From Escherichia coli (GTDB lineage: Bacteria; Pseudomonadota; Gammaproteobacteria; Enterobacterales; Enterobacteriaceae), in the NCBI RefSeq assembly GCF_036507355.1, contig NZ_AP027877.1: 64,000 nt of DNA; one strand, given 5' to 3'. Below are positions 1 to 64,000 of this stretch, one piece after another. The position numbers and the translations under genes were made by a program. The notes under the pieces were generated by a model. It had not been told where the DNA came from, searched no databases, and worked only from the letters and a program-made list of their open reading frames with translations. Positions within the stretch are counted from its first letter, which is position 1; every line of letters starts with the position of its first letter.

Positions 1-239
1 CGCATACAAAACGGGTGGTAAAAAAAGCAAACGATTATCCGGCGATCATAGCGGCTTTTTCAACCGAAGTTTGCTGCTTTTTTCTCTTTTATTGTCTTGA
101 CGATGAAAAACCAGGCAATTGATGCGCAAACGTTATCGTCGATGCGCAAGATTGCAGCGTTATCGAGCCGTATACCGTTCTGGATTGCGATAAAAAATCG
201 TCTGAGATGACAAAAATATTGCGGCTAAAAAGTATACTT

Positions 240-420
240 TTGCACTGGCGAAGAAACGCCGGTGACATACAATTAAAGTATCAACACCAACCGGAACCTC
301 CACCACGTGCTCGAATGAGGTGTGTTGACGTCGGGGGAAACCCTCCTGTGTACCAGCGGGATAGAGAGAAAGACAAAGACCTGAAAACAAACTAAAGCGC
401 CCTTGTGGCGCTTTAGTTTT
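240..420 (+). ncRNA. candidate small RNA in the soxR-downstream intergenic region (position where K-12 has RyjA)
   Basis: Non-coding stretch ending in a GC hairpin plus T-run at ~395-420; TATACT -10-like hexamer near 234-239; boundaries inferred by position only, no sequence-level recognition. Confidence 0.2.
394..420. terminator. bidirectional rho-independent terminator at the soxR 3' end
   Basis: Inverted repeat AAGCGCC / GGCGCTT with 5-nt loop, flanked by A-run upstream and T-run downstream, right after the soxR stop. Confidence 0.6.
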
Positions 421-877
421 GTTCATCTTCCAGCAAGCGTGCGCCGGTACCTTCTTCTCCTAAGCGGTCGCCCGGGTTACGCAACGGGCAATCACTGCGC
501 GAAAGGCAGCCACAACCAATACATCCGTCCAGTTCGTCACGCAGCGCCACTAAGGTATGAATGCGCCGATCTAATTCTTCTCGCCATTGCGAAGAAAGCT
601 GCTTCCACTCTTTGGCGCTTAATGTATGCCCTTCGGGCAACACGCCAAACGCTTCACCAATGGTCGCCAGCGGAATGCCAATACGCTGAGCAATTTTGAT
701 AATTGCGACATATCGCAACACATCACGTTTATATCGCCGCTGATTGCCGCTGTTACGGATACTGGTAATCAACCCTTTGCTTTCATAGAAATGCAGCGCC
801 GATACCGCCACACCGCTGCGTTTCGCCACTTCGCCGGGGGTTAGCAGCGCTTTAATGCGGGGTAATTTCTTTTCCAT
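413..877 (-). CDS. soxR: SoxR, MerR-family [2Fe-2S] redox-sensing transcriptional activator
   Basis: 154-aa ORF; N-terminal MerR HTH; C-terminal [12 protein letters not shown] cysteine cluster; divergent from soxS. Confidence 0.95.
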
Positions 878-888
878 AAATCGCTTTA

Positions 889-906
889 CCTCAAGTTAAC
901 TTGAGG
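889..906. promoter_or_regulatory. SoxR operator in the soxS promoter
   Basis: Perfect palindrome CCTCAAGTTAACTTGAGG between the soxR and soxS starts, followed by a TATACT -10-like hexamer. Confidence 0.75.
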
Positions 907-962
907 AATTATACTCCCCAACAGATGAATTAACGAACTGAACACTGAAAAGAGGCAGATTT

Positions 963-1286
963 ATGTCCCATCAGAAAATTATTCAGGATCTTATCGCATG
1001 GATTGACGAGCATATTGACCAGCCGCTTAACATTGATGTCGTCGCAAAAAAATCAGGCTATTCAAAGTGGTACTTGCAACGGATGTTCCGCACGGTGACG
1101 CATCAGACGCTTGGCGATTACATTCGCCAACGCCGCCTGTTACTGGCCGCCGTTGAGTTGCGCACCACCGAGCGTCCGATTTTTGATATCGCAATGGACC
1201 TGGGTTATGTCTCGCAGCAGACCTTCTCCCGCGTTTTCCGTCGGCAGTTTGATCGCACTCCCAGCGATTATCGCCACCGCCTGTAG
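963..1286 (+). CDS. soxS: SoxS, AraC/XylS-family superoxide-response activator
   Basis: 107-aa ORF with two AraC-type HTH motifs. Confidence 0.95.
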   Translation: MSHQKIIQDLIAWIDEHIDQPLNIDVVAKKSGYSKWYLQRMFRTVTHQTLGDYIRQRRLLLAAVELRTTERPIFDIAMDLGYVSQQTFSRVFRRQFDRTPSDYRHRL

Positions 1287-1288
1287 TT

Positions 1289-2875
1289 TTATTGCCCGCG
1301 CGTTAACTCCCGCGCGGGTAATTGCTCCATCCATTGCATAAACACCTGCGGCGGCATCGCCTTCGCAAAGAACCATCCCTGGCAATAGCGCACGCCGCGT
1401 TTGCGCAGCCAGTTTACCTGCTCCTCAGTTTCGACGCCTTCAGCGATCGTTTTTAACCCCAGGCTGTGCGCCAGCTCGATGATGTGTTCCGCAATCAAAT
1501 GACTGGTTTTGTGGGTGGTCAGCGTCTCAACAAACGATTTGTCGATTTTCAAAATATCGACATTCAATGATTTAAGGTTATGCAAGTTAGAGTAGCCAAT
1601 ACCAAAATCATCAATTGCCACTTCGTAACCGGCCTGGCGGAAAGCCAGAATAATCGGCGTCATTTTGTCGACATCAAGAAATGCATGTTCAGTCACTTCA
1701 AATTTAATTTGCTGTGGACGCACCGCGTATTGCTCTGTTTTCTGATTGGTTCGCGCTATCAACCGTGACGTATGAAAATCGGAGGCCGACAGGTTAATAG
1801 AAACATAGCGATCGGCATGTGTTGCCAGGTACGCACCCAGATCGCGGAAGACATTATCAATAACATAATCAGTTACCTGTTCGATCATCCCCTCCTTTTC
1901 TGCCAGCGGAATAAATTCTGCCGGATTCATTACTTGCCCCTGCTCACCAGGCCAACGTAACAACGCTTCAGCGCCGATACATTTTTCTGTTTTGATATCG
2001 ATTATTGGCTGGTAATAAAGACAAAGTTGATGTTTTTCGAGGGCGCGTTGCAATTTGCGTTTGGGAGACAAATAGTTTTGTCGAATACGTAGCCAGAGTA
2101 ATAGCAGAACAAGACTCCCCAAAATACCGGCGGGTAACGCAAAAATAAGATGATTATAAAAATGGGCTATAAGACGTTGATATGAAGTCGCAACAATGGC
2201 TGCAATTGGGCGTTTTGTCGAATAAACTGTCGCATATAAATAGCCATTTCTTTGTACGGTTAAATCCTTCAAATGAATCAGCGGAGAAAACGTTGCTGCC
2301 GAGGCCTCGTTGCTTAACGAGAAAAAGGTTTTCGTCACCGTATCATACACACCCCATTGCAATGTCGGGTCATCAGACATCACTTCACTCCAGAAGAGAG
2401 GGTTGATAACCGCCACATAATTTCCCCGCTGCATATAGGTCATTTTATAGCCAGAGAAAAAAGGCGTATCGCGGTAATAATAGATAGAAACGTTAGGTTC
2501 ACGCTTATAATCGGCCGGTGCAATCGTATAGCCGTTTACAGGCGCTATCAGTGATGAGCATAAAAAATGGTTATCACGGGCATAGATCAATTCATTAATA
2601 TAAAGATAGCCACGAATAATATTTAACATTCGCGTTTGATGGGCTGGAGAGCAAACTTGCCCCTGATAGCGTTCTGCTGCATCGCTCACTAAATCTGCCT
2701 GGCGAATGACCAGCTCGGATTTATCCAGTGCCAGTTGAGCAAAGGTTCGGAGCTGATTATTCACTTCTGATTTTGCCCAAAGGAAGGCAATCCATAGCGA
2801 AAGAATGATGGGAAAGAGAACTAAAAAGATAATGCCCGGCAACGCCAGTAATTGGTGTCGTGCACGATGACTCAT
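1289..2875 (-). CDS. pdeC: c-di-GMP phosphodiesterase PdeC (YjcC), CSS-motif sensor plus EAL domain
   Basis: Track ORF 1289-2884 starts at TTG; first in-frame ATG at 2875 gives 528 aa ([10 protein letters not shown]...); N-terminal TM segment; EAL motif (GAEALLRWP) and QGWFF in the C-terminal domain. Confidence 0.85.
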
Positions 2876-3303
2876 TGCTATCAATTTCCTGCCTGTTTAT
2901 ACCCGGCCATTGCAAGGTGAAACCCTGGCTACCGACGTCTTTAGATAAATCTTACGGTATAAATAGCACTTTTGCCTGATTTGAAATTGATACCTTTTTA
3001 ATCGTCACCTGGATGAAAATAATTCATTGATATTCAAAATTAATTTTCTACAGGAATACAGAGGCGGCGGGAAGATATACCCTTAATGCCACTGAAAAAC
3101 CACATAATCTGTACAGCAATAAAAGTCACGACCTAATCTGGCTAACAAACAATCAATTGTGATATAGTTCACAAAATTAATGAAACAAACAGAGTGTTTC
3201 ATTTTTGTGTTCTGCAAGCCCCGCGATAGCCAGAGTGTACCACGCCTCCCGTGAACAACGCCGCGCTGTCCAGGGCATCGGCTCTTTTCAGAGGAATTGT
3301 TTG

Positions 3304-3585
3304 ATGGCTACCCTCACCACTGGCATGGTTCTTCTTCGCTGGCAACTTCTTAGTGCCGTAATGATGTTTCTGGCCAGCACGCTCAACATCCGTTTTCGTC
3401 GGTCTGATTATGTCGGGCTTGCAGTGATCAGCAGCGGTCTGGGCGTGGTTTCCGCCTGCTGGTTCGCGATGGGGTTGCTTGGCATCACAATGGCGGATAT
3501 CACCGCTATCTGGCACAACATCGAGTCGGTGATGATAGAAGAGATGAATCAGACACCGCCACAGTGGCCAATGATTTTGACCTGA
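3304..3585 (+). CDS. yjcB: small inner-membrane protein YjcB
   Basis: Internal ATG of track ORF 3205-3585 gives 93 aa (MATLTTGMVLLRW...), hydrophobic; followed by a terminator. Confidence 0.65.
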   Translation: MATLTTGMVLLRWQLLSAVMMFLASTLNIRFRRSDYVGLAVISSGLGVVSACWFAMGLLGITMADITAIWHNIESVMIEEMNQTPPQWPMILT

Positions 3586-3591
3586 TACGTA

Positions 3592-3621
3592 GAAGCCTCC
3601 ATAACGGAGGCTTCTTTTTTA
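3592..3621 (+). terminator. rho-independent terminator of yjcB
   Basis: GAAGCCTCC-ATAAC-GGAGGCTTC hairpin followed by TTTTTT. Confidence 0.65.
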
Positions 3622-3683
3622 TGGCTGGCAGATGCTTTAATCATCCACCTTAAAACAATATAACCTATTGTTTTAATGACAAA

Positions 3684-4220
3684 TCAGAACGGAATATCGT
3701 CATCAAAGTCCATCGGCGGCTCGTTAGACGGCGCTGCCGGAGCGGACTGCTGCGGGCGAGACTGCGCGCCGCCGCTGAACTGATTGCCACCCTGCGGCTG
3801 CTGAGGCTGACCCCAACCGCCCTGCGGCTGACCACCACCGATATTGCCACCTGCAGGAGCGCCACCACCCTGACGACCACCCAGCATCTGCATAGTGCCG
3901 CCAACGTTCACCACAACTTCTGTGGTGTAGCGATCCTGACCAGATTGATCGGTCCATTTACGGGTACGCAGCTGACCTTCGATATAAACCTGAGAACCTT
4001 TACGCAGATATTCGCTGGCCACTTCTGCCAGTTTGCCGAACAGCACAACGCGGTGCCATTCAGTCTGCTCTTTCATCTCGCCGGTCGCTTTATCACGCCA
4101 GGATTCGGAAGTAGCCAGCGTAATGTTGGCAACTGCGCCACCATTTGGCATGTAGCGTACTTCCGGGTCCTGACCCAGATTACCAACGAGAATAACCTTG
4201 TTTACGCCTCTGCTGGCCAT
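3684..4220 (-). CDS. ssb: single-stranded DNA-binding protein
   Basis: 178 aa; OB-fold N-terminus; Gly/Gln/Pro-rich tail ending in the acidic DDDIPF tip. Confidence 0.97.
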
Positions 4221-4371
4221 GTTCGTGTCTCCTGAAAAAAAATCGTTCTGAATAAGTGTAAACGCGCGATTGTACCATTACCAATAGCGCTTTTACTATG
4301 TTGTGACCTCGGTTCCGGGAAACAAACCTGGCCAGACATTGTTACACAACACTCCGGGTAATGCATTCCAA

Positions 4372-4391
4372 TACTGTATATTCATTCAGGT
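4372..4391. promoter_or_regulatory. LexA (SOS) box in the divergent ssb-uvrA promoter region
   Basis: TACTGTATATTCATTCAGGT, CTGT-N8-type SOS operator, about 90 bp upstream of the uvrA start. Confidence 0.8.
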
Positions 4392-4474
4392 CAATTTGTG
4401 TCATAATTAACCGTTTGTAATCGCCGGTAGCACCATGCCACCGGGCAAAAAAGCGTTTAATCCGGGAAAGGTGA

Positions 4475-7297
4475 ATGGATAAGATCGAAGTTCGGGGCGC
4501 CCGCACCCATAATCTCAAAAACATCAACCTCGTTATCCCCCGCGACAAGCTCATTGTCGTGACCGGGCTTTCGGGTTCTGGCAAATCCTCGCTCGCTTTC
4601 GACACCTTATATGCCGAAGGGCAGCGCCGTTACGTTGAATCCCTTTCCGCCTACGCGCGGCAGTTTCTGTCACTGATGGAAAAGCCGGACGTCGATCATA
4701 TTGAGGGGCTTTCTCCTGCCATCTCAATTGAGCAGAAATCGACGTCTCATAACCCGCGTTCTACGGTGGGGACAATCACCGAAATCCACGACTATTTGCG
4801 TTTGTTGTTCGCCCGCGTTGGCGAGCCGCGCTGTCCGGACCACGACGTCCCGCTGGCGGCGCAAACCGTCAGCCAGATGGTGGATAACGTGCTGTCGCAG
4901 CCGGAAGGCAAGCGTCTGATGCTGCTCGCGCCAATCATTAAAGAGCGCAAAGGCGAACACACCAAAACGCTGGAGAACCTGGCAAGCCAGGGTTACATCC
5001 GTGCTCGTATTGATGGCGAAGTCTGCGATCTTTCCGATCCGCCGAAACTGGAACTGCAAAAGAAACATACCATTGAAGTGGTGGTTGATCGCTTCAAGGT
5101 GCGTGACGATCTTACCCAACGTCTGGCCGAGTCGTTTGAAACCGCGCTGGAGCTTTCCGGTGGTACCGCGGTAGTGGCGGATATGGACGACCCGAAAGCG
5201 GAAGAGCTGCTGTTCTCCGCCAACTTCGCCTGCCCAATTTGCGGTTACAGTATGCGCGAGCTGGAGCCGCGACTGTTTTCGTTTAACAACCCGGCGGGGG
5301 CCTGCCCGACCTGCGACGGCCTTGGCGTACAGCAATATTTCGATCCTGACCGCGTGATCCAGAATCCGGAACTGTCGCTGGCAGGTGGTGCGATCCGTGG
5401 CTGGGATCGCCGCAACTTCTATTATTTCCAGATGCTGAAATCACTGGCAGATCACTATAAGTTCGACGTCGAAGCGCCGTGGGGCAGCCTGAGCGCGAGC
5501 GTGCATAAAGTGGTGTTGTACGGTTCTGGCAAAGAAAACATTGAATTCAAATACATGAACGATCGTGGCGATACCTCCATTCGTCGTCATCCGTTTGAAG
5601 GCGTGCTGCACAATATGGAGCGCCGTTATAAAGAGACGGAGTCCAGCGCGGTACGCGAAGAATTAGCCAAGTTCATCAGCAATCGCCCGTGCGCCAGCTG
5701 CGAAGGGACGCGTCTGCGTCGGGAAGCGCGCCACGTGTATGTCGAGAATACGCCGCTGCCCGCCATCTCCGACATGAGCATTGGTCATGCGATGGAATTC
5801 TTCAACAATCTCAAACTCGCAGGTCAGCGGGCGAAGATTGCGGAAAAAATTCTTAAAGAGATCGGCGATCGTTTGAAATTCCTCGTTAACGTCGGCCTGA
5901 ATTACCTGACGCTTTCCCGCTCGGCAGAAACGCTTTCCGGCGGTGAAGCCCAGCGTATCCGTCTGGCGAGCCAGATTGGTGCGGGCCTGGTTGGCGTTAT
6001 GTACGTGCTGGACGAGCCGTCTATCGGCCTGCACCAGCGCGATAACGAGCGCCTGTTGGGTACGCTTATCCATCTGCGCGATCTCGGTAATACCGTGATT
6101 GTGGTGGAGCACGACGAAGACGCGATTCGCGCCGCTGACCATGTGATCGACATTGGCCCGGGCGCAGGTGTACACGGCGGTGAAGTGGTCGCGGAAGGTC
6201 CACTGGAAGCGATTATGGCGGTGCCGGAGTCGTTAACCGGACAGTACATGAGCGGTAAACGCAAGATTGAAGTGCCGAAGAAACGCGTTCCGGCGAATCC
6301 GGAAAAAGTGCTGAAGCTGACAGGCGCACGCGGTAATAACCTGAAAGACGTGACGCTGACGCTGCCAGTCGGTCTGTTTACCTGCATCACAGGGGTTTCA
6401 GGTTCCGGTAAATCGACGCTGATTAACGACACACTGTTCCCGATTGCCCAACGCCAGTTGAATGGGGCGACCATCGCCGAACCAGCACCGTATCGCGATA
6501 TTCAGGGGCTGGAGCATTTCGATAAAGTGATCGATATCGACCAAAGCCCAATTGGTCGTACTCCGCGTTCTAACCCGGCGACCTATACCGGCGTGTTTAC
6601 ACCTGTGCGCGAACTGTTTGCGGGCGTACCGGAATCCCGTGCGCGTGGTTATACGCCAGGACGTTTCAGCTTTAACGTCCGTGGCGGACGCTGCGAGGCC
6701 TGTCAGGGCGATGGCGTGATCAAAGTGGAGATGCACTTCCTGCCGGATATCTACGTGCCGTGCGACCAGTGCAAAGGTAAACGCTATAACCGTGAAACGC
6801 TGGAGATTAAGTACAAAGGCAAAACCATCCACGAAGTGCTGGATATGACCATCGAAGAGGCGCGTGAGTTCTTTGATGCGGTGCCAGCTCTGGCGCGTAA
6901 GCTGCAAACGTTGATGGACGTTGGTCTGACGTACATTCGCCTGGGGCAGTCCGCAACCACACTTTCTGGTGGTGAAGCCCAGCGCGTGAAGCTGGCGCGT
7001 GAGCTGTCAAAACGCGGCACCGGGCAGACGCTGTATATTCTCGACGAGCCGACCACCGGTCTGCACTTCGCCGATATTCAGCAACTGCTCGACGTACTGC
7101 ATAAACTGCGCGATCAGGGCAACACCATTGTGGTGATTGAGCACAATCTCGACGTGATCAAAACCGCTGACTGGATTGTCGACCTGGGACCAGAAGGCGG
7201 CAGTGGCGGCGGCGAAATCCTCGTCTCCGGTACGCCAGAAACCGTCGCGGAGTGCGAAGCTTCGCATACGGCACGCTTCCTCAAGCCGATGCTGTAA
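4475..7297 (+). CDS. uvrA: excinuclease ABC subunit A
   Basis: 940 aa; two ABC ATPase modules (Walker [10 protein letters not shown] and GVSGSGKST; LSGGE signatures); CxxC zinc-finger motifs. Confidence 0.98.
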
Positions 7298-7302
7298 TCG
7301 TT

Positions 7303-7329
7303 AAGGCCGCTTTCCGAGCGGCCTTTTCC
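7303..7329. terminator. bidirectional terminator between uvrA and yjbR
   Basis: AGGCCGC-TTTCCGA-GCGGCCT hairpin followed by TTTTCC. Confidence 0.65.
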
Positions 7330-7331
7330 TT

Positions 7332-7688
7332 TCAGAGTTGCACCAGCAATTTACGTTTTTCTTCCGGCAGTAAATTCACCGCCTGCTGATAAGACGCATC
7401 CACCAGATAATAGATTTGCGAATCCGGCAGCGAACCGTCGAGATACACGGTGCTCCAGTGCGCTTTATTCAGATGGCGGCTTGGACGCACATCGCTGTGC
7501 TGCTGACGTAGCAGCTCCGCCAGCTCCGGGCTGGTTTTCAGCGAAACAGCTGGGCGATTTTCTACTTCTTTCACCATCGCAAACAGTACATCTTCCACTT
7601 TGATCTGCGTCGCTTTCCAGTCGTTATGCACGCTCTGTTCTGCGCCTGGTTTTGCCATGCAATATTGTAGCAACTCCGAAATGGTCAT
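7332..7688 (-). CDS. yjbR: YjbR-family (MmcQ/YjbR) uncharacterised protein
   Basis: 118-aa ORF in the conserved position downstream of yjbQ. Confidence 0.8.
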   Translation of the reverse strand: MTISELLQYCMAKPGAEQSVHNDWKATQIKVEDVLFAMVKEVENRPAVSLKTSPELAELLRQQHSDVRPSRHLNKAHWSTVYLDGSLPDSQIYYLVDASYQQAVNLLPEEKRKLLVQL

Positions 7689-7691
7689 TTT

Positions 7692-8108
7692 TTACTCCCC
7701 TTGTAGTGTCGCGATGATGCGACGCGATCCGCCGTGGATGCGATGTTCCCCCAGCCAAATGCCTTGCCAGGTGCCGGTCTGAATACGCCCTTTATGCACC
7801 GGCAATACAAGCGATGTTCCCAGCATTGAGGATTTGATATGAGAAGGCATATCGTCTGCTCCCTCATAGTCATGCTCATAGTTTCCATTATCGGGAACGG
7901 TGCGGAGGAAAAAACGCTCCATGTCGTGGCGTACGGTGGGATCGCAGTTCTCATTAAGTGTCAGAGAGGCGGAGGTATGTTGCAGCAACAGATGCAGTAA
8001 GCCGATGTTAACGCGCGGCATATCAGCCAGCTGATTCAGAATTTCATCCGTTACCAGATGAAACCCACGAGATTTGGCGCTAAGCGTGAGCGTCTTTTGA
8101 TACCACAT
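7692..8108 (-). CDS. yjbQ: YjbQ, UPF0047-family protein
   Basis: 138-aa ORF, 4 bp upstream of yjbR on the same strand. Confidence 0.8.
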
Positions 8109-8218
8109 GTGCTGCTCCTTGATAAAACTCTCTTAATCAGTTTGCAGCAAGACAGCGAAAGGATAAAGGTGTGATTAAAAAAACAGCATTCGGGAGAGTG
8201 TCACGCTCTCCCGCTCTG

Positions 8219-9211
<993 letters not shown>

Positions 9212-9349
9212 TTAATGAACTTAATGATACAGCATTACAAAAACAATCGAAGTTTAAAAAATAAAATTTTTATAAAGATGATCTCTGATTGACCAGAACC
9301 CTACCATACAATGGTGACTAATTTTATTACTCTCGAAGGAGATGATGAT

Positions 9350-9853
9350 ATGAATATATCATATGTGAATAGCAACAAAACGACATCTTTACCTGTTGAG
9401 CTAGATGCACTAAATAATAAAGATATCTCTTATGCCAAAGATTTTTCTTATGCCAAAGATTTCTTTTTATATATAGAAATACAGTTAAAAATTGCAAAAG
9501 ATTTTTGTAGACCTGGAGAAGAAGTATCAAGTTCTATTGCAAGTACAGTTTTTCACGCTTTTATTGATTTAGTTAACAAAATCAGGGGAAAGAAAGATTG
9601 TATGTATATTTGTACGCTTTGCTGTTTTGCCGAGGAGGTTAAAGGTGATTATTCTCATTACAGGACCTTTTCATTTGATATCGGTAATCAATATAAGGTT
9701 AAACTTACACAAAGCGGAAAAGATGAGTTCTCTTTAACTTTAGAATTTAACGATACTATAATTGAATCTCAGAAAGTCACAGGCAATAAGGCAAAGCATA
9801 TTCTTAAGGATATAGCAGAATACTATCGTAACAAACCCGGCACTTATTATTAA
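9350..9853 (+). CDS. hypothetical protein, AT-rich, between aphA and tyrB
   Basis: Track ORF 9311-9853; in-frame ATG at 9350 preceded by a strong SD (GAAGGAG); long open frame in ~30% GC DNA; internal 18-bp tandem duplication encoding SYAKDF-SYAKDF; no recognisable domain. Confidence 0.45.
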   Translation: MNISYVNSNKTTSLPVELDALNNKDISYAKDFSYAKDFFLYIEIQLKIAKDFCRPGEEVSSSIASTVFHAFIDLVNKIRGKKDCMYICTLCCFAEEVKGDYSHYRTFSFDIGNQYKVKLTQSGKDEFSLTLEFNDTIIESQKVTGNKAKHILKDIAEYYRNKPGTYY

Positions 9854-10074
9854 GTTTAATAATGATTAGAAATGCAGAAATTATTACCCCACACAAAAAA
9901 ACAGGGTAAGGAATTCCAGATAATTAGGATAATCTTAACAATAAAAGAACTAACAACGTTTATTATCTCTCACGTAGAACGATGGTATCAAAAAAATCAT
10001 CTATAAAGAAAGTGTGAAAGCGACGACAGTTTAATTTCACTGCAGGCTGGGTAATTCCAGCCTGCTTTACTGCA

Positions 10075-11268
10075 TTACATCACCGCAGCAAACGCCTTTG
10101 CCACACGTTGCACATTTGCCGTATTTAACCCGGCGACACACATGCGACCGCTGGCGATGAGATAGACACCAAATTCTTCACGTAGTCGGTCAACCTGAGC
10201 GGCACTTAAACCGGTATAACTGAACATGCCGCGCTGATTAAGCAGATAATCGAAATTGCGTTCTGGCATCTCTGTGCTCAATACCTTCACCAGTTCCTGA
10301 CGCATTGCCAGAATGCGAGTACGCATCTCTTCTACTTCCGCCAGCCAGCTGGCTTTCAATGCCTCGTCATTCAGCACCGCAGCCACCACCTGCGCACCAA
10401 AATTCGGCGGGCTGGAGTAGTTGCGGCGAACTGTTGCTTTCAATTGCCCCAGTACGCGGCCTGCAGCTTCGGCATCTTCACACAGAACAGAAAGTCCGCC
10501 AACGCGCTCGCCGTAAAGGGAGAAAATTTTCGAGAACGAATTGCTCACCAGAGCGGGTAATCCAGCGCTGGCAATGGCGCGAATGGCGTAGGCATCCTCT
10601 TCCATACCGGCACCAAATCCTTGATAGGCAATATCAAGGAATGGGATAAGCTCGCGGGCTTTGAGAATTTCAATCACCGCATCCCACTGGTCATTAGTGA
10701 GATCGGCACCCGTTGGGTTGTGGCAACATGGATGCAGCAACACAATACTGCGGGCAGGTAATGTTTTCAGCATCGCCAACAGGTCATTAAAGCGCACGCC
10801 GTTAGTCGCTTCGTCATACCAGGGGTAAGTACTTACTTCGAATCCAGCCCCGGCGAAGATTGCTACGTGGTTTTCCCAGGTAGGATCGCTGACCCAGACG
10901 CCTGATTCCGGGAAGTAGCATTTCAGGAAATCCGCGCCCACTTTCAATGCCCCTGAGCCGCCAAGGGTTTGAATGGTTGCTACGCGCTGTTGTTGCAGTA
11001 CCGGATGGTCGGCACCAAACAGCAGCGGCGCAATGGCATGGCGATAGCTGTTAAGCCCTTCCATCGGTAAATAAAGCGAAGCGCCATGAGGCTGCGCATT
11101 CAGGCGCGCTTCTGCATCAGCCACGGCTTTCAATTGTGGAATAATTCCGTCTTCGTTGTAGTACAGACCGATACTTAAATTCACTTTGTCGCTGCGAGGG
11201 TCTTCTTTAAAACGCTCCATAAGCGTAAGAATCGGGTCGCCAGCGTAGGCGTCAACTTTTTGAAACAC
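10075..11268 (-). CDS. tyrB: aromatic-amino-acid aminotransferase
   Basis: 397 aa from a GTG start ([14 protein letters not shown]...); class-I aminotransferase with PLP lysine in [16 protein letters not shown]. Confidence 0.95.
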
Positions 11269-11349
11269 GCGATGGTTCTCCAGGTTTACGGGCAGGTGGT
11301 TAAAACACAATAAACCGGAAGAAGGCGAAGATCGAGTGGATGTTCAAAG

Positions 11350-12354
11350 TCAGTCGGGAAGTTGATGAAGAATTTGCCCCAGTCGCTCTTGCAGCGACCC
11401 CGAAACCGAAAGATAAGGAATGTTCCTGCGCGATAATTCCTGTTCGTACCACGCCTGCTGCCGCGCGCGAAACGCCTCTCCTTGCCGGGTGCCATCCTGC
11501 ACAAAGGGAAATTCCGCGCCGCAAAGCACCACCAGAGAGTATTCCCGCTCCGCCAGCTGGTGAAGTTCTTGCGGGGCATGACCATATTGATCAAGGGTAT
11601 AGAACAAGGTCGTGAGTGGCGATGTGTCACATATAAGATAGCGATTAGCTTCTGCTTGTTGTTCCCGACGTACCTGTTCGCGGGCGATATGCAACAAATC
11701 GTCTGCGGTTAAAACACCATTTTTCTCTTCCCAATAGTCGCGACCAAATTCAGCGACATACGCCGTATCGAGCACGTCCGCCAGTGCTTTTGAAAGTGTG
11801 CTCTTACCGGTTGATTCGCCACCAAGCAGACAGATACGGCGAACGAAACTGCGATAAACGTCGTGCGCCAGCATGTAGCGATAACGGTGAACGTCGGAAC
11901 GAATCAGCGTTCCCGAAGGTGATTTATCGCCAAGTGGACGCTGTAATCGAACGTGTTCAACAGGTTGGGCAAAACGCAGTGCCAACACTTTAGCAAAACC
12001 GTCACCATAATCTTCTGCGGTAAATACAGCGTGTGGGCGGCAACGTAATACCTGCAGGCACAGCGTCGCCACATAATGACGATGGATGTCGGCATCGGCA
12101 TCATTATGCGGTATGGCAGGTAAGTTATAACGCGCGATCAGTTCGGGAGTCAGTACCAGAACCATCGCTCGTGGGAAGCGCACTTGCAGCCACGTCAGGC
12201 GCTTTTCAGGTTCACAGTCAGGCATTTCCGGCACGGAATAACTGATGATGAACAGTTCTTCACATTGTGCCAGCGCGGTATTAATCAACCGTTCATGACC
12301 ACAATGCAAAGGCGCGAATTTGCCAACCACCAGTCCCGTTACGAAAGGCTTCAT
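11350..12354 (-). CDS. NadR-like bifunctional NMN adenylyltransferase / ribosylnicotinamide kinase, no N-terminal HTH
   Basis: NMNAT motif GKFAPLHCGHERLI; C-terminal kinase P-loop LLGGESTGKSTLSKALA and EFGRDY, both co-linear with E. coli NadR; ATG at 12354 overlaps the stop of the upstream pnuC-like gene (ATGA); track ORF extends to a GTG at 12378. Confidence 0.85.
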   Translation of the reverse strand: MKPFVTGLVVGKFAPLHCGHERLINTALAQCEELFIISYSVPEMPDCEPEKRLTWLQVRFPRAMVLVLTPELIARYNLPAIPHNDADADIHRHYVATLCLQVLRCRPHAVFTAEDYGDGFAKVLALRFAQPVEHVRLQRPLGDKSPSGTLIRSDVHRYRYMLAHDVYRSFVRRICLLGGESTGKSTLSKALADVLDTAYVAEFGRDYWEEKNGVLTADDLLHIAREQVRREQQAEANRYLICDTSPLTTLFYTLDQYGHAPQELHQLAEREYSLVVLCGAEFPFVQDGTRQGEAFRARQQAWYEQELSRRNIPYLSVSGSLQERLGQILHQLPD

Positions 12355-12908
12355 GATGCCCGCAGCTCCTTGCGCCACTGATACAAACCATGCCAGGCGT
12401 TAATCCAGAACAGGAAATATAAACCGGCGGTCAGGTTTAAACCGCGAGTCATATACAGTGGAACCGCCAGGGTATTCACCGCTAACCAGACGTACCAGTT
12501 TTCGATCCTTCTTCCCATCAACATGAATTGCGCCAGAACGCTGAAGGTCAAAATCAACGAATCCAGCCAGGGGGCCCAGGCATTGGTAAAGGTGTGGAGC
12601 AAAAAGCCGTAGCCGCCTGCCACGACAACGGCACAGAGTAACAAGAGGAAAAAGTGACTGGCTTGCGTCCGACGCACTGGCAAGACATCGCCACCCTGAC
12701 CTTTCAGCCAGTGGATCCAACCGGTGATGCTGGTCGCGATGAAGAATAACTGGAGCGTGACATCGGCATAGAGTTGCACGGACCAAAAAACCCAGCCATA
12801 AAGCATGCTACCAATTATGCCGATCCACCACGTATGCACATTGTTTCTGGCAGCCAGCCAGACGGAAACCGCGTATGCCAGACACGCGGCGATTTCTGAA
12901 TAAGACAT
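12351..12908 (-). CDS. PnuC-family nicotinamide-riboside-type transporter, short form
   Basis: 185-aa polytopic membrane protein; Trp-rich helices with QLYA..LQ.FF.A....GW..W and ENW..W..N motifs matching PnuC; SD AGGGAGGG 4 nt upstream; only ~22 bp after the alr stop. Confidence 0.85.
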   Translation of the reverse strand: MSYSEIAACLAYAVSVWLAARNNVHTWWIGIIGSMLYGWVFWSVQLYADVTLQLFFIATSITGWIHWLKGQGGDVLPVRRTQASHFFLLLLCAVVVAGGYGFLLHTFTNAWAPWLDSLILTFSVLAQFMLMGRRIENWYVWLAVNTLAVPLYMTRGLNLTAGLYFLFWINAWHGLYQWRKELRAS

Positions 12909-12930
12909 TGTCCCTCCCTGGAGACGGATA

Positions 12931-14010
12931 TTAATCCACGTATTTCATCGCGACCCTTGAAGTCAGGCGCGTAATAAGTTCGTAAGCGCTTACTTTCGTC
13001 ATTTCAGCGATACGTTCTACGGGCAAACCTTCACCCCACAAAATGACCGGGTCCCCGGCTTTATCCTGTGCCTGTGGACCTAAGTCTACGCAGATCATAT
13101 CCATCGCGACTCGCCCGACAATCGGCACTTCGCGACCGTTCACCAGCACTGGCGTACCAGACGGCGCAGCGCGCGGATAACCATCGCCATAGCCCATCGC
13201 GACTACGCCAAGACGGGTATCACGTTCGCTTACCCAGGTTCCACCATAACCAACAGGTTCTCCGGCTTTATGCTCACGCACGGCAATCAGGCTGGAGGTT
13301 AGTGACATCACTGGCTGACAGCCAAAATCGGCACCGGTGGAGCGATCTTCCAGCGGCGAGACGCCATAAAGAATGATGCCCGGGCGCACCCAGTCAAAAT
13401 GCGACTGTGGCCACAGCAGAATGCCACCCGATGCGGCAATGGAACGTTGACCAGGTTTGCCTTCGCAAAAGGTATTAAAGATAGCGAGTTGTTTCTCGGT
13501 TGCGCCGCATTTTGGTTCATCCGCGCGCGCAAAATGGCTGACGATATTCACCGGCTGACGAACGTTTTTGCACTGGGTCAGGCGATGATAAAACGCCTCA
13601 GCCTGTTCCGGCCTTACGCCCAGACGGTGCATACCGGTATCGAGTTTCATCCAGACGGTAACCGGCTCTTCCAGATGCGCCTCTTCCAGCGCAGCCAGCT
13701 GTTCTTCGTTATGTACGGCGGTATGAAAATGTTGCGCAGAAATCGTCGGCAGATCTCTGGCATCAAAAAAGCCTTCGAGTAACAGTACAGGTTTGGTGAT
13801 TCCCCCCGCACGCAGTCGCAGAGCTTCTTCGAGACGGGCTACGCCAAAGGCGTCAGCATCGGGGAGCGTTCGCGCGGTCTCAAGAAGACCGTGACCATAA
13901 GCGTTCGCTTTCACCACCGCAACCATTTTACTGGCAGGAGCCAGTTCACGAAGACGTTGCAGGTTGTGTCGCAGAGCGCGGCGGTTAATCACAACAGTTG
14001 CCGCTTGCAT
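12931..14010 (-). CDS. alr: alanine racemase (biosynthetic)
   Basis: 359 aa; PLP-binding [11 protein letters not shown] near the N-terminus. Confidence 0.97.
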
Positions 14011-14062
14011 TTGTGTTCCTTGATAAGTGTTTGCTTTAATTACCTAATTCATAAAATAATTA

Positions 14063-15478
14063 TTATTCGTCGTCGTACTGCGGCCCCGCATAGTTGTCGA
14101 AGCGCGACCATTGACCGTTAAAGGTCAGGCGTACCGTCCCGATTGGGCCGTTACGTTGTTTACCGATAATAATTTCCGCGATGCCTTTTAAATCACTGTT
14201 TTCGTGATACACCTCATCACGATAGATAAACATGATCAAGTCCGCATCCTGCTCGATGGAGCCGGATTCACGCAAGTCGGAGTTGACCGGGCGTTTGTCG
14301 GCACGTTGTTCCAGAGAACGGTTCAACTGGGACAGCGCCACCACCGGCACGTTCAGTTCTTTCGCCAGTGCTTTCAGCGAGCGGGAGATTTCTGCAATTT
14401 CCAGCGTACGGTTATCGGAAAGTGCCGGTACGCGCATCAGTTGCAGGTAGTCGATCATGATAAGCCCGATGCCGCCGTGTTCACGGGCAATACGGCGTGC
14501 GCGGGAACGCACTTCCGTTGGCGTCAAGCCGGAGGAGTCATCGATATAGATATTGCGTTTTTCGAGCAAAATACCCATGGTGCCGGAAATGCGTGCCCAG
14601 TCTTCATCATCGAGTTGCCCGGTACGGATTTTAGTCTGGTCAACGCGCGACAGCGACGCCAGAGAACGCATCATGATCTGTTCTGATGGCATCTCCAGCG
14701 AGAAGATAAGTACCGGTTTATCCTGCAACATCGCCGCGTTTTCGACGAGGTTCATCGCAAATGTTGTTTTACCCATCGACGGACGCGCGGCGACGATGAT
14801 CAAATCCGACGGCTGCAAGCCAGCGGTTTTTTTGTTGAGATCGTCATAACCGGTGTTTACCCCGGTAACGCCATCGTGTGGCTGCTGAAACAACTGCTCA
14901 ATACGCGCCACGGTTGCGTCGAGCACATCGGCGATGTTCTTCGGCCCTTCGTCTTTGTTTGCACGACTTTCGGCAATTTTAAAGACGCGGGATTCAGCCA
15001 GGTCCAGCAGATCTTCGCTGGTGCGCCCCTGTGGATCAAAACCGGCTTCGGCAATCTCATTCGCAACCGAGATCATCTCGCGAACAACGGCACGTTCACG
15101 CACGATGTCCGCATAAGCACTGATGTTCGCCGCACTTGGCGTATTTTTTGACAGTTCTGCCAGATAAGCAAATCCACCGACGCTATCGAGTTGCCCCTGG
15201 CGTTCCAGCGATTCCGCAAGAGTAATCAGATCGATAGGACTACCGCTTTCCTGCAAACGCGCCATTTCAGTAAAGATATGACGGTGTGGGCGGGTGTAAA
15301 AATCGTCTGCTACCACACGCTCGGCTACATCATCCCAGCGTTCGTTATCCAGCATTAAACCGCCCAACACCGACTGCTCCGCTTCGATCGAGTGCGGAGG
15401 CACTTTCAGCCCGGCAACTTGTGGATCGCGTTCGCGGGGTTCAGCCTGCTGTTTGTTGAAGGGTTTATTTCCTGCCAT
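14063..15478 (-). CDS. dnaB: replicative DNA helicase DnaB
   Basis: 471 aa; RecA-like domain with Walker A AARPSMGKTTFA; C-terminus ...GPQYDDE. Confidence 0.98.
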   Translation of the reverse strand: MAGNKPFNKQQAEPRERDPQVAGLKVPPHSIEAEQSVLGGLMLDNERWDDVAERVVADDFYTRPHRHIFTEMARLQESGSPIDLITLAESLERQGQLDSVGGFAYLAELSKNTPSAANISAYADIVRERAVVREMISVANEIAEAGFDPQGRTSEDLLDLAESRVFKIAESRANKDEGPKNIADVLDATVARIEQLFQQPHDGVTGVNTGYDDLNKKTAGLQPSDLIIVAARPSMGKTTFAMNLVENAAMLQDKPVLIFSLEMPSEQIMMRSLASLSRVDQTKIRTGQLDDEDWARISGTMGILLEKRNIYIDDSSGLTPTEVRSRARRIAREHGGIGLIMIDYLQLMRVPALSDNRTLEIAEISRSLKALAKELNVPVVALSQLNRSLEQRADKRPVNSDLRESGSIEQDADLIMFIYRDEVYHENSDLKGIAEIIIGKQRNGPIGTVRLTFNGQWSRFDNYAGPQYDDE

Positions 15479-15560
15479 AGTGAATGGAGTTACCGAGATA
15501 AAGAATGGGTCGAAACTTTACCATATGAAGCAGACCCTGACGATACGTTCTGGAGGACAC

Positions 15561-16544
15561 ATGGCAACACGAATTGAATTTCACAAGCACGGTGGCCCGG
15601 AAGTACTTCAAGCCGTAGAGTTCACTCCTGCCGATCCGGCGGAGAATGAAATCCAGGTCGAAAATAAAGCCATCGGCATCAATTTTATCGACACATATAT
15701 CCGCAGCGGCCTTTACCCGCCGCCATCGCTACCCAGCGGATTAGGTACCGAAGCGGCAGGCATCGTGAGTAAAGTCGGCAGTGGTGTAAAGCATATTAAG
15801 GATGGCGATCGTGTAGTCTATGCGCAGTCGGCGTTAGGCGCTTACAGCTCTGTGCATAACATTAATGCGGATAAAGCGGCGATTCTGCCTGCGGCAATTT
15901 CTTTTGAGCAAGCTGCGGCATCCTTCCTGAAAGGCTTAACGGTTTATTATCTGCTGCGCAAAACCTATGAAATTAAACCCGATGAGCAGTTCCTGTTCCA
16001 CGCAGCAGCTGGCGGCGTTGGCTTGATTGCCTGCCAGTGGGCAAAAGCCCTGGGCGCGAAACTTATCGGCACCGTAGGAACTGCGCAAAAAGCGCAGAGC
16101 GCGCTAAAAGCGGGCGCGTGGCAGGTTATTAACTATCGTGAAGAGAATCTGGTCGAGCGGTTAAAAGAGATCACCGGTGGTAAAAAAGTGCGCGTGGTGT
16201 ACGATTCCGTGGGCAGAGACACCTGGGAACGGTCGCTGGATTGCCTGCAACGCCGCGGCTTAATGGTGAGTTTTGGCAACTCATCAGGTGCGGTTACCGG
16301 TGTGAACTTAGGCATTCTCAATCAGAAAGGCTCGTTGTATGTGACACGCCCTTCCCTGCAAGGCTATATCACCACGCGGGAGGAATTAACCGAGGCCAGT
16401 AATGAACTGTTCTCTTTGATTGCCAGCGGTGTGATTAAGGTCGATGTCGCCGAGCAGCAGAAATATCCGCTGAAGGATGCGCAGCGTGCGCATGCGATTC
16501 TGGAAAGCCGGGCGACGCAAGGTTCCAGCCTGTTGATTCCATAA
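15561..16544 (+). CDS. qor: NADPH:quinone oxidoreductase
   Basis: Internal ATG of track ORF gives 327 aa (MATRIEFHKHGGPEVL...); MDR-family fold with AAAGGVG nucleotide-binding motif. Confidence 0.95.
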   Translation: MATRIEFHKHGGPEVLQAVEFTPADPAENEIQVENKAIGINFIDTYIRSGLYPPPSLPSGLGTEAAGIVSKVGSGVKHIKDGDRVVYAQSALGAYSSVHNINADKAAILPAAISFEQAAASFLKGLTVYYLLRKTYEIKPDEQFLFHAAAGGVGLIACQWAKALGAKLIGTVGTAQKAQSALKAGAWQVINYREENLVERLKEITGGKKVRVVYDSVGRDTWERSLDCLQRRGLMVSFGNSSGAVTGVNLGILNQKGSLYVTRPSLQGYITTREELTEASNELFSLIASGVIKVDVAEQQKYPLKDAQRAHAILESRATQGSSLLIP

Positions 16545-16553
16545 AAGAAATAG

Positions 16554-16583
16554 GGCTTCCACCTGGGAAGCCCTTTCTTTTTA
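16554..16583 (+). terminator. rho-independent terminator of qor
   Basis: GGGCTTCCCA...TGGGAAGCCC hairpin followed by TTTCTTTTT. Confidence 0.65.
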
Positions 16584-16709
16584 TAGTTCGGCTGTATGTA
16601 GGGTACAGCACGATGAATCTGTTAGAGGCGCAATAGTGACAGGTTTGATTATCAATTCCTATTTTGTTCTAAGGATAAAACCTTAGGTTGTGATCATCCG
16701 CACAATCCC

Positions 16710-16952
16710 TTAGTAACGCCAGCGGTCATAACGCTGATATTTCGGCACTTTTGGTGCTTTAATCGCCTTAATAACCCACACCACCGCAATCGCCAGGAGT
16801 AACCACGGCAGCAACTTAATCATCAATGCCAGCATACCGCCGAGGAACATAATGGCCGTCGCCACAACCAGCGCGGCGATAATGCCCAGCAACGAAACGC
16901 CGGTGACCATCAACATGACAAAAAAGCCAATCACAAAAAGTAGTTCCAGCAT
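16710..16952 (-). CDS. pspG: phage-shock protein G
   Basis: Internal ATG of track ORF gives 80 aa (MLELLFVIGFFVMLMV...), two hydrophobic helices. Confidence 0.85.
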   Translation of the reverse strand: MLELLFVIGFFVMLMVTGVSLLGIIAALVVATAIMFLGGMLALMIKLLPWLLLAIAVVWVIKAIKAPKVPKYQRYDRWRY

Positions 16953-16985
16953 GATGCTCTCCCAAATATGAAATCTCTTGCTGGC

Positions 16986-17003
16986 ATTACAAGAATCATG
17001 CCA
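16986..17003 (-). promoter_or_regulatory. candidate sigma54 (-24/-12) promoter of pspG
   Basis: Minus-strand TGGCATGATTCTTGTAAT, close to the TGGCAC-N5-TTGCA consensus, ~35 bp upstream of the pspG start. Confidence 0.5.
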
Positions 17004-17085
17004 AAAATAATCTATTGATTTAACAGCAAAACGCCCCGCGACGGTGCGCAGGGCGTGGTGAATTTGACTATTTTTTGGTGAAAAG

Positions 17086-18078
17086 TTAACGCTTATCCGC
17101 CACCAGTTTGAGCGCGTGTTCCAGCACATTAATGTCTGCACCCGCTTTATGGGCATTTTCACTTAAATAACGCCGCCACTGCCGCGCGCCAGGAATACCC
17201 TGGAACAAGCCCAACATATGCCGGGTAATATGGCCAAGATACGTCCCCTGGCTGAGTTCACGCTCAATGTACGGATACATGGCGCGCACTACCGCCACCG
17301 GATCGGCATCGGTATCCGAGGAACCAAAGATCTCCCGGTCTACCGCCGCCAGAATACCCGGATTCTGATACGCCTCGCGCCCGACCATCACGCCATCCAT
17401 ATGTTGCAAATGCGCTTTAGCTTCTTCCAGCGACTTGATGCCACCGTTAATGGACATTGTCAGATGCGGAAAGTCACGCTTCAGTTGATACACACGCGGA
17501 TAATCGAGCGGCGGGATTTCACGGTTTTCTTTCGGGCTTAACCCCGAAAGCCAGGCTTTACGTGCATGGATGATGAACATCTCACACTCGCCTTTGCCGG
17601 AAACGGTGTTGATGAAATCGCAGAGAAATTCATAGCTGTCCTGGTCATCGATGCCAATACGCGTTTTCACCGTCACCGGAATCGACACCACATCGCGCAT
17701 CGCTTTCACGCAGTCGGCAACCAGCTGCGCATTACCCATCAGACACGCACCAAACATGCCGTTCTGCACCCGGTCAGACGGGCAGCCGACATTCAGGTTG
17801 ATCTCATCATATCCACGCGCTTCTGCCAGCTTCGCACACTGCGCCAGCGCCGCCGGATCGCTACCGCCGAGTTGCAACGCTACCGGATGTTCTTCTTCAC
17901 TGTACGCCAGATAATCACCTTTACCGTGAATAATCGCCCCTGTGGTCACCATTTCGGTATACAGCAACGTATTGCGGGAAAGCAGACGCAAGAAATAGCG
18001 GCAATGTCTGTCCGTCCAGTCGAGCATTGGTGCAACGCTAAACCGACCACTCCAGTGAACGTCAGTTTTTTCAGGCAT
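17086..18078 (-). CDS. dusA: tRNA-dihydrouridine synthase A
   Basis: TIM-barrel Dus-family sequence; ATG at 18078 gives 330 aa, track ORF extends to 18129. Confidence 0.9.
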
Positions 18079-18485
18079 TGCGCTGGTTTGGTTGATTTTT
18101 TGCATTTCAGAATTACCGTGCATTTTCAAATGTAAAGATTATTTTATCGATATATCATTGAGTTATGTTATTCAGCATCACTGTTCAGGAGGCTCAATAG
18201 CGGGATACTATACCATAACAACAGGAAGCGCCTGTCTCATTGCAAAAGAAAATTGAGATCCTCTCAAGGCATGAAGCTCTCACGAAGTGATGGAAATAAT
18301 CTTATTAGCCGTTAGCTTTGTTAAGGCCAATGATAAACAATCCAGGTTCGACGATAAATAAAAATCACACATTAAACTCCGGTGATATCTCTCCCTGCTA
18401 ATAGCACTGATAGAGAAAAAAAGAACCCAATAAGCATTGGGTTCTTTTATGTAATGCCTTCTATACCATCGAAGAACTTCACATA

Positions 18486-19232
18486 TTATTTCTCCGATTT
18501 AACCCCGAATAAATCATAAATTAATTTAGAAGTGTCTGTAAGTATTTTAATCTTTTCCTTTGAGTTTGGGTCAAACGACTTAGCAAAGTCAATTAATTTC
18601 GGTGCAGCATCTCGCATTTTGCTTAAAATATCAGGTTCGAGCTTTCCTTCATTCACCAGAAGTGACATTTTATCCAGATAGTCATCAAATTTCATTCCCC
18701 CCCGGTCCGCCAGATGCTTCATCTCTCCCAGGTACTTCTTCATATCACGTTGAGATAATTCTTCAAACTGAGCTGTCAGATAGTTCTCATTATATTCATT
18801 AATCTTCACTCTTTCTGCTCCTGCTAAATCTACGTAGGCACTAGAATATGAAAGTGAAATTAACAGCGAAGCGAATAATTTTAAGCTGTTGTCATCATAT
18901 TCCTGACATGCATTAACAAACATTAAAAAACCAGAACCTATTGCTTGTAAATGTATATTTGCTAAAGGTTCATTATCTTTAGATTCTTCATAAAATAACT
19001 GAACCGTGGAGGGAAGGCCATTCTTGGTTTCTACATCAAAAGTATATCGTTCTATGGGCGTTGCATCTTTATTACCCTCAGTATTACATATACTATTAAC
19101 CGCGAAATGAAAAATAGCCCGATCAACAACTGATGCAATAAATTCACGATCGTTTAAGTCCTCATCAGTGCAATCTCCAATATACTCATTGACCCACACT
19201 TTGAGATTATTTATTTGCTCAATTAAAAACAC
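18486..19232 (-). CDS. yjbM: hypothetical protein in AT-rich block (YjbM position)
   Basis: 248-aa track ORF, low GC, no recognised domain; position matches K-12 yjbM between dusA and zur. Confidence 0.55.
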
Positions 19233-19447
19233 ATTTTTTTACGTGCATGCCATAAATTATGAGTGATTCTTTGAATAAACAAATCTATTTTTACAATAAT
19301 TATATCCCGATGACGCAGCGCTGAATAATCAATAGACTTACCATATATATTATCTAATTTATCTTTGATTGCATCTTTATTATCGAATTGATTTGAATTG
19401 AGTGTTTTATTAAAGTATCCTGTTGCACCGGGTATTATCTTCAACAT
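19223..19447 (-). CDS. yjbL: small hypothetical protein (YjbL position)
   Basis: 74-aa track ORF overlapping the yjbM start by 10 bp, AT-rich. Confidence 0.45.
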
Positions 19448-19765
19448 GATTCATCTACCTTTTTTGTCGTACCGTGTCCTCCTTATAAGTGTTTTGCCAT
19501 CTGGTAACTATCAAAAATCGCTCATAATTTTCTGAACTACAGGTATGCGAACAACCCCTGTTAAATAAATAGCGAGTTAACTTGAAGCAATTTATTTAAA
19601 AATGAATTATTAATTATTATCGTGTTGATAATGGTACGACCAGGCAACACAACACCTTACGTACAAAACAGAAAATCAACATTACGGCAACAATAAGGGT
19701 TCTCGGTGTTTTTCCTGGAACATGGTAAAGTAAGGACATTCTTAACCCCCACTTTGAGGTGCCCG

Positions 19766-20281
19766 ATGGAAAAGACCACAACGCAGGAGTTATTAGCGCA
19801 GGCTGAAAAAATCTGCGCGCAGCGTAATGTGCGCCTGACCCCACAGCGCCTGGAAGTGTTGCGCCTGATGAGTCTGCAGGATGGCGCTATCAGCGCTTAT
19901 GATCTGCTTGATTTGCTGCGCGAAGCTGAACCGCAAGCCAAGCCGCCAACGGTTTATCGCGCGCTGGATTTTCTGCTTGAGCAAGGTTTTGTGCATAAGG
20001 TGGAATCCACCAACAGTTATGTGCTCTGCCATCTGTTCGACCAGCCCACCCATACGTCAGCTATGTTTATTTGCGATCGCTGCGGCGCGGTGAAAGAAGA
20101 ATGTGCTGAAGGCGTGGAAGACATCATGCATACGCTGGCGGCAAAAATGGGGTTTGCCCTGCGGCATAATGTGATTGAAGCACATGGGCTCTGTGCGGCA
20201 TGCGTGGAAGTGGAAGCGTGTCGTCATCCTGAACAGTGCCAGCATGATCACTCTGTGCAGGTGAAAAAGAAACCGCGTTAA
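19766..20281 (+). CDS. zur: zinc uptake regulator Zur (Fur family)
   Basis: Internal ATG gives 171 aa (MEKTTTQELLAQAEKICAQRNVRLTPQRLEVL...); C-terminal Cys/His metal-site residues. Confidence 0.95.
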   Translation: MEKTTTQELLAQAEKICAQRNVRLTPQRLEVLRLMSLQDGAISAYDLLDLLREAEPQAKPPTVYRALDFLLEQGFVHKVESTNSYVLCHLFDQPTHTSAMFICDRCGAVKEECAEGVEDIMHTLAAKMGFALRHNVIEAHGLCAACVEVEACRHPEQCQHDHSVQVKKKPR

Positions 20282-20322
20282 GAGGGCGTACATCCTTGTA
20301 CACGTCGGGCAGGAGGGATTAA

Positions 20323-20532
20323 TTACCAGCGATATTCATTGCGGGTTTCCCAATCCACGACCTCTTTTTCTGCCTGATCTTTCTGATAACCATAACGTTC
20401 CTGGATTTTACCGACCAGTTGATCACGTTTACCTTCAATGATCGTCATATCATCATCGGTCAGTTTGCCCCATTGCTCTTTCACTTTACCTTTAAACTGT
20501 TTCCAGTTACCGCCGGCTTCATCTTTATTCAT
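20323..20532 (-). CDS. yjbJ: CsbD-family stress protein YjbJ
   Basis: 69 aa from the ATG at 20532 (MNKDEAGGNWKQFKGKVKEQWGKLTDDD...). Confidence 0.85.
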   Translation of the reverse strand: MNKDEAGGNWKQFKGKVKEQWGKLTDDDMTIIEGKRDQLVGKIQERYGYQKDQAEKEVVDWETRNEYRW

Positions 20533-20647
20533 AATCAAGACCTCATCGTTAGGTTGTGAATGAGAGTACGTTCACTTTTCTTCTGAACGTGAGATTAAGT
20601 GTAGTCAGCAATTTGGCTTAGGATTATTTATTCAGAATTTTTAACCG

Positions 20648-22027
20648 TCACGTTGCGGCAAACCAGGTACCGTTGCGCCAGTGACGCCGCCAGATAGCTG
20701 CCAGAGAAAGCCCGCGCAACGCCAGAAAGACGGTTAACGCCAACCACAAACCATGATTACCCAGCCACGGCAGCGTAAGGAGCGTCAGCGCAAAACCTGC
20801 GGCGGCCACCGCCATACTGTTACGCATTTCGGCGGCACGCGTTGCGCCTATAAACATGCCGTCCAGCAGATAACACCAGACGCCGACCAACGGCAAAATC
20901 ACCTGCCAGATAAGATAGCGGTCGGCCAGCTGCTGAATCTGGGTTAACGACGTCAGCAACGCAATGATGTGTTCCCCTGCCAGCAAATAAACCACCGAAA
21001 ACAGTAACGCTACGATCCCCGACTGGCGGCACGCTGCCCGCCAGACATCCAGCAACTGGCTACCGTCGCGCGCACCGTATGCCTGACCGGAATGTGCTTC
21101 AACCGCGTAGGCAAAACCATCCAGCGCATAGGCGGTAAAGGTGAGTAGCGTCATCAGAACCGCGTTAACAGCGATAATGTCACTCCCCAGTCGCGCACCA
21201 AGTACGGTGATCGCGCCGAAACAGAGTTGCAACAACAGCGAGCGCAGCATGATATCGCGGTTAAGCGCCAGCAAGCGACGGAAGTTTCCTCGCCAGGCAG
21301 CTTTCAGCATTTCGCCGGAGATTCCGCGTAGTTTGAGGATCTTACGCACCATTAGCAGACCAATCAGCAATGTTGCATATTCCGCAATAACCGTCGCCAG
21401 CGCCGCACCCTGCACGTTCATATGCAGCCCCATTACCAGCCAGATATCCAGCACAATGTTGAGGATATTGCCGACCACTAACAAAATTACTGGCGCACGG
21501 GCATATTGCACGCCGAGTAACCAACCGAGTAATACCAGATTCGCCAGCGACGCCGGAGCGCTTAACCAGCGGATTTCAAGAAAGCGCCGCGCCTGTTCCA
21601 GGACCGCTTCACTACCGCCAACAATATGCAGCGCCAGATCGATAATCGGCGTACGCAACAGCGCAATTAACGCCCCAGCCCCCAACGCCAACAGCAACGG
21701 TTGCACCAGCGCACGGGCTAATGCCTGAGGATTTTTGGCACCATAAGCCTGCGCAGTCAGCCCGGTGGTGCTCATGCGTAAAAACAGCAACAGCATAAAG
21801 AGAAAGCTGGTCGCCGTTGCACCAACCGCCACGCCGCCCAAATAAACCGGACTATCAAGATGACCAATAACCGCCGTATCGACCAGTCCCAGCAACGGAA
21901 CGGTGATATTGGAGAAAATCATGGGTAAGGCGAGATGCCAAAGTGCTTTATCAGATGAAGTGAGGAATGCCATGCAGACAAGCCTGATGAAAAGAGATGA
22001 AAAACAAACCGCGACGCCAGGCGGCAT
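20648..22027 (-). CDS. dinF: MATE-family efflux protein DinF
   Basis: 459 aa, 12-TM MATE topology, immediately downstream of lexA. Confidence 0.93.
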   Translation of the reverse strand: MPPGVAVCFSSLFIRLVCMAFLTSSDKALWHLALPMIFSNITVPLLGLVDTAVIGHLDSPVYLGGVAVGATATSFLFMLLLFLRMSTTGLTAQAYGAKNPQALARALVQPLLLALGAGALIALLRTPIIDLALHIVGGSEAVLEQARRFLEIRWLSAPASLANLVLLGWLLGVQYARAPVILLVVGNILNIVLDIWLVMGLHMNVQGAALATVIAEYATLLIGLLMVRKILKLRGISGEMLKAAWRGNFRRLLALNRDIMLRSLLLQLCFGAITVLGARLGSDIIAVNAVLMTLLTFTAYALDGFAYAVEAHSGQAYGARDGSQLLDVWRAACRQSGIVALLFSVVYLLAGEHIIALLTSLTQIQQLADRYLIWQVILPLVGVWCYLLDGMFIGATRAAEMRNSMAVAAAGFALTLLTLPWLGNHGLWLALTVFLALRGLSLAAIWRRHWRNGTWFAAT

Positions 22028-22045
22028 CGCGGTCTCAGAGATATG

Positions 22046-22654
22046 TTACAGCCAGTCGCCGTTGCGAATAACTCCAACCGCCAGCCCTTCAATGGTGAAG
22101 CTCTGCTGACGAAGGTCAACGACAATTGGTTTAAACTCGCTATTTTCTGGCAACAGTTCGACTTTATTGCCCTGTTTTTTCAGGCGCTTAACGGTAACTT
22201 CGTCATCAATACGTGCGACAACGACCTGACCGTTACGTACATCCTGAGTTTTATGCACTGCCAGCAAGTCGCCATCCATAATGCCGATATCTTTCATCGA
22301 CATCCCGCTGACGCGCAGCAGGAAATCAGCATTCGGCTTGAACAAGGAAGGATCGACCTGATAATGACCTTCAATATGCTGTTGCGCCAGAAGCGGTTCA
22401 CCGGCAGCCACACGACCTACCAGTGGCAACCCTTCTTCCTCTTCCTGCAACAGACGAATCCCGCGTGATGCGCCGGAAACAATTTCAATTACGCCTTTGC
22501 GTGCCAGCGCCTTCAGATGTTCTTCAGCCGCGTTTGGGGAACGGAACCCCAAACGCTGCGCGATTTCCGCACGCGTCGGCGGCATACCTGTCTGGCTGAT
22601 GTGATCACGGATGAGATCAAACACCTCTTGTTGCCTGGCCGTTAACGCTTTCAT
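22046..22654 (-). CDS. lexA: LexA repressor
   Basis: 202 aa; N-terminal winged HTH; Ala-Gly autocleavage site (VAAGEPL); S24 peptidase Ser/Lys dyad. Confidence 0.98.
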
Positions 22655-22662
22655 TCCGCCCC

Positions 22663-22699
22663 CTGGGTGTATATACAGTTATGCTGTGAGTATATACAG
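22663..22699 (-). promoter_or_regulatory. two tandem LexA boxes in the lexA promoter
   Basis: Minus-strand CTGTATATACTCACAG and CTGTATATACACCCAG just upstream of the lexA start. Confidence 0.9.
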
Positions 22700-22763
22700 C
22701 AAAAGGCGATTTTGGAACCATAAACTGCACAATAAACCAGAGATTTATCGAATTCTGGAAGGG

Positions 22764-23132
22764 TTATCCAAAATGCGACCATAACAGGATGCACCAGGTA
22801 ATCACGGCGACGATAATCGCAATCAGCACCGCGGCGGATCCCATATCTTTAGCGCGTCCGGAAAGCTCATGGTATTCAGAGCCAATTCGGTCAACCACTG
22901 CTTCGATGGCGCTATTGAGGATTTCCACAATCATCACCAGCATCACGGAGCTGATAAGCAGCACGCGGGTAATCGCGTCCACATCCAGCCAGCAGGCGAT
23001 GACCACCGCCAACAATACCGCTACGCCTTCCTGACGGAATGCCGCTTCGTTGATCCATGCAGCGCGTAAACCTTTCCAGGAATAGCCAGCAGCTTTGATA
23101 ATTCGGGTGAATCCAGTGGTATTATTGGCCAT
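22764..23132 (-). CDS. dgkA: diacylglycerol kinase
   Basis: 122 aa, three TM helices. Confidence 0.95.
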   Translation of the reverse strand: MANNTTGFTRIIKAAGYSWKGLRAAWINEAAFRQEGVAVLLAVVIACWLDVDAITRVLLISSVMLVMIVEILNSAIEAVVDRIGSEYHELSGRAKDMGSAAVLIAIIVAVITWCILLWSHFG

Positions 23133-38198: not shown

Positions 38199-39674
38199 AT
38201 GAATACCCAGTATAATTCCAGTTATATATTTTCGATTACCTTAGTCGCTACATTAGGTGGTTTATTATTTGGCTACGACACCGCCGTTATTTCCGGTACT
38301 GTTGAGTCACTCAATACCGTCTTTGTTGCTCCACAAAACTTAAGTGAATCCGCTGCCAACTCCCTGTTAGGGTTTTGCGTAGCCAGCGCTCTGATTGGGT
38401 GCATCATCGGTGGTGCCCTCGGTGGTTATTGCAGTAGCCGCTTCGGTCGTCGTGATTCACTTAAGATTGCTGCTGTCCTGTTTTTTATTTCTGGTGTAGG
38501 TTCTGCCTGGCCAGAACTTGGTTTTACCTCTATAAACCCGGACAACACAGTGCCTGTTTATCTGGCAGGTTATGTCCCGGAATTTGTTATTTATCGCATT
38601 ATTGGCGGTATTGGCGTTGGTTTAGCCTCAATGCTCTCGCCAATGTATATTGCGGAACTGGCTCCAGCTCATATTCGCGGGAAACTGGTCTCTTTTAACC
38701 AGTTTGCGATTATTTTCGGGCAACTTTTAGTTTACTGCGTAAACTATTTTATTGCCCGTTCCGGTGATGCCAGCTGGCTGAATATTGACGGCTGGCGTTA
38801 TATGTTTGCCTCGGAATGTATCCCTGCACTGCTGTTCTTAATGCTGCTGTATACCGTGCCAGAAAGTCCTCGCTGGCTGATGTCACGCGGCAAGCAAGAA
38901 CAGGCGGAAGGTATCCTGCGCAAAATTATGGGCAACACGCTTGCAACTCAGGCAGTACAGGAAATTAAACACTCCCTGGATCATGGCCGCAAAACCGGTG
39001 GTCGTCTGCTGATGTTTGGTGTGGGCGTGATTGTAATCGGCGTTATGCTCTCCATCTTCCAGCAATTTGTCGGCATCAATGTGGTGCTGTACTACGCGCC
39101 GGAAGTGTTCAAAACGCTGGGGGCCAGCACGGATATCGCGCTGTTGCAGACCATTATTGTCGGAGTTATCAACCTCACCTTCACCGTTCTGGCAATTATG
39201 ACGGTGGATAAATTTGGTCGTAAGCCACTGCAAATTATCGGCGCACTCGGAATGGCAATCGGTATGTTTAGCCTCGGTACCGCGTTTTACACTCAGGCAC
39301 CGGGTATTGTGGCGCTACTGTCGATGCTGTTCTATGTTGCCGCCTTTGCCATGTCCTGGGGTCCGGTATGCTGGGTTCTGCTGTCGGAAATCTTCCCGAA
39401 TGCCATTCGTGGTAAAGCGCTGGCAATCGCGGTGGCGGCCCAGTGGCTGGCGAACTACTTCGTCTCCTGGACCTTCCCGATGATGGACAAAAACTCCTGG
39501 CTGGTGGCCCATTTCCACAACGGTTTCTCCTACTGGATTTACGGGTGTATGGGCGTTCTGGCAGCACTATTTATGTGGAAATTTGTCCCGGAAACCAAAG
39601 GTAAAACCCTTGAGGAGCTGGAAGCCCTCTGGGAACCGGAAACGAAGAAAACACAACAAACTGCTACGCTGTAA
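38199..39674 (+). CDS. xylE: D-xylose:H+ symporter (MFS sugar porter)
   Basis: 491 aa; 12-TM MFS with sugar-porter motifs (GRR..., PESPRWL). Confidence 0.97.
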   Translation: MNTQYNSSYIFSITLVATLGGLLFGYDTAVISGTVESLNTVFVAPQNLSESAANSLLGFCVASALIGCIIGGALGGYCSSRFGRRDSLKIAAVLFFISGVGSAWPELGFTSINPDNTVPVYLAGYVPEFVIYRIIGGIGVGLASMLSPMYIAELAPAHIRGKLVSFNQFAIIFGQLLVYCVNYFIARSGDASWLNIDGWRYMFASECIPALLFLMLLYTVPESPRWLMSRGKQEQAEGILRKIMGNTLATQAVQEIKHSLDHGRKTGGRLLMFGVGVIVIGVMLSIFQQFVGINVVLYYAPEVFKTLGASTDIALLQTIIVGVINLTFTVLAIMTVDKFGRKPLQIIGALGMAIGMFSLGTAFYTQAPGIVALLSMLFYVAAFAMSWGPVCWVLLSEIFPNAIRGKALAIAVAAQWLANYFVSWTFPMMDKNSWLVAHFHNGFSYWIYGCMGVLAALFMWKFVPETKGKTLEELEALWEPETKKTQQTATL

Positions 39675-39684
39675 TCTTCCTGTC

Positions 39685-39720
39685 CAGCACGCCGCGCCAG
39701 TTCGGCGTGCTGTCTTTTTA
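39685..39720. terminator. bidirectional terminator between xylE and psiE
   Basis: CAGCACGCCG...CGGCGTGCTG hairpin followed by TCTTTTT. Confidence 0.65.
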
Positions 39721-40128
39721 CTCCCGCTTCAGCCGTTTCGAATTACACAGCCACAGGGTGATCACCAGTAACAGGATCGCAGCCGAGTAGATCAACACAT
39801 CCAGTGGCGATTTATGATCGACGATGATCAAGCGCACAATGGCGGTGATCCCAATATAGACAAAGTAACGTAGCGGGAAGTGAAAACCGGACTGAAAGTA
39901 CTTCACAATCAGCGCGATAAATTCGAAATAGAGAAAGTAAACCACCAGTCCTTCTACCAGCTCATATTTGCTGGTTTGTTCTGGCGCGAACAGCACATCA
40001 GCCAGATGCACCGTTTCTTTGCCGAGGAAGACAACCAAAATCAGGCCGAGGCACAACAGGCCAAGATTGAGTACGGTCTGCAAAATGGTGGAGATAAACT
40101 CCACGCGCGGACGAGAGAGTGACGTCAT
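39718..40128 (-). CDS. psiE: phosphate-starvation-inducible protein PsiE
   Basis: 136 aa, four TM helices. Confidence 0.93.
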
Positions 40129-40204
40129 AGCAGTACCTCCTTCACAGTGGCGAGCTTCCTGTATAACGCAAAAATGTGACGGAGATCTATATTTTTTGTG
40201 TATG

Positions 40205-40330
40205 TTTTGTTCAACCTGGATTTGGAGCGCGCCTCCACCAAAGCCGGATATACCTACCCGTAGGCCGGATAAGCCGCGCCTGGCGGCGCATCCGGCAAGA
40301 CAAACCGCACCAAAGCCGGTAATTCAAAAA
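40205..40330. repeat. REP elements
   Basis: ...GTAGGCCGGATAAGCCGCGCCTGGCGGCGCATCCGGCAAG... Confidence 0.6.
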
Positions 40331-40397
40331 TCACCCATTCAGGTGATTCCCAGCCACCAGCAATGCGCGAAAAATCGACAATGTTCCTCTGGAACAA

Positions 40398-40676
40398 ATG
40401 AAACGTAACCTGATAAAGGTGGTAAAAATGAAGCCTTATTTTGCTGCTTTGATGTTATCAGTCTCTGTTCTTCCTGCTTATGCTGGTCCGCTCGGTACTG
40501 CTGATAAAGCCGACCTACCGCAAAGCAATGTCTCCAGCCCAATGATGGCCCAGTCGCTCAGGCAACCAGACCTGCAACCGATATCGACGGACAGGAAGAC
40601 AGAATGTTTTCGCCTTTACACACCAGATCGCAAACCGGGGGTGAACTGCGTTCCTGATGGCTCGACAGGCCATTAA
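40398..40676 (+). CDS. yjbT: small secreted protein (YjbT position)
   Basis: 92-aa track ORF; alternative ATG at 40428 with SD GGTGG gives 82 aa starting with signal peptide MKPYFAALMLSVSVLPAYA; followed by a terminator. Confidence 0.6.
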   Translation: MKRNLIKVVKMKPYFAALMLSVSVLPAYAGPLGTADKADLPQSNVSSPMMAQSLRQPDLQPISTDRKTECFRLYTPDRKPGVNCVPDGSTGH

Positions 40677-40682
40677 GAATGA

Positions 40683-40716
40683 AGGTGCCAGTGAGTGCGA
40701 AAACTGGCACCTTTCC
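40683..40716. terminator. bidirectional terminator (yjbT / yjbH 3' ends)
   Basis: AGGTGCCAG...CTGGCACCT hairpin followed by TTT. Confidence 0.55.
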
Positions 40717-40722
40717 CATGAC

Positions 40723-42819
40723 TTAGCGGAAATTGACGCTACGGTCGCTGGTCATGTCATACAACTGGAACTTACGCCCAAGTTGCTGACCACCGTCACG
40801 CGTCAGCGGCGTCCAGCCAATCGCCGCACGGCTGCGTGTCGGGCCAGACGAGAAGAGATCCAACGGTACCGAGACATACACGCCTTTGGTGAAGTCCCCT
40901 TCGCCGTACTCCTCTTTCGAAACATTCGTGATCGTGGCATAGCCACCCACCACCACACCACTGTCAAAGCGTTTGGCGATCTCCAGCGTGCCGCCTTTAT
41001 CCCCTGCCAGATACTGCCCGACGCTGGCTTTAACTAACACATCCTGAGCGAAAGATGGCGTCCAGTAGGCGGTCAGATGTCCGGTTTTCACGCTGTAATC
41101 GGTGAATTTCATCATATCTTTCGCGCTACGCCAGTCGCGCTGTTTAACGTAGTTGGCATCCAGACCAAACGCCCAGTTGCTGTCCAGCGGGCGATACAAC
41201 ACCTCAGCCCCCGCACCGCCAAACATGGTTTCGAGATAGCCGCCGTAGACCTGACCGTAGAAGCCGTTGCCCAGATGCTGGAAGTAGTTGGCTTGCAGGT
41301 TATTCACATAGACATCATTCTGCACATACTCGCGCACATGGGTACGCACGCGCGGTAAGTGCGAGTCCTGCGGCGGATTGGTGTAGTTAAACTTGTCGTA
41401 GTTGTTAGCCAGGTTAGCAAACAGGCTGCCGGTGGTCAGCAGATGGTCCGTCAGCCACAAATCTGCCGTTCCCATCACGCCCAGCTGATACATGTAAAAG
41501 TTTTCCGGGCCACCGACCGACTGGTTCAGCACCGGATCGATATGGAAATCAAAGCGTGATTTGTCGATATACCAGCCCTGCTCGGTGGACTGCGGAACCA
41601 CTGGCTCGACGCGTTTTTGCGCCAGCGTCGTTTCGTGGCCCAACGGCTCTCCGGCGAGATGATTTTTCAGGCTGGCGACATCGGTTTCCGTCGTCACCTG
41701 CGGCATGTTAAGGCGATTTTCCGTAATGCGGATCGTTTTGATCCCATCCGGCAGATCGTTCATCACGATCCGATTAGCACGGATGATCCCTTCGAGCGAA
41801 TCACGATATTTCACCTGCTCGCCGGTAACATACAGCGTATCGCCTTTCGCCTGGATCTGTGGATCGGCAAGTCCAGCATTGTATTTCAACAGCGTTAACT
41901 GATTCGCCACCACCGAATGCTGCAAAATGGCATCCTGCGGCTGCGGTTGATATTGCGGGCGGGCGTTATCGTTGTAAGACGGGCGCAGATCGTTAAAGTT
42001 GGTGCGCAACGTAACGCCAAACATAAAGGTGTTGCCACGTTCATAGCTAAGGTTAACGTCGGCCCAATCGGTAACGCGATAAATCGCCCCGACGTTAAAC
42101 TTACTTTTTTGCTCCAGCTTCCCGGCAAAATCCTGCTGATAATTATTGCCTTCATACTCCAGTTTCAGGCGCAGCGGTTGCCAGGGCGTCTGGTATTCCA
42201 CGCCGCCAAACAGTGAGGCAGGACCGTGGAACATCTGGCTACCGTCGATAGATCCCGCCTGTTTGTAGCTGTTATCGCGATAGCAATATTTATCACTGGC
42301 TGAACAGAGCGGATTTTTCACATTACCGCTGGTGCCCAGATATCCCCAGCCCAGGCCGAGCGTAAAATCGAACGGCCCCCAGGCTTTGCTGGCAACAAGA
42401 TATTCCGCATCAAACAGCCCCGTACCGCCGATATCCCGCGCACCAACCGCCACTTGCGGCAGCCAATAACTCTCTTCCCACAAACGCAGTTTGAGATCGA
42501 AGGCTTTATCTTTATACGTTTGATCGCCAGAGAACGCTTCGACGCTGCTGTACTGCCGGGTGCGCACGTCGGTGTAGCGCAGCGTTGTTTCCAGCCACGG
42601 GAAGAGTTGCACTGAAGCTGAGTAATAACGGTACTGATCGTTATCGCGATAGTTCAGACTCAACTCCCCTTCCCGTGCCATACGCGCGGTGGGCGTTTGT
42701 AATAATCCTACGCCCCCGAAATCCGACTGCGACGGACCAATGGGCGCAGGATATGTTTCGCCGTAGCAAGCTGTGCTAATGCCCAGCGCCAGTAAGCTAA
42801 GCAGATGTCTTTTTTTCAT
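40723..42819 (-). CDS. yjbH: YjbH, outer-membrane beta-barrel protein of the yjbEFGH exopolysaccharide operon
   Basis: 698 aa; signal peptide [20 protein letters not shown]. Confidence 0.9.
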
Positions 42820-43556
42820 TATTGAGGTATCCGCTGCGTCAGAGTCTGAAGAATGTCGGCGTTAAGGGCATCAGGCGTCTCACTCCAGACGGAGTCCGCG
42901 AGGCCAACATAAATAATGCTGCCGGGCATCGGCTCTACGTGACGCTTGTTCCAGTAAGCCACCGGCGCTTTTTGCGTGCGTCCGTCCGGGTAAACCACCC
43001 ACGCGTAGCTGCGATCCGCACCGCTGAGCAGGCTCTGGTCAGAGAGATAGCTCGCCACGTCGCGACCTGGAGTGAATGGCTGCTTGCCAGGACGGCTGAT
43101 AAGCCCGAACAACGTAACCGTGGACGGCGGTGGTCCGACCCACAGCGTGTAGTTGCCCTGCAACGGCGGGTTACCGCGTTCGGCAACGCGGACGATATCG
43201 GGATCAAGATTGATTTTTTGCCTACCCGTCACTTTCAACGCCTGAATTTGTTGGCGTAAGGCGTTAATCGCAGCGGCATCGTCAGCGCTGGAGTCTGCGG
43301 CCAGTTCTGCCAGCCGTGTCAGCAACGCCTGCTGCTGACGCAATGCTGCCGCCGTTGCCAGCTCTTCGCTGATCACCGCACCGGGCCACCAGCTGTTTGC
43401 CAGCCGCGGTTGGCCTACCAGATCGATTAAATGCTCTGCGCCTGTTAGTGTTTTGGCCTCACTGCTGCCATTGCTGAACACCTTGACGGTTCCTGCCGCG
43501 AAGACCGATGACGCTCCCACACTCAAAAGCAACGCGACAAAAGTTTGTTTGATCAT
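42819..43556 (-). CDS. yjbG: YjbG, periplasmic protein of the yjbEFGH operon
   Basis: Internal ATG gives 245 aa ([20 protein letters not shown] signal peptide). Confidence 0.85.
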
Positions 43557-44191
43557 TGTTTTGCCGCCTTGATGAGGGTGGTTTTCACCGGGAAATAATC
43601 CGCGCCGAGATACTGTTCCGACTGGCGAATTTGCCCTTCGCTGTCGATCCAATAGCGGTTATGCCAGCGCGCCTGGTTGGTGGAGACTTCTTCGTCCAGC
43701 ACGCGAACCGGGGTTTCATCGCTGCCGACTTTGACGGTATCGGTGCCATCCCATTTGAAGACTGAGCGTGCGGTGGCGTAGCGTACCTGCTGGTATTCGG
43801 TCCAGCCCATCGTGCGCGTCCAGGTTGCACCATCAATGATTTGTGCGGGTTTAATCAGCGGGTCGGCGGCAAGGTTATTCACCTCAATCAAGTTGTCGCC
43901 GCCAAGCAGAGTCTTCACCAGACGACCATGTTGTGTGACGAGAGTGGCCTGATCCTGAGTGACCCATTTTTGTTGTCCGTCTTCAGCGAAGGCCAGCACC
44001 ACAAACAACTGCGGCCCGCCATTAAGCTGCATGTACTGGCTGGCGTAGGGCATATTTTGAATATCATCGTCCGTCAGCTGTACACCTGGCGTACCGAACA
44101 GACTGTCCCACAGTGAATTGCCCAGCTCTTTAGTCGTGGCTGAACAGGCCTGTAATAGCAGGCAGATAAGAATGAGTGCAGGTCGCTTCAC
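43553..44191 (-). CDS. yjbF: YjbF, lipoprotein of the yjbEFGH operon
   Basis: GTG start gives 212 aa (KRPALILICLLLQAC lipobox); overlaps the yjbG start by 4 bp. Confidence 0.8.
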   Translation of the reverse strand: MKRPALILICLLLQACSATTKELGNSLWDSLFGTPGVQLTDDDIQNMPYASQYMQLNGGPQLFVVLAFAEDGQQKWVTQDQATLVTQHGRLVKTLLGGDNLIEVNNLAADPLIKPAQIIDGATWTRTMGWTEYQQVRYATARSVFKWDGTDTVKVGSDETPVRVLDEEVSTNQARWHNRYWIDSEGQIRQSEQYLGADYFPVKTTLIKAAKQ

Positions 44192-44304
44192 GACTCTTCT
44201 CCAGAGGGGCAGAATAACCACACCGGAGTGTGGTTATGGTAAATCCCTTCATACTTCAAGCCACAGATGCGATGACTCGAATTATTTTGGGGATACATAC
44301 TTTA

Positions 44305-44547
44305 TTACTGGGTACTGGTGGTCGTGGTTGTTGTGGTCCCGGTATTAGAACCATCACCGCCACCGGTTGCCGCGAGCGCGACACCCACCGCCGAGCTTAC
44401 GGTGCTGACGCTGGTCGCGGAGGAACTCCCCGCCGAAACCGACGTTGCTGCCGACCCTGCCGCTTCGCCCACCTGTACAGGTGCAGCCCACGCAGAAGTC
44501 GCCGCAAGCGCAGATATGGCAAAAATGCCATACAGAACTTTTTTCAT
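44305..44547 (-). CDS. yjbE: YjbE, small secreted Gly/Ser/Thr-rich protein
   Basis: 80 aa; signal peptide [21 protein letters not shown]; low-complexity tail with [10 protein letters not shown]. Confidence 0.9.
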
Positions 44548-44854
44548 AACAATTTCCCTTCATTGAATGAATGGAGATTTACCCAAAAACATTTCGGGCG
44601 GGATCGAGTATACACAACTAAAGCATGCGAATTACGGCGCGGGGAATTAGAGATGGGGTTTTAGGATAATTGGAATGAATATCAAATATAAGCTACATCT
44701 TATATATAAATAACATTAAAAATCATAATGTTAAAATAAAAGTAAAAGTAATTAATCTGAGTATTTTCCGAAATCAATCACGATTAAAAATCTATTTTAG
44801 GATTAACCTCACGGTATGATTTCCGTTAAATCACAGACAAGGGGATTTATCTGA

Positions 44855-44882
44855 TAAAAAAATGCCGACATAACGTCGGCAT
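44855..44882 (-). terminator. rho-independent terminator downstream of pgi
   Basis: Minus-strand ATGCCGACGTTATGTCGGCAT hairpin followed by TTTTTTT. Confidence 0.6.
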
Positions 44883-44929
44883 TGTTATTAAGGTTATTTA
44901 ATCAATCGTGCTATGTATTAATTGCCGAA

Positions 44930-45055
44930 TACGATGTACATATCGGCATCGACCTGTAGGCCTGATAAGACGCGACCGCGTCGCATCAGGCATCGGTTGC
45001 CGGATGCGGCGTGAACGCCTTATCCGGCCTACATAGCGGCATCAGGCATGAACGA
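44930..45055. repeat. REP / BIME cluster after the pgi stop
   Basis: GTAGGCCTGATAAGACGCG...CGCATCAGGCATCGG and TGCCGGATGCGGCGTGAACGCCTTATCCGGCCTACA units. Confidence 0.65.
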
Positions 45056-45058
45056 TGA

Positions 45059-46708
45059 TTAACCGCGCCACGCTTTATAGCGGTTAATCAGACCATTGGT
45101 CGAGCTATCGTGGCTGCTGATTTCTTTATCATCTTTCAGCTCTGGCAGAATACGGTTCGCCAGTTGTTTACCCAGCTCCACGCCCCACTGGTCGAAGGTG
45201 AAGATGTTCAGGATCACGCCCTGAGTAAAGATTTTGTGCTCATACAGCGCAATCAACGCACCCAGGCTGAACGGAGTGATTTCACGCAGCAGGATGGAGT
45301 TGGTCGGGCGGTTACCTTCGAACACTTTGAACGGCACCACGTAGTCAAGCGTTGCCGGATCTTTACCCTGATCGCGATATTCCTGCTCAACCACTTCGCG
45401 GGATTTACCAAACGCCAGCGCTTCGGTCTGAGCAAAGAAGTTAGACAGCAGTTTCTGGTGATGATCAGAGAGCGGGTTATGGGTGATAGCCGGGGCGATG
45501 AAATCGCACGGTACCATTTTGGTTCCCTGATGGATCAGCTGGTAGAACGCGTGCTGACCGTTAGTGCCTGGTTCACCCCAGATAATCGGGCCAGTCTGGT
45601 AATCCACAACGTTACCGTTACGGTCAACATACTTACCGTTGGACTCCATATTGCCCTGCTGGAAGTACGCCGCAAAACGGTGCATATACTGGTCATACGG
45701 CAGAATCGCTTCAGTTTCCGCACCAAAGAAATTGTTGTACCAGATGCCAATCAGCGCCAGCAAGACAGGCAGGTTTTTCTCGGCAGGCGTGGTGGAGAAA
45801 TGCTTGTCCATCGCGTGTGCGCCAGAAAGCAGTTCAACGAAGTTATCAAAGCCGATGGAGAGAACAATCGACAGGCCAATCGCTGACCACAAAGAGTAAC
45901 GGCCGCCGACCCAGTCCCAGAACTCGAACATGTTGGCAGTATCAATACCAAACTCGCCAACGGCTTTGGCATTGGTTGAGAGCGCCGCAAAGTGTTTCGC
46001 AACGTGTTTTTCATCACCTGCCGCTTTCAGGAACCAGTCACGCGCGCTATGGGCGTTGGTCATGGTTTCCTGAGTGGTGAAGGTTTTAGATGCTACCAGG
46101 AACAGCGTGGTTTCCGGGTTTACTTTTTTCAGCACTTCCGCGATATGAGTCCCATCGACGTTAGAAACAAAGTGCATGTTCAGGTGATTTTTGTACGGAC
46201 GCAGTGCTTCGGTCACCATGTACGGGCCGAGGTCAGAACCACCGATCCCGATGTTCACTACGTCAGTGATTGCTTTGCCGGTATAACCCTTCCACTCACC
46301 GGAAATAATCGCTTCCGAGAAGGTTTTCATCTTCTCCAGCACCGCGTTGACTTCCGGCATTACGTCTTTGCCATCAACCAGAATCGGGGTATTGCTACGG
46401 TTACGCAGCGCTACGTGCAGCACGGCGCGGTTTTCAGTGCGGTTGATCTTCTCGCCAGAGAACATCGACTTAATCGCGCCCGCCAGATCGCACTCTTTCG
46501 CCAGATCTTGTAATTTCGCCAGCGTCTCTTCAGTGATGCGGTTTTTGGAGTAATCCACCAGCATCTGATCGTCGAAGGTTGCGGAGAACTTAGAAAAACG
46601 ATCGCCGTCTTTAGCAAAAAGATCGGCGATCGTAACGTCTTTCATTTCATCGAAGTGTTTCTGTAGTGCCTGCCAGGCAGCGGTCTGCGTTGGATTGATG
46701 TTTTTCAT
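45059..46708 (-). CDS. pgi: glucose-6-phosphate isomerase
   Basis: ATG at 46708 gives 549 aa ([23 protein letters not shown]...). Confidence 0.98.
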
Positions 46709-46939
46709 TAGCAATACTCTTCTGATTTTGAGAATTGTGACTTTGGAAGATTGTAGCGCCAGTCACAGAAAAATGTGATGGTTTTAGTGCCGTTAGCGTA
46801 ATGTTGAGTGTAAACCCTTAGCGCAGTGAAGCATTTATTAGCTGAACTACTGACCGCCAGGAGTGGATGAAAAATCCGCATGACCCCGTCGTTGACAACC
46901 GCCCCGCTCACCCTTTATTTATAAATGTACTACCTGCGC

Positions 46940-47232
46940 TAGCGCAGGCCAGAAGAGGCGCGTTGCCCAAGTAACGGTGTTGGAGGAGCCAGTCCTGTGA
47001 TAACACCTGAGGGGGTGCATCGCCGAGGTGATTGAACGGCTGGCCACGTTCATCATCGGCTACAGGGGCTGAATCCCCTGGGTTGTCACCAGAAGCGTTC
47101 GCAGTCGGGCGTTTCGCAAGTGGTGGAGCACTTCTGGGTGAAAATAGTAGCGAAGTATCGCTCTGCGCCCACCCGTCTTCCGCTCTTCCCTTGTGCCAAG
47201 GCTGAAAATGGATCCCCTGACACGAGGTAGTT
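46940..47232 (+). promoter_or_regulatory. lysC 5' leader / lysine riboswitch (L-box)
   Basis: ~300-nt structured leader upstream of lysC containing AGAGGCGC and GGAGGAGCC-type L-box segments; boundaries approximate. Confidence 0.7.
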
Positions 47233-48582
47233 ATGTCTGAAATTGTTGTCTCCAAATTTGGCGGTACCAGCGTAGCTGATTTTGACGCCATGAACCGCAG
47301 CGCTGATATTGTGCTTTCTGATGCCAACGTGCGTTTAGTTGTCCTCTCGGCTTCTGCTGGTATCACTAATCTGCTGGTCGCTTTAGCTGAAGGGCTGGAA
47401 CCTGGCGAGCGATTCGAAAAACTCGACGCTATTCGCAACATCCAGTTTGCCATTCTGGAACGTCTGCGTTACCCGAACGTTATCCGTGAAGAGATTGAAC
47501 GTCTGCTGGAGAACATTACTGTTCTGGCAGAAGCGGCGGCGCTGGCAACGTCTCCGGCGCTGACAGATGAACTGGTCAGCCACGGCGAGCTGATGTCGAC
47601 CCTGCTGTTTGTCGAGATCCTGCGCGAACGCGATGTTCAGGCACAGTGGTTTGATGTACGTAAAGTGATGCGTACCAACGACCGATTTGGTCGTGCAGAG
47701 CCAGATGTAGCCGCGCTGGCGGAACTGGCCGCGCTGCAGCTGCTCCCACGCCTCAATGAAGGCTTAGTGATCACCCAGGGATTTATCGGTAGCGAAAATA
47801 AAGGTCGTACAACGACGCTTGGCCGTGGAGGCAGCGATTATACGGCAGCCTTGCTGGCGGAGGCTTTACACGCATCTCGTGTTGATATCTGGACCGACGT
47901 CCCGGGCATCTACACCACCGATCCACGCGTGGTTTCCGCAGCAAAACGCATTGATGAAATCGCGTTTGCCGAAGCAGCAGAGATGGCAACTTTTGGTGCA
48001 AAAGTACTGCATCCGGCAACATTGCTACCCGCAGTACGCAGCGATATCCCGGTCTTTGTCGGCTCCAGCAAAGACCCACGCGCAGGTGGTACGCTGGTGT
48101 GCAATAAAACTGAAAATCCGCCGCTGTTCCGCGCGCTGGCGCTTCGTCGCAATCAGACTCTGCTCACTTTGCACAGCCTGAATATGCTGCATTCTCGCGG
48201 CTTCCTCGCGGAAGTTTTCGGCATCCTCGCGCGGCATAATATTTCGGTAGACTTAATCACCACGTCAGAAGTGAGCGTGGCATTAACCCTTGATACCACC
48301 GGTTCAACCTCCACTGGCGATACGTTGCTGACGCAATCTCTGCTGATGGAGCTTTCCGCACTGTGCCGGGTGGAGGTGGAAGAAGGTCTGGCGCTGGTCG
48401 CGTTGATTGGCAATGACCTGTCAAAAGCCTGCGGCGTTGGCAAAGAGGTGTTCGGCGTACTGGAACCGTTCAACATTCGCATGATTTGTTACGGCGCATC
48501 CAGCCATAACCTGTGCTTCCTGGTGCCCGGCGAAGATGCCGAGCAGGTGGTGCAGAAGCTGCATTTTAATTTGTTTGAGTAA
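47233..48582 (+). CDS. lysC: lysine-sensitive aspartokinase III
   Basis: 449 aa; MSEIVVSKFGGTSVADFDAMNRSADIVL...; two C-terminal ACT domains. Confidence 0.98.
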   Translation: MSEIVVSKFGGTSVADFDAMNRSADIVLSDANVRLVVLSASAGITNLLVALAEGLEPGERFEKLDAIRNIQFAILERLRYPNVIREEIERLLENITVLAEAAALATSPALTDELVSHGELMSTLLFVEILRERDVQAQWFDVRKVMRTNDRFGRAEPDVAALAELAALQLLPRLNEGLVITQGFIGSENKGRTTTLGRGGSDYTAALLAEALHASRVDIWTDVPGIYTTDPRVVSAAKRIDEIAFAEAAEMATFGAKVLHPATLLPAVRSDIPVFVGSSKDPRAGGTLVCNKTENPPLFRALALRRNQTLLTLHSLNMLHSRGFLAEVFGILARHNISVDLITTSEVSVALTLDTTGSTSTGDTLLTQSLLMELSALCRVEVEEGLALVALIGNDLSKACGVGKEVFGVLEPFNIRMICYGASSHNLCFLVPGEDAEQVVQKLHFNLFE

Positions 48583-48726
48583 TATTTCCCTACTGGCGTA
48601 TAACGCTCACCAATTGTTATACGCCATCCTCACTGAAAACATAGATTAAATAATATCTGAAAAGCAAAATCACTCCTGTAGAACAGTATTATAACCACCG
48701 AAAAATATCATTTAACAGGAGTGTTA

Positions 48727-49656
48727 ATGGCTACTTTAATGGAAAAGGATGCACTTTTAAACGGCGCCAGTCAGTGCATCGCGTTTTTATCAAATATCGT
48801 CGACAGTTGTTTTTCCTCACAAGTTCAGGACTCAGACGATGAGCTATCACAATTAGTCAGCTATCGCGACAATCTTTATTCCACTCCAGCAGAAATTGTT
48901 GATTTTACACAGGGAATGTTACGCCTCCAGCAGGTCAGAAAAAAGTATCAGCGTGAATTTAATAATACTGCGCATTCAGAAAATAAAGCGTCTTTTGATT
49001 CTATTTGGCAGCGTCTGACAAACCATGACGTCACATCCCAGCAGAGTCCCATTGGTTTTGTTTTAGGTGGACAACCAGGAGCCGGAAAATCCATCCTAAT
49101 CGAATTAGCAAAAAGGGAAACAAAGAATAATATAATGATTATTAATGGTGATGATTTCAGATTTCTACACCCTGATTTTAATTATATATATCAAACTTAT
49201 GGCGACGATTTTGTTACCCATACGGCAAAATTTTCCGGCGAAACGGTCGAACGTGCAATAGAGAGGGCCATAGCCAATAAACTCAATATTGTTGTCGAAG
49301 GAACATTTCGTAATGCCGCTACGCCGCTACAAACATTAAAAAAACTCAAAGATGCAGGCTACCGAACAGAAGTCATGATAAAAACCACCTCAGCGGCATT
49401 AAGCTGGGAAAGCACCAACGAACGGTATAATAAGGACAAAGAGGCGGGAAATATCGCCCGCAAAGTGGATAAAAATCACCATGATATCGTCACCGATTTG
49501 CTAGCAGAAAATGCCAGCAAGGTGTTTGCTTCAAACCTGGCAGATAAGTTTGCGGTGTATTCGCGTGAGAAGATGATATTTAGTTCACAAGCGGCAACCA
49601 ATTGCGATATTGCAACGCTTATACAAAATGAAATCAGCGGAAGTGCACAAGAATAA
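48727..49656 (+). CDS. ezeT: EzeT-like zeta-toxin family kinase with N-terminal cis-inhibitory extension
   Basis: ATG at 48727 with SD AGGAG 6 nt upstream gives 309 aa (track ORF starts at GTG 48721); Walker A GGQPGAGKS matching zeta/PezT GGQPGSGKT, preceded by ~110 aa non-kinase domain; name assigned from memory of the E. coli EzeT description. Confidence 0.7.
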   Translation: MATLMEKDALLNGASQCIAFLSNIVDSCFSSQVQDSDDELSQLVSYRDNLYSTPAEIVDFTQGMLRLQQVRKKYQREFNNTAHSENKASFDSIWQRLTNHDVTSQQSPIGFVLGGQPGAGKSILIELAKRETKNNIMIINGDDFRFLHPDFNYIYQTYGDDFVTHTAKFSGETVERAIERAIANKLNIVVEGTFRNAATPLQTLKKLKDAGYRTEVMIKTTSAALSWESTNERYNKDKEAGNIARKVDKNHHDIVTDLLAENASKVFASNLADKFAVYSREKMIFSSQAATNCDIATLIQNEISGSAQE

Positions 49657-49679
49657 TAAAAGCTGATGACCTGAAATAA

Positions 49680-49700
49680 CGCCGGGCATCACGCCCGGCG
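49680..49700. terminator. bidirectional hairpin between convergent ezeT-like and nucleotidyltransferase genes
   Basis: CGCCGGGC-ATCA-GCCCGGCG inverted repeat between the two stops. Confidence 0.5.
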
Positions 49701-50480
49701 CATTACCGTCTGGTACAGTAAGCTATCCAGTTTCTTAACGTCCCCTTCTCTACTATCCGGTAACACAGGCGGAATTTCCCCACGCGCCAGTTCCGCATGG
49801 ATAAACGCATGTAGCAATGGACGGCGTGGGCCATATTCCGCTTCACCCGCACGCTGTTTACGTTCCAGTAATTCATCTATTTCTGCGCGTAAGGCCGCAT
49901 CCAACTCACTTCCCGCCAGCAATTCGGAAAAACGCATTGGCGGTACGCCTTTTCCCGCTTCAACCCAACGCACGGCCAGCAACGGACGCAGCACGTAAAA
50001 GTATTTTTTCAGTCGAACTTCATCGCCCTGCAAATATCCGCGGAAGTTTTTCTGCGCCATCGAATAGTAATGCCAGCGCGCACGCAGCGGAGAAAACCAC
50101 GTTGGGACCATTGCCTTAAGCGCCGTTATCGTTTCTTCATCTTGTTGATAGACCACCGGAGAATCCAGCCATTCTATCAGCGTCGGGTTCGCGCCTTTCA
50201 ATAATCCCAGCGCCTTACGCCACTCCCAACCGGAAACATCTAACTCGTCGTCGATGGGCAGCTCAATAACATCGCGCGGTGACTCTACTCGCAGATACCA
50301 TTCCAGCGGGTGAACATACAAAAACCGTACATCGTAGTCGCTGTCGGGCGAGGCAAATCCCCAACCGCGACTCCCCGATTCACAGGCGTACAGTACTTTC
50401 ACATCATACCGCCGTTCAATTTCTTTTAACTGCTGCGATACCCTTTCGCGCATCGCAGCACTGACTCCATTTAATGGCAT
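49689..50480 (-). CDS. Pol-beta-superfamily nucleotidyltransferase, uncharacterised
   Basis: 263 aa from the ATG at 50480 (track ORF starts at GTG 50489 overlapping the upstream stop); GS-x10-DxD motif in VLYACESGSRGWGFASPDSDYDVRF; second gene of a two-gene operon. Confidence 0.7.
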   Translation of the reverse strand: MPLNGVSAAMRERVSQQLKEIERRYDVKVLYACESGSRGWGFASPDSDYDVRFLYVHPLEWYLRVESPRDVIELPIDDELDVSGWEWRKALGLLKGANPTLIEWLDSPVVYQQDEETITALKAMVPTWFSPLRARWHYYSMAQKNFRGYLQGDEVRLKKYFYVLRPLLAVRWVEAGKGVPPMRFSELLAGSELDAALRAEIDELLERKQRAGEAEYGPRRPLLHAFIHAELARGEIPPVLPDSREGDVKKLDSLLYQTVMRRA

Positions 50481-50485
50481 GTTAC

Positions 50486-51613
50486 TCACCCTTTGATATT
50501 AACCAACCCGTGCAGAACCTGATCCAGACCGCCAAATACAGAGATGTTATCAATCCGCTCAGCCACTCTCTCCAGCGTTTCCAGCTCTTTTAAACGCAAC
50601 GCTACCGGATTGTTCTCCATGACTTTGGCGGTGTTCAGTAACGAGCGCGTCGCTGCCGTTTCTTCACGTCGGCGAATCACATTCGCCTGCGCAGATTTCT
50701 CTGCCTCAACCAGCTGCGCAAGGATATTTTTCATATCGCCAGGCAGGACGATATCTTTCACCCCTAATGAAGCAATCTCCATACCGAACGGCTTCATGCG
50801 CGATTTCACCTGTTCGCTGACAACGTCATCAATGACCTGTTTATCTTCCAGCAATTCATCCAGCGTACGCGTACCTACCACTTCACGCAGTGCAAATTGC
50901 AATTCCCGATACAAATGATCAATCGGCTTCGTTAACTGACTAAATGCTAATAACACGTCGCTGTAGCGCCAGTTAGCCGCGAGGTTAATCCGCAGATTGA
51001 CCTTATCTTTCGTTAAGATTTCTTGCCCGCTGACTTCCAGTACCTGCAAGCGGGTGTCAACCACTTCAGCTTCAACCAGATGGTTAATTTTCCAGTACGC
51101 GGTAAGCCCCGGCGGTAACAGCGCCTGCGTTTCACCATCGATTTTCAGCACGCCTACATGCCAGGCCGGAACCTGCACCGTCAGTATCGCATCGCGGCCT
51201 TTAACAACTCCTTTGCGCCGTGGCTGTAATACCGCATTCATCACCTCCGTTTGTACCGGGACTTGCTGCGTATTCATCCGCACCAGCGTCAAATCATCCT
51301 CTACACGCCAGTACAAACGACGCGTTGATGGCGGCAGGATCTCCAACAAAATACCGTCCATATACAACACCCCGGCTTCAGTCTCCGACAAGTCTGCCAC
51401 CAGGCAATATTTCTCCACCCAATCAGGCTGAAAGCGGCGCAAATAATCCGCAAGCACGTCGGGAACTTCGCTACCATCCAGCGTAATCAGCAACACTTCC
51501 GGGGTATTTAACCAGGGTAAAATATGCTCGCCTGCATGCAGCACTTTGTAGTAATCGCCGTTTCTGGAGAGTAATGCCAGCTGATCTTTTCTTACGCTTA
51601 TTTTTTTAATCAT
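50486..51613 (-). CDS. SPFH/band-7 (stomatin-like) domain protein with unique N-terminal domain
   Basis: 375 aa; C-terminal half carries SPFH signature (DKVNLRINLAANWRY..., ...LVEAEKSAQANVIRRREETAATRSLLNTAKVMENNPVALRLKELETLERVAERI...); N-terminal ~185 aa lack a hydrophobic anchor; ATG at 51613 with AAGGA SD. Confidence 0.75.
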   Translation of the reverse strand: MIKKISVRKDQLALLSRNGDYYKVLHAGEHILPWLNTPEVLLITLDGSEVPDVLADYLRRFQPDWVEKYCLVADLSETEAGVLYMDGILLEILPPSTRRLYWRVEDDLTLVRMNTQQVPVQTEVMNAVLQPRRKGVVKGRDAILTVQVPAWHVGVLKIDGETQALLPPGLTAYWKINHLVEAEVVDTRLQVLEVSGQEILTKDKVNLRINLAANWRYSDVLLAFSQLTKPIDHLYRELQFALREVVGTRTLDELLEDKQVIDDVVSEQVKSRMKPFGMEIASLGVKDIVLPGDMKNILAQLVEAEKSAQANVIRRREETAATRSLLNTAKVMENNPVALRLKELETLERVAERIDNISVFGGLDQVLHGLVNIKG

Positions 51614-52141
51614 TATCTATTCCTTGCTTAATAGCCGTCGCGGAAGCAGACACGAAGCGACAGGGGAATTCCCTTTTGCCTGTTACCCGGCATCTTTATC
51701 GGCGACGTTATCGGGGACCGCAGACTGCGCAATCCCTCATTTTTTATTTAATAAGTTACAACCAGTATTCATTTCAGGAATGAATGTGGGAATCGAACCC
51801 GTAATTGGCGTCAAAGGCTGATGGAACACGCCCGGAAAACAGCCTGGCCGTTCCTGGTGTGCCGACGGGGTTTAACCCCCTTTGTAATTCAGTATCAACG
51901 CAAAAGTGTTATTGCGAGAAGCGTGCCAGAAGTGATAAAAAATTTTAATTACATGAAAAATAAAGATTTAATAAATCATTATTGTTTGTAGGGGGAGATT
52001 TTTTCGCTAAATTTGTATCTGTATTTATCGTCAATTATCAAGAAAGATAAATATTTAAGAAGAGAACAAAGGAATATTATCAGTTCTGCTTGCAAATAAA
52101 TTCCCGTACACTGAACTATCCGATTAACAGAGGGCACCATC

Positions 52142-52414
52142 ATGGCACTCCCCCGTATTACTCAAAAAGAGATGACTGAGCGTGAACAGCGCGAACTGAA
52201 GACGCTGCTGGATCGCGCGCGTATTGCACATGGTCGCGTGCTGACCAACGCCGAAACCAACAGCATTAAGAAAGAGTACATCGATAAATTAATGGTCGAG
52301 CGTGAGGCTGAAGCGAAAAAAGCCCGCCAGTTAAAGAAAAAGCAGGCTTATAAACCGGATCCTGAAGCGTCATTTAGCTGGTCAGCAAATACGTCGACGC
52401 GCGGCAGGCGCTGA
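52142..52414 (+). CDS. yjbD: YjbD (DUF3811-type small protein)
   Basis: 90 aa; MALPRITQKEMTEREQRELKTLLDRAR... Confidence 0.85.
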   Translation: MALPRITQKEMTEREQRELKTLLDRARIAHGRVLTNAETNSIKKEYIDKLMVEREAEAKKARQLKKKQAYKPDPEASFSWSANTSTRGRR

Positions 52415-53287
52415 TTAGCGCCCCTTCTTTTTACGCCCCGGCGAGGTAAAACGCTTACCGTTGGACGCCGGGCGACCGCCTTTTTCCGCCGTTTTTTCCA
52501 TCTTAACGACTGGACGTTTGATGCCCGCCGTTTTCGGTTTAGCCTTCGCTTTAGGTTTTGCCTCGGAAGAGGAATTTTCAATGAGCTTAAAGAGGTCGAT
52601 TAACTCATCGTCGGTTAAATCGCGCCACTCCCCCAGTGGAATGCCGTTTAAGCTGACGTTCATAATGCGCGTACGTTCCAGCTTTTTCACTTCATAGCCG
52701 AAATGCTCGCACATGCGCCGGATCTGACGGTTCAGCCCCTGCACCAGGGTAATGCGGAAGACAAACGGCGCTTCTTTTTTGACTTTGCACTTTTTAGTCA
52801 CCGTCCCGAGGATCGGCACCCCCGCCCCCATACCACGAATAAATTCATCGGTAATCGGTTTATCGACCGTCACCAGATACTCTTTCTCATGATCGTTACC
52901 CGCACGGAGGATCTTATTCACCAGATCGCCGTGATTGGTGAGGAAAATCAGCCCCTGGGAGTCTTTATCCAGGCGGCCAATCGGGAACACGCGTTTGCTG
53001 TGGTTAACAAAATCGACAATGTTATCGCGCTCGCCATCTTCGGTGGTGCTGACAATACCGACGGGTTTGTTCAGGGCGATAAGTACCAAATCTTCGGCTT
53101 CCCGAGGCTCAATCAACTGACCGTTTACTTTCACAACGTCGCCGGGTTTCACCTGATCGCCAATGGTGGCTCGCTTGCCATTAAGGAACACATTGCCTTG
53201 CTCGATATAGCGATCCGCTTCGCGGCGTGAGCAAATTCCGCTTTCGCTGATGTATTTATTTAAACGGACTGATGAGTCGGGCAGCAT
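52415..53287 (-). CDS. rluF: 23S rRNA pseudouridine synthase RluF
   Basis: 290 aa; S4 domain plus RsuA-family catalytic motif ([17 protein letters not shown]); basic C-terminal tail. Confidence 0.93.
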
Positions 53288-53634
53288 AAATTCTCCTGTA
53301 AAACGCGGAATATACCGTACCTCTTAGCGGGGAAAAACAGGGTTATGCGGCAACGTCGAAATTAAATGTGATCTGCCACGCCTTTTATCACAAAAGTGTC
53401 TCCGGAAGTACAATGCAAATTTGCCTGGCAAAATAAGGATAATCAACATATTACGAATCGCTGCACACCTGTGCTGATGACTACTGCGCAGAGAAACAAA
53501 TGTGCAAGAGAAAGCGCTATTTCTCCCCATGCAAAGAGTGAAAAATCGCTTTGAAAGGCCATCATGATGGGGTTATATCAGATCAAGCGGTGAGAAAGCG
53601 TATTTGCACAAATGTGCAGAACCAGGAGGCGGCA

Positions 53635-54582
53635 ATGGAAAACAGTGACGATATCCGTTTGATTGTGAAGATTGCCCAACTCTATTACGAACAGGATATG
53701 ACGCAGGCGCAAATCGCGCGCGAACTGGGTATTTACCGCACCACCATCAGCCGCTTGCTTAAACGAGGCCGCGATCAGGGAATTGTCACCATCGCCATCA
53801 ACTATGACTACAACGAAAATCTCTGGCTCGAGCAGCAACTGAAGCAAAAGTTTGGCCTGAAAGACGTTGTGGTGGTGTCGGGAAATGATGAGGATGAAGA
53901 GACTCAACTGGCGATGATGGGGTTACACGGCGCGCAACTGCTGGATCGCTTGCTGGAGCCTGGCGATATTGTCGGTTTTTCCTGGGGTCGCGCGGTGAGC
54001 GCACTGGTTGAAAACTTGCCGCAAGCGGGGCAATCGCGGCAGTTAATCTGCGTGCCAATTATTGGCGGACCGTCCGGTAAACTCGAAAGCCGCTATCACG
54101 TAAACACATTAACCTACAGCGCGGCAGCGAAGCTGAAAGGGGAATCGCATCTCGCGGATTTTCCGGCTCTGCTGGATAACCCCTTAATTCGTAATGGGAT
54201 CATGCAGTCTCAGCACTTTAAAACCATCTCTGCCTACTGGGATAATCTGGATGTCGCCCTGGTGGGAATTGGCTCACCGGCCATTCGCGACGGCGCTAAC
54301 TGGCATACGTTTTATGGTGGTGAAGAGAGTGACGACCTGAATGCCCGCCAGGTTGCTGGCGATATTTGCTCGCGCTTTTTTGATATTCACGGCGCAATGG
54401 TTGAAACGAATATGAGCGAAAAAACACTCTCTATCGAAATGAATAAATTAAAGCAGGCACGATATTCAATTGGCATTGCCATGAGTGAAGAAAAATACAG
54501 CGGAATTATTGGTGCACTGTGTGGAAAATATATTAATTGTCTGGTAACGAATAGCAGCACAGCTGAACTATTACTGAAATAA
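53635..54582 (+). CDS. sorC: SorC-family transcriptional regulator of the sorbose operon
   Basis: ATG at 53635 with SD AGGAGG gives 315 aa (MENSDDIRLIVKIAQLYYEQDMTQAQIARELG...); N-terminal HTH plus sugar-binding domain; track ORF starts at an upstream TTG. Confidence 0.8.
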   Translation: MENSDDIRLIVKIAQLYYEQDMTQAQIARELGIYRTTISRLLKRGRDQGIVTIAINYDYNENLWLEQQLKQKFGLKDVVVVSGNDEDEETQLAMMGLHGAQLLDRLLEPGDIVGFSWGRAVSALVENLPQAGQSRQLICVPIIGGPSGKLESRYHVNTLTYSAAAKLKGESHLADFPALLDNPLIRNGIMQSQHFKTISAYWDNLDVALVGIGSPAIRDGANWHTFYGGEESDDLNARQVAGDICSRFFDIHGAMVETNMSEKTLSIEMNKLKQARYSIGIAMSEEKYSGIIGALCGKYINCLVTNSSTAELLLK

Positions 54583-54651
54583 AAATCTTCCCGATGTTTA
54601 TCGTAATAAAAATTACGGCGGGTCCCTATTATCTAAAATCAGGAGTCTGTT

Positions 54652-55458
54652 ATGCAAACGTGGTTAAATTTGCAGGATAAAATCATTATCGTCACCGGCG
54701 GCGCATCCGGTATTGGTCTGGCGATTGTAGAGGAATTATTAGCACAAGGCGCGAATGTACAGATGGTCGATATTCACGGTGGCGATGGACAATATGAAGG
54801 TCATAAAGGCTATCAGTTTTGGCCGACCGATATTTCCAGCGCCAAAGAGGTAAATCATACGGTAGCGGAAATTATCCAGCGTTTTGGTCGCATCGACAGT
54901 CTGGTCAATAACGCCGGGGTCAATTTCCCGCATCTGCTGGTCGATGAGAAAGCGCCTGCCGGGCAGTATGAACTCAACGAAGCTGCATTCGAAAAAATGG
55001 TCAATATCAACCAGAAAGGCGTTTTTCTGATGTCGCAGGCGGTGGCGCGACAGATGGTCAAACAACATGATGGCGTGATTGTGAATGTTTCCTCAGAAAG
55101 TGGACTGGAAGGCTCAGAAGGACAAAGCTGTTACGCCGCTACCAAAGCCGCGCTCAATAGCTTCACGCGCTCCTGGTCGAAAGAATTGGGTAAACACGGT
55201 ATCCGTGTGGTCGGTATCGCGCCGGGGATTCTGGAAAAAACAGGACTGCGCACGCCGGAATATGAAGAAGCGCTGGCGTGGACGCGCAATATCACCGTCG
55301 AGCAGCTGCGTGAAGGCTATACCAAAAACGCCATTCCTATTGGGCGCGCCGGTAGATTAGCAGAAGTCGCTGATTTTGTTTGTTATCTGTTGTCTGAACG
55401 CGCCAGCTACATCACCGGAGTAACCACTAACATTGCGGGCGGCAAAACGCGCGGCTAA
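54652..55458 (+). CDS. sorD: short-chain dehydrogenase, D-glucitol(sorbitol)-6-phosphate dehydrogenase-type
   Basis: 268 aa; SDR TGGASGIG nucleotide-binding motif and YxxxK active site (YAATKAA). Confidence 0.75.
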   Translation: MQTWLNLQDKIIIVTGGASGIGLAIVEELLAQGANVQMVDIHGGDGQYEGHKGYQFWPTDISSAKEVNHTVAEIIQRFGRIDSLVNNAGVNFPHLLVDEKAPAGQYELNEAAFEKMVNINQKGVFLMSQAVARQMVKQHDGVIVNVSSESGLEGSEGQSCYAATKAALNSFTRSWSKELGKHGIRVVGIAPGILEKTGLRTPEYEEALAWTRNITVEQLREGYTKNAIPIGRAGRLAEVADFVCYLLSERASYITGVTTNIAGGKTRG

Positions 55459-55467
55459 GGAGGCTTT

Positions 55468-55875
55468 ATGGTCAACGCCATTTTTTGTGCCCACGGCAAA
55501 TTAGCTTGCGCCATGCTGGAATCGGTTCAGATGGTTTACGGCAACGCCAATGTTGAAGCCGTTGAATTTGTGCCCGGTGAAAACGCCGGAGACATCGTAG
55601 CAAAGCTGGAAAAGTTAGTAAGCATTCACAATCAAGATGAGTGGCTGATTGCCGTGGATTTACAGTGCGGCAGCCCGTGGAATGCGGCAGCGATGCTTGC
55701 GATGCGCAATCCTCGTCTGCGGGTAATCAGCGGCCTTTCTCTGCCGCTGGCGCTCGAACTGGTTGATAACCAGGACAGCATGAATGTTGATGAACTGTGT
55801 GAACACCTGACGCAAATCGCAAAGCAAACCTGCGTTGTCTGGAAACAACTGGCAACGGCAGAGGAGGATTTCTGA
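55468..55875 (+). CDS. sorF: PTS mannose-family EIIA component (sorbose)
   Basis: 135 aa, EIIA-Man fold; stop overlaps the sorB start (ATGA). Confidence 0.75.
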   Translation: MVNAIFCAHGKLACAMLESVQMVYGNANVEAVEFVPGENAGDIVAKLEKLVSIHNQDEWLIAVDLQCGSPWNAAAMLAMRNPRLRVISGLSLPLALELVDNQDSMNVDELCEHLTQIAKQTCVVWKQLATAEEDF

Positions 55876-56369
55876 TGAACATTACGCTCGCCCGCATTGA
55901 TGACCGCCTGATCCACGGTCAGGTCACTACCGTCTGGTCGAAAGTGGCTAACGCCCAGCGCATTATTATCTGCAATGACGAAGTTTATAACGATGAAGTT
56001 CGCCGGACATTATTGCGTCAGGCTGCGCCACCGGGAATGAAGGTTAACGTGGTCAATATTGAAAAAGCCGTCGCGGTGTATCACAACCCGCAATATCAGG
56101 ACGAAACCGTTTTTTATCTTTTCACTCGCCCACAGGATGCCTTAGCGATGGTTCGCCAGGGGGTAAAAATAGACACCCTGAATATTGGCGGCATGGCCTG
56201 GCGGCCCGGTAAAAAACAGTTAACCAAAGCGGTTTCATTAGATGATGATGATATTAACTCATTTCATGAGTTAAATAATCTTGGCGTCATACTGGATTTA
56301 CGCGTCGTAGCGTCAGATCCCTCAATCAATATTATCGACAAAATAAACGAACAGTTAATCGCAAATTAA
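55875..56369 (+). CDS. sorB: PTS mannose-family EIIB component (sorbose)
   Basis: 164 aa; MNITLARIDDRLIHGQV... EIIB-Man signature with phospho-His. Confidence 0.78.
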   Translation: MNITLARIDDRLIHGQVTTVWSKVANAQRIIICNDEVYNDEVRRTLLRQAAPPGMKVNVVNIEKAVAVYHNPQYQDETVFYLFTRPQDALAMVRQGVKIDTLNIGGMAWRPGKKQLTKAVSLDDDDINSFHELNNLGVILDLRVVASDPSINIIDKINEQLIAN

Positions 56370-56434
56370 ATAATAGCGCCTGTGTACATATGCTTTAACA
56401 GGCAGGGATGACGACACTTAAAAGGTGACAAATC

Positions 56435-57232
56435 ATGGAAATAAGTACCCTACAAATCATTGCTATATTTCTTTTTTCCTGTATTGCCGGAATGGGCAGC
56501 GTGCTGGATGAATTTCAGACTCATCGCCCGTTAATTGCCTGTACGGTGATTGGTTTAATTCTCGGTGATTTAAAAACCGGAATAATACTCGGTGGTACGC
56601 TGGAATTGATAGCTCTCGGCTGGATGAACGTCGGCGCGGCGCAATCTCCGGATTCTGCACTCGCCAGCATAATCTCCGCCATTCTGGTTATCGTTGGTCA
56701 GCAAAGCATCGCCACCGGAATCGCCATCGCGTTGCCTGTGGCTGCGGCAGGCCAGGTGCTGACGGTGTTTGCACGTACCATCACCGTAGTGTTCCAGCAC
56801 GCGGCGGATAAAGCAGCGGAAGAGGCACGGTTTCGCACTCTCGATATTCTGCATGTCTCCGCGCTTGGCGTGCAGGCGCTGCGCGTCGCCATTCCGGCAC
56901 TGATTGTCTCGCTGTTCGTCAGCGCCGATATGGTCAGCAATATGTTAAACGCCATTCCCGAATTTGTGACCCGAGGTCTGCAAATTGCTGGCGGTTTTAT
57001 CGTGGTGGTCGGTTACGCCATGGTGCTACGTATGATGGGCGTGAAATATTTGATGCCTTTCTTTTTCCTCGGTTTCCTCGCAGGTGGCTACCTCGATCTC
57101 AGTCTGCTGGCGTTCGGTGGCGTCGGCGTGATCATGGCCCTGGTCTACATCCAGCTAAATCCACAGTGGCGTAAAGCTGAACCTCAACTCCTGGCCCCCG
57201 CTTCCACCGCCCTTGACCAACTTGACGATTAA
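56435..57232 (+). CDS. sorA: PTS mannose-family EIIC component (sorbose)
   Basis: 265 aa polytopic membrane protein. Confidence 0.75.
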   Translation: MEISTLQIIAIFLFSCIAGMGSVLDEFQTHRPLIACTVIGLILGDLKTGIILGGTLELIALGWMNVGAAQSPDSALASIISAILVIVGQQSIATGIAIALPVAAAGQVLTVFARTITVVFQHAADKAAEEARFRTLDILHVSALGVQALRVAIPALIVSLFVSADMVSNMLNAIPEFVTRGLQIAGGFIVVVGYAMVLRMMGVKYLMPFFFLGFLAGGYLDLSLLAFGGVGVIMALVYIQLNPQWRKAEPQLLAPASTALDQLDD

Positions 57233-57242
57233 CGGAGCCATC

Positions 57243-58067
57243 ATGGAACAGAGAAAAATTACACGCGGCGATCTGGTGAGCATGTTTCTGCGCTCCAACC
57301 TGCAACAGGCGTCCTTTAACTTTGAACGTATTCACGGGCTGGGTTTTTGCTACGACATGATCCCCGCCATCAAGCGACTTTACCCATTAAAAGAGGATCA
57401 GGTTGCGGCGCTCAGGCGACACCTGGTGTTCTTCAATACCACGCCAGCCGTATGTGGCCCGGTCATCGGCGTCACTGCCGCCATGGAAGAGGCGCGGGCC
57501 AACGGCGCGGAAATTGATGACGGTACCATTAACGGCATCAAAGTCGGCCTGATGGGACCGTTGGCAGGGGTTGGCGATCCACTGGTCTGGGGAACGCTGC
57601 GCCCGATTACCGCCGCGCTCGGCGCATCTCTGGCACTTTCGGGCAACATTCTCGGCCCGCTGCTGTTCTTCTTTATTTTCAACGCGGTGCGTCTGGCGAT
57701 GAAGTGGTATGGCCTACAGCTCGGCTTTCGCAAAGGGGTGAATATCGTCAGCGATATGGGCGGGAATGTGCTGCAAAAACTCACCGAAGGCGCGTCGATT
57801 CTCGGACTGTTTGTGATGGGCGTGCTGGTCACCAAATGGACGTCAATCAACGTACCGTTGGTGGTTTCACAAACGCATGCCGCCGATGGCTCCACCGTCA
57901 CCATGACCGTGCAGAACATTCTCGACCAACTTTGCCCTGGTTTGCTGGCGCTCGGTCTGACGCTACTAATGGTTCGTCTGCTCAACAAAAAAATTAACCC
58001 GGTATGGCTGATTTTCGCCCTGTTTGGCTTAGGGATTATCGGCAATGCGCTGGGCTTCCTGTCCTGA
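57243..58067 (+). CDS. sorM: PTS mannose-family EIID component (sorbose)
   Basis: ATG at 57243 preceded by SD (ACGGAG), 274 aa; track ORF starts at TTG 57213. Confidence 0.75.
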   Translation: MEQRKITRGDLVSMFLRSNLQQASFNFERIHGLGFCYDMIPAIKRLYPLKEDQVAALRRHLVFFNTTPAVCGPVIGVTAAMEEARANGAEIDDGTINGIKVGLMGPLAGVGDPLVWGTLRPITAALGASLALSGNILGPLLFFFIFNAVRLAMKWYGLQLGFRKGVNIVSDMGGNVLQKLTEGASILGLFVMGVLVTKWTSINVPLVVSQTHAADGSTVTMTVQNILDQLCPGLLALGLTLLMVRLLNKKINPVWLIFALFGLGIIGNALGFLS

Positions 58068-58118
58068 TTCTTCGCCCCGGCACGACTGCCGGGGCCATCG
58101 CTCAACATGAGGTGGTTT

Positions 58119-64000: not shown

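Follow-up and report, generated by a model that had tools for sequence, protein, structure and literature searches.

SraL, also named RyjA, is a small RNA (sRNA) known since 2001. It is described in the literature as a ~140-nt species (PMC3753932, PMC12956327) that occurs mainly in stationary phase in both E. coli K-12 and Salmonella (PMC3753932, PMC12956327, PMC5389530), and the E. coli RNA begins with an A, as given in a 2026 paper (PMC12956327). The sraL promoter has sigma-S-type -35 and -10 elements with a TAA motif (Silva 2013; PMC3753932). In Salmonella, the RNA was lost in an rpoS mutant, promoter-lacZ fusions were RpoS-dependent, and RpoS was enriched more than 100-fold at the promoter by ChIP (PMC3753932). 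SraL represses tig in Salmonella (PMC3753932), by an interaction of '7 and 3 bp' that was validated by compensatory mutations (PMC3753932). For rho, the work of Silva 2019, as far as it is relayed in PMC6582626 and PMC12360218, places SraL over a putative rut site of the leader, where it stops premature Rho-dependent termination. SraL levels need Hfq (PMC3753932) and, in LB, ProQ (PMC6315103). Full-length E. coli RyjA was up 3.84 log2-fold in a pcnB mutant (PMC5389530), indicating that decay of RyjA starts with polyadenylation.

We analyzed a stretch of E. coli DNA of 64,000 nucleotides (hereafter the window), in which an initial annotation had proposed a plus-strand sRNA ending at the soxR terminator, probably the counterpart of K-12 RyjA. 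Rfam was scanned with a permissive threshold over the first 3 kb and with gathering thresholds over the whole window. The sraL family (RF01408) covered 280..420 on the plus strand with 151.5 bits (E=1.6e-35; model positions 1-142 of 142), compared with a gathering score of 39. In the reference annotation of K-12 MG1655, the ncRNA ryjA (b4459) lies at 4277926..4278066 on the minus strand and overlaps the end of soxR. When it was aligned to the window both of its ends coincided with those of the Rfam match, the 5' end at 280 and the 3' end at 420, and 140 of the 141 bases were identical, the sole difference being a T at position 382 where K-12 has a G. The Rfam scan and the alignment to K-12 ryjA, the two checks proposed with the initial annotation, were therefore both positive, and its identification of the RNA proved correct. 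We conclude that 280..420 on the plus strand is almost certainly the gene for the trans-acting regulatory sRNA SraL (RyjA), 141 nt in length, with the promoter and terminator given in the following list of features.

280..420, plus strand: sraL (ryjA) gene, from RF01408 and the K-12 ryjA coordinates, with A280 as its 5' end
268..276, plus strand: -10 hexamer TACAAT (268..273) followed by TAA (274..276), from conservation in 52 sequences
245..252, plus strand: conserved block CTGGCGAA, 17 nt upstream of the -10 hexamer, likely a degenerate -35 element
281..328, plus strand: 5' domain of the RNA, with an outer helix (281-286/323-328) and an inner helix (297-300/317-320), from RNAalifold and covariation
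304..313, plus strand: predicted tig-mRNA pairing region CACGUGCUCG, from a local duplex plus accessibility scan
330..374, plus strand: central domain, with a closing helix (330-332/372-374) and two hairpins (333-335/341-343 and 344-349/356-361), from the RNAalifold consensus
375..388, plus strand: single-stranded A-rich linker AAAGACCTGAAAAC, including T382, from the fold and the allele comparison
389..424, plus strand: Rho-independent terminator, a stem-loop at 389..419 (13 pairs, 6 of them G-C, with a 5-nt loop) and then a T-run
413..877, minus strand: soxR coding sequence, from the ORF list and the RefSeq and K-12 annotations, convergent with sraL
963..1286, plus strand: soxS, a neighbour
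1289..2884, minus strand: pdeC, a neighbour
207..395, plus strand: mechanical open reading frame of 62 aa, from the ORF list
160..426, minus strand: mechanical open reading frame of 88 aa, from the ORF list

The sraL locus was found in 5,420 of 5,426 complete E. coli genomes. Across the Enterobacteriaceae, sampled as one genome per species and searched with two invariant SraL motifs as the pattern, we retrieved 53 orthologous loci from genera including Escherichia, Salmonella, Citrobacter, Enterobacter, Klebsiella, Raoultella, Leclercia, Lelliottia, Cedecea, Trabulsiella, and Atlantibacter; the alignment used below comprises 52 enterobacterial sequences over the stretch corresponding to 160..439 of the window. 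PGAP-annotated RefSeq E. coli genomes (for example NZ_CP033605.1) carry no feature over sraL, despite an Rfam score about four times the gathering threshold, and ryjA is present in the curated K-12 record alone. The missing feature is a matter of annotation practice and the gene is not absent, so that a reader working from the letters of the sequence can legitimately rediscover it. The whole-window scan also placed two adjoining RNA families above their gathering scores, STnc430 at 44744..44893 on the plus strand (71.1 bits) and naRNA4/CssrE at 44959..45029 on the minus strand (79.5 bits); the naRNA4 family consists of nucleoid-associated RNAs derived from REP elements. A lysine riboswitch aptamer (RF00168) lies at 46945..47141 on the plus strand (99.5 bits) and is presumably the lysC leader.

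The 3' end of the RNA is formed by the hairpin at 389..419, followed on the plus strand by TTTTGTTC and conserved at 96% among the 52 enterobacterial sequences, which bears out the strong hairpin and T-run that had been noted at the 3' end of soxR. On the minus strand, the order is soxR stop codon, hairpin, and GTTTTC. The final 8 nt of soxR overlap the 3' end of sraL, and soxR was adjacent to and convergent with sraL in the window and in 52 of the 53 retrieved loci (53 of 54 sequences). The position of the hairpin at the soxR 3' end, together with this conserved convergence, identifies the palindrome as a shared bidirectional terminator. Such a palindrome could by itself mimic a gene, and the region might then hold no independent RNA at all, being composed of the soxR terminator with its 3' flank and the spacer upstream of ghxP. 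The hairpin is indeed a perfect bidirectional palindrome, the terminator portion of RF01408 matches its minus-strand copy with 23.7 bits, and the first 2 kb contain no more terminator-like sites than chance predicts (2 found, 2.8 expected). However, the plus-strand match spans the full 142-position model, and conservation between genera amounts to 80-93% over the 110 nt preceding the hairpin, compared with 37% for the 3' coding end of soxR in the same alignment. Covarying helices lie outside the terminator, a conserved promoter is situated at the right distance, and experiments in both E. coli and Salmonella have detected the transcript (PMC12956327, PMC5389530, PMC3753932). Reduction of the locus to a terminator was rejected on conservation, and we regard its probability as practically nil.

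In addition to its trans-acting role, and without excluding it, SraL might serve as a cis-antisense partner of soxR that modulates 3'-end formation or stability of the soxR mRNA. The 3' ends of the two RNAs are fully complementary over the terminator (~35-40 nt), through which convergent transcription or an RNA duplex could modulate soxR. The 8-nt overlap with the soxR coding sequence, the common hairpin, and a layout kept in 53 of 54 sequences are in line with such a role, and Silva 2013 (PMC3753932) terms SraL an 'antisense sRNA' opposite soxR. On the other hand, the conserved adjacency may simply reflect the common terminator, the overlap is confined to a hairpin that is stable in both RNAs, which disfavors intermolecular pairing, and an effect on soxR is unreported in the SraL literature consulted. 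We consider this additional role unlikely.

The initial annotation had drawn the RNA from 240 to 420, with a -10-like TATACT about 170 nt upstream of the hairpin. The 3' end was placed correctly, and the 5' boundary was not: the Rfam model and K-12 ryjA both begin at A280, giving 141 nt. The -10 hexamer of this shorter unit is TACAAT at 268..273, in which A269, A271, and T273 are invariant (52 of 52 sequences) and T268 is kept in 46 of 52, so that the TAnAnT positions as a whole are conserved at or close to invariance. The hexamer is followed by T274 (50 of 52), A275 (51 of 52), and A276 (40 of 52), its end lies 6 nt from the annotated 5' end, and position 280 (+1) is a purine in 52 of 52 sequences. 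A sigma-S-type promoter sequence, a -10 element plus TAA, is thus present and conserved at the right distance from +1. Together, the conserved -10 box, the purine at +1, and the published A start define the unit as 280..420 and not 240..420. Farther upstream, the block CTGGCGAA is conserved at T246 (46 of 52), G247 (50 of 52), G248 (52 of 52), C249 (44 of 52), A251 (50 of 52), and A252 (47 of 52); judged by its spacing, it is probably a degenerate -35 region for sraL. Its conservation, above all at G248, exceeds what a degenerate sigma-S -35 element needs, and the block could instead be a transcription-factor site.

TATACT itself is present, at 233..238, 151 nt before the start of the hairpin and 182-187 nt before the 3' end of the RNA, and a lone hexamer of this kind is expected by chance. 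It would lie at -47 to -42 relative to A280, is ~33% conserved, and is gapped in several species, and its role as the -10 element was rejected on conservation in favor of TACAAT. It could still belong to a 5'-extended RyjA isoform of ~180 nt starting downstream of it. TATACT matches the -10 consensus at 5 of 6 positions, as ATGACA (207..212), the sole -35-like partner of TATACT, does the -35 consensus, but the 20 nt between them exceed the range of 16-18, and for this reason the promoter scan made no call there. The weak and gapped conservation of TATACT also stands against the box at 268..273, invariant at its key positions, and a longer isoform is contradicted by the K-12 annotation, by the literature, which gives a 140-nt species with an A start, and by the Rfam model, which begins at 280. 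Such an isoform is very improbable, and A280 is retained as the 5' end.

The first positions of the window belong to the spacer upstream of ghxP, a minus-strand gene to the left of the window. This spacer contains GCAAACGTT/GCAAACGAT motifs at 27..40 and 124..138, which we take to resemble PurR operator half-sites; one of them overlaps a minus-strand promoter-like site (TTGAAA-18-GATAAT, 63..34), and in K-12 a third copy of the GCAAACGTT/GCAAACGAT type lies just left of the window.

The statement that no convincing open reading frame follows soxR held up as well. The frames of 62 and 88 aa exist mechanically, and dual-function sRNAs are known, so a small protein might be sought in the 62-aa frame, in its internal 26-aa version from ATG315 inside the RNA, or in the 88-aa frame. 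Both longer frames were present only in the window and in three near-identical Escherichia loci, and were absent from E. albertii and all other genera among the orthologous loci. No frame survives the indels of 1, 2, 5, and 8 nt found in 302..315, transcription starts downstream of ATG207, and the substitutions follow a compensatory base-pairing pattern and are not codon-like. A coding function was accordingly rejected on conservation, as the frames are not kept; we hold it to be exceedingly improbable, and the locus is non-coding.

The structure of SraL is supported by covariation. The single-sequence fold had an energy of -45.4 kcal/mol, moderately better than shuffles (z = -2.24), and the comparative evidence is stronger. 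The RNAalifold consensus of 50 orthologues (45 distinct rows) contained 34 pairs in six helices, in which 99.2% of cells form standard pairs and compensatory double changes occur in 8 of the 34 pairs (41 cells). None of 500 column shuffles, a control that ignores phylogeny, reached the observed covariation values, and sliding the 3' partners by 1-3 columns, a control that corrects for phylogeny, lowered pairing to 36-55%; the two controls agree. Among the 45 distinct sequences, the outer helix of the 5' domain showed compensatory changes in 4 of 6 pairs, and the helix 344-349/356-361 of the central domain did so in 3 of 6. In the terminator stem, 10 of 12 consensus pairs are invariant and one is compensatory. 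The three short helices, among them the closing helix 330-332/372-374 and the hairpin 333-335/341-343 of the central domain, are invariant and hence uninformative on covariation. The motif ACCGGAACCTCC (290..301), enclosed by the 5' domain, is also invariant; the search pattern, however, included it.

T382 is the single oddity of an otherwise ordinary and already-known gene. In the RNA it is position 103, part of the linker that precedes the terminator; for the soxR terminator, read on the minus strand, it comes immediately 3' of the U-tract. The surrounding GACCGG is invariant in K-12 and in 49 of 49 other species representatives. A 55-mer with the T allele, designed so that each 28-nt megablast seed spans position 382, had 0 matches in the 5,426 complete E. 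coli genomes, compared with 5,411 for the G-allele control, and a 32-mer with the T allele matched 0 metagenome contigs, compared with 92 for the G version. In ViennaRNA calculations with the G allele, a long-range helix between CCGG(291-294) and CCGG(380-383) had a probability of ~52% and, in nested folding, was iso-energetic with the covariation-supported 5'-stem fold; the contact could form as a pseudoknot together with the 5' stem. The T allele abolished this predicted contact. Both CCGG motifs are invariant, and covariation therefore cannot test the contact; the invariance of 291..294 is partly by construction, since these positions are inside the search pattern. Position 382 lies outside the best predicted tig and rho sites, and the accessibility terms shift by ~2 kcal/mol between alleles.

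T382 may reflect an error in sequencing, a private mutation that is neutral, or a variant with a functional effect. Situated at an otherwise invariant position, it could impair SraL in this genome, and it is doubtful that the change from G to T is both real and of consequence for SraL function. The nearest complete genomes were phylogroup-E strains (O145:H28, O157:H7) at ~99.5% identity, in a collection of E. coli genomes that did not include Shigella. The window also contains a complete 768-bp IS1 at 28025..28792, bounded by inverted repeats on the left (28025..28047, exact) and on the right (28770..28792). This IS1 copy and the nearest identity hint at an IS-rich lineage such as Shigella; a complete IS1 and ~0.5% divergence fit a Shigella-like lineage outside the collection, and the T382 allele may thus be lineage-specific. 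If the CCGG contact or a protein- or target-binding motif at this site is functional, the strain would be a natural SraL variant with changed tig and rho regulation or stability, and T382 could act as a natural probe of the function of the conserved GACCGG motif.

Pairing sites of SraL on the tig and rho leaders of K-12 were predicted by a windowed scan that combines duplex formation with accessibility; whole-length duplex folding against the same leaders had given meaningless 'duplexes' of 100+ nt and was discarded. The best predicted tig site pairs SraL 304..313 (CACGUGCUCG) with CGAGCACUGUG in 7+3 bp (total -10.2 kcal/mol), 18-30 nt before the ATG of K-12 tig and directly preceding its Shine-Dalgarno sequence, GAGG. 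The segment 304..313 is identical in the window and K-12, so the complementarity to the E. coli tig leader is intact, and the predicted duplex has exactly the geometry published for Salmonella. For rho, SraL 313..327 and a 13-bp partner close to the leader's 5' end make up the best predicted site. We infer by homology that regulation of tig and rho carries over from Salmonella to E. coli.

For this strain, we take expression, dependence on sigma-S, targets, and protein partners from the literature; combined with the features above, they suggest the following course of events. Transcription would start at A280 from the sigma-S-type promoter, with TACAAT (268..273) and the TAA after it, and would stop at the intrinsic terminator (389..419 and T-run), whose palindrome would also serve the convergent soxR. 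The 141-nt RNA would fold into the 5' domain, the central two-hairpin domain, the single-stranded A-rich linker, and the terminator hairpin, and, by homology with the Salmonella experiments, would accumulate in stationary phase. Nucleotides ~304..313 would base-pair with the tig leader directly before its Shine-Dalgarno sequence, lowering trigger factor synthesis, and pairing with the rho leader would block premature Rho-dependent termination. SraL would be bound or stabilized by Hfq and ProQ and turned over after polyadenylation.

Since SraL/RyjA has an Rfam family and characterized targets in tig and rho, the finding has little significance beyond correct annotation; its practical yield is a promoter -10 element now placed at 268..273 and a 5' end at 280. 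Compared with K-12 ryjA and Salmonella SraL, the locus is alike in its convergence on soxR, its terminator, its -10 box, and its tig-pairing segment, and the upstream neighbor differs from that in Salmonella, being the ghxP side in E. coli and STM4267 in Salmonella. SdsR is a sigma-S-dependent stationary-phase sRNA whose likeness to SraL is one of regulation class only: with such RNAs SraL has RpoS-dependent stationary-phase induction in common, but there is no sequence relationship and the targets are others. ProQ-associated sRNAs such as RaiZ are likewise structured, end in an intrinsic terminator, and associate with ProQ and/or Hfq, whereas their sequences and targets differ from those of SraL. 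In its reported action on a leader, SraL resembles DsrA, ArcZ, and RprA, which block premature Rho-dependent termination in the rpoS leader in the same manner; the target of SraL is rho itself.

Follow-up and report, generated by a model that had tools for sequence, protein, structure and literature searches.

A probable intact yjbS in a single-gene AT-rich islet between aphA and tyrB of Escherichia coli

Results

The aphA-tyrB locus and the start of the long open frame

The window analysed here is a stretch of 64,000 nucleotides from an E. coli genome (contig NZ_AP027877.1). Its source was confirmed as E. coli in the strict sense, its tyrB being 97.7-99.5% identical to that of nearly all of 5426 complete E. 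coli genomes. Between aphA and tyrB, which are both encoded on the minus strand, a long open reading frame runs on the plus strand, and the same arrangement is found for yjbS in K-12-type records. The frame (9311..9853) encodes 180 aa from its first ATG and 167 aa from an in-frame ATG at 9350. An earlier, sequence-only reading of this region had singled out the long ORF, a GAAGGAG motif, an 18-bp duplication, a cysteine cluster and a fully overlapping antisense ORF, and each of these is present at the positions it had given (Table 1).

Table 1. Features of the aphA-tyrB region in window coordinates
Feature	Position	Strand	Basis
aphA	8219-8932	-	ORF list
AT-rich islet cassette: yjbS leader and CDS, then a 3' stretch of ~220 bp	9065..10073		homology breakpoints
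In-frame extension 5' of ATG 9350 (MVTNFITLEGDDD), probably leader and not coding	9311..9349	+	no RBS of its own, residues vary
Antisense ORF, 67 aa, TTG start, by-product of the sequence	9327..9530	-	ORF list
Shine-Dalgarno-like GAAGGAG, 8 nt 5' of ATG 9350	9335..9341	+	direct read
Full-length yjbS CDS, 167 aa + stop	9350..9853	+	ORF list, alignment, selection
In-frame tandem repeat, unit of 18 bp, 2.6 copies (AAAGATNTNTCTTATGCC), translated as (KD)ISYAKDFSYAKDF	9419..9464	+	TRF
Partial copy 3 of the repeat (TGCAAAAGATTTTT; translated as IAKDF), 42 bp 3' of copy 2	9493..9506	+	repeat search
G after T5 run, absent in K-12-type alleles (TTTTTGTAG -> TTTTTTAG)	9507	+	alignment column 228, sequence strings
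Cys cluster C-x3-C-x2-CC (CMYICTLCC), codons 84-92	9599..9625	+	
Predicted compact C-terminal domain, four antiparallel strands then a helix (ββββα), residues ~105-160	9662..9829	+	
Lesion hot spot; GGAAAAAAAGAG (A7) in most intact alleles, run interrupted in the window (AAAAGATGAG)	9715..9725	+	alignment, sequence strings
Hairpin GCAGGCTGG-N6-CCAGCCTGC, shortly after the tyrB stop codon	10042..10065	-	direct read
tyrB	10075-11268	-	ORF list

The segment upstream of ATG 9350 lacks a ribosome-binding site for its own start, and GAAGGAG falls inside it. Its encoded residues are free to vary among strains (T/I, L/R/P/H, E/D, D/Y/G); GGAG is unchanged across a 5-strain alignment, in which the motif reads GAAGGAG or GATGGAG. 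RefSeq CDS starts fall at the position equivalent to 9350, and this segment is probably a 5' leader rather than coding sequence.

At the other end of the region, the hairpin that follows the tyrB stop codon has a conserved stem and a variable loop in nine strains, and is probably the terminator stem of tyrB, forming part of the islet cassette. A scan with a consensus terminator model did not call it because it has no T tail. Promoter-like sites were no commoner than in shuffled sequence (5 found, 5.4 expected), and Rfam gave 0 matches at E <= 1 within 8850-10150. A 44-aa ORF lies downstream of the long frame, at 9872-10006; it was rejected as a gene, as 1-bp indels inside it differ among strains.

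Identity with K-12 yjbS

In K-12-type RefSeq records, the annotated yjbS (204 bp; b4621, WP_001321562.1) lies on the same strand and uses the same ATG as the long ORF, and both begin MNISYVNSNKTTSLPVELDALNNKDISYAKDF. A published K-12 table gives tyrB(+)/yjbS(-), that is, opposite strands; with tyrB encoded on the minus strand in the window, this puts yjbS on the plus strand. The DNA of the window ORF and of K-12 yjbS is 92.3% identical, and the first 46 residues of the K-12 protein are collinear with the window ORF, the extra repeat unit aside. The two thus share the aphA-tyrB locus, the strand, the start codon and the ribosome-binding site. The K-12 allele differs in three respects: its 18-bp unit is single, the G that follows the T5 run has been lost, and so has one A of the A7 run.

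The loss of 1 bp at the position equivalent to 9507 shifts the reading frame, and K-12 then reads ...IAKDF-LDLEKKYQVLLQVKFFTHLLI*, so that the product has 67 aa, the last 21 of them out of frame (K-12-type translations end ...KIAKDFLDLEKKYQVLLQVKFFTHLLI*). The 67-aa YjbS of K-12 is thus a frameshift-truncated 5' remnant of the long ORF, whereas the window encodes the complete protein. A yjbS orthologue should by its annotation yield 67 aa, and the window product has 167; this mismatch is explained by the K-12 frameshift, so that the K-12 reference is the derived form. The suggestion made from the sequence alone that the sense ORF is disrupted in K-12 is therefore borne out, the disruption being a 1-bp deletion.

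That reading had also placed a 67-aa yjbS between aphA and tyrB in K-12, implying its identity with the antisense ORF, which has exactly this length. If the antisense ORF were the translated gene and the sense ORF incidental, however, K-12 yjbS should lie on the strand of the antisense ORF; it is annotated on the other one and its product begins MNISYVN, so that the identification of the antisense ORF with yjbS is refuted by annotation and alignment. The antisense ORF starts at a TTG without an upstream Shine-Dalgarno motif, it shrinks from 67 aa to 50 in K-12, 39 in O157 and under 40 in AR_0119, and the nonsynonymous/synonymous substitution ratio in its own frame is 1.53 (see below). That the antisense ORF and YjbS both have 67 aa is coincidental. 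We regard translation of the antisense ORF in place of the sense ORF as scarcely credible, and the antisense ORF itself is spurious, neither a gene nor yjbS.

Coding status of the sense frame

A frame as long as this one had been judged unlikely by chance, and shuffling agrees: stop-free runs in the islet extend to 186 codons, whereas the longest after mononucleotide shuffling measure 70 +/- 15, and 1 of 5000 shuffles reaches 180. Composition differs among codon positions, GC1/2/3 of the long ORF being 0.37/0.31/0.25 (GC3 < GC2 < GC1). For pairs of sequences with more than 2 differences among 10 intact alleles, dN/dS by the Nei-Gojobori method was 0.15-0.5. We also counted, in all six frames, the variant sites of 10 related alleles against their consensus (44 substitutions). 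In the sense frame the ratio of nonsynonymous to synonymous changes was 0.32 (19 synonymous, 25 nonsynonymous; binomial p = 2.6e-4), while the remaining five frames gave ratios of 0.57-1.53, not significant. Enrichment of variation at third positions, taken alone, was not significant (10/13/19, p = 0.22). The indels that separate intact alleles measure 18 bp and 42 bp, both multiples of 3.

The frame might nevertheless be non-functional, the islet being an H-NS-bound AT-rich spacer or 'promoter island' in which the frame stays open in some lineages by chance or because the gene it descends from died only recently. We consider this unlikely. A run of 186 stop-free codons at 31.6% GC, a deficit of nonsynonymous changes confined to the sense frame, a ribosome-binding site, and indels that are always in frame among intact alleles all speak against it. 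Since it combines a ribosome-binding site, a stop-free frame beyond chance and purifying selection in its own frame, the sense ORF has the marks of a genuine protein-coding gene under moderate constraint (ratio about 0.3).

An in-frame 18-bp repeat of variable copy number

Tandem Repeats Finder (TRF) reported the repeat with a period of 18 and 89% matches, and a further repeat search placed the units at 9419-9436 and 9437-9454; the register of the sequence-only reading, 9428-9445 plus 9446-9463, amounts to the same repeat and gives SYAKDF-SYAKDF on translation. Full copies number 1 or 2 depending on the strain, and intact proteins of 161 aa and of 167 aa both occur. The sequence of two-copy alleles is AAAGATATC-TCTTATGCCAAAGATTTT-TCTTATGCCAAAGATTTC. 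Alleles with a single copy fall into two registers, KDISYAKDFF (K-12, L012) and KDFSYAKDFF (O157, L011). Each would derive from the two-copy form by loss of a different 18-bp frame, so that the repeat would have contracted at least twice. In a metagenomic allele (P0008), 14 codons (42 bp) are deleted in frame up to the third AKDF copy, a length equal to the spacing between repeat copies 2 and 3. None of 60 sampled genomes had a three-copy allele. Whole in-frame 18-bp units are thus gained or lost, yielding the 161-aa and 167-aa products, in agreement with the slippage proposed from the sequence alone: copy number is 1 or 2 among strains, and the change is always in frame.

Intact and disrupted alleles in the population

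A megablast search with 9000-10080 matched 4358 of 5426 complete E. coli genomes, and the ORF alone (9350-9853) matched 4350 and was absent from 1076. We took a census of alleles in 60 records spaced evenly through the 4351 that matched. Intact length was found for 28 alleles of 504 bp, with two repeat units, and 2 of 486 bp, with one. The others were disrupted: 22 of 484 bp (the K-12 and BL21 type), 5 of 476 bp (the O157:H7 type), 2 of 503 bp with a 1-bp deletion (the ATCC 8739 type), and 1 partial, interrupted by an IS5-family element. Intactness was checked by translation for 9 fetched alleles of 504 or 486 bp, all of which (9/9) translate intact into 167 or 161 aa; the other alleles of these sizes were classed by length. 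About half of the 60 sampled islet-bearing genomes hold an allele of intact length and about half a disrupted one.

Three small deletions cluster at the A7 run. Here the K-12 type has A6, as the second of its 1-bp losses (window ~9717-9725), ATCC 8739 has lost 1 bp, leaving 128 aa, and O157:H7 carries a 10-bp deletion, leaving 119 aa. Compared across alleles, the lesions of K-12, O157:H7, ATCC 8739 and the IS5 strain are independent, giving at least 4 inactivations, a number that counts in favour of a non-functional frame. Because about half of the islet-bearing genomes hold disrupted alleles, yjbS is clearly dispensable, and dispensability in many niches would lead to its recurrent decay.

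The two repeats invite the idea of a contingency locus, in which slippage in the 18-bp repeat or in the A7 run would reversibly switch or tune expression. A copy number of 1 or 2 with two deletion registers, and three independent lesions at the A7 run, are what such phase variation might leave. Yet the 18-bp unit is in frame and so cannot switch the gene off, and only 1 or 2 copies occur in the sample. A tract of 7 nt is short for phase variation. The A-run lesions are, moreover, fixed across lineages (22/60 of the K-12 type, 5/60 of the O157 type), and that of K-12 is accompanied by a second frameshift, which argues for decay rather than reversible switching. We hold a phase-variable yjbS to be very unlikely.

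Annotation of intact alleles

The sequence-only reading had supposed that the long ORF might be unannotated. This proved wrong, since intact products of 161, 167 and 174 aa are already deposited, under the names 'hypothetical protein' for E. coli and 'Uncharacterized protein' in UniProt/AFDB. A Shigella flexneri entry corresponds to the 174-aa product, and the Shigella sonnei entry listed is a 120-aa partial. These E. coli and Shigella proteins of 161, 167 and 174 aa (P0001, P0002, P0007; A0A1M0STK9) are 83-94% identical over their full length, with the same architecture, and differ from the window product allelically only, in having 1 or 2 SYAKDF units, in the changes C84F and C88F, and in the choice of start. 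In genome annotation, RefSeq labels intact-length alleles 'frameshifted' or 'incomplete; missing C-terminus', or divides them into a pseudogene and an 83-aa CDS, and this mislabelling likely stems from comparison against truncated reference proteins. Literature on yjbS consists of incidental mentions, with no functional study. The gene is thus already catalogued and uncharacterised, and no new kind of system is indicated.

An AT-rich islet that alternates with the KguS/KguR island

In 200-nt windows over 9100-9999 the GC content is 0.26-0.335, against 0.45-0.57 in most flanking windows, and it is 0.316 over 8950-10070. The horizontal origin proposed from low GC thus finds support in a foreign-like composition, and the patchy distribution of the islet is that of an acquired element. 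The islet differs from horizontally acquired islets in being without mobility genes, a tRNA site or flanking direct repeats. The ORF list holds no integrase or IS element in it, and a repeat search turned up no more than a weak inverted repeat of 23 nt with 74% complementarity.

The KguS/KguR 2-oxoglutarate island of uropathogenic CFT073 (c5032-c5041) is inserted between tyrB and aphA (PMC3694859). In one genome with the kgu island, homology to the window breaks off at ~9064 and is restored at 10074, at the tyrB stop codon, so that the island replaces 9065-10073 at the identical aphA-tyrB site. Among the complete genomes kguS occurs in 1045 and yjbS in 4350, together 5395/5426. Judged from these breakpoints and counts, the yjbS islet and the KguS/KguR island behave as alternative occupants of one site. 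Their content is unlike: the island is of unrelated sequence and ~15 kb long, with a two-component system, metabolic operons and a demonstrated role in fitness, whereas the islet has 1 kb and one orphan gene.

The K-12 stretch between tyrB and the annotated yjbS has been listed among 'promoter islands' bound by H-NS and marked as foreign DNA (PMC3661553); the H-NS binding in that work cites the Kahramanoglou and Oshima data sets and concerns the K-12 allele only. This stretch corresponds to the dead 3' part of yjbS, and its description as a promoter island counts towards a non-functional frame. The islet resembles the H-NS-silenced AT-rich promoter islands of K-12 in having ~31% GC in a genome of ~50% GC and in the H-NS binding reported for K-12.

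Outside E. coli and Shigella the islet left few traces. Phages held no yjbS copy, and hits in a plasmid collection were mislabelled chromosomes or chromosome-sized records, plus one 17-kb Klebsiella oxytoca record. Two peptide patterns scanned against GTDB species representatives found no genuine copy, the sole hit, in an assembly of Flavobacterium paronense, being a K-12-type E. coli contaminant contig. The islet may have been acquired horizontally from an unsampled source, and may be largely silenced by H-NS, as the binding reported for the K-12 allele would suggest.

The predicted protein

The 167-aa product (19.2 kDa, pI 6.8, GRAVY -0.38) is hydrophilic and has no predicted transmembrane segment. 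Its full-length AlphaFold2 model is weak (pLDDT 52.7), with residues 1-36, including the repeat, disordered, followed by three helices and then ββββα; the N-terminal half models poorly (pLDDT 27-54). Modelled alone, the C-terminal 75 residues reach a pLDDT of 75.6, with 77-91 in the core, on almost no alignment depth, and this model gives weak support to a ββββα C-terminal domain. The predicted topology is shared with the small ββββα domains of the XRCC4/PAXX head, the PUR repeat/Whirly, CdiI and the TriTu immunity proteins.

Neither the window product nor nine further alleles gave any Pfam match at E <= 10. There was no match in PHROGs or PADLOC, nor in a sequence search of the PDB (best E = 1.1). 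The sole NCBIfam match, to BamG at E = 0.021, was dismissed as noise, its 13.9 bits falling far below the cutoff of 250. An exhaustive profile search (hmmsearch) across 1.84 billion representative proteins yielded 27 short sequences (26-142 aa) with partial coverage of the profile, and those inspected or in common with a word-index search were fragments of yjbS; the word-index search gave 64 hits, and every named one came from Escherichia or Shigella. As far as these searches reach, YjbS seems to be a protein without a detectable relative outside E. coli/Shigella. The absence of a homologue or recognised domain in the searches, and the low prediction confidence for the N-terminal half, are further points for a non-functional frame; the pLDDT of the C-terminal domain, obtained on so little alignment depth, is a point against one.

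The cysteine cluster did not hold up as a conserved feature, since cysteines are replaced in intact alleles: C84F in L002, L006 and L012, C88F in P0002, and C91R in P0004. Because C84, C88 and C91 are each replaced, a conserved metal site is unlikely. Likewise, a radical SAM or Fe-S reading of CX3CX2C (C84, C88, C91) was rejected, given that its cysteines vary and that Pfam gives no match at E <= 10. A type III effector was also considered. In its favour stand only a disordered N-terminus rich in Ser, Thr and Asn and a chance-level match to SipA (E = 1.1), and O157:H7, which bears a T3SS, has a truncated yjbS allele.

Our tentative picture, which we think somewhat improbable as a whole, is of a soluble, non-enzymatic 19-kDa cytoplasmic protein whose ββββα domain would bind a protein, in the manner of immunity proteins or adaptors, or nucleic acid, with the N-terminal ~36 residues and their SYAKDF units serving as a flexible, length-tolerant tail.

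Discussion

The evidence strongly favours 9350-9853 (+) being the intact ancestral yjbS, the one gene of an AT-rich islet restricted to E. coli and Shigella and lying between aphA and tyrB. So understood, yjbS is a real but ordinary orphan gene, decaying in several lineages including K-12. The locus offers a compact case of orphan-gene decay together with two alternative cassettes at one chromosomal site.

A bolder proposal would make full-length YjbS a functional orphan exclusive to E. coli and Shigella, with a new fold and a new partner, its activity tuned by the number of SYAKDF units and the losses at the A7 run in K-12, ATCC 8739 and O157:H7 being adaptive and not neutral. If this were true, aphA-tyrB would be a locus with three states, namely intact yjbS, dead yjbS and the Kgu island, that follow lifestyle, but we rate the chances of it as slim.

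The main value of the analysis is a correction of annotation, the K-12 reference 'protein YjbS' being a frameshift remnant. Extrapolating from the sample, mislabelling of the intact 161/167-aa gene would affect ~2000 complete genomes. Studies that take K-12 yjbS as a gene, whether 'essential' by TraDIS or a target for recoding, are handling a pseudogene in an H-NS-bound islet. Transposons under-sample H-NS-bound AT-rich DNA. Such under-sampling may explain why Goodall et al. found yjbS 'essential' by TraDIS only, an explanation absent from their paper.

Alternative cassettes between aphA and tyrB

Depending on the E. coli genome, the site between aphA and tyrB is occupied either by the whole yjbS islet, as in the window, or by the KguS/KguR 2-oxoglutarate island of ~15 kb (loci L005, L016 and L018; NZ_CP148423.1), and either cassette supplies its own sequence up to the tyrB stop codon. 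Among the 5426 complete E. coli genomes searched, yjbS was found in 4350 and kguS in 1045, leaving ~31 that are covered by neither count. Elements of both cassettes were seen on one metagenomic contig of 106 kb (L017; ENA ERZ27273331, contig_1024_polypolish), where kguS fragments are followed by a yjbS ORF split by an insert of ~850 bp and then by the kgu island's 2-oxoglutarate dehydrogenase genes. This contig is either a chimera assembled from a mixture of strains or a genuine recombinant carrying both cassettes.

Sequence features around yjbS

The yjbS gene is flanked by an imperfect inverted repeat, composed of T/A runs, which is probably due to chance but might be left over from the ends of an element. 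The hairpin downstream of the gene has only 3 G-C pairs and scored as terminator-like on the minus strand only. Also downstream is a 44-aa ORF, and several strains have one of comparable length. Between strains, 1-bp indels occur in an A-run near its start, and ATCC 8739 has a T insertion; these changes rule it out as a conserved coding frame.

Features of the yjbS islet and its surroundings in the window
Feature	Coordinates	Strand	Description
yjbS islet	9065-10073		whole cassette
Inverted repeat, 23 nt	9081-9103 and 9893-9915		flanks yjbS; arms 789 nt apart, 74% complementary
Hairpin TTACCC...GGGTAA	9884-9909		30 nt 3' of the yjbS stop codon
44-aa ORF	9872-10006	+	downstream of yjbS

In one locus (L014, NZ_CM149872.1) ISKpn26, of the IS5 family, lies inside yjbS past codon ~75, and an IS1 insertion in K-12 yjbS has been described in macrophage-adapted small-colony variants (PMC4999529). 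IS insertions seem drawn to the AT-rich islet.

Annotation and doubtful records

In RefSeq records of E. coli (loci L001, L002, L006-L009 and L011-L013), intact yjbS alleles of 161 or 167 aa are called 'frameshifted' or 'incomplete' pseudogenes, or else are given as a pseudogene plus an 83-aa CDS (WP_000275035.1), apparently because truncated proteins, those of K-12 and O157, serve as the reference. Among the PLSDB 'plasmid' records matching yjbS (H102-H108), several measure 0.37-4.9 Mb and resemble whole or fragmentary chromosomes. A K-12-type allele on a 17-kb Klebsiella oxytoca 'plasmid' (NZ_CP069917.1) suggests misassembly or contamination. A 9.5-kb contig of Flavobacterium paronense CECT 8460 (L015, NZ_JAUFQN010000013.1) carries aphA-yjbS-tyrB of the K-12 type with extra homopolymer errors, and is almost certainly an E. 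coli K-12 contaminant in a long-read assembly. Finally, tyrB of strain 14EC007, labelled E. coli (H120, NZ_CP024131.1), is just 86% identical to that of the window, all others being at least 95% identical; the species may have been misidentified, or the segment may be recombinant.

Follow-up and report, generated by a model that had tools for sequence, protein, structure and literature searches.

We propose that the stretch between alr and tyrB in this Escherichia coli chromosome carries an operon of two genes for the salvage of nicotinamide riboside (NR), of the pnuC-nadR type, in which the NadR protein has no helix-turn-helix (HTH) domain, and that this pair is ancestral at its locus and has been lost from most E. 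coli; taken as a whole, we regard this reading as likely. The genes, here called pnuC2 and nadR2, lie in a window of 64,000 nucleotides (the whole stretch of DNA that was analyzed) and occupy an interval, 11269–12930, that corresponds exactly to the stretch from the tyrB start to the alr stop (Table 1). NadR proteins that lack an HTH are established, as is salvage by the pnuC-nadR route (PMC2330246, PMC7221760), and the pair is a fresh, fairly ordinary example of this already known salvage type.

Table 1. Features of the alr–tyrB interval and its flanking genes, in positions of the window.
Feature	Position	Strand	Description
dnaB	14063–15478	-	ORF in gene order
alr	12931–14010	-	ORF and annotation; directly upstream of pnuC2
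alr–pnuC2 spacer	12909–12930	-	22 nt, TAATATCCGTCTCCAGGGAGGGACAATG, with GGAGGG Shine-Dalgarno
pnuC2 (pnuC-like)	12351–12908	-	ORF, 185 aa; Pnu-family transporter
pnuC2/nadR2 stop/start overlap	12351–12354	-	ATGA, read from the sequence
nadR2 (NadR-like)	11350–12354	-	ORF, 334 aa from the ATG at 12354
A5 run in nadR2	11720–11724	-	codons E-E-K-N; recurrent frameshift site
Presence/absence block	11347–12930	.	1584 bp; aligned against the K-12 spacer
tyrB upstream region	11269–11346	-	78 bp, common to carriers and non-carriers
tyrB	10075–11268	-	ORF in gene order

A first-pass annotation had described the gene pair, the sizes of its products, the P-loop GGESTGKST, the ATGA overlap and the missing HTH, and all of these hold up against the sequence and Pfam. 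The pnuC2 TGA occupies 12353–12351 and the nadR2 ATG 12354–12352, and the ATGA that they spell, which recurs as an identical 4-nt overlap in Enterobacter, Kosakonia and Atlantibacter, predicts translational coupling of the two genes. The block that is present or absent contains only pnuC2 and nadR2, with no integrase and no transposase, and its left junction falls 3 nt past the nadR2 stop. The adjoining tyrB upstream region is 100% identical to that of K-12 (query positions 1–78), and its core, CCGGTTTATTGTG...GTAAACC...GGAGAA, is kept in most other genera examined.

The gap between alr and pnuC2 is too small for a promoter or a riboswitch and implies co-transcription of alr, pnuC2 and nadR2; since the tight spacing is conserved across genera (12–26 nt elsewhere in the Enterobacteriaceae), the pair is most likely carried on the alr transcript. 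Scans of positions 10900–15700 returned promoter-like sites that were not above chance, and no convincing terminator either between alr and pnuC2 or past nadR2. A riboswitch search upstream of the pair, proposed in the first-pass annotation, was run with Rfam: positions 9000–16000 of the window gave no relevant match at E ≤ 1, including TPP, FMN or NAD riboswitches, and 16 diverse homologous loci gave nothing relevant at the gathering threshold. The NadR operator TGTTTA-N6-TAAACA, allowing at most two mismatches, matched five times in the window versus 2.5 expected, in no case near the pair.

PnuC2 belongs to the Pnu family, as the first-pass annotation had held. It matches Pfam PF04973 (NMN_transporter) over residues 2–180 of 185 (1.4e-48) and exceeds the cutoff of NCBIfam TIGR01528 (77.8 bits; cutoff 42.45), and its AlphaFold model (pLDDT 91.7, seven helices) has PnuC 4QTN as its sole Foldseek match in the PDB (TM 0.75, E 2e-7). 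The model assigns PnuC2 a predicted PnuC/SWEET-like fold: a core of seven helices (3+1+3), without an additional helix at the N terminus. The score against the enterobacterial PnuC subfamily NF011926 is 64 bits against a cutoff of 335, and the identity to K-12 PnuC is 22%; as judged by these values, PnuC2 is a paralog and not the canonical PnuC. Pnu transporters carry a WxxW(x)3D/N motif with a role in substrate binding, which in the thiamine-specific PnuT is closed by D (PMC5749112). In PnuC2 the motif WxxWxxxN lies in TM6 (W138, W141 and N145), is invariant across 58 homologs, and aligns with the segments WALWIVVN (4QTN) and WLLWVIIN (E. coli PnuC), so that the closing N is the one seen in the N. 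mucosa and E. coli NR transporters. A PnuT or PnuX identity was rejected on the basis of (i) the N in place of D, (ii) the NadR-type partner and (iii) the lack of a TPP or FMN riboswitch. The motif, the partner gene and the neighboring genes together point to NR as the probable substrate.

NadR2 consists of a putative NMN adenylyltransferase domain (approximately residues 1–165) followed by a putative ribosylnicotinamide kinase domain (approximately 170–334), and its translation contains both GKFAPLHCGHERLI and GGESTGKST. The protein aligns with TIGR01526 over positions 3–322 of 325 (1.5e-43) and with Pfam AAA_28 (3.7e-33); the scores lie below the NadR equivalog cutoffs (TIGR01526, 149 versus 341 bits; NF005988, 95 versus 201), and it is because of the TIGR01526 score that RefSeq names the protein “AAA family ATPase”. 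These scores place NadR2, by prediction, in a divergent NadR subfamily. A profile of the NadR2 family matches the solved NadR structures 9x6f, 8x7f, 1lw7 and 6gye over both domains (3e-33 to 3e-15; 2e-26 for 1lw7 and 3e-15 for 6gye), 9x6f being the closest solved relative. In the adenylyltransferase domain, the motifs GKFAPLHCGH (11–20) and SGTLIR (147–152) align with their counterparts in 8x7f, 1lw7 and 6gye, and G11, K12, P15, L16, H17, G19, H20, S147 and R152 occur in all 64 homologs. In the kinase domain, Walker A GGESTGKST, Walker B LICDTS and the LID QDGTR are conserved, and across the same 64 homologs GKFxPLHxGH, SGTxIR, GGESxGKS, CDTSPLTT and QDGTR are invariant or nearly so. The AlphaFold model (pLDDT 85) retrieves NadR of E. 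coli, H. influenzae and L. lactis as all of its top eight Foldseek matches over about 350 aligned columns, with TM values of just 0.41–0.50 because the domain orientation differs from that of solved NadR.

NadR2 begins 6 residues ahead of its adenylyltransferase motif, E. coli NadR (29% identity) aligns with it only from NadR residue 67 onward, past the HTH, and the Pfam search of NadR2 gave no HTH match. A trifunctional, repressor-type NadR was ruled out by the missing N-terminal HTH domain, and a NadR2 that has no DNA-binding domain would therefore be an enzyme only, with no repressor role. Based on these features, we predict that NadR2 is a bifunctional NR kinase and NMN adenylyltransferase.

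In the mechanism that we envisage, NR would cross the inner membrane by diffusion through PnuC2, NadR2 would use its kinase domain to phosphorylate NR to NMN and thereby trap it in the cell, and its adenylyltransferase domain would convert NMN to NAD. The pair, distantly paralogous to the core genes pnuC and nadR, has neither a promoter of its own nor a riboswitch or NadR operator, and by read-through from alr it would most likely operate outside the NAD-responsive NadR regulon. Among the closest known systems is the group of HTH-less pnuC-nadR operons termed “salvage III”, represented by NadR/PnuC of H. influenzae, NadR of L. lactis (PDB 6GYE) and the Hahella pnuC-nadR under NrtR. As in that group (PMC2330246, PMC7221760), PnuC is joined to a two-domain NadR with no DNA-binding domain and the motifs align, and some homologs in the PnuC2/NadR2 clade lie, as in Hahella, in nrtR operons. 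Unlike that group, however, the pair in Enterobacteriaceae is appended to the transcription unit of alr in genomes that also have a complete canonical system, it shares just ~20–35% sequence identity with the solved members, and PnuC2 is the minimal 7-TM form. With the canonical enterobacterial NadR and PnuC (the latter in the nadA-pnuC operon) the pair shares the same two enzymatic domains, the transporter family and presumably the chemistry, whereas the canonical genes are unlinked and core, and pnuC2-nadR2 is linked, coupled and accessory. PnuT with thiamine kinase, and PnuX/RibM, likewise combine a facilitator of 7-TM Pnu fold with a cytoplasmic kinase in “metabolic trapping” (PMC5749112), but their partner is a thiamine or riboflavin kinase.

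The genomic neighborhood in other bacteria bears on the substrate. In 57 of 62 loci the gene immediately preceding NadR2 encodes a PnuC2 homolog; an ADP-ribosylglycohydrolase gene directly precedes the pair in nine loci and an NrtR regulator accompanies it in five, neighbors that support a probable NAD role. At 29 non-enteric loci, however, the pair comes after an uncharacterised AMP-ligase/vWA/MoxR operon in place of NAD genes, which counts against NR salvage; this operon, in the order MoxR-vWA-195aa-AMP-ligase, stands ahead of the pair in numerous beta- and gammaproteobacteria and Verrucomicrobia. Neither the pair nor these recurrent non-enteric neighbors matched any PADLOC defense-system model. 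Our literature search found no activity or transport assay for any member of the PnuC2/NadR2 clade, no paper combining alr, tyrB and pnuC, and no functional study of pnuC2 or nadR2 in E. coli, the pair being mentioned only as annotation in Nissle 1917.

The first-pass annotation had left the substrate open. Identities of just 29% (NadR) and 22% (PnuC) mean that the substrate could have shifted, for instance to nicotinic acid riboside or some other pyridine-type or related nucleoside, or to another vitamin precursor. Such a change would explain coexistence with the canonical NR system, which carriers of the pair also keep, and it would fit the equivalog scores of NadR2 and the many homologs that sit in the AMP-ligase/vWA/MoxR operon. 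We nevertheless consider a different substrate unlikely, since PnuC2 has the N of NR transporters, all NadR motifs are conserved, TPP, FMN and NAD riboswitches are lacking in the window and in the 16 loci, the NrtR and ADP-ribosylglycohydrolase neighbors indicate NAD turnover, and the clade appears to be the NadR-type enzyme of organisms such as Pseudomonas or Stenotrophomonas, that is, salvage III (PMC2330246). NR is still a predicted substrate, but the earlier caution was excessive given the motif, the NadR-type partner, the nrtR operons and the missing TPP and FMN riboswitches.

Redundancy of the pair with the core pnuC and nadR does count against salvage of NR as its explanation. We entertain, as a doubtful proposal, that PnuC2 and NadR2 form a separately specialised, constitutive NAD supply outside NadR control, possibly acting on another pyridine nucleoside (nicotinic acid riboside) or in rebuilding NAD after NAD-consuming attacks. 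Homologs beside ADP-ribosylglycohydrolase with NrtR, or in the MoxR-vWA-AMP-ligase operon, offer hints in this direction.

The pair is present in 868 of 5426 complete E. coli genomes (16%), including ST131, ST95, ST73, Nissle and 536. We take the named carrier strains to be phylogroup B2. In K-12, alr is followed directly by tyrB across a 252-bp spacer, and pnuC (adjoining nadA) and nadR (adjoining radA) are elsewhere and mutually unlinked, as the first-pass annotation had stated. It had also called the pair a second, accessory module, and this stands: the canonical nadR and pnuC are each found in 5424 of 5426 genomes, and pnuC2-nadR2 comes on top of them. Nor is it a core locus of K-12 and all E. 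coli, since K-12 and 4551 complete genomes have instead a single K-12-type empty site with about 174 bp of unrelated, REP-containing filler. No remnants of pnuC2-nadR2 were detected in the K-12 filler, which is REP-like, and REP copies are also found at other positions in the window. A neighboring 2-oxoglutarate dehydrogenase island was evaluated as a proxy for the carrier lineage and found uninformative; it occurs in 1046 genomes versus 868, so the two sets differ.

Where the first-pass annotation erred was in calling the module horizontally acquired. That some E. coli lineages recently gained the pair as a foreign cassette between alr and tyrB would account for the accessory distribution, and it draws on three further observations: (i) the two E. 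coli allele classes of the pair are 3–5 times more diverged than the flanks at synonymous sites (dS 0.29–0.33 versus 0.06–0.13), (ii) the main ST131/ST95-type allele groups in the neighbor-joining (NJ) tree with that of an unclassified Escherichia sp., and (iii) other imports exist in the region, such as the 536 alr at 88.5% nucleotide identity. Against this, the order alr-pnuC2-nadR2-tyrB is also found in Enterobacter, Kosakonia, Superficieibacter and Atlantibacter, where the tight spacing behind alr is the same, as well as in an unclassified Escherichia, so that synteny spans five genera. Distances of the pair follow those of alr and tyrB (r=0.89; Mantel 0/2000), and the NJ tree of each protein recovers the enterobacterial sequences as a monophyletic clade that agrees with the genera. 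The GC content of the pair, 52.1–52.5%, is like that of its neighbors (flanks, 52.6–55.3%), and non-carriers share one filler and not a clean empty site. The marks of a horizontally acquired islet, namely odd composition, mobility genes or a tRNA target, and a phylogeny incongruent with the flanks, are not seen in the block.

We accordingly give recent acquisition little credence, but the excess of dS in the pair over that in the flanks does argue for some recombinational import within Escherichia. The pair is best read as ancestral among its enterobacterial genera and lost in most E. coli, the direction of this change being our interpretation of the pattern. It would have been seated between alr and tyrB before the genera that now carry it diverged, and one deletion or replacement event would have removed it from most E. 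coli, while some lineages, including that of the window, would have retained it. To our knowledge, and judging by its non-appearance among the homolog matches, the pair is absent from Salmonella, Klebsiella and Citrobacter.

Purifying selection acts on both genes: dN/dS between the two E. coli allele classes is 0.07 for pnuC2 and 0.13 for nadR2, and across genera it is 0.07–0.10 for the pair. At close range, between the window and 536, the nadR2 value is 0.39. Truncated NadR2 variants (211 aa plus 3; clusters P0051, P0053, P0054 and P0057) occur in public data in both allele classes and end after FGRDYWEEK at the A5 run; some of them may be homopolymer sequencing errors. A decaying remnant, unimportant in E. 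coli, being lost and with no functional meaning in the window, is very improbable: loss from 84% of genomes, the recurrent frameshifts and the close-range nadR2 value speak for it, but in the window both ORFs have their full length, as they do in 867 of 868 carriers (coverage of at least 80%), the motif residues are intact, and dN/dS is low over the deep allele split and across genera.

The main result is thus a correction, in that a pair taken as an accessory import is read as ancestral and lost by most strains. Within the core chromosome of E. coli it constitutes a clean presence/absence polymorphism, with about one genome in six keeping the pair, and the major extraintestinal pathogenic clones and Nissle 1917 keep a second, predicted NR-to-NAD route that has no repressor domain. 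In practical terms, alr deletions in Nissle-type chassis lie directly upstream of the pair (PMC5394271). If the pair is active, uptake of an NAD precursor would not be shut off by the NadR regulon, which could be of importance in niches of the host and for strains whose de novo NAD synthesis has been lost. NAD auxotrophy is reported in strains such as UTI89 and NC101, according to a passage of PMC8207962 that cites Li et al. 2012. Were the pair a separately specialised NAD supply, it could bear on auxotrophy of the UTI89/NC101 type, and a metabolic capability of their own would distinguish the lineages that retain it, which include E. coli ST131, ST95 and ST73.

The block between alr and tyrB consists of pnuC2 and nadR2 with no other gene, within a run of five minus-strand genes. 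Neither ORF is truncated in the window, and the two are joined by an ATGA overlap, as read from the sequence; the spacer between the alr stop and pnuC2 is only 22 nt and contains a GGAGGG ribosome-binding site, and the end of nadR2 lies 81 nt from the tyrB start. The NadR2 translation includes GKFAPLHCGHERLI and GGESTGKST, and the gene pair described in the first-pass annotation is thus fully confirmed, from the ORFs and their overlap to both motifs.

Coordinates of the gene pair, its surroundings and comparison loci (L-numbers have their own coordinates; L012 is E. coli 536)
Feature	Position	Strand	Remark
dnaB, alr, 185-aa ORF, 334-aa ORF, tyrB	10075-15478	-	ORFs
pnuC2, 185 aa	12351-12908	-	ORF
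nadR2, 334 aa	11350-12354	-	ORF, counted from ATG
aphA	8219-8932	-	two genes beyond pair
near-consensus NadR box TGTTTAACCCAGTAAATA	9067-9084		1 mismatch, ~135 nt upstream of aphA
180-aa ORF	9311-9853	+	between aphA and tyrB
second 2-oxoglutarate dehydrogenase cluster	L014 1-4544; L012 1-4544; L003 1-1625		downstream of tyrB
non-enteric operon, examples	L085 3743-12093; L036 16-5050; L086 5667-11014		

The earlier assignment of the transporter to the PnuC family holds by several measures. Pfam NMN_transporter covers PnuC2 end to end (1.4e-48), its score of 77.8 bits against the NCBIfam PnuC model exceeds the cutoff of 42.45, and its AlphaFold model (pLDDT 91.7) contains seven helices, with PnuC 4QTN as the sole solved fold resembling it (TM 0.75). 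The substrate-site motif W-x-x-W-x-x-x-N is present in PnuC2 and invariant in 58 homologs; its final residue is N, as it is in the Neisseria mucosa and E. coli transporters of nicotinamide riboside (NR), in contrast to the D of thiamine-specific PnuT.

Both domains of the 334-aa NadR2 align with NadR proteins, and a structural search with its model gives NadR for all of the top eight hits. The family profile matches four solved structures, 9x6f (3e-33), 8x7f (4e-27), 1lw7 (2e-26) and 6gye (3e-15), the last three being E. coli NadR and the H. influenzae and L. lactis proteins, respectively. Across 64 homologs spanning several phyla, the adenylyltransferase (GKFxPLHxGH, SGTxIR) and kinase (GGESxGKS, CDTSPLTT, QDGTR) motifs show no or almost no variation. 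NadR2 lacks an HTH, as already stated on first reading: Pfam identified no DNA-binding domain in it, and its alignment to E. coli NadR begins at residue 67 of the latter. NadR2 reaches 149 bits, below the curated NadR cutoff of 341, and scoring under such cutoffs explains why RefSeq names it only ‘AAA family ATPase’.

Identity to the K-12 proteins is low (NadR2 to NadR, 29%; PnuC2 to PnuC, 22%). In K-12, canonical nadR adjoins radA and canonical pnuC adjoins nadA, and each is found in 5424 of 5426 complete E. coli genomes (nadR query, comparison locus L084 11790-13022). The pair thus supplements these genes with a set of distant paralogs, as expected of the proposed second module beyond K-12's own unlinked genes. 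For canonical nadR, too, the alleles fall into classes: 345 genomes have a divergent one, only 90-95% identical to that of K-12, and the rest have one at 95-100%.

Within the same collection, 868 genomes carry the pair: 786 with an allele ~91% identical to that of the window (including ST131 strains, UTI89, NU14, ABU 83972 and Nissle 1917) and 82 with one 95-99% identical (including 536, D6, M3 and MIN6). The K-12-type spacer is found in 4551 further genomes, the two states together covering 5419/5426. This spacer and the window have the 78 bp adjacent to tyrB in common, beyond which the spacer continues to the alr stop with ~174 bp that are unrelated and include a REP-like element. The filler, whose REP part is repeated elsewhere in the window, contains no remnant of the pair. 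Window gene order is standard (soxRS-ssb-uvrA-aphA-tyrB-alr-dnaB-lexA-plsB); for window 1-25000 (25 kb) there is no better match than 97.8-98.0% identity, and the lineage is thus without a close representative among the 5426 genomes.

The proposal that the pair was horizontally acquired is not supported. The arrangement alr-pnuC2-nadR2-tyrB occurs at the identical position, with homologs 58-74% identical, in Enterobacter hormaechei, E. cloacae, Enterobacter genomosp. O, two Superficieibacter, five Kosakonia, Atlantibacter hermannii and the unclassified Escherichia sp. MOD1-EC7003, where the 4-nt overlap is kept and the alr-to-pnuC2 gap is 12-26 nt. In pairwise comparisons, protein distances for the two genes rise with those for alr and tyrB (r=0.89; 0/2000 permutations as high), neighbour-joining trees of both proteins, drawn without bootstrap support, give a single enterobacterial clade branching genus by genus, and the two-gene block has a GC content of 52%, similar to its neighbours. 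No protein from Salmonella, Klebsiella or Citrobacter appeared among the best 120 homologs (down to 51% identity) or in a genome scan, and the distribution is therefore patchy across genera. The most economical explanation is that the pair was present in an enterobacterial ancestor and was then lost repeatedly, one such deletion or replacement now being dominant in E. coli.

Ancestral retention is complicated by one point, the exchange of alleles within the genus. Between the two E. coli allele classes dS is 0.29-0.33, versus 0.06-0.13 for dnaB, alr and tyrB, and the common allele clusters with the one in the unclassified Escherichia sp.; such exchange has therefore happened in the region, as it has for the alr of 536. 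This alr (L012 7582-9348) is only 88.5% identical to window and ST131 (dS about 0.49), unlike the dnaB and tyrB of that strain (97-98%), and ~670 additional bp, in which a hypothetical ORF is annotated, separate it from dnaB, a pattern suggestive of divergent DNA imported locally.

For pnuC2 and nadR2, dN/dS is 0.07 and 0.13, respectively, across the deep allele split, and 0.07-0.10 across genera. Public data also include truncated NadR2 variants of both allele classes, all of them ending just past residue 211, where an A5 run lies (11720-11724); they reflect either repeated pseudogenisation or sequencing errors in the homopolymer.

Beyond tyrB, the window has small ORFs and aphA, as do Enterobacter and Kosakonia; in Salmonella, the aphA product is a periplasmic phosphatase converting NMN to NR. 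The 180-aa ORF here occupies the place of the 67-aa yjbS of K-12, a region that in related strains is annotated as a frameshifted hypothetical plus a short one; the ORF appears to be a small gene that varies and may be decaying. In place of the yjbS-like ORFs and aphA of the window and K-12, strains 536, JJ1886 and NU14 have a second 2-oxoglutarate dehydrogenase cluster (E1, odhB, lpdA) directly after tyrB; it is present in 1046/5426 genomes, a set overlapping the pair carriers but not identical to them.

Pnu transporters act as facilitators, and a co-located kinase traps the substrate that they let in (PMC5749112); the pnuC-nadR route from NR to NAD is established, and so are HTH-less NadR enzymes outside enterics (PMC2330246, PMC7221760). 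A PnuC2 homolog lies directly upstream of NadR2 in 57/62 loci of the clade. Nine loci have an ADP-ribosylglycohydrolase directly upstream and five of these also NrtR, an ADP-ribose-responsive regulator (Andreprevotia, Chitinimonas), neighbours that tie the clade to NAD turnover. No TPP, FMN or NAD riboswitch was found at the window or 16 other loci, no NadR operator was found near the pair, NadR-box-like matches in the window, TGTTTAACCCAGTAAATA included, are not above chance, and neither are promoter-like sites. Based on this operon precedent, the NAD-linked neighbours and the lack of riboswitch, operator or promoter excess, we propose that the pair most likely serves NR uptake and conversion to NAD: PnuC2 would import NR, NadR2 would phosphorylate and then adenylylate it, and both genes would be transcribed along with alr, beyond NadR control.

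A different role is kept in view mainly by the non-enteric context. In 29 non-enteric loci, a conserved operon ends in the pair (usually) or in NadR2 alone. Its other products are a PaaK-like AMP-ligase, proteins of 195 and 324 aa, and one of 480-590 aa that contains a vWA-like DxSGS motif; in Pseudoduganella a MoxR-type AAA ATPase (AAA_3) precedes the AMP-ligase, 195-aa and vWA-like genes, and some loci add a gene for a radical SAM protein or for a DZR zinc-ribbon protein. Most of these proteins have no NCBIfam name, and a PADLOC search of them gave no match.

The pair's genes already carry annotation in public genomes, and for Nissle 1917 their position beside alr has been noted in print (PMC5394271); our literature search found no functional study of them. 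The pair is neither canonical enterobacterial PnuC nor trifunctional NadR; it belongs with the HTH-less pnuC-nadR salvage operons and is predicted to work like them. The main value of these results is a corrected history, in which the pair was retained rather than acquired, together with a testable prediction, that carrier lineages would salvage NR independently of NadR.

Follow-up and report, generated by a model that had tools for sequence, protein, structure and literature searches.

A pnuC-like/nadR-like gene pair between alr and tyrB of Escherichia coli as the probable continuation of an old alr transcription unit

Between the genes alr and tyrB of an Escherichia coli genome, within a stretch of 64,000 nt analysed here as a whole (hereafter the window), we identified a pair of genes, one pnuC-like and one nadR-like, the first of which begins only 22 nt after alr. 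Based on the organization of this region and its conservation among related genera, we consider it likely that the 22-nt spacer represents a junction of the ordinary kind within an operon, that alr, pnuC and the nadR-like gene constitute one transcription unit, that the arrangement is old, and that tyrB, located immediately downstream, keeps a promoter of its own. Both genes of the pair are already annotated in RefSeq, and the junction is of the standard polycistronic type. Searches of the literature for a pnuC-nadR pair at alr-tyrB or in phylogroup B2 returned nothing relevant beyond a 2026 genome paper, which in one passage mentions that alr and tyrB are separated by two ORFs in B2 extraintestinal pathogenic strains (ExPEC; PMC12928451).

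All five genes of the region lie on the minus strand of the window, as an earlier sequence-only reading of this DNA had stated, in the order dnaB (15478..14063), alr (14010..12931; alanine racemase, 359 aa, heading the proposed alr-pnuC-nadR unit), the pnuC-like gene (12908..12351; a Pnu-family nucleoside/vitamin transporter of 185 aa), the nadR-like gene (12354..11350; 334 aa, lacking an HTH domain), and tyrB (11268..10075; aromatic amino acid aminotransferase, 397 aa, GTG start). A 52-nt spacer that is AT-rich and free of hairpins (14062..14011, minus strand) separates dnaB from alr. The alr product of the window shares 99.4% amino acid identity with that of K-12, and homologous loci are annotated as alr, pnuC and tyrB by RefSeq. 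The same reading had placed the pnuC-like start 22 bp past the alr stop, behind a spacer holding nothing but an SD sequence, and both statements were borne out, with the spacer occupying exactly 22 nt of the minus strand (12930..12909; TATCCGTCTCCAGGGAGGGACA) and the SD, AGGGAGGG, located at 12919..12912. Further along, the ATG of the nadR-like gene overlaps the pnuC stop codon (ATGA), and the distance from the nadR-like stop to the GTG of tyrB, previously put at about 80 bp, is 81 nt (11349..11269, minus strand), of which the final 78 nt (11346..11269) are the same as in K-12.

Consistent with what had been described from the sequence, neither a terminator scan nor RNA folding revealed a convincing hairpin followed by a T-run at either of the two junctions. 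The scan of positions 10000-16000 returned 11 sites compared to 6.1 +/- 2.9 in shuffled sequences, a number near chance, and its sole match in either junction was a stem of five pairs including one G-U in the alr-pnuC spacer (GTCTCCAGGGAGGGAC); this stem is followed by AATGTCTTAT, which is no real T-run, and is not present in other genera. The RNA folding energies of both junctions were indistinguishable from those of shuffled sequence (z = +0.46 for alr-pnuC and -0.02 for nadR-tyrB). An Rfam search of positions 10000-15600 identified no element, and Rfam searches of four related loci yielded nothing relevant.

From a survey in which one genome per species was scanned, followed by exact-protein look-ups, the gene order (qor-)dnaB-alr-pnuC-nadR-like-tyrB was found in five genera, namely Escherichia (Escherichia sp. 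MOD1), Enterobacter (Enterobacter hormaechei, E. cloacae, Enterobacter genomosp. O and Enterobacter sp. EA-1), Kosakonia (K. quasisacchari and K. oryzendophytica), Scandinavium (S. goeteborgense) and Atlantibacter (A. hermannii). Nine loci representing these genera were measured, comprising three from Escherichia (the window, GF4-3 and Nissle), two each from Enterobacter and Kosakonia, and one each from Scandinavium and Atlantibacter. The alr-pnuC spacer spans 12-22 nt across these loci and in each contains a purine-rich SD, the overlap between pnuC and the nadR-like gene is 4 nt in all nine, and the gap between the nadR-like gene and tyrB ranges from 72 to 100 nt; no conserved terminator-like hairpin was detected at the junctions in any of the nine. 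The dnaB-alr spacer differs by genus, measuring 11-16 nt in Enterobacter and 143-158 nt in Kosakonia, Scandinavium and Atlantibacter. Identity of the NadR-like protein to that of the window falls from 74% in Scandinavium and Enterobacter to 68% in Kosakonia and 58% in Atlantibacter, with a parallel drop for alr (88-89% in Enterobacter, 82-83% in Kosakonia), and tyrB holds steady at 85-88% in Enterobacter and Kosakonia. The retention of one arrangement across five genera argues against a recent acquisition of the pair. As a separate observation, dnaB, alr, pnuC, the nadR-like gene and tyrB were all frame-broken in tblastn searches of Enterobacter sp. EA-1 (CP025776.1), which suggests a low-quality assembly rather than true pseudogenes.

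Same-strand gaps of less than ~30 nt that are conserved across genera represent the classic operon signature in the distance statistics of E. coli operons. Here, alr and the two genes that follow it share a strand, are spaced by 22 nt and -4 nt, have no terminator between them, and retain their order in the five genera. Given that the 22-nt spacer is too short to accommodate a promoter, that no terminator precedes the pair, and that spacers of 12-22 nt recur across genera, the sequence is best explained by the pair being co-transcribed with alr. The pair would be transcribed by whichever promoter drives alr, with read-through from dnaB a possibility in this strain, and would probably be expressed constitutively along with alr. 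The anatomy of the two starts further suggests that pnuC initiates separately, from its own SD in the spacer after the alr stop, and that translation of the nadR-like gene would be coupled to that of pnuC through the ATGA overlap. An SD-bearing gap of 22 nt, a 4-nt ATGA overlap, the lack of a terminator and a conserved order are also what ordinary enterobacterial polycistronic junctions display. Unlike in ordinary operons, however, the unit would join the supply of D-alanine for the cell wall to NAD salvage, two functions without an evident tie, and the linkage of the pair to alr may reflect the simple capture of a constitutive promoter.

Expression of the pair had been attributed earlier to read-through from a dnaB-alr unit; the part of this proposal concerning alr agrees with the spacer and the missing terminator, but the part concerning dnaB does not apply generally. 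Read-through from dnaB into alr is possible across the 52-nt gap of the window, and the gap of 11-16 nt in Enterobacter is likewise compatible with it. Among 5426 complete E. coli genomes, however, 119 belonging to the ST73 clade (including Nissle, CFT073 and ABU 83972) possess a 721-bp segment that separates dnaB from alr, found in Nissle 1917 at positions 362578-363298 of NZ_CM189242.1 (7579-8299 of the extracted locus, L014). This segment has a hairpin directly past dnaB as well as a lipoprotein-like ORF in convergent orientation, and leaves alr-pnuC-nadR intact. The presence of a convergent gene and a hairpin between dnaB and alr indicates that alr has its own promoter in at least these 119 genomes, and read-through from dnaB is not required. 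The convergent ORF itself is annotated by RefSeq as 243 aa overlapping the start of alr, with a length of ~190 aa including a signal peptide being more likely; it has no Pfam match, and is assigned to a 'YqhG/Tai3 family' in one record.

With regard to tyrB, its promoter had been thought to be compressed by the pair into the short upstream gap, and a comparison with the K-12 promoter had been suggested. This comparison, now performed, contradicts compression: all 78 of the 78 bp upstream of tyrB are the same as in K-12, from the -35 element to the start codon, and include the whole of a conserved core promoter together with the transcription start site (TSS). We propose as -10 element the sequence TATTGT (11312..11307, minus strand), within CGGTTTATTGT, which is invariant in the five genera, and as -35 element the sequence TCGATC (11335..11330, minus strand), a putative hexamer assignment within the cross-genus block CTCGAyCT. 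The two elements are spaced by 17 nt, and the block extending from CTCGAyCT to CGGTTTATTGT is conserved in all five genera. A K-12 tyrB::gfp fusion listed in the supplement of PMC11878033 was constructed with primer MMO-1463, ATGCAT-ACCACCTGCCCGTAAACCTG. The start of the fusion insert, ACCACCTGCCCG, maps to window position 11300, and the primer to 11300..11281. Inserts in the pXG-10 vector design normally begin at the TSS, and we therefore take 11300 to be the tyrB TSS; the mRNA 5' end derived from this fusion is an A on the minus strand, 32 nt before the GTG and 7 nt downstream of the end of the proposed -10.

The operator appears to be equally complete. A statement in PMC4374768, citing Yang & Pittard 1987, places the TyrR sites of tyrB downstream of the core promoter, where they occlude the start site, and on that basis they would lie inside the 78 bp shared with K-12. 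Scanning with the TyrR-box consensus gave four matches of at least 7/12 compared to ~3-4 expected by chance, such that scores of 7/12 are at chance level, and the segment specific to K-12 contains two weak TyrR-box-like matches (8/12 and 7/12), also at chance level. Enterobacter has the nadR-like stop only 4-9 nt from the CTCGA block, with a nadR-tyrB gap of 71-75 nt. The tyrB promoter and operator thus appear complete and naturally compact, with a predicted requirement of ~67 nt beginning ~14 nt past the nadR-like stop, and tyrB regulation should stay unchanged at the promoter level.

A tyrB promoter of its own does not preclude additional transcription from upstream, and a further reading, which we regard as possible yet on balance unlikely, is that the alr-pnuC-nadR transcript runs on into tyrB and adds TyrR-independent, constitutive tyrB expression in pair-bearing strains. 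An intrinsic terminator is absent from the 81-nt gap and from all nine syntenic loci, as this reading would have it, and the alr gene of K-12 is instead followed by a stable REP hairpin (z = -2.19). Against it, the 81-nt gap is rich in C and poor in G (C/G = 2.0), a composition suited to Rho loading, and the Term-seq/bicyclomycin supplement of PMC7815308 lists a bicyclomycin-sensitive, Rho-dependent 'orphan' site in K-12 at 4267111(+), 3 nt before the tyrB GTG. This position corresponds to ~11271 of the window, within the sequence shared with K-12. The C-rich gap and the K-12 site together suggest that Rho-dependent termination could limit read-through into tyrB, and TyrR bound at its sites could in addition act as a roadblock. 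The same Term-seq supplement (PMC7815308), which concerns K-12, a strain without the pair, assigns no 3' end to alr or dnaB, and the K-12 SMRT-Cappable-seq supplements make no mention of alr, tyrB or dnaB.

The pair might also be driven, independently of alr, by a promoter of its own embedded in the 3' coding part of alr, although we consider this improbable. E. coli genes often contain promoters for the genes that follow them, and a sigma-70-like site matching 9 of 12 positions (TTGTCG-16-TATGAT), retained in every genus, occurs at 13121..13094, at a distance of 186-213 nt before the pnuC ATG. The same nucleotides, however, encode a conserved protein segment of 11 residues, which explains their conservation, and are present in K-12, which has no pair. 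Moreover, the region contains 4 promoter-like sites compared to 5.2 +/- 2.2 in shuffled sequences, again at chance level, and synonymous conservation in the 3' part of alr (0.24-0.27) shows no excess over that of the gene overall (0.25). At the opposite end of alr, across its first 60 codons (13831-14010), third positions are invariant at a fraction of 0.40-0.65 among pair-bearing genera versus ~0.2 elsewhere in the gene; the difference could stem from recombination or from a second signal superimposed on the coding sequence, for instance one for translation initiation, an internal promoter or RNA structure.

The pair had initially been described as inserted or acquired, which is an interpretation; what is observed is 1583 bp in place of 173 bp in K-12. 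Alignment with a K-12 derivative showed the two sequences to be identical through the alr stop plus one base, after which 173 bp of K-12 correspond to positions 12929..11347 of the window, with identity resuming at 11346 (TGAACATCC...) for 147 of 147 bases, a stretch that takes in the first bases of tyrB as well as the 78 bp preceding it. Hence the alr-REP-tyrB region of K-12 shares with the window the tyrB-proximal 78 bp, -35, -10 and TSS included, and differs in that a REP hairpin occupies the place of the pair. The 173-bp segment contains a REP-type palindrome with a stable fold (the z of -2.19 given above) and without a T-run, and a word-7 blastn search found no trace of the pair within it. 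The pair was identified in 867 of 5426 complete E. coli genomes (16%) and is lacking from the other 84%, where the alr-tyrB gap is 252 bp. Among the carriers, 786 possess a pair with 90-95% identity to that of the window and correspond to phylogroup-B2 types such as Nissle, ST131 and O6:K2:H1; 82 genomes carry it at 95-99%, and none at 99% or above. For the surrounding region (window 8000-18000), the best match among the 5426 complete RefSeq E. coli genomes was only ~98% identical, which points to a source lineage with few members in that set, or to one catalogued under a name other than E. coli.

Several features of the pair are those of a resident rather than a newcomer. Its GC content (52.6% and 52.2%) is comparable to that of alr (55.4%) and tyrB (52.7%), and climbs to 54-61% in Enterobacter and Kosakonia, tracking the GC of the host. 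Values of dN/dS between the window and Nissle are 0.06 for pnuC and 0.13 for the nadR-like gene, indicating purifying selection on the pair. No flanking repeats, tRNA, integrase or transposase were found at the pair in the window, and no true plasmid copies were detected among 72,556 plasmid records. The description of the pair as acquired therefore finds no support in its occurrence in five genera, its host-like GC, its lack of repeats, tRNA and mobility genes, or the decay of its identity, which roughly follows that of its flanks. We also identified free-standing pairs with an upstream region of their own, of ~140 nt in Pseudomonas and ~1100 nt in Enterobacteriaceae strain B14, suggesting that the promoterless state is specific to the alr-linked context. 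Together with a copy in Serratia sp. Ag1, these occurrences at other sites indicate a self-contained module. Flanking the Serratia sp. Ag1 copy (locus L012, 2434-7532) are transposases of the IS3 and IS1182 types and a toxin-antitoxin pair of the RelE/ParE type. The pnuC of this copy is seemingly 5'-truncated (136 aa), and the copy provided the sole indication seen that the module is mobile.

Within E. coli, the alr-tyrB locus is a recombination mosaic. Divergence of the pair between the window and B2 strains (dS ~0.3) exceeds that of dnaB and tyrB (0.08-0.11), K-12, Nissle and 14EC007 possess alr alleles separated by a dS of 0.47-0.72, and tyrB of 14EC007 differs from the others by a dS of ~0.82, near between-genus levels. 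Along the comparison of the window with Nissle, identity is 96-99% in the 3' third of alr, 73-88% in its middle, and ~91.5% in the pair. A single divergent haplotype block comprising alr and the pair was considered as well, and was ruled out by the sliding form of this comparison. Given the mosaic nature of the locus, an individual lineage may owe its pair to reacquisition through homologous recombination instead of uninterrupted inheritance. Nonetheless, by parsimony across the pair-bearing genera compared, the alr-linked pair looks ancestral in the Enterobacteriaceae sampled, and the K-12-type state is more likely to have been derived by loss. That the pair is instead a recently acquired pnuC/nadR cassette, living on parasitic read-through from dnaB-alr and squeezing the tyrB promoter, appears highly improbable and at the family level is largely refuted by synteny: its absence from K-12 and 84% of complete genomes, its divergence within E. 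coli above that of the flanks, and its evident capacity to move (among mobile elements in Serratia sp. Ag1, free-standing in Pseudomonas and B14) are set against the same position, orientation and tight junctions in five genera with identity falling roughly parallel to alr and tyrB, a host-like GC without repeats, tRNA or integrase, a full conserved promoter inside the 78 bp that tyrB shares with K-12, and the uncoupling of dnaB from alr in the ST73 clade. To the extent that K-12 represents the reduced, derived state at this locus, a gene that is extra with respect to K-12 should not be equated with one that was inserted.

As part of an old alr transcription unit, the pair would place a Pnu-family transporter beside a NadR-type enzyme. 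The pnuC-like protein matches PF04973 over its full length (profile positions 1-175 of 175; 165.7 bits, cutoff 27.3; E = 1.3e-48) and TIGR01528 at 77.8 bits, above the cutoff of 42.45, and has a distant match to the PnuC structure 4QTN (E = 2.6e-8). It nevertheless falls under the enterobacterial PnuC subfamily model NF011926 (64 bits versus a cutoff of 335). The nadR-like protein consists of an adenylyltransferase-like and a ribosylnicotinamide-kinase-like (AAA_28) domain (PF13521, E = 2.6e-33), and its translation contains the nucleotidyltransferase motif GKFAPLHCGH, of the H-x-G-H type, and the Walker-A kinase motif GGESTGKST. Its matches in the PDB are the NadR-type enzymes 9x6f, 8x7f and 1lw7. 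Scores are again below the equivalog cutoffs for NadR itself (TIGR01526, 149.3 versus 341.15 bits; NF005988, 94.8 versus 201 bits), and the N-terminal HTH domain is missing: its alignment with the 411-position NadR model PRK08099 covers model positions 66-387, and the protein starts at the adenylyltransferase motif. RefSeq names the product only as 'AAA family ATPase'. The family is widespread in Proteobacteria, with 2491 proteins at E <= 1e-30, and judged by these profile matches it is a NadR-like paralogue family and not a NadR orthologue.

The organization of the pair is reminiscent of the PnuC/NadR salvage pair of the Haemophilus influenzae type, also known from Salmonella and E. coli, in which a Pnu-family transporter is likewise accompanied by a NadR-type enzyme. 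The layout of transport followed by phosphorylation (metabolic trapping) would be the same, as would the H-x-G-H and Walker-A domains, recognized here from sequence. Differences are that the transporter of the window is shorter than canonical PnuC (185 aa versus 239 aa), and that its partner is without the HTH repressor domain of canonical NadR. The pair therefore resembles a PnuC/NadR transport-and-trap system and is predicted not to be orthologous to the canonical pnuC and nadR of E. coli. Canonical nadR of K-12 and relatives is located elsewhere than nadA-pnuC. The nadA-pnuC operon is where canonical pnuC resides in these organisms (PMC5343134). The adjoining NadR-like kinase is what points to nicotinamide riboside as a putative substrate of the transporter; given that both proteins fall well under the orthologue cutoffs, a different substrate may apply.

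These considerations allow a more far-reaching proposal, which we put forward as speculative and very unlikely to hold, that the Enterobacteriaceae have since ancient times maintained alr-pnuC-nadR-like under selection, as an operon providing a second salvage module that is free of a regulator, is under constitutive alr transcription, acts maybe on another substrate, and is retained in a niche-specific manner. If true, retention in B2/ExPEC and loss from K-12-type lineages would mirror a niche-specific need for scavenging vitamins or nucleosides. The uncharacterised pair, found in ~16% of complete E. coli genomes (ST131, ST73, Nissle and CFT073 among them), could matter for the scavenging of NAD precursors in the host. 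As a further feature of the same neighbourhood, the region directly downstream of tyrB in Nissle (L014, 12417-17001) contains a second sucAB-lpdA-like 2-oxoglutarate dehydrogenase cluster present in B2 strains, which a passage of PMC12928451 describes as part of 'GR 32'.

Follow-up and report, generated by a model that had tools for sequence, protein, structure and literature searches.

The Escherichia coli ORFs yjbL and yjbM are two parts of one frameshifted DUF2713 gene within a probable remnant of a dusA-specific element

The reading frames annotated as yjbL and yjbM between dusA and zur in Escherichia coli are the halves of a single DUF2713 gene of about 320 aa, broken by a deletion that shortens a run of eight A residues to seven. 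The segment carrying this gene, approximately 18036–19697, is probably what decay has left of a dusA-specific integrative element; it now holds one DUF2713 gene, frameshifted in the sequence analysed here. Positions refer to the window, the 64,000-nt stretch of contig NZ_AP027877.1 that was examined, and the features are collected in Table 1. An earlier note made from the sequence had described an AT-rich block with two overlapping ORFs (248 and 74 aa) lying between dusA and zur, and the ORF list, a GC scan, and annotated records bear this description out.

Table 1 Features of the dusA–zur interval in the window.
Feature	Position	Strand	Basis and remarks
dusA coding sequence, 345-aa form, ATG at 18123; chimera of native body and element-derived 5′ end	17086..18123	-	ORF list; PGAP gives 1038 nt in homologous records
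att crossover zone of dusA-targeting elements, codons for ...APMLD/W	18021..18035	.	Displaced dusA 5′ fragments of prophages
Element-type dusA 5′ end, 30 residues, in place of the native short N-terminus M-P/S-x-E-S-Q-T-x-x-P-A-H/Y-RFSI	18036..18123	-	Homology to empty-site allele stops at about 18035
AT-rich spacer, dusA start to DUF2713 terminator	18124..18418	.	95–100% identical between type I and type II alleles
Intrinsic-terminator-like hairpin, 13-bp stem then T run	18419..18448	-	Consensus scan and direct sequence reading; 37 nt past DUF2713 stop codon
Whole DUF2713 gene, frameshifted allele; 320 aa if the tract is A8	18486..19447	-	Annotation of homologues and conceptual fusion
"yjbM" ORF, 248 aa, GTG start	18486-19232	-	C-terminal 248 codons of DUF2713; only part covered by the Pfam model
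"yjbL" ORF, 74 aa, ATG start	19223-19447	-	N-terminal 71 codons of DUF2713, three out-of-frame codons, stop
A7 homopolymer, frameshift site	19234..19240	-	A8 gives the intact frame; yjbM in -1 frame relative to yjbL
30-nt (10-aa, DA[IT]KDKLDN[IR]) variable-number repeat, single copy	19346..19375	-	In the predicted disordered N-terminus
AT-rich region upstream of DUF2713 (promoter, 5′ UTR)	19448..19697	.	Ends at right-hand insert junction
Native zur promoter region, outside the insert	19698..19765	+	Conserved across genera; blastn matches to >35 genera start here; GC 0.485

One DUF2713 gene split at an A tract

The 248-aa ORF matched the Pfam family DUF2713 (PF10897) along the entire model (positions 1–235 of 235) with 453.6 bits and E = 1.9e-136, against a gathering threshold of 27 bits. 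The earlier statement that neither ORF has a recognisable domain therefore applies to the 74-aa ORF, for which no Pfam, NCBIfam, or credible PADLOC match was found, and not to the 248-aa ORF, which belongs to a named yet uncharacterised family. This family reaches about 85 residues further toward the N-terminus than the Pfam model does. Searches of Pfam, NCBIfam, PADLOC, and PHROGs with both ORFs and with the family alignment returned only DUF2713, unnamed PHROGs, and noise. No characterised family was matched in these profile searches, so the description of the function as unassigned still stands.

The conceptual fusion of the two ORFs aligns end to end with intact E. coli proteins of 318–340 aa at 85–94% identity in a multiple alignment, and adding one A to the tract yields a 12-residue junction identical to that of these proteins. 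The PGAP annotation of the homologous stretch in K-12 EPI300 and in strain SWYHX138 is a single "frameshifted" DUF2713 pseudogene. In O157:H7 the gene is intact and encodes 318 aa. Loss of one A, here as in K-12, shifts the frame by -1 past codon 71 and brings in a stop three codons later, producing "yjbL", while the remaining 248 codons stay open as "yjbM". The A7 allele would then be either "off" or strongly attenuated. Its A run might yield full-length protein solely through background slippage, transcriptional or ribosomal, and YjbM alone might come solely from weak re-initiation at the overlapping GTG. The label "off allele" may be too strong, since A7 alleles are free of additional decay and some function might persist in the split form.

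The earlier note, the K-12 annotation, and some papers treat yjbL–yjbM instead as a genuine, translationally coupled operon of two genes encoding small cooperating proteins. An overlap of 10 nt does exist between the ORFs, as the earlier note stated, with the yjbM GTG just upstream of the yjbL stop; its direction had been reversed, as it is the end of upstream yjbL that overlaps the start of downstream yjbM rather than the upstream gene's start. The split form is moreover the majority state (2235/3247 genomes) with both halves open, its pN/pS of ~0.4 equals that of intact alleles, and "yjbLM" is given as an operon in the literature (PMC3946193, PMC12218254). A pair of independent genes is nevertheless difficult to reconcile with the single intact ORFs found in 932 genomes sharing this junction and in O157-type, type II, and type III alleles, or with distant homologues, which are single ORFs across the junction. 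The split also cuts the most conserved motif of the family, AK[IL]DxFxQxITxxLWxASxKxV, which is unbroken in homologues of just 20–27% identity. No Shine–Dalgarno sequence precedes the yjbM start, and the frameshift call by PGAP likewise argues against two genes. We consider a two-gene operon very unlikely; the supposed coupled pair is a single gene whose N- and C-terminal parts are separated by a 1-nt homopolymer deletion.

The A7/A8 tract in genomes and metagenomes

This junction was present in 3247 complete genomes, of which 2235 carried A7, 932 carried A8, and at most 80 had any other length; long-read homopolymer errors could inflate the A7 count, though the Sanger-era K-12 sequence and metagenome assemblies agree with it. 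The 44 metagenome loci comprised 33 with A7, 11 with A8, and none of other length. Lengths besides A7 and A8 are thus rare, although an in-frame A5 variant is also present. In the gene tree, as among local haplotypes, A7 and A8 alleles are intermixed. At least three of these haplotypes have A7, each of them nearer to an A8 haplotype than to the other A7 haplotypes, and one haplotype, identical over 100 nt on either side of the tract, has both states. Both ORFs remain open in most A7 alleles. The pN/pS values of the A7 and A8 sets are alike (0.40 vs 0.36), a similarity that is uninformative on the timing of the frameshift because most divergence may predate it.

Two common states with nearly no others, recurrence of A7 on several haplotypes, the known A5 variant, and a second hypervariable feature in the same gene (the 30-nt repeat) would all fit a functional switch, whether the run is a phase-variable contingency tract (A8 ON, A7 OFF) or keeps full-length protein at a low level through programmed -1 slippage. 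Simple-sequence tracts drive phase-variable contingency loci in Haemophilus, Neisseria, and Campylobacter. The DUF2713 gene resembles those loci in that a coding poly-A tract sets an open or closed frame, both states are common on several haplotypes, and a second repeat varies in the same gene. It differs in that its tract of 7 or 8 residues is short for a classical contingency locus, and the data are equally well explained if function was lost through drift or selection. E. coli is not an organism known for regulating genes by phase variation at homopolymers.

Programmed slippage has its own points of resemblance. Lysine codons within A runs are prone to frameshifting, yjbM lies in the -1 frame, and the A run permits re-pairing of tRNA-Lys. 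As in the -1 frameshift sites of dnaX and IS911/IS3 (A_AAA_AAG), an A-rich run of lysine codons is followed by a downstream ORF in the -1 frame, and a slip would restore the full-length protein. Read in the yjbL frame, the junction CGT AAA AAA ATG corresponds to the heptamer T_AAA_AAA, which is out of phase with those sites: the A-site tRNA re-pairs perfectly, whereas the P-site tRNA re-pairs at two of three positions. The stimulatory elements of dnaX and IS911/IS3 have no counterpart here, with no SD-like sequence upstream of the slippery run and no frameshift-stimulating structure in the downstream 84 nt, which fold no better than shuffles (z = -0.71). Within the family the frameshift is a derived state rather than a conserved one. 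An appearance of recurrent mutation could also be produced by recombination, and neutral slippage at a mutational hot spot together with selection for loss accounts for the observations without any "design". A functional switch, in either form, is therefore unlikely in our assessment.

The AT-rich block and its probable link to dusA elements

The block at 18130–19765 has a GC content of 0.350 vs 0.504 for the whole window (z = -3.5). It is the GC minimum of the 64 kb at that size; only 0.18% of equal-size windows are as low and all of them overlap the block. GC is low in each part, at 0.37 in the spacer, 0.35 in yjbM, 0.28 in yjbL, and 0.34 in the upstream region. The block is flanked by dusA (17086–18123, minus strand) and zur (19766–20281, plus strand), an order that was checked against annotated E. 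coli records, and homology to the zur-proximal DNA of all other Enterobacteriaceae breaks off sharply at 19697/19698. What occupies the zur–dusA slot differs between genera, with cupin and TraF-like genes in others and nothing in E. albertii.

The earlier proposal of a horizontally acquired insert between core genes gains support from these data and can be sharpened: the block is missing from about 1140 of 5426 complete E. coli genomes (~21%) and from E. albertii, and it is joined to an element-type dusA 5′ end. Across 80 Enterobacteriaceae loci (species), the dusA N-terminus was of a short type in 68 and of an extended type in 12, and a tyrosine integrase (Phage_integrase family, PF00589) lay 166–168 nt upstream in six of the 12 extended loci and in none of the 68 short ones. 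In Escherichia sp. MOD1-EC7003, the dusA 5′ end lies beside an integrase and is 91.6% identical at the DNA level to the dusA 5′ segment of the window, with homology ending at 18126. E. albertii and block-less E. coli alleles have the short native N-terminus. The empty-site allele, with its other dusA N-terminus, departs from the window between about 18035 (inside dusA) and 19697. The extended type was present in all six DUF2713-bearing loci examined and the native type in all three empty loci.

A functional dusA 5′ end that is island-derived is characteristic of dusA-specific islands (Farrugia et al. 2015, PMC4482086). The window shares with these islands and prophages, which carry DAI tyrosine integrases, a site in the conserved dusA 5′ region, an element-supplied functional 5′ end, and atypical, strain-variable cargo, and current E. 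coli prophages re-use the same att site. The displaced dusA 5′ fragment runs up to ...RFSVAPMLD and no further in O157:H7 and in 47/47 IMG/VR prophage contigs, and genomes with a dusA prophage match the window only from position 18020 on. Two features of the elements described by Farrugia et al. (2015) are missing from the window, namely an adjoining DAI integrase and a pair of ~21-bp att repeats with a displaced 5′ fragment. No significant tblastn match to an integrase was found within 18000–19800, where homology to integrase-bearing loci stops at 18126, and the spacer held no integrase remnant in a tblastn search with an integrase or a blastn search against L013. A single RFS[IV]AP-coding copy occurs in 17000–20000, so a second att repeat is absent. 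The block contains no displaced native dusA 5′ piece, and its far junction (19697/8) directly abuts native zur-upstream DNA. Since no integrase adjoins it, the window holds a remnant rather than an intact member of this group, and without an integrase, att direct repeats, or a displaced native 5′ fragment the ~1.6 kb that is left would be unable to excise.

We therefore regard the segment as probably derived from a dusA-specific element by decay. The element would have entered by tyrosine-integrase recombination at the conserved site in the dusA 5′ end, bringing a replacement 5′ end that has survived and still serves as the start of dusA. Deletions would then have removed the integrase and most cargo, together with the second att copy and the native dusA 5′ fragment that insertion had displaced, leaving ~1.6 kb directly joined to the native zur promoter. 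What is left holds one DUF2713 ORF of ~320 aa with its own AT-rich upstream region and intrinsic terminator, and the current dusA promoter presumably lies within the spacer. That DUF2713 was cargo of the element we infer from contiguity and co-segregation, as no integrase, second att, or native 5′ piece is left to tie the two together. The surviving gene was found in no intact dusA island among 100,044 species representatives and IMG/VR contigs.

The variable slot between zur and dusA across genera, the lack of any integrase or att remnant within the block, and the loss of similarity to known integrase-bearing elements from the dusA start codon on might instead suggest that the block is independent of a dusA element, being a separate insertion or a locally born gene beside a dusA 5′ end gained separately. 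In the loci examined, co-segregation of the block with the element-type 5′ end is perfect, and the two form one indel relative to the empty allele, which speaks against separate events; distant DUF2713 paralogues on IS-rich or plasmid-like contigs speak against local gene birth. We judge an independent origin to be quite unlikely.

Two further sources were rejected. Matches to phrog_29005 (E = 1e-141 with the yjbM ORF) and to phrog_28007, and the presence of the gene in 47 IMG/VR contigs, raised the idea that DUF2713 is a moron, or add-on cargo gene, of present-day dusA prophages. This is almost certainly wrong: all 47 contigs place the gene at their extreme edge, outside the att junction and on the host side of the displaced dusA 5′ fragment, 50,697 phage genomes yielded no match, and thousands of genomes carry the DUF2713 gene without any prophage at dusA. 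A plasmid origin was rejected as well, as the matches were chromosomal records or an IS26-captured chromosomal fragment (PMC7319535).

Transcription, protein variation, and significance

In K-12, the zur/yjbL region is among the AT-rich, predicted-foreign "promoter islands" and is H-NS-bound in all three compiled ChIP data sets (PMC3661553). The earlier note had called the block probably H-NS-silenced; that table demonstrates H-NS binding in K-12, and silencing is a proposal. The paper treats promoter islands as a property of non-coding DNA, in distinction from the gene structure and block origin considered here. The K-12 counterpart of the region upstream of DUF2713 contains an RpoD gSELEX site assigned to "yjbLM" (PMC3946193). 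Literature searches on DUF2713, and on yjbM with H-NS, retrieved nothing, and the search for RNA families gave no Rfam family at its gathering threshold.

The DUF2713 protein is predicted to consist of a disordered, repeat-bearing N-terminus (pLDDT <50 for residues 1–43 of the predicted structure) followed by a mostly helical body without a known fold. K53, D55, D100, R110, S200, S203, and D207 are its invariant residues. The 30-nt repeat occurs once here, twice in K-12, and three times in SWYHX138, and across 44 metagenome loci the upstream part measured 207, 237, or 267 nt, varying within clades. The gene evolves fast (pN/pS ~0.4), and a second allele class is only 45% identical within flanks that are 95–100% identical. 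DUF2713 is essentially restricted to E. coli, and no relative was found among the 100,044 species representatives. Of the distant paralogues, P0154 was absent from complete E. coli genomes and P0153 from plasmids. P0153 adjoins a pentapeptide protein with a SopD-like N-terminal motif.

Fold and family comparisons gave no match hinting at function, there was no sequence or fold similarity to known effectors, and PADLOC defence models matched at noise level only (E of at least 0.003, 13–16 bits). The locus nonetheless recalls the low-GC orphan effector islets of E. coli, such as the SopA-like/pentapeptide gene yjbI 8 kb away in the window. Like them it is a small AT-rich islet among core genes, often pseudogenised, with a disordered N-terminus in its product and a paralogue beside a pentapeptide/SopD-like protein. 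It differs in that DUF2713 lacks similarity to any known effector, and a T3SS link is circumstantial. We speculate that DUF2713 has a conflict or interaction role, effector-like or phage-related, costly enough for repeated loss. A bolder version would make it a conflict protein of new fold, a new effector-like or phage-interaction factor, gated by an A7/A8 population-level switch (ON/OFF or low/high) and kept hyper-diverse by cassette-like allelic exchange in conserved flanks. We give this version only a slight chance of being correct; if true, "yjbL/yjbM" of K-12 would represent an E. coli contingency gene in its OFF phase.

These results describe ordinary genome decay by known processes; they correct annotation and overturn nothing. 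In the K-12 annotation, yjbL and yjbM are to be read as halves of one gene, and the annotated 345-aa DusA as element-derived rather than native over about its first 28 codons. Caution is warranted for counts of yjbL–yjbM as a "young two-gene operon" (PMC12218254) and for PHROG and IMG/VR entries that treat DUF2713 as viral. The locus exemplifies a site-specific island decayed to a single gene whose att site still works for new prophages, and a ready allelic series for studying the function of this E. coli-only protein is provided by its natural variants (A7/A8, type I/II/III, and empty).

One frameshifted gene between dusA and zur

Gene order in the window is that of E. coli (qorA, pspG, dusA, block, zur, yjbJ, dinF, lexA), and the low-GC block with two overlapping ORFs described between dusA and zur in the earlier note is real. 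GC content is 0.350 in 18130–19765 vs 0.504 for the whole window (z = −3.5), the lowest of any same-size stretch within the 64 kb, and the two ORFs overlap by 10 nt. The best identity of this block to any of 5426 complete E. coli genomes is 97.7%, and no Rfam family reached threshold within it. The same note saw no recognisable domains; the larger ORF in fact matches Pfam DUF2713 along its full length (E = 2e-136), a family that is named but uncharacterised.

Features of the dusA–zur block and of other low-GC islets in the window
Feature	Coordinates	Strand	Remarks
yjbM ORF	18486–19232	minus	248 aa
yjbL ORF	19223–19447	minus	74 aa
13-bp hairpin and T run	18448–18419	minus	37 nt past the yjbM stop codon
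SopA-like/pentapeptide-repeat gene (yjbI type)	27486–29842	minus	related to type III effectors; GC 0.39–0.42; 8 kb away from the DUF2713 block
IS1 interrupting the yjbI-type gene	~28274–28777		InsB ORF; Pfam DDE_Tnp_IS1
180-aa ORF	9311–9853	plus	no Pfam match; in an islet of GC ~0.38 flanked by aphA-like and tyrB-like genes

Rather than the coupled pair of genes proposed earlier, the locus is a single orphan gene, frameshifted within the remnant of a dusA island. In both the most similar complete genome and a derivative of K-12, PGAP annotates the homologous stretch as one "frameshifted" DUF2713 pseudogene. The coding-strand sequence at the junction is CGT AAA AAA ATG TGT TTT TAA, with yjbM in the −1 frame and starting at the GTG within it. 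Addition of one A (A7 to A8) opens a 320-aa ORF whose restored 12-residue junction is identical to that of intact E. coli proteins of 318–340 aa, with which the fused protein aligns end to end. The family's most conserved motif, AK[IL]DxFxQxITxxLWxASxKxV, spans the junction and is unbroken in homologues down to 20–27% identity. O157:H7 has an intact 318-aa DUF2713 gene with an in-frame G+A7 junction (TAREKNV). Three E. coli homologues (P0080–P0082) carry an in-frame A5 variant with one lysine fewer (HARKNV), and so the A run also varies by 3 nt. A 30-nt (10-aa) repeat in the N-terminal part is present once in the window, twice in K-12, and three times elsewhere.

A published table for K-12 places the zur/yjbL intergenic region among AT-rich "promoter islands" of predicted foreign origin and records H-NS binding there in all compiled ChIP data sets (PMC3661553). 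Binding of RpoD holoenzyme in the region has also been reported, at a site attributed to "yjbLM" (PMC3946193). The promoter-island list further includes tyrB/yjbS of K-12 (PMC3661553). Because the A7 allele has no Shine–Dalgarno sequence before the yjbM start, no stimulatory structure 3′ of the A run (z = −0.71), and no Shine–Dalgarno-like element 5′ of it, its sequence predicts that full-length protein would arise only through background slippage.

Origin of the insert and the dusA attachment site

The foreign origin guessed for the AT-rich insert was correct, as an element-type dusA 5′ end is joined to the block, with boundaries at ~18035 and 19697. Alignment with a genome lacking the block (empty site) loses dusA-side homology inside dusA, at ~18035, and the two alleles encode different DusA N-termini. 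Zur-side conservation with every other genus starts sharply at 19698, which marks the right junction of the insert. Across the dusA loci of 80 Enterobacteriaceae species, 68 encode a short N-terminus (M-x-x-E-S-Q-T-x-x-P-A-H/Y-RFSIAPMLDW) and 12 encode the extended form found in the window (MHGNSEM...HWSGRFSV). Two empty-site loci, those of E. albertii and of the species representative for E. coli, belong to the short group. A Phage_integrase-family gene (PF00589) stands at a fixed 166–168 nt from the RFSV codon in six of the 12 extended-type loci and at that position in none of the 68 short-type loci. The nearest integrase-bearing example, Escherichia sp. MOD1-EC7003, has 91.6% DNA identity to the dusA 5′ end of the window, and its homology ends at the dusA start codon. 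Among the loci examined, the extended type was present in 6/6 DUF2713-bearing loci and the native type in 3/3 empty loci. The element-type 5′ end and its integrase association agree with the dusA-specific islands published by Farrugia et al. (PMC4482086), where the island supplies the working 5′ end of dusA and has its integrase next to it. An integrase remnant, a second copy of the att region, and a second native dusA 5′ end are all absent from the window. We conclude that 18036–19697 is a decayed, immobilised remnant of a dusA-specific element, and infer that DUF2713 was once part of its cargo.

Extended dusA 5′ ends with no adjoining integrase, at loci L017, L019, L020, L038 (Kosakonia), L039 (Leclercia), and L079, are probably remnants analogous to that in E. 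coli; in Kosakonia decay has removed the upstream ATG (KSKHGNSEM...). In most genera (L016–L092) the zur–dusA slot is occupied by a 162-aa cupin gene, a ~436-aa TraF_2-like outer-membrane protein gene, or both. Neither is present in the Escherichia loci that were compared (E. coli, E. albertii). In the dusA loci from other Enterobacteriaceae, zur and dusA lie 192 to 3400 nt apart.

The att site in the remnant is still functional. A prophage is inserted directly after the codons for ...APMLD of this dusA 5′ end in O157:H7 and in 47/47 DUF2713-containing IMG/VR prophage contigs, where DUF2713 lies outside the prophage junction, at the extreme contig edge. None of 50,697 phage genomes carries the gene, and its entry in PHROGs is explained by this position flanking prophages at contig edges.

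Allele classes and the A tract

Approximately 4284 of the 5426 complete E. coli genomes have DUF2713 DNA at the locus. By approximate counts, a window-like (type I) block with ≥80% coverage occurs in 4017, divergent type II/III alleles with the same synteny (P0173, P0176; 44–45% amino acid identity) in 364, and an empty site with a dusA–zur distance of 155 nt in 1140. Between types I and II the non-coding DNA of the block is 95–100% identical, and identity drops exactly over the CDS, from ~82% at the 5′ end to 35–60% at the 3′ end, with dS climbing along the gene from 0.35 to ~1.7. In-place mutation within a single species could not produce this profile, which implies either cassette-like replacement from a donor or an old balanced polymorphism.

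A 42/43-nt junction probe matched 3247 complete genomes, with exactly A7 in 2235, exactly A8 in 932, and another tract state in at most 80. Metagenome contigs retrieved independently with a pattern allowing A5 to A10 (44 in total) had A7 in 33, A8 in 11, and no other length. A7 is carried by K-12, O104:H4, and BL21 derivatives, whereas E. coli W has A8. A tree built from the 747 nt downstream interleaves the two alleles, and variable sites within ±200 nt show A7 in three or more haplotype groups (K-12-like, L102-like, and window-like), each nearer some A8 haplotype than the other A7 groups. Repeated slippage is the simplest reading of this recurrence, although short-tract recombination may instead have spread A7 across haplotypes. 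Apart from the frameshift, A7 alleles are mostly undamaged, with a downstream ORF of 246 or 248 aa and an upstream part free of stop codons; the exceptions are mostly low-coverage contigs. Values of pN/pS are ~0.4 alike in A7–A7, A7–A8, and A8–A8 comparisons, indicating weak constraint on the protein, and neither ORF integrity nor pN/pS revealed extra decay in frameshifted alleles. A tract confined to A7 and A8, together with a hyper-divergent coding cassette, keeps a "contingency gene" reading alive at low probability. The locus is a fresh example of known processes, namely site-specific island decay and homopolymer frameshift polymorphism.

Distribution, predicted structure, and possible role

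No DUF2713 relatives were detected among representatives of 100,044 species, and when 1.8 billion cluster representatives were searched exhaustively with HMMER, no more than 52 proteins were recovered, most of them pieces of the E. coli gene. Distant paralogues (P0153, P0154, P0158, P0165; 20–27% identity in alignment) lie on short IS-rich or plasmid-like contigs. The neighbours of one are a KfrA gene and a pentapeptide protein bearing a SopD-like WDRFxDxF motif; another, from E. coli, has hok, an IS, and an AIDA-like gene beside it. The ~115-aa N-terminal domain of long paralogues (P0158 residues 1–115) also occurs as a separate truncated ORF (L007, 1077–1592) on the same IS-rich contig as a long paralogue, which suggests that N-terminal domains are shuffled as modules. 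Plasmid matches are chromosome records or an IS26-blaSHV-12 unit that took up yjbJ-zur-yjbL-yjbM, a chromosomal fragment reported between IS26 copies with blaSHV-12 on Klebsiella plasmids (PMC7319535). This capture, carried for instance by K. oxytoca plasmid NZ_CP069917.1 (H104), accounts for the "Klebsiella" DUF2713 entries in protein databases.

An AlphaFold2 model from a 14-sequence alignment (pLDDT 74, pTM 0.72) predicts a disordered N-terminus (residues 1–43, repeat included) and, after it, a body made mostly of helices with a single three-stranded sheet, placing the frameshift site in a low-confidence loop (residues 67–73). The model has no convincing structural neighbour: Foldseek gave no match at E ≤ 0.001 against PDB and BFVD, and a PDB sequence-profile search returned nothing. 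Defence-system models did not match the protein. Residues ~241–282 resemble SHOCT-like repeats of a TrbI/DotG-like protein, and K53, D55, D100, R110, S200, S203, and D207 are invariant polar residues across distant homologues. The DUF2713 gene is an orphan of probable mobile origin that evolves fast, exists as divergent allele classes, and is often lost or inactivated; our guess from these features is that its protein takes part in host–parasite or bacterium–host conflict.

Follow-up and report, generated by a model that had tools for sequence, protein, structure and literature searches.

Why is the exopolysaccharide operon yjbEFGH of Escherichia coli preceded by several hundred base pairs of very AT-rich DNA? 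The operon is RcsA/RcsB-dependent according to Ferrieres 2007, as that work is cited by other papers; yjbE is nearly silent in unstressed cells, shows strong induction by envelope stress (about 50-fold) as well as osmotic induction, and co-varies in expression with rcsA and with the wza/wca (colanic acid) genes. The appendix of one paper, as a second-hand source, labels the yjbE locus with two RcsAB sites, one IHF site and promoter arrows, and its main text gives two promoters. Here we analyse the locus in a stretch of 64,000 nucleotides of E. coli DNA (contig NZ_AP027877.1 of assembly GCF_036507355.1), called the window below.

Composition and layout of the pgi-yjbE intergenic region

The minus strand of the locus carries yjbH, yjbG, yjbF, yjbE (44305-44547) and pgi (45059-46708), and the plus strand further on carries lysC with its lysine riboswitch. 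The riboswitch is detected at 46945-47141 upstream of lysC (Rfam RF00168, 99.5 bits), as expected for the locus. Since pgi and yjbE are co-oriented, pgi must end, and yjbEFGH begin, within the 511 bp between them. The AT-rich range 44548-44930 covers most of this intergenic region, lying between the ATG of yjbE (44547, minus) and the stop codon of pgi (45059-45061, minus). By composition count, its 383 bp have a G+C content of 31.6% against 50.4% for the whole window, and only 2.7% of the segments of this length have a G+C content that is equal or lower; in the AT-rich core (44661-44860, 200 bp) the value is 24%. The composition and position described in the initial annotation, which had placed about 380 bp of very AT-rich DNA between the yjbE start and the pgi terminator, are thus confirmed, except that the pgi terminator lies inside the range and not at its edge. 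A terminator scan locates this intrinsic terminator at 44854-44883 on the minus strand, with a 10-pair stem (44861-44883) followed by seven U (T-run 44854-44860). In an alignment of 49 species inspected by eye, the stems vary yet stay perfect hairpins, with variants such as GCCGAC/GTCGGC, GCCGGC/GCCGGC, GCCGATA/TATCGGC and CGCCAGC/GCTGGCG, so that the stem is kept through compensatory changes. Because the terminator is contained in the range, the actual control region, between the T-run of the terminator and the ATG of yjbE, has a length of about 306 bp.

Beyond the terminator, a REP pair is found at 44959-45029 as a match to Rfam naRNA4 (CssrE), a REP-derived family (79.5 bits). The segment 44902-45057 is missing from some E. 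coli genomes, for example strain CUVET21-147, where the intergenic region has 354 bp, about the size seen in other genera; by this comparison the segment is a variable insertion in the pgi 3' region. In E. coli K-12 ER3413 an IS1A is inserted downstream of the pgi stop codon and ahead of the terminator, at a place equivalent to about 44946-44950 of the window; the element parts pgi from its terminator, and the yjbE control region is untouched. The strain analysed here and K-12 MG1655 differ at 31 of the 511 intergenic positions. The substitutions (44692-44779) are concentrated in the spacer that separates two elements described below, boxes R and F2; promoter, leader and boxes show hardly any difference.

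Conserved blocks in Enterobacteriaceae

With YjbF as probe we collected 80 Enterobacteriaceae loci, about 75 of which have the pgi-yjbE synteny. Among 70 species the last 330 bp before yjbE have 29-40% G+C in every case, and, seven species apart, the intergenic region measures 334-511 bp. The conservation profile of these 70 species is not uniform: it consists of discrete conserved blocks separated by variable AT-rich spacer, and several blocks located 100-300 bp upstream of the -10 element show no or almost no variation in about 65-69 species. Read from pgi to yjbE, the order is the terminator, box F0, box F1, box R, an IHF-like site, box F2, the -10 block, and a near-invariant leader that reaches to the ATG.

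In the seven species with longer intergenic regions, about 2 kb of extra DNA is inserted between the two genes (loci L016, L045, L047, L053, L054, L061 and L065; positions 772-2229 in L045). On the opposite strand, the insertion in L045 encodes a protein of 485 aa with L-fucose/L-arabinose isomerase domains (Pfam Fucose_iso_C, E = 6e-10). The species with the insertion keep boxes F1, R and F2 and lack box F0 and the terminator of the E. coli type.

Rcs-type boxes and the spacing between elements

Two published patterns are used to describe the boxes. The RcsAB box has the consensus TaAGaatatTCctA, with T1, A3, G4, T10, C11 and A14 as its conserved (capital) positions (PMC4325325), and the RcsB homodimer box is TN(G/A)GAN4TC(T/C)NA with the half-site TCYNA (PMC7913699). 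The best RcsAB-box match in the region is F1 (44798-44811, minus, TGAGGTTAATCCTA), which agrees with the consensus at 6 of 6 capital positions and at 10 of 14 overall, and has one mismatch to the RcsB box. Of 69 species, all 69 share its T1, A3 and G4, even though these positions lie outside the search pattern. Box R (44758-44771, plus, TGAGTATTTTCCGA) is RcsAB-box-like and inverted relative to yjbE; it also agrees at all six capital positions, and at 10 of the 14 in total, with one mismatch to TNRGAN4TCYNA, and a half-site is present at its position in 65 of 69 species. All the conserved positions of the RcsAB consensus are therefore found in both F1 and R. Position 3 of box R is A in this strain and C in K-12. 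The most distal box, F0 (44841-44854, plus, GGGGATTTATCTGA), abuts the terminator T-run and is an RcsB-box-like pseudo-palindrome RGA-N4-TCY with one mismatch to TNRGAN4TCYNA, whose GA and TC cores are invariant in the alignment of 49 species. Overlapping F0, directly after the terminator T-run, is an 11-bp palindrome (TTATCAGATAA in yjbE sense, 44848-44858), which is well kept in many species as TTATCYGATAA. Nearest to yjbE is F2 (44662-44675, minus, TTCCAATTATCCTA), which has only the right half-site of the RcsB type, TCCTA(AAA), the left half being absent; it is centred about 68 bp ahead of the predicted transcription start, and TCYNAAA is present at its position in 67 of 69 species. Across species the three half-sites vary only among TCCTA, TCTGA, TCCGA and TCTTA, that is, within the freedom allowed by TCYNA.

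Overall, the 383 bp hold four matches to the RcsB box with at most one mismatch, against 0.54 in composition-matched shuffles (P about 0.003). One of these four, at 44689-44702 (TAAGCTACATCTTA), was discarded, being unconserved both among species and in comparison with K-12. A text search of the literature for the box sequences brought up unrelated hits only. The distal boxes F0, F1 and R precede the predicted start by 165-250 bp, a long way for direct activation.

Between the distal boxes and F2 there is an IHF-like site (44721-44733, plus, AATCATAATGTTA) that matches WATCAANNNNTTR at 12 of 13 positions and has an A-tract, AAAAA, on its 5' side. In the 70-species profile its ATCA and TTA are highly conserved and the four to five bases between them are not. 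A relaxed pattern WATCA-N5-TTR, in which one consensus position is left free, occurs in about 25 of the 69 species at the equivalent place and on the same strand; the exact motif is present in about a third of the species only, and such motifs are common in AT-rich DNA.

The distances between these elements fall into a few classes. From F0 to F1 there are 50-52 bp in 49 of the 53 species in which F0 was found; from F1 to R, 40 bp (or 39) in the main class and 29 bp in Escherichia and Kluyvera; from R to F2, 105-108 bp in the main class and 94-98 bp in several lineages; and from F2 to TATACT, 54 bp in 54 of 63 species and 42-43 bp in the rest, which are the Citrobacter freundii group. The spacings thus differ by increments of about 11 bp, one turn of the helix, and by no others, over a small number of independent indel events, perhaps five. 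Length changes of one turn keep the sites facing the same way, as expected if the bound proteins contact each other or RNA polymerase, and such a constraint on helical phase, for which this number of events is suggestive, would point to a higher-order protein-DNA complex.

One position of box R also appears in phage selection. In an E. coli line selected with T7, a T-to-C change at MG1655 position 4,235,682 was fixed, the same line carrying yjbH Y102S. With the base checked, this position corresponds to 44771 of the window and precedes the ATG of yjbE by 224 bp; on the box's own strand it is the conserved A with which box R ends. As a single observation, it links a mutation fixed under phage selection to a specific position of the box.

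Predicted core promoter and structured leader

The block next to the leader (44606-44618, minus, GTTGTGTATACTC) contains the -10-like hexamer TATACT at 44607-44612 and is near-invariant in both the 70-species profile and an alignment of 19 species. No good -35 element is found upstream of TATACT. From the position of the hexamer and the start of the hairpin described next, we predict the transcription start of yjbE at about 44599-44600, some 52 nt before the ATG. One yjbE promoter is thus placed here, as against the two given for the locus in the literature.

The predicted 5' end of the yjbE mRNA forms a hairpin, HP1 (44581-44599, minus), GCCCGAAA-UGU-UUUUGGGU. In the consensus fold of 40 species, 97% of its alignment cells are paired and all six pairs vary; many of the changes are G-C/G-U alternations, which keep pairing on the yjbE-sense strand only, and one pair is compensatory (UA 17, UG 15, CG 7). 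The comparison supports reading this variation as that of an RNA structure on the yjbE strand, and by the same token supports a start just upstream of HP1. A second hairpin, HP2 (44555-44575, minus), would pair the Shine-Dalgarno sequence GAAGGGA (44555-44561) with the upstream UCC.AUUCA. It is predicted both in the E. coli leader and in the 40-species consensus fold, and all seven of its pairs are invariant, so that covariation speaks neither for nor against it. The folding energy of the E. coli leader is unexceptional (z = -1.3).

The initial annotation had also suggested that the region may hold additional small features. The structured 5' leader is one such feature, and a match to a small RNA family, considered in the next section, is another, which most likely does not represent an sRNA. 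As for small ORFs, 13 of at least 20 aa overlap the region, and none is credible, each being antisense to yjbE, upstream of the predicted start, or located in unconserved blocks.

The match to the STnc430 family

The plus strand at 44744-44893 matches Rfam RF02053 (STnc430) with 71.1 bits, against a gathering score of 47, and covers all the model positions 1-162; a match is present at the same place in 13 of 20 species tested. Taken at face value, this would be a real sRNA gene of about 150 nt, starting near 44744, ending at the shared hairpin 44861-44883, divergent from yjbE and convergent with pgi. The score and full coverage, the matches in other species, and a sigma-70-like sequence just upstream (ATAACA-16-TAAAAT, 44710-44737, plus) with a TG-extended -10 are in its favor, and the pgi hairpin could terminate in both directions. 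Several results nevertheless make such a gene improbable. The possible promoter, which overlaps the IHF-like site, was rejected as such: it is one match where 2.3 are expected from shuffles, and its -35 is poorly conserved. Past the hairpin, the plus-strand tail is T-poor in E. coli (GTTATTAAGG) and unconserved, and the E. coli RefSeq records examined carry no ncRNA annotation at this place. The founding member itself is a computer-predicted candidate sRNA of Salmonella in the pgi/yjbE spacer, with no reads in either of two cDNA libraries (control and Hfq co-IP) and no Northern probe (Sittka et al. 2008).

The main stem of the model pairs UCCGAAAA with UUUUAGGA, that is, box R with box F1. In the alignment of 49 species, 68% of the cells of this stem are paired, as against 73% in shuffles; for covariation the stem scores 0.061 as against 0.117, below all of 500 shuffles. 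RNAalifold yields no consensus structure on the STnc430 strand, only three pairs. If the stem were selected as RNA, its variable positions would be expected to co-vary with pairing preserved, and they do the opposite: the two variable positions pair less than by chance (at position 4, in 16 of 65 species where 33 are expected) and stay within the protein half-site TCYNA. Compensatory changes are thus absent from the stem. Although the locus has a score above threshold, the synteny and the strand in common with RF02053, its main stem falls exactly on a pair of inverted Rcs-type boxes, and no evidence of expression was found for the founding member. Most likely, then, the match is not an sRNA, and what it records as conservation is that of boxes R, F1 and F0 and of the pgi terminator, all seen from the opposite strand. 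A caution follows for the family, which may be propagated by annotation pipelines and which probably represents transcription-factor sites plus a neighbouring terminator. Matches to isrH and STnc350 in Rfam were far below threshold and were ignored.

Discussion

Taking these results together, we read the region as the promoter of the exopolysaccharide operon yjbEFGH together with its upstream regulatory DNA, placed directly after the pgi terminator, and we give this reading, including the mechanism proposed here, a probability of roughly 0.8. The core promoter would be a weak one, with a good -10 (TATACT) and no usable -35, so that it is proposed to depend on activators. RcsB with RcsA would bind boxes of the RcsAB type, namely the distal F0, F1 and the inverted R, with F2 as a proximal half-site. 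The IHF-like site is suitably placed for bending the AT-rich spacer, and may so bring the distal complex to the promoter. The transcript would then start about 52 nt before the ATG with a 5'-terminal hairpin, followed by the second hairpin that pairs the ribosome-binding site, and the leader may thereby control translation. The view of an extended, multi-site control region of an Rcs-regulated operon, put forward when the locus was first described, is supported by the Rcs dependence and stress induction in the literature, by the labelled RcsAB and IHF sites, and by the conserved boxes, promoter and leader.

The same first description had also raised control by H-NS, and in its strongest form this would make the AT-rich tract mainly an H-NS-bound silencer, activation being mostly relief from H-NS repression. 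H-NS generally prefers AT-rich composition such as 24% G+C over 200 bp, which is just what the core of the region has, and an operon that is nearly silent without stress and induced about 50-fold would suit such a silencer. H-NS reportedly recognises a high-affinity motif, TCGATAAATT (Lang et al. 2007). With at most two mismatches allowed, this motif has no match in 44548-44930 and 93 matches elsewhere in the window, and among the papers mentioning both H-NS and yjbE, in the parts available to us, no report of H-NS control of yjbE was found; H-NS control is accordingly left without a literature link or a motif match, although both are weak tests of it. A further point against it is that the conservation takes the form of discrete, phase-locked blocks and not of general AT-richness. 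We therefore consider silencing as the main function of the tract rather unlikely; as an added layer it would be compatible with the activator-based mechanism that we prefer. Far less probable, indeed close to dismissal, is a simple promoter followed by a long and functionally empty AT-rich spacer after the pgi terminator. The middle of the region (about 44690-44760) does behave like this, being poorly conserved among species and holding most of the differences between this strain and K-12. Emptiness of the whole, however, is at odds with the (near-)invariance of blocks 100-300 bp upstream of the -10 in about 65-69 species, with a block spacing that changes by about 11 bp at a time, and with the RcsAB and IHF sites labelled for the region in the paper appendix.

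The activator-based reading can be compared with known systems. Exopolysaccharide promoters with RcsAB boxes, such as those of wza/cps (colanic acid), rcsA, Erwinia ams and Klebsiella K2 cps, answer to the same pair of regulators as is reported for yjbEFGH, and share with yjbE the six conserved positions seen in F1, the TCYNA half-sites, boxes far upstream and a weak -35. Unlike them, yjbE has up to four candidate boxes in mixed orientation, distributed across about 190 bp, with an IHF-like site separating the distal boxes from the proximal one; the spacing is phase-locked, and the proximal box has the right half-site only. Systems in which IHF assists activation from a distance (sigma-54 enhancers, ilvPG, upstream sites of the ompC type) have in common with yjbE an IHF-like site about midway from the distal activator sites to the promoter and a preserved helical phase. 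The yjbE promoter, in contrast, appears to be of the sigma-70 type, and a role of IHF is suggested here by the motif and by the label in the paper appendix. In addition, the motif of an osmotic-shock activator found by Reg-Seq at yjbJ and ybaY has TCCTAAAAT as its right half and a left half that is said to match no known RcsB partner, and yjbE is listed among the candidate targets of this activator (bioRxiv 10.1101/2025.05.13.653802). The right half TCCTAAAAT is exact in F1, and F2 carries TCCTAAAAC.

The region belongs to already known biology, to which the present analysis adds refinements: a base-level map of the elements, the spacing of about 11 bp, the structured leader and the reinterpretation of STnc430. 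The operon is among the most strongly induced Rcs targets and affects surface polysaccharide, sedimentation behaviour and phage resistance. With the base-level map, its conserved elements become directly mutable, the known picture of the locus being unchanged. A bolder view, which we offer tentatively and regard as possible but doubtful, is that the distal half forms a conserved, phase-locked, enhancer-like array of four RcsB-family boxes in mixed orientation with an IHF bend, whose TCCTAAAAT half-sites are perhaps shared with the Reg-Seq osmotic activator. If this were true, RF02053 would be regulatory DNA and not an RNA gene, and yjbE would be a tractable place to identify the missing partner of RcsB.

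Follow-up and report, generated by a model that had tools for sequence, protein, structure and literature searches.

A stem-loop without a U-tract between lysC and the ezeT toxin gene of Escherichia coli: homologues, stem pairing, and a probable role at the lysC transcript end

The stretch of Escherichia coli DNA analyzed here (the window; 64,000 nucleotides of contig NZ_AP027877.1) carries a perfect inverted repeat between the end of lysC and the start of an ezeT-like toxin gene, and the question raised by this locus is whether the repeat belongs to the gene that it follows, to the gene that it precedes, or to the junction between the two. All three possibilities were raised in the first-pass annotation, as a hairpin that attenuates lysC, an operator for the autoregulation of the toxin gene, or a remnant of an insertion junction. 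The presence of EzeT next to lysC in strains of phylogroup B1 is already known, and the common allele encodes the characterized EzeT protein, WP_000212693.1 (PMC10532202). No published description of the lysC hairpin was found, and the literature on lysC, tailocins, and Mor provided nothing relevant.

The hairpin and its surroundings in the window

The repeat is present, with arms of 11 bp (TGGCGTATAAC at 48594-48604 and GTTATACGCCA at 48616-48626) rather than the 10 bp first reported, and the form GGCGTATAAC-N11-GTTATACGCC has a single occurrence in the window, at 48595-48625. When folded as RNA, the hairpin has 12 pairs, the twelfth of which is a G48605-U48615 wobble that closes a loop of 9 nt, and its minimum free energy is -17.5 kcal/mol, in comparison with -6.5 +/- 2.2 kcal/mol for 200 dinucleotide shuffles (z = -5.0), none of which was as good. 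The placement described in the first-pass annotation, close after lysC and approximately 100 bp before ezeT, was also borne out, as the stem begins 11 nt after the stop codon and ends 100 nt before the ATG (48727), and so was the absence of a T-run 3' of the repeat, on either strand. The hairpin was not called in a consensus terminator scan of the window, and a scan of 46600-49800 against Rfam 15 (E <= 1) found no family at the repeat, the only match being the lysine riboswitch upstream of lysC (Table 1).

The window contains six perfect inverted repeats with arms of 11 bp or more and loops of 3-20 nt, in comparison with 0.3 expected from Markov-simulated sequence, so that the lysC hairpin belongs to a non-random class. 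The other five, which have short loops, are found at 389-419, 3650-3676, 18419-18448, 40682-40713, and 45056-45090; several are flanked by A/T runs and have a terminator-like look, and the last overlaps the 3' end of pgi. A further terminator-like hairpin, with a T-rich tail, lies inside the last codons of lysC, at 48549-48575 (GGTGCAGAAGCTGCATT TTAATTTGTT), where the window-type allele has Phe (TTT) in place of the Ser (AGT) of K-12, which makes the tail more T-rich. This structure is probably incidental.

Table 1. Features from the lysC leader to the slipin gene, with their positions in the window.
Feature	Position	Strand	Basis or remark
Lysine riboswitch, 5' control element of the lysC transcription unit	46945..47141	+	Rfam RF00168, 99.5 bits, E = 1.5e-26
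lysC CDS (aspartokinase III), stop codon TAA at 48580-48582	47233..48582	+	ORF list; lysC annotation in matching E. coli records
Segment of 3,429 bp (ezeT, NTase, slipin), in place of the 122 bp of K-12-type genomes that include the classical lysC terminator	48583..52011	.	
Spacer from lysC stop to stem, 11 nt	48583..48593	+	Poorly conserved; 4/11 positions differ in Escherichia sp. MOD1-EC7003
Hairpin left arm, TGGCGTATAAC plus G48605 (loop-closing G-U in RNA)	48594..48605	+	
Hairpin loop	48606..48614	+	Variable within E. coli (A48612G in the common allele); 4-13 nt in homologues
Hairpin right arm, U48615 plus GTTATACGCCA	48615..48626	+	
A-rich, C>G stretch after the stem; possible Rho-loading region (inferred)	48627..48706	+	Criterion from PMC6061677
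ezeT cassette; other genomes have the ~15.7-kb mor/phage-tail cluster here	48628..49673	+	Left limit approximate, +/- 3 nt after the stem
Second hairpin, CACUCCUGU (48671-79) with ACAGGAGUG (48715-23); repeat CACTCCTGT / ACAGGAGTG	48671..48723	+	Anti-SD against the ezeT SD
Predicted ezeT -10	48690..48695	+	TATAAC in the window, TATAAT in nearly all other E. coli, TGTTATAAT in MOD1-EC7003
ezeT-like CDS, 309 aa; Zeta_toxin domain at residues 102-282	48727..49656	+	ORF list, Pfam
GC-rich hairpin GCCGGGCATCACGCCCGGC, between the ends of ezeT and the convergent NTase gene	49681..49699	.	
RlaP-family nucleotidyltransferase (NTase) gene	49689-50489	-	Found in both the ezeT state and the tail-cluster state
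Slipin/Band_7 gene	50486-51613	-	Found in both the ezeT state and the tail-cluster state

States of the lysC-yjbD interval and pairing in the stem

The end of lysC was matched in 5,424 of 5,426 complete E. coli genomes, and the match runs past the stop codon in only 1,433, every one of which contains a gene for a "zeta toxin family protein". The 144-nt spacer between lysC and ezeT is found at one place in each of these same 1,433 genomes and nowhere else in the 5,426; the hairpin, where present in this form, is the first element after the lysC stop codon, with ezeT always alongside. A dispersed repeat of the REP/BIME type was rejected on the basis of this single place per genome.

The comparison with the lysC 3' flank of K-12, recommended in the first-pass annotation, shows that the K-12-type genomes lack both the repeat and the rest of the segment, and have a classical lysC terminator there, GGCCTGGAAGCTATATTTCGGGCC followed by GTATTGATTTTCTT. 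Taken alone, this comparison places the repeat on the variable side. The pair of NTase and slipin genes is found in 1,631 genomes, that is, approximately 200 more than ezeT, and in these additional genomes (PEC403, for example), a cluster of approximately 15.7 kb extends from the lysC stop codon to the NTase gene, at the place taken in the window by the repeat and ezeT, with a convergent gene for a Mor-family activator, followed by holin, transglycosylase, and P2/Mu-like tail genes. Directly 3' of the lysC stop codon, these tail-state genomes have a perfect 11-bp hairpin, also without a U-tract, either GGTGAATAGCG-ACCCACGA-CGCTATTCACC or, in a second allele, GGCGAGTTGCG-ACCCCATAT-CGCTACTCGCC. 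The similarity of the window to the mor-state genomes ends a few nucleotides past the 3' side of the stem (CGCCAT.CC), and restarts at 49674. The ezeT and tail states therefore have the hairpin (left) and the NTase-slipin pair (right) in common, with only the middle differing, and the GC-rich hairpin at 49681-49699, which is common to the tail-state genomes, therefore lies outside the ezeT cassette. The first-pass annotation had held that the repeat would be simply the lysC terminator if it stood unchanged after lysC in genomes that lack the islet; this is essentially what is found in the genomes without ezeT, albeit with homologous hairpins that are not identical.

The same layout of lysC, mor, and tail genes is found in Salmonella, where GGCGTATAGCGC-TTGTC-GCGCTATACGCC lies between lysC and mor, after a REP-like insert. 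In Superficieibacter electus and one other lineage, TGGCGTATAGC-GAAG/GACG-GCTATACGCCA is nearly the sole content of the 42-nt gap between the stop codons, while Enterobacter hormaechei has TGGCGTAA(C)GC-ATAGAAA-GC(T)TTACGCCA. In this ancestral arrangement, the gap between the convergent lysC and mor genes is 42-57 nt long, and is filled by a single hairpin. Escherichia sp. MOD1-EC7003 has the gene order of the window (lysC-hairpin-ezeT-NTase-slipin-yjbD), with the hairpin TGGCGTATAGC-GTTCACCTGTT-GCTATACGCCA. Three contigs from a viral database, with an 88%-identical Mor, have TGGCGTATAG-N13-CTATACGCC immediately after the mor stop codon, and a tblastn search found no lysC near mor in these contigs, which ties the hairpin to the mor end of the cluster. 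Judged by their sequences, the hairpins of the ezeT state, the tail state, and the other genera are homologous; loop lengths range between 4 and 13 nt, and all 11 versions lack a U-tract on both strands.

The type of structure found at the end of lysC follows the orientation of the neighboring gene. Where the gene 3' of lysC is co-directional (yjbD in the K-12-type E. coli, and the gene of an SBF-family transporter in Citrobacter, Kluyvera, and Enterobacter), lysC is closed by a classical terminator, formed by a hairpin plus a U-tract, and where the neighbor is, or was, the convergent mor, lysC ends in a hairpin without a U-tract. Given that one or the other is found in each state and genus, lysC is consistently hairpin-ended.

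These arrangements suggest an order of events in which the ancestor, as seen in several genera, would have had a tail cluster with a terminal hairpin in the lysC-yjbD interval, and in which mor and the tail genes would have been replaced in an Escherichia lineage by the ezeT cassette of approximately 1.05 kb (about 48628-49673). Since the genes directly 3' of the hairpin are those that the cassette replaced, the structure is today flanked by lysC and ezeT. The window hairpin is nearer to the Salmonella/Superficieibacter form than to the tail-state alleles of E. coli, which implies that the replacement is old or that a foreign allele was involved. The idea of an insertion-junction remnant is supported insofar as the hairpin is a remnant, but one of an earlier lysC/mor junction, which is older than the ezeT cassette.

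The lysC-yjbD interval can be described as a multi-state hotspot, in which lysC is followed by (a) the terminator alone, as in the K-12 type; (b) ezeT, NTase, and slipin; (c) the Mor/phage-tail cluster, NTase, and slipin, in E. coli, Salmonella, Enterobacter, and Superficieibacter; or (d) the SBF-family transporter gene, in Citrobacter, Kluyvera, and Enterobacter. The cluster of PEC403 (locus 431-16116) and that of Salmonella (locus from 3983) encode a Mor-family activator, a holin, a lytic transglycosylase, and a full contractile-tail set, and the 15.7-kb cluster, which has no annotated head or replication genes, has a tailocin-like look and is conserved beside lysC in several genera. In E. 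coli MSB1_4I (locus from 3039), an IS1 element interrupts the tail-state hairpin within its right arm, and an IS4 disrupts the NTase gene downstream. A mosaic unique among the 5,426 genomes was found in E. coli O157:H7 TR01 (NZ_CP033605.1, locus 1501-1526), which has a K-12-like lysC-yjbD spacing, and in which the first 26 nt after the lysC stop codon are the spacer and left arm of the window plus GCTC, joined directly to the K-12 terminator's right arm and U-tract. Neither hairpin is intact in this fusion of the left half of one to the right half of the other, which is either a rare recombinant or an assembly chimera.

Some other searches returned no additional homologues. A metagenome scan anchored on the flanks recovered 23 contigs, all with common E. 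coli alleles and no new stem variants. A scan of viral contigs for the arms picked up a single Firmicutes-type phage lineage, five contigs of which have GGCGTATAGC-N9-GCTATACGCC ahead of a T-rich tail (TTATTAAATTT), with the arms of the MOD1-EC7003 version; the context is unrelated, and the likeness was therefore judged to be due to chance or convergence. The resemblance of the first 22 nt of the window past the lysC stop codon to the Citrobacter/Kluyvera flank (p ~0.04, uncorrected; p ~0.65 for locus L009) was not accepted as homology.

Within E. coli, approximately 11 of the 144 columns of the spacer are variable, none of them in the stem (roughly p = 0.2 by chance), and the region is so young (95-99% identity) that this invariance is uninformative by itself. 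More can be read from MOD1-EC7003, in which lysC is 96% identical to that of the window and ezeT 85.5% (14.5% DNA difference), with changes at 4 of the 11 positions of the spacer and 3 of 11 in the loop, and at only two of the 22 stem positions, which together form one compensatory exchange of an A:T for a G:C pair (48603/48617). In an alignment of 11 sequences over the 12-pair stem, in which the E. hormaechei row is misaligned and counts against the structure, 88.6% of the cells are paired, in comparison with 20-52% when the partners are slid. Both sides have changed in four of the 12 pairs (CG/UA, UA/AU, AU/GC, and GC/AU), against a shuffle mean of 1.2, a count of four being reached by nine of 500 shuffles, and the covariation score of 0.200 (vs. 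0.109) was reached by none of the 500; as the pairs of the ezeT-state stem are all Watson-Crick, this covariation is compatible with an RNA or a DNA hairpin, and with selection on either strand. On the evidence of the alignment, the stem is kept by selection for base pairing, with the covariation coming from few independent lineages. The conservation of the outer stem (GGCGTA/TACGCC) across genera is stronger than pairing alone requires, while two E. coli alleles change it in a compensatory manner.

The upstream region and relatives of ezeT

The relatives of ezeT have approximately 75 nt upstream of the ATG in common with it, including a TATAAT at a fixed distance from the Shine-Dalgarno (SD) sequence, which makes 48690-48695 the likely -10 of a promoter belonging to ezeT itself. 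Sigma-70 consensus scans of the window, the common allele, and locus L009 called no ezeT promoter, which is attributed to a poor -35, so that the -10 is assigned by conservation only. In the window, the last and most conserved position of this element (48695) is changed, giving TATAAC in place of TATAAT, and a strain with this sequence may express ezeT poorly from its own promoter.

The ezeT SD (AGGAG, 48717-21) forms part of a second hairpin, and the predicted -10 falls in the loop of this structure. The in silico probability of AGGAG being unpaired is 0.0 in the RNA read through from lysC, and 0.7 in the short 5' UTR that would start from the predicted ezeT promoter. The second hairpin is thus predicted to sequester the SD in the read-through RNA only, and could possibly provide a second layer of insulation for ezeT. 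Its pairing is weaker in MOD1-EC7003, although still there, and an A to G change in E. coli ZH177 keeps a G-U pair.

The ezeT gene of the window is a mosaic in relation to the common E. coli allele between 48760 and 49160 (codons ~12-145). The identity is 98-99% in the upstream spacer, 74-89% in the 5' third of the ORF, which encodes the antitoxin domain, and 91-95% in the remainder, and the protein is 88-89% identical to the common EzeT. This pattern suggests either a recombination breakpoint or the fast evolution of the cis-antitoxin domain.

Elsewhere, the N-terminal part of EzeT is homologous to separate antitoxin ORFs of 82 aa. Pairs formed by an unfused 82-aa ORF and a zeta toxin gene, located in plasmid leading regions and in other chromosomes, are 68-70% identical to EzeT over the toxin domain and lack the repeat, as does a Pseudocitrobacter relative with 63% identity in a different neighborhood. 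At four of these loci (L055, L056, L058, and L059, 2763-3800 in each), the 82-aa ORF begins with MATLMEKDALLNG, as in the N-terminus of EzeT, and overlaps a zeta toxin gene of 232-267 aa, and some of the unfused relatives found in plasmid leading regions lie beside ParB and PsiA genes. These pairs offer direct comparative support for the origin of EzeT by the fusion of a two-gene epsilon/zeta operon. The ezeT homologue of a Pseudocitrobacter MAG is preceded (about 2480-2590) by what we take to be a candidate repeat of the ERIC/IRU type (…CACCCCAGTCACGTACTTATGTACGCTCCTGGGGATTC…). A tblastn search against plasmids found no close ezeT on genuine plasmids, and the two close matches are E. coli records of chromosome size.

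Candidate roles of the hairpin and known systems

The hairpin is read here, with a probability of approximately 0.6, as a structure-selected RNA 3'-end stem-loop of the lysC unit, inherited from the lysC/mor junction and kept through the replacement by the ezeT cassette. The lysC hairpin of the first-pass annotation is retained in this reading as a 3'-end stem-loop, but not as an attenuator. In the absence of a U-tract, the hairpin alone is probably not an efficient intrinsic terminator. Dar & Sorek found stem-loops with no U-rich tail or upstream A-tract, and a mild downstream C>G bias, at the precise steady-state 3' ends of Rho-dependent E. coli transcripts, with rut sites just downstream, and provided evidence that such stem-loops block PNPase and RNase II (PMC6061677). 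The window hairpin is likewise a stable stem-loop with neither a U-rich tail nor an upstream A-tract, and the C/G ratio is 2.0-2.4 in 60-nt windows over 48580-48699, and about 2-2.4 over the 80 nt or so that follow the stem, which is a mild C excess, in a region that is 44% A and only 18% C. This likeness underlies the proposal that the hairpin protects the lysC 3' end after Rho-dependent termination.

The RNA polymerase would pass the lysC stop codon into the untranslated spacer, where Rho would load on the untranslated C>G RNA just downstream and terminate transcription, and 3'-5' exonucleases would then trim the transcript back to the hairpin, which would, in turn, define and protect the 3' end of the lysC mRNA. 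In the ancestral arrangement, the same hairpin would also have protected the mor mRNA, on the other strand. A by-product, in the present arrangement, would be a reduction of read-through, which may help to insulate ezeT from the riboswitch-controlled transcription of lysC. Given that the sole barrier between lysC and ezeT is a hairpin without a U-tract, some lysC transcription may nevertheless read into ezeT. It is very unlikely, however, that this read-through couples the expression of EzeT, whose toxin activity halts peptidoglycan synthesis at the first committed step, to the supply of lysine and diaminopimelate, with the anti-SD hairpin (48671-48723) acting as a conditional translational gate. 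If this were the case, read-through would matter most in this window, with its ezeT -10 weakened to TATAAC.

The hairpin might, instead, terminate lysC transcription on its own, as an intrinsic (Rho-independent) terminator that does the work of the classical one of the K-12 type, given that it occupies the position at which K-12-type E. coli and other genera have classical terminators after lysC, with a stable, GC-containing stem of 12 pairs, 11 nt past the TAA, and that some relatives have short loops of 4-5 nt. This is unlikely, however, as none of the 11 versions has a U-tract on either strand, the tail of the window hairpin being AUCCUCACUGAAAA, with three or four U in the 14 nt after the stem, in comparison with nine of 14 in K-12, and as the consensus scan passed it over. 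An operator, that is, a palindrome of duplex DNA bound by a dimeric regulator of ezeT, such as EzeT itself or another factor, would account for a perfect palindrome upstream of a toxin-antitoxin (TA) gene, and for the conservation of the outer arm sequence across genera; palindromic operators are a frequent means of autoregulation in type II TA loci (PMC4826407). The hairpin is nevertheless found without ezeT, in approximately 200 E. coli genomes and in several genera, and is missing before the Pseudocitrobacter homologues and the unfused epsilon/zeta relatives, in which only the ~75 nt proximal to the ATG are alike, so that it is not co-inherited with the TA gene across contexts. In addition, its center (48610) lies approximately 92 bp upstream of the likely transcription start of the predicted ezeT promoter, which is expected at about 48702, neither overlapping nor adjoining the -10, and the half-site spacing varies from 4 to 13 nt, with stem changes that are compensatory rather than one-sided, which argues against a dimeric DNA-binding protein. 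The Pfam matches of EzeT are only Zeta_toxin, AAA_33, and KAP_NTPase (Zeta_toxin/P-loop), with no recognizable DNA-binding domain, although a novel fold is conceivable. The autoregulatory operator proposed in the first-pass annotation is largely refuted by these observations, and a duplex-DNA operator for any other regulator of ezeT is very improbable.

Two further readings relate to the history of the locus. The hairpin may have acted as a landmark for recombination, either as a DNA hairpin or cruciform, or as a recombinase site, at which alternative cassettes, the tail cluster or ezeT, are inserted or swapped downstream of lysC, in a multi-state hotspot where the ezeT state parts from the tail state only a few nucleotides past the stem on its 3' side, where the hairpin accompanies the mor end even outside the lysC context, and where an IS1 has entered the right arm in one genome. 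The attC sites of integrons have R''/R' cores of the form RYYYAAC / GTTRRRY in an imperfect palindrome of 57-141 bp, with an integrase nearby. The arms of the window hairpin resemble these cores with one mismatch each, but the likeness to AAC/GTT is lost in the homologues (GTATAGC/GCTATAC), and the element, present in one copy per genome, has only 33 nt, well under the attC sizes, with no annotated integrase nearby, so that an attC site was rejected. Given also that there is no integrase or transposase gene in or beside the segment, that no flanking direct repeats were found, and that the right-hand junction has no matching repeat, a recombination landmark of any kind appears improbable. A similarly low likelihood is given to the hairpin being without function, as a relic of the former lysC/mor junction still awaiting decay. 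Its origin as the leftover of an earlier arrangement is well supported, and the youth of the E. coli region means that the invariance of the stem says little, but decay is difficult to reconcile with compensatory changes at four stem positions across lineages in which the spacer and loop change freely, or with a perfect stem in two Escherichia species whose ezeT genes are 14.5% apart.

The reading of the hairpin as a 3'-end stem-loop of lysC has some wider implications. It replaces the operator reading, which was tempting but wrong, with one that is testable, and, for the biology of EzeT, it shows what stands between the toxin gene and the strongly regulated gene upstream of it. It also suggests how the ezeT locus was assembled, with a toxin cassette of approximately 1 kb entering a former phage-tail slot, in which the terminal hairpin and the NTase-slipin neighbors were retained.

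Among known systems, the palindromic operators of type II TA loci are similar in that a perfect palindrome lies upstream of a TA gene, but the window hairpin is phylogenetically unlinked to ezeT, and misplaced in relation to its promoter. The lysC terminators of the K-12 type (GGCCTGGAAGCTATATTTCGGGCC + GUAUUGAUUUUCUU) and of Citrobacter, Kluyvera, and Enterobacter (AGCCGGGCTCGAACCCGGCTTTTTT) are comparable in their position (8-30 nt past the stop codon) and stem stability, but have the U-tract that is absent here, and no sequence homology. In the bidirectional intrinsic terminators described for convergent genes, the hairpin is flanked by an A-tract and, on the opposite side, by a U-tract. 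The ancestral hairpin, placed alone between the stop codons of the convergent lysC and mor genes, resembles these terminators in its layout, but has neither tract. The stem-loops of Rho-dependent transcripts (PMC6061677) are alike in structure, through the stable stem-loop just past the stop codon, the lack of a U-rich tail or A-tract, and perhaps the mild downstream C>G bias, although the loop of the window element (9-11 nt) is on the long side, being longer than typical terminator loops, and its ancestral setting serves two convergent genes. In kind, the hairpin is an ordinary transcript-end stem-loop; the novelty lies in the fact that homologues occur in several genera, that the stem covaries, and that it outlasted a cassette swap. 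Kept by compensatory evolution across genera and through the replacement of its neighbor, it offers a clean natural example of stem-loops without a U-tract and, for this reason, a convenient test case for whether such structures define and protect the 3' ends of Rho-terminated mRNAs.

Follow-up and report, generated by a model that had tools for sequence, protein, structure and literature searches.

The EzeT zeta-type toxin gene in the lysC-yjbD islet of Escherichia coli

The subject of this report is a gene in a window of 64,000 nucleotides (the whole stretch of Escherichia coli DNA that was analysed) which goes beyond a resemblance to EzeT, being the positional orthologue of the characterised gene ezeT. 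The feature is already known and its mechanism has been published for an allele whose product is 89% identical. Judging from its sequence, the window gene very probably encodes a type II toxin-antitoxin module made of one polypeptide, i.e. a kinase of the zeta/PezT type, acting on UDP-N-acetylglucosamine (UNAG), that is silenced in cis. The C-terminal part (amino acids ~84-309) would phosphorylate UNAG with ATP, and the product, UNAG-3P, would inhibit MurA and thereby block peptidoglycan synthesis and cause lysis. Inhibition of MurA by UNAG-3P, with the ensuing arrest of peptidoglycan synthesis and lysis, is said to have been described by Mutschler et al. in 2011. The fused three-helix N-terminal domain (amino acids 1-82) would silence the kinase in cis, leaving the full-length protein harmless, and the toxin would be released once this domain is removed, or displaced by a trigger. 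UNAG phosphorylation, lysis, inhibition in cis and in trans and toxicity below 30 °C are taken from the publications on the 89%-identical allele; the identity of the gene, its domain layout, the intactness of its catalytic residues, purifying selection and the description of the locus come from the present analysis (Table 1).

Taken alone, the window gene amounts to a renewed finding of a toxin known since 2015, in a published locus, and matters little. Two modest leads were not seen in the EzeT reviews consulted: (i) the existence of several old E. coli allele classes whose differences lie mainly in the antitoxin domain and (ii) the swapping of a 1.1-kb ezeT cassette with a headless phage-tail cluster. 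The allele differences in the N-terminal domain offer a way into what controls the release of EzeT.

Table 1. Features of the ezeT locus (window positions; amino acid numbers refer to the window protein)
Feature	Position	Strand	Basis
lysC-yjbD islet, ~3.43 kb	48583-52011	.	Alignment with the K-12 lysC-yjbD spacer
ezeT cassette (exchangeable slot: promoter region and gene)	48583-49673	+	Similarity boundary in phage-tail genomes
Hairpin directly 3' of lysC, 12-bp stem, no U tract	48594-48626	+	RNA fold -15.7 kcal/mol, z = -5.7 versus shuffles
Candidate -10 hexamer TATTAT, without recognisable -35	48687-48692	+	Sequence; putative promoter role
Shine-Dalgarno AGGAG, 5 nt before the ezeT ATG	48717-48721	+	Sequence
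ezeT coding sequence, 309 aa and stop	48727-49656	+	Uninterrupted ORF from ATG 48727
cis-antitoxin domain, aa 1-83	48727-48975	+	AlphaFold model; boundary following published EzeT(1-82)/EzeT-deltaN83
Predicted zeta-type UDP-N-acetylglucosamine kinase domain, aa 84-309	48976-49656	+	Pfam PF06414, Foldseek
Walker A / P-loop GGQPGAGKS, aa 114-122	49066-49092	+	Aligned to PezT and zeta; invariant in 60 homologues
Catalytic Asp D142 (zeta D67, PezT D66)	49150-49152	+	Alignment; invariant in 60 homologues
GTFR motif, aa 192-195 (GTxR of zeta and PezT)	49300-49311	+	Alignment
GC-rich hairpin between convergent ezeT and RlaP	49680-49700	.	Fold -27.3 kcal/mol, z about -3.9 (+) and -3.6 (-)
RlaP-family Pol-beta nucleotidyltransferase, not part of EzeT	49689-50480	-	Pfam PF10127, E = 1.1e-96; start as given by PGAP in L001
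Slipin / SPFH (Band_7), 375 aa, not part of EzeT	50486-51613	-	Pfam Band_7, E = 1.1e-24

Identity with EzeT and the kinase domain

The description that the first-pass annotation had given of the gene, namely a 309-amino-acid protein carrying the Walker A sequence GGQPGAGKS and translated from a strong Shine-Dalgarno sequence, was accurate in each of these points. A GTG is present at 48721, two codons upstream of the ATG and in the same frame; the homologous ATG is the start annotated by RefSeq/PGAP in other E. coli genomes. An identical protein is on record at NCBI (WP_338387908.1 / BED24264.1) under the name 'zeta toxin; poison-antidote element [Escherichia coli]'.

The window protein could be aligned without gaps to WP_000212693.1 (89% identity; 309 versus 308 amino acids), which is the accession of the experimentally validated 'dual TA EzeT' (PMC10532202). 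In E. coli EC21Z-048, WP_000212693.1 is encoded in the arrangement lysC / zeta toxin / nucleotidyltransferase / slipin / yjbD. EzeT is adjoined by homologues of lysine-sensitive aspartokinase 3 in E. coli B1 strains (PMC10532202) and sits in a 3.4-kb islet (PMC5812544). It is this shared lysC/RlaP/slipin/yjbD slot, together with the 89% identity, that establishes the positional orthology; the earlier proposal of an EzeT-type single-chain zeta toxin of the UNAG-kinase family was therefore correct and, if anything, understated. The reference EzeT (Rocker & Meinhart 2015, Mol Microbiol 97:589) has the same two-domain layout and catalytic residues as the window protein and, again as in the window, no separate antitoxin gene. 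The two differ unevenly along their length, the window N-terminal domain being 77% identical (58% in residues 23-46) and the kinase domain 93% identical, and I57, M64 and I123 are window-specific substitutions.

Similarity to zeta-toxin profiles, on which the assignment hinged, was found: the Zeta_toxin model of Pfam (PF06414) matched residues 102-282 over model positions 10-189 of 199 (E = 2.2e-40). Sequence matches to PezT (2p5t, E = 3.3e-32) and to zeta (1gvn, E = 2.6e-27) complete, with that to EzeT, the set of alignments suggested in the first-pass annotation. Against the NCBIfam PezT model the score was 128.8 bits, where the equivalog cut-off is 470; by sequence, the window protein is a member of the zeta/PezT family and not a PezT equivalog. 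K121, within the P-loop, aligns with K46 of zeta and K45 of PezT, and the Asp and Arg residues to be looked for downstream of the P-loop are in place (D142, R233 and R245). The other correspondences with zeta are E175 with E100, E191 with E116, T203 with T128, R233 with R158 and R245 with R171. In the alignment of 60 homologues, K121, D142, E191, G192, T193, F194, R195, R233 and R245 are all invariant. E100, E116 and T128 of zeta and the GTxR motif are what we take to be the UNAG-contacting residues, with the zeta/UNAG structure (PDB 3q8x) in mind. Asp67 has been named as the catalytically important residue of zeta (PMC5923241).

A full-length AlphaFold2 model, computed from an input of 60 homologues, was obtained with high confidence (pLDDT 91.4, pTM 0.90). 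Along the chain it has three helices, a linker, a helix (90-95) bearing F90/W94, which are conserved family-wide, and a kinase core that begins with strand 109-115; the three-helix N-terminal domain is predicted to pack on the kinase. The best Foldseek match was zeta (1gvn_B, E = 1.4e-15, rmsd 1.7 Å over 222 columns), followed by UNAG-bound zeta (3q8x) and PezT (2p5t; best chain 2p5t_F, E = 1.1e-14). The best solved matches are only ~30% identical, so that no EzeT structure is among the PDB entries searched. Among the predicted structures of AFDB50, proteins matching over the whole length (TM 0.85-0.97) include one that is 59% identical, two Pasteurellaceae proteins of 309 amino acids and others from Fusobacterium necrophorum, Selenomonas and Veillonella, and the single-chain architecture is therefore more widespread than the sequence search by itself shows.

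Comparison with solved systems places these matches in context. PezT of Streptococcus pneumoniae (PezAT; 2p5t) is ~28-30% identical to the window protein and has in common with EzeT the P-loop, the catalytic Asp, the GTxR motif and both Arg residues. It is neutralised in trans by the upstream-encoded PezA, which combines an HTH with a three-helix bundle, whereas EzeT carries its inhibitor fused in cis and lacks a DNA-binding domain. Zeta, besides being the best structural match, shares the catalytic constellation, and its inhibitor epsilon is a three-helix bundle, as is the N-terminal domain of EzeT; the zeta system is plasmid-borne, three-component and Gram-positive. More distant kinases of the same fold (TM 0.37-0.43) are ng-zeta1 of the ng-epsilon1/ng-zeta1 pair of Neisseria gonorrhoeae (6epg, 6eph) and AvrRxo1 (4z8v), whose substrates or sites of phosphorylation differ and whose antitoxins are separate proteins (PMC10532202, PMC5923241).

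The existence of these last systems raises the question of substrate, since specificity varies within the fold, with ng-zeta1 accepting several UDP-sugars, which it phosphorylates at the C4'-OH (PMC5923241, PMC10532202). The window protein might then be a zeta-fold kinase acting not as a UNAG 3'-kinase but on UDP-MurNAc or other UDP-sugars at the 4'-OH, like ng-zeta1, or on NAD, like AvrRxo1. We regard this as very unlikely. The Foldseek matches to AvrRxo1 (E = 8e-5) and ng-zeta1 (E about 2e-3, TM 0.37) were far weaker than those to zeta/PezT (E about 1e-15); the GTxR motif and the counterparts of zeta E100, E116 and T128 are conserved in the window protein; and the reference kinase domain, 93% identical, makes UNAG-3P (PMC4803016, PMC10532202).

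The N-terminal domain and the control of the toxin

The first-pass annotation had placed an extension of ~110 amino acids before the Walker A motif. The P-loop of the window protein starts at residue 114, with about 113 residues before it, but in PezT and zeta the P-loop itself starts at residue 38 or 39, so that the extension relative to these proteins amounts to only ~75-83 residues. This smaller figure fits the published antitoxin domain of EzeT, residues 1-82. In the accounts of the EzeT of Rocker & Meinhart 2015, the full-length protein was harmless and EzeT-deltaN83 led to permeabilisation, loss of viability and accumulation of UNAG-3P (PMC4803016, PMC4826407, PMC10532202). One of these sources adds that residues 1-82 quench the toxin both in cis and in trans, that EzeT is toxic only below 30 °C and non-functional at 37 °C, and that its promoter is weak, with a -10 present and a -35 absent (PMC4803016).

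The upstream region of the window gene is in keeping with this description. No full sigma-70 promoter was found upstream of ezeT by a consensus scan, and the TATTAT hexamer without a -35 is consistent with the weak -10-only promoter reported for EzeT (PMC4803016). The interval from the lysC stop to the ezeT start measures 144 bp and contains no ORF; with a spacer this short, a separate antitoxin gene of the epsilon/PezA type is not possible upstream of ezeT. The hairpin directly 3' of lysC may be the lysC terminator.

In the AlphaFold model, the helices of the N-terminal domain span residues 4-27, 32-52 and 60-73. Comparison of seven N-terminal domains showed that M1, T3-M5, K7, D8, L10, A19, R47, D48 and L50-T53 are invariant; conservation is thus concentrated in residues 1-22 and R47-T53, and residues 23-46 are hypervariable. 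By analogy with epsilon on zeta, the start of helix 1 (TLMEKDALL) and the RDxLYST segment may form an inhibitory surface that blocks the nucleotide site. The analogy concerns the epsilon-like mode of blocking, and in the published experiments the domain does act as epsilon does; membership of the domain in the epsilon/PezA family was considered but found no support, as no specific match was obtained by sequence profile, hhalign or Foldseek. A profile of the 7 N-terminal domains retrieved no epsilon or PezA homologue at E<=10 from the PDB sequences, hhalign of the domain against epsilon (1gvn_A) returned a probability of 0.1%, and Foldseek, run with residues 1-97 modelled on their own by AlphaFold (pLDDT 78), returned generic helical bundles only (best E = 0.086) and no epsilon/PezA match. 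By sequence, EzeT-type N-terminal domains were found only in Escherichia, in Pseudocitrobacter (60-61% identical) and in one metagenomic protein (36%).

The islet, its neighbours and the ezeT cassette

At the position of the islet, K-12 has 122 bp of unrelated sequence between its lysC and yjbD neighbours; homology with K-12 ends with the stop codon of lysC and sets in again near window position 52012. This 3.43-kb indel agrees with the '3.4-kb islet' of the literature (PMC5812544). A second boundary lies inside the islet. In genomes bearing phage-tail genes in place of ezeT, similarity to the window begins at 49674, and the spacer between lysC and ezeT is absent. Both of the genomes inspected that have RlaP and slipin without ezeT (ECONIH1 and D6) carry phage-tail genes in the ezeT slot; in ECONIH1 these form a headless cluster of 15.6 kb that encodes a Mor activator, a holin and a lytic transglycosylase along with the sheath, the tube, the tape measure, the baseplate and fibres. 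We conclude that ezeT is a self-contained, exchangeable cassette of ~1.1 kb which lies beside, and not within, the RlaP/slipin unit, and that the locus acts as a variable hotspot that takes up conflict-type cargo. The GC-rich hairpin between the convergent genes, a putative terminator of RlaP/slipin that has a U-rich tail on the minus strand only, falls on the RlaP/slipin side, given that the cassette junction is at 49674.

The question of whether the islet varies across E. coli, put forward with the original assignment, can be answered positively: ezeT occurs in 1433 of the 5426 complete genomes, is absent from K-12, and its slot is sometimes filled with phage-tail genes. All copies in the complete E. 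coli genomes are chromosomal and single. RlaP and slipin together were found in 1631 of the same 5426 genomes. Outside the genus, the full-length Pseudocitrobacter homologue has a HEAT-repeat gene on one side and an HD-domain gene on the other, and there is no RlaP or slipin. The single-chain form of EzeT was not found in phages. In the plasmid collection, near-full-length matches were restricted to two records, 1.0 and 4.8 Mb in length, which are too large for plasmids and are probably chromosomes.

The first-pass annotation had correctly noted that ezeT converges with the SPFH/nucleotidyltransferase operon, and had gone on to suggest a composite defence islet. As a functional unit, such an islet gained no support: the neighbours have no match among the defence models and the two parts occur independently of each other. 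Stated more fully, ezeT would supply the effector of a defence system made up of three genes, the other two being the convergent RlaP and slipin. Co-occurrence lends this some weight, at least 80% of the islet being present in 1424 of the 1433 genomes with ezeT, as do the use of the slot as a variable hotspot with a tailocin-like cluster as alternative cargo and the fact that the islet genes are far more diverged than the flanking core, which is common for conflict loci. However, neither RlaP nor slipin matched any model of PADLOC-DB v2, and EzeT matched only PDC-M04B, marginally (E = 0.0012 over 50 residues); the two units are convergent and transcribed separately; ~198 genomes have RlaP/slipin without ezeT; the Pseudocitrobacter homologue stands without either neighbour; and full-length EzeT was self-contained in the published experiments (PMC4803016). 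A joint three-gene system is consequently improbable in our estimation, and the single-polypeptide module is retained as the preferred reading.

For the two neighbours themselves, a few observations were made. Similarity of the slipin to HflK/HflC is weak and lies under the curated cut-offs. Four contigs encoding distant slipin homologues were fetched, and RlaP was not found alongside in the three that had a neighbouring gene (two of these contigs being only 2.0-2.3 kb long). Burroughs & Aravind reportedly tied SPFH and RlaP proteins, in 2016, to the repair of RNA and to a tRNA-like RNA. Besides the lysine riboswitch of lysC, no non-coding RNA or tRNA-like gene was detected in the islet with Rfam (E<=1) or ARAGORN. 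A 2025 preprint shows that two Pseudomonas RlaP enzymes extend the 3' ends of RNA by one or two NMPs.

Allele classes and selection

Among the 1433 genomes with ezeT, the window gene belongs to a minor allele class: 47 carry a copy with at least 95% nucleotide identity to it, and 1385 carry a copy of the reference type at 80-90%. The divergence between the window and the reference haplotype is centred on the toxin gene, and on its N-terminal part in particular. Nucleotide identity is 99.2% in lysC and 98.6% in the lysC-ezeT spacer, 81.9% in the N-terminal domain and 91.2% in the kinase domain of ezeT, 95.0% in RlaP, 96.2% in slipin, 94.9% in yjbD and 98.2% in rluF. Correspondingly, synonymous divergence between the two allele classes is 0.77 for the N-terminal domain and 0.36 for the kinase, and 0.029 for lysC. 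With dN/dS values of 0.10 (kinase) and 0.18 (N-terminal domain), both domains of EzeT are under purifying selection.

These values bear on the possibility that the window gene is a decaying remnant without function, i.e. a domesticated or inactive toxin. Several observations could be read in this way: the tested EzeT is non-functional at 37 °C (PMC4803016), truncated copies of ezeT occur in some E. coli and in Shigella dysenteriae, and all six of the six differences between the window gene and the closest allele from a complete genome are non-synonymous. On the other hand, the frame of the window gene is intact and full length, the catalytic residues have all been kept, the AlphaFold model is confidently folded, and dN/dS between the allele classes is 0.10-0.18 at dS 0.36-0.77. 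We therefore hold decay to be highly improbable and keep to the reading of a cis-silenced kinase as the far better account of the gene.

Altogether, at least four allele classes exist in Escherichia; their N-terminal domains are 76-83% identical and their kinases 88-93%. Identity drops to 50-67% in residues 23-46, whereas residues 1-22 are nearly invariant, residue 14 being the sole variable position. For residues 23-46 the ratio pN/pS is 0.40-0.64, compared with 0.10-0.13 for the kinase. That the antitoxin domain evolves under positive selection was considered as an explanation and set aside, as dN/dS does not exceed 1; the pN/pS values in residues 23-46 point instead to relaxed constraint combined with old divergence.

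What the variable segment might do can only be put forward tentatively. Residues 23-46 could be a trigger-sensing surface, the trigger being for instance a protease or a protein of a phage or competitor, and the lysC-proximal slot could be a dedicated hotspot in which lysis-type conflict cargo (ezeT alleles or a tailocin) is swapped beside the resident RlaP/slipin; frequency-dependent selection would then maintain the deep allele classes, and EzeT would act as an effector of the abortive-infection type. We consider this scenario unlikely as a whole.

The age of the locus is better documented. A third allele class was found in the same slot of an Escherichia genome with a diverged lysC (dS 0.15), which indicates that the islet is old in the genus; its genes have diverged far more than the core genes on either side.

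Divergence within the lysC-yjbD islet

Comparison of window 48727–52414 with three other loci (L001, the genome with the closest complete-genome ezeT allele, L002 and L010) shows that the islet has a mosaic make-up and is far older than the sequence on either side. Between the window and L001, ezeT and the slipin gene are near-identical (dS 0–0.03); RlaP has a dS of 0.175 and yjbD one of 0.21. Against a third Escherichia lineage, the islet genes reach dS values of 0.5–0.7 versus 0.15 for lysC. The two ezeT alleles differ at 6 nucleotides, all of them non-synonymous (6/6), which is too few to call selection. The differences affect residues 56, 57, 63, 64 and 123, codon 123 having changed twice, and I57, M64 and I123 are specific to the window protein; residue 123 directly follows the Walker A Ser.

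Coordinates of the features compared
Feature	Location	Strand	Remark
ezeT	window 48727–49656	+
ezeT, closest allele	L001 4145–5074
RlaP (PF10127) nucleotidyltransferase and 375-aa slipin	window 49689–51613	-	two-gene unit
Phage-tail cluster, E. coli ECONIH1	L009 4371–20015		15.6 kb, headless; corresponds to window slot 48583–49673
Phage-tail genes, E. coli strain D6	L003 1–4015		correspond to window slot 48583–49673
224-aa HEAT-repeat protein gene, Pseudocitrobacter sp. 73	L005 5288–5962	same as ezeT homologue	38 bp upstream of ezeT homologue
Lysine riboswitch upstream of lysC	window 46945–47141	+	Rfam RF00168, 99.5 bits
SorC-type sugar-binding regulator gene, after rluF	window 53551–54582	+

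Occupants of the ezeT slot and the RlaP/slipin unit

The RlaP/slipin unit, whose two genes overlap by a few bases, is present in 1631 of the 5426 complete E. coli genomes, and in ~198 complete genomes it is kept while ezeT is absent. Among these ~198, the slot was inspected in two, ECONIH1 and D6, and phage-tail genes fill it in both. The ECONIH1 cluster is annotated with a Mor activator, a holin, a lytic transglycosylase and sheath, tube, tape measure, baseplate and tail fibre genes, and with neither a capsid nor an integrase; i.e. it is tailocin-like by gene content. PADLOC gave no match for RlaP or slipin, and no Rfam or tRNA-like RNA was found close to their genes. Slipins make up a large family, with 545 clusters at E<1e-30; among distant members, RlaP lay beside the slipin in none of the three contigs that include an adjacent gene, and two of these contigs span just 2.0–2.3 kb.

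EzeT homologues of other architecture or context

Four close kinase homologues from Neisseria and Haemophilus (P0023, P0036, P0044 and P0084; 296–342 aa, 44–48% identical by BLASTP) lack the N-terminal domain and carry a C-terminal extension of 60–100 aa; a C-terminal tail is also found on P0009 (267 aa) and P0010 (266 aa). These extensions could represent a different cis-regulatory or antitoxin arrangement. In Pseudocitrobacter sp. 73, a full-length EzeT homologue is followed by a convergent HD-domain gene, and the HEAT-repeat gene could be an operon partner of this homologue that is missing in E. coli. The 90% cluster containing the reference EzeT (WP_000212693.1) also includes many 449-aa lysC proteins and has a representative of lysC length, probably an artefact of the clustering; EzeT cluster counts are affected by it.

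Flanking features

The lysine riboswitch before lysC is ordinary and expected there. On the other side, the region after rluF is a second presence/absence islet near the lysC-yjbD one: the SorC-type regulator is common to the window, L001, D6 and ECONIH1, and is followed in the latter three by genes for an SDR oxidoreductase and a PTS of the mannose/sorbose type, whereas in K-12 and L002 pepE lies directly 3' of rluF.
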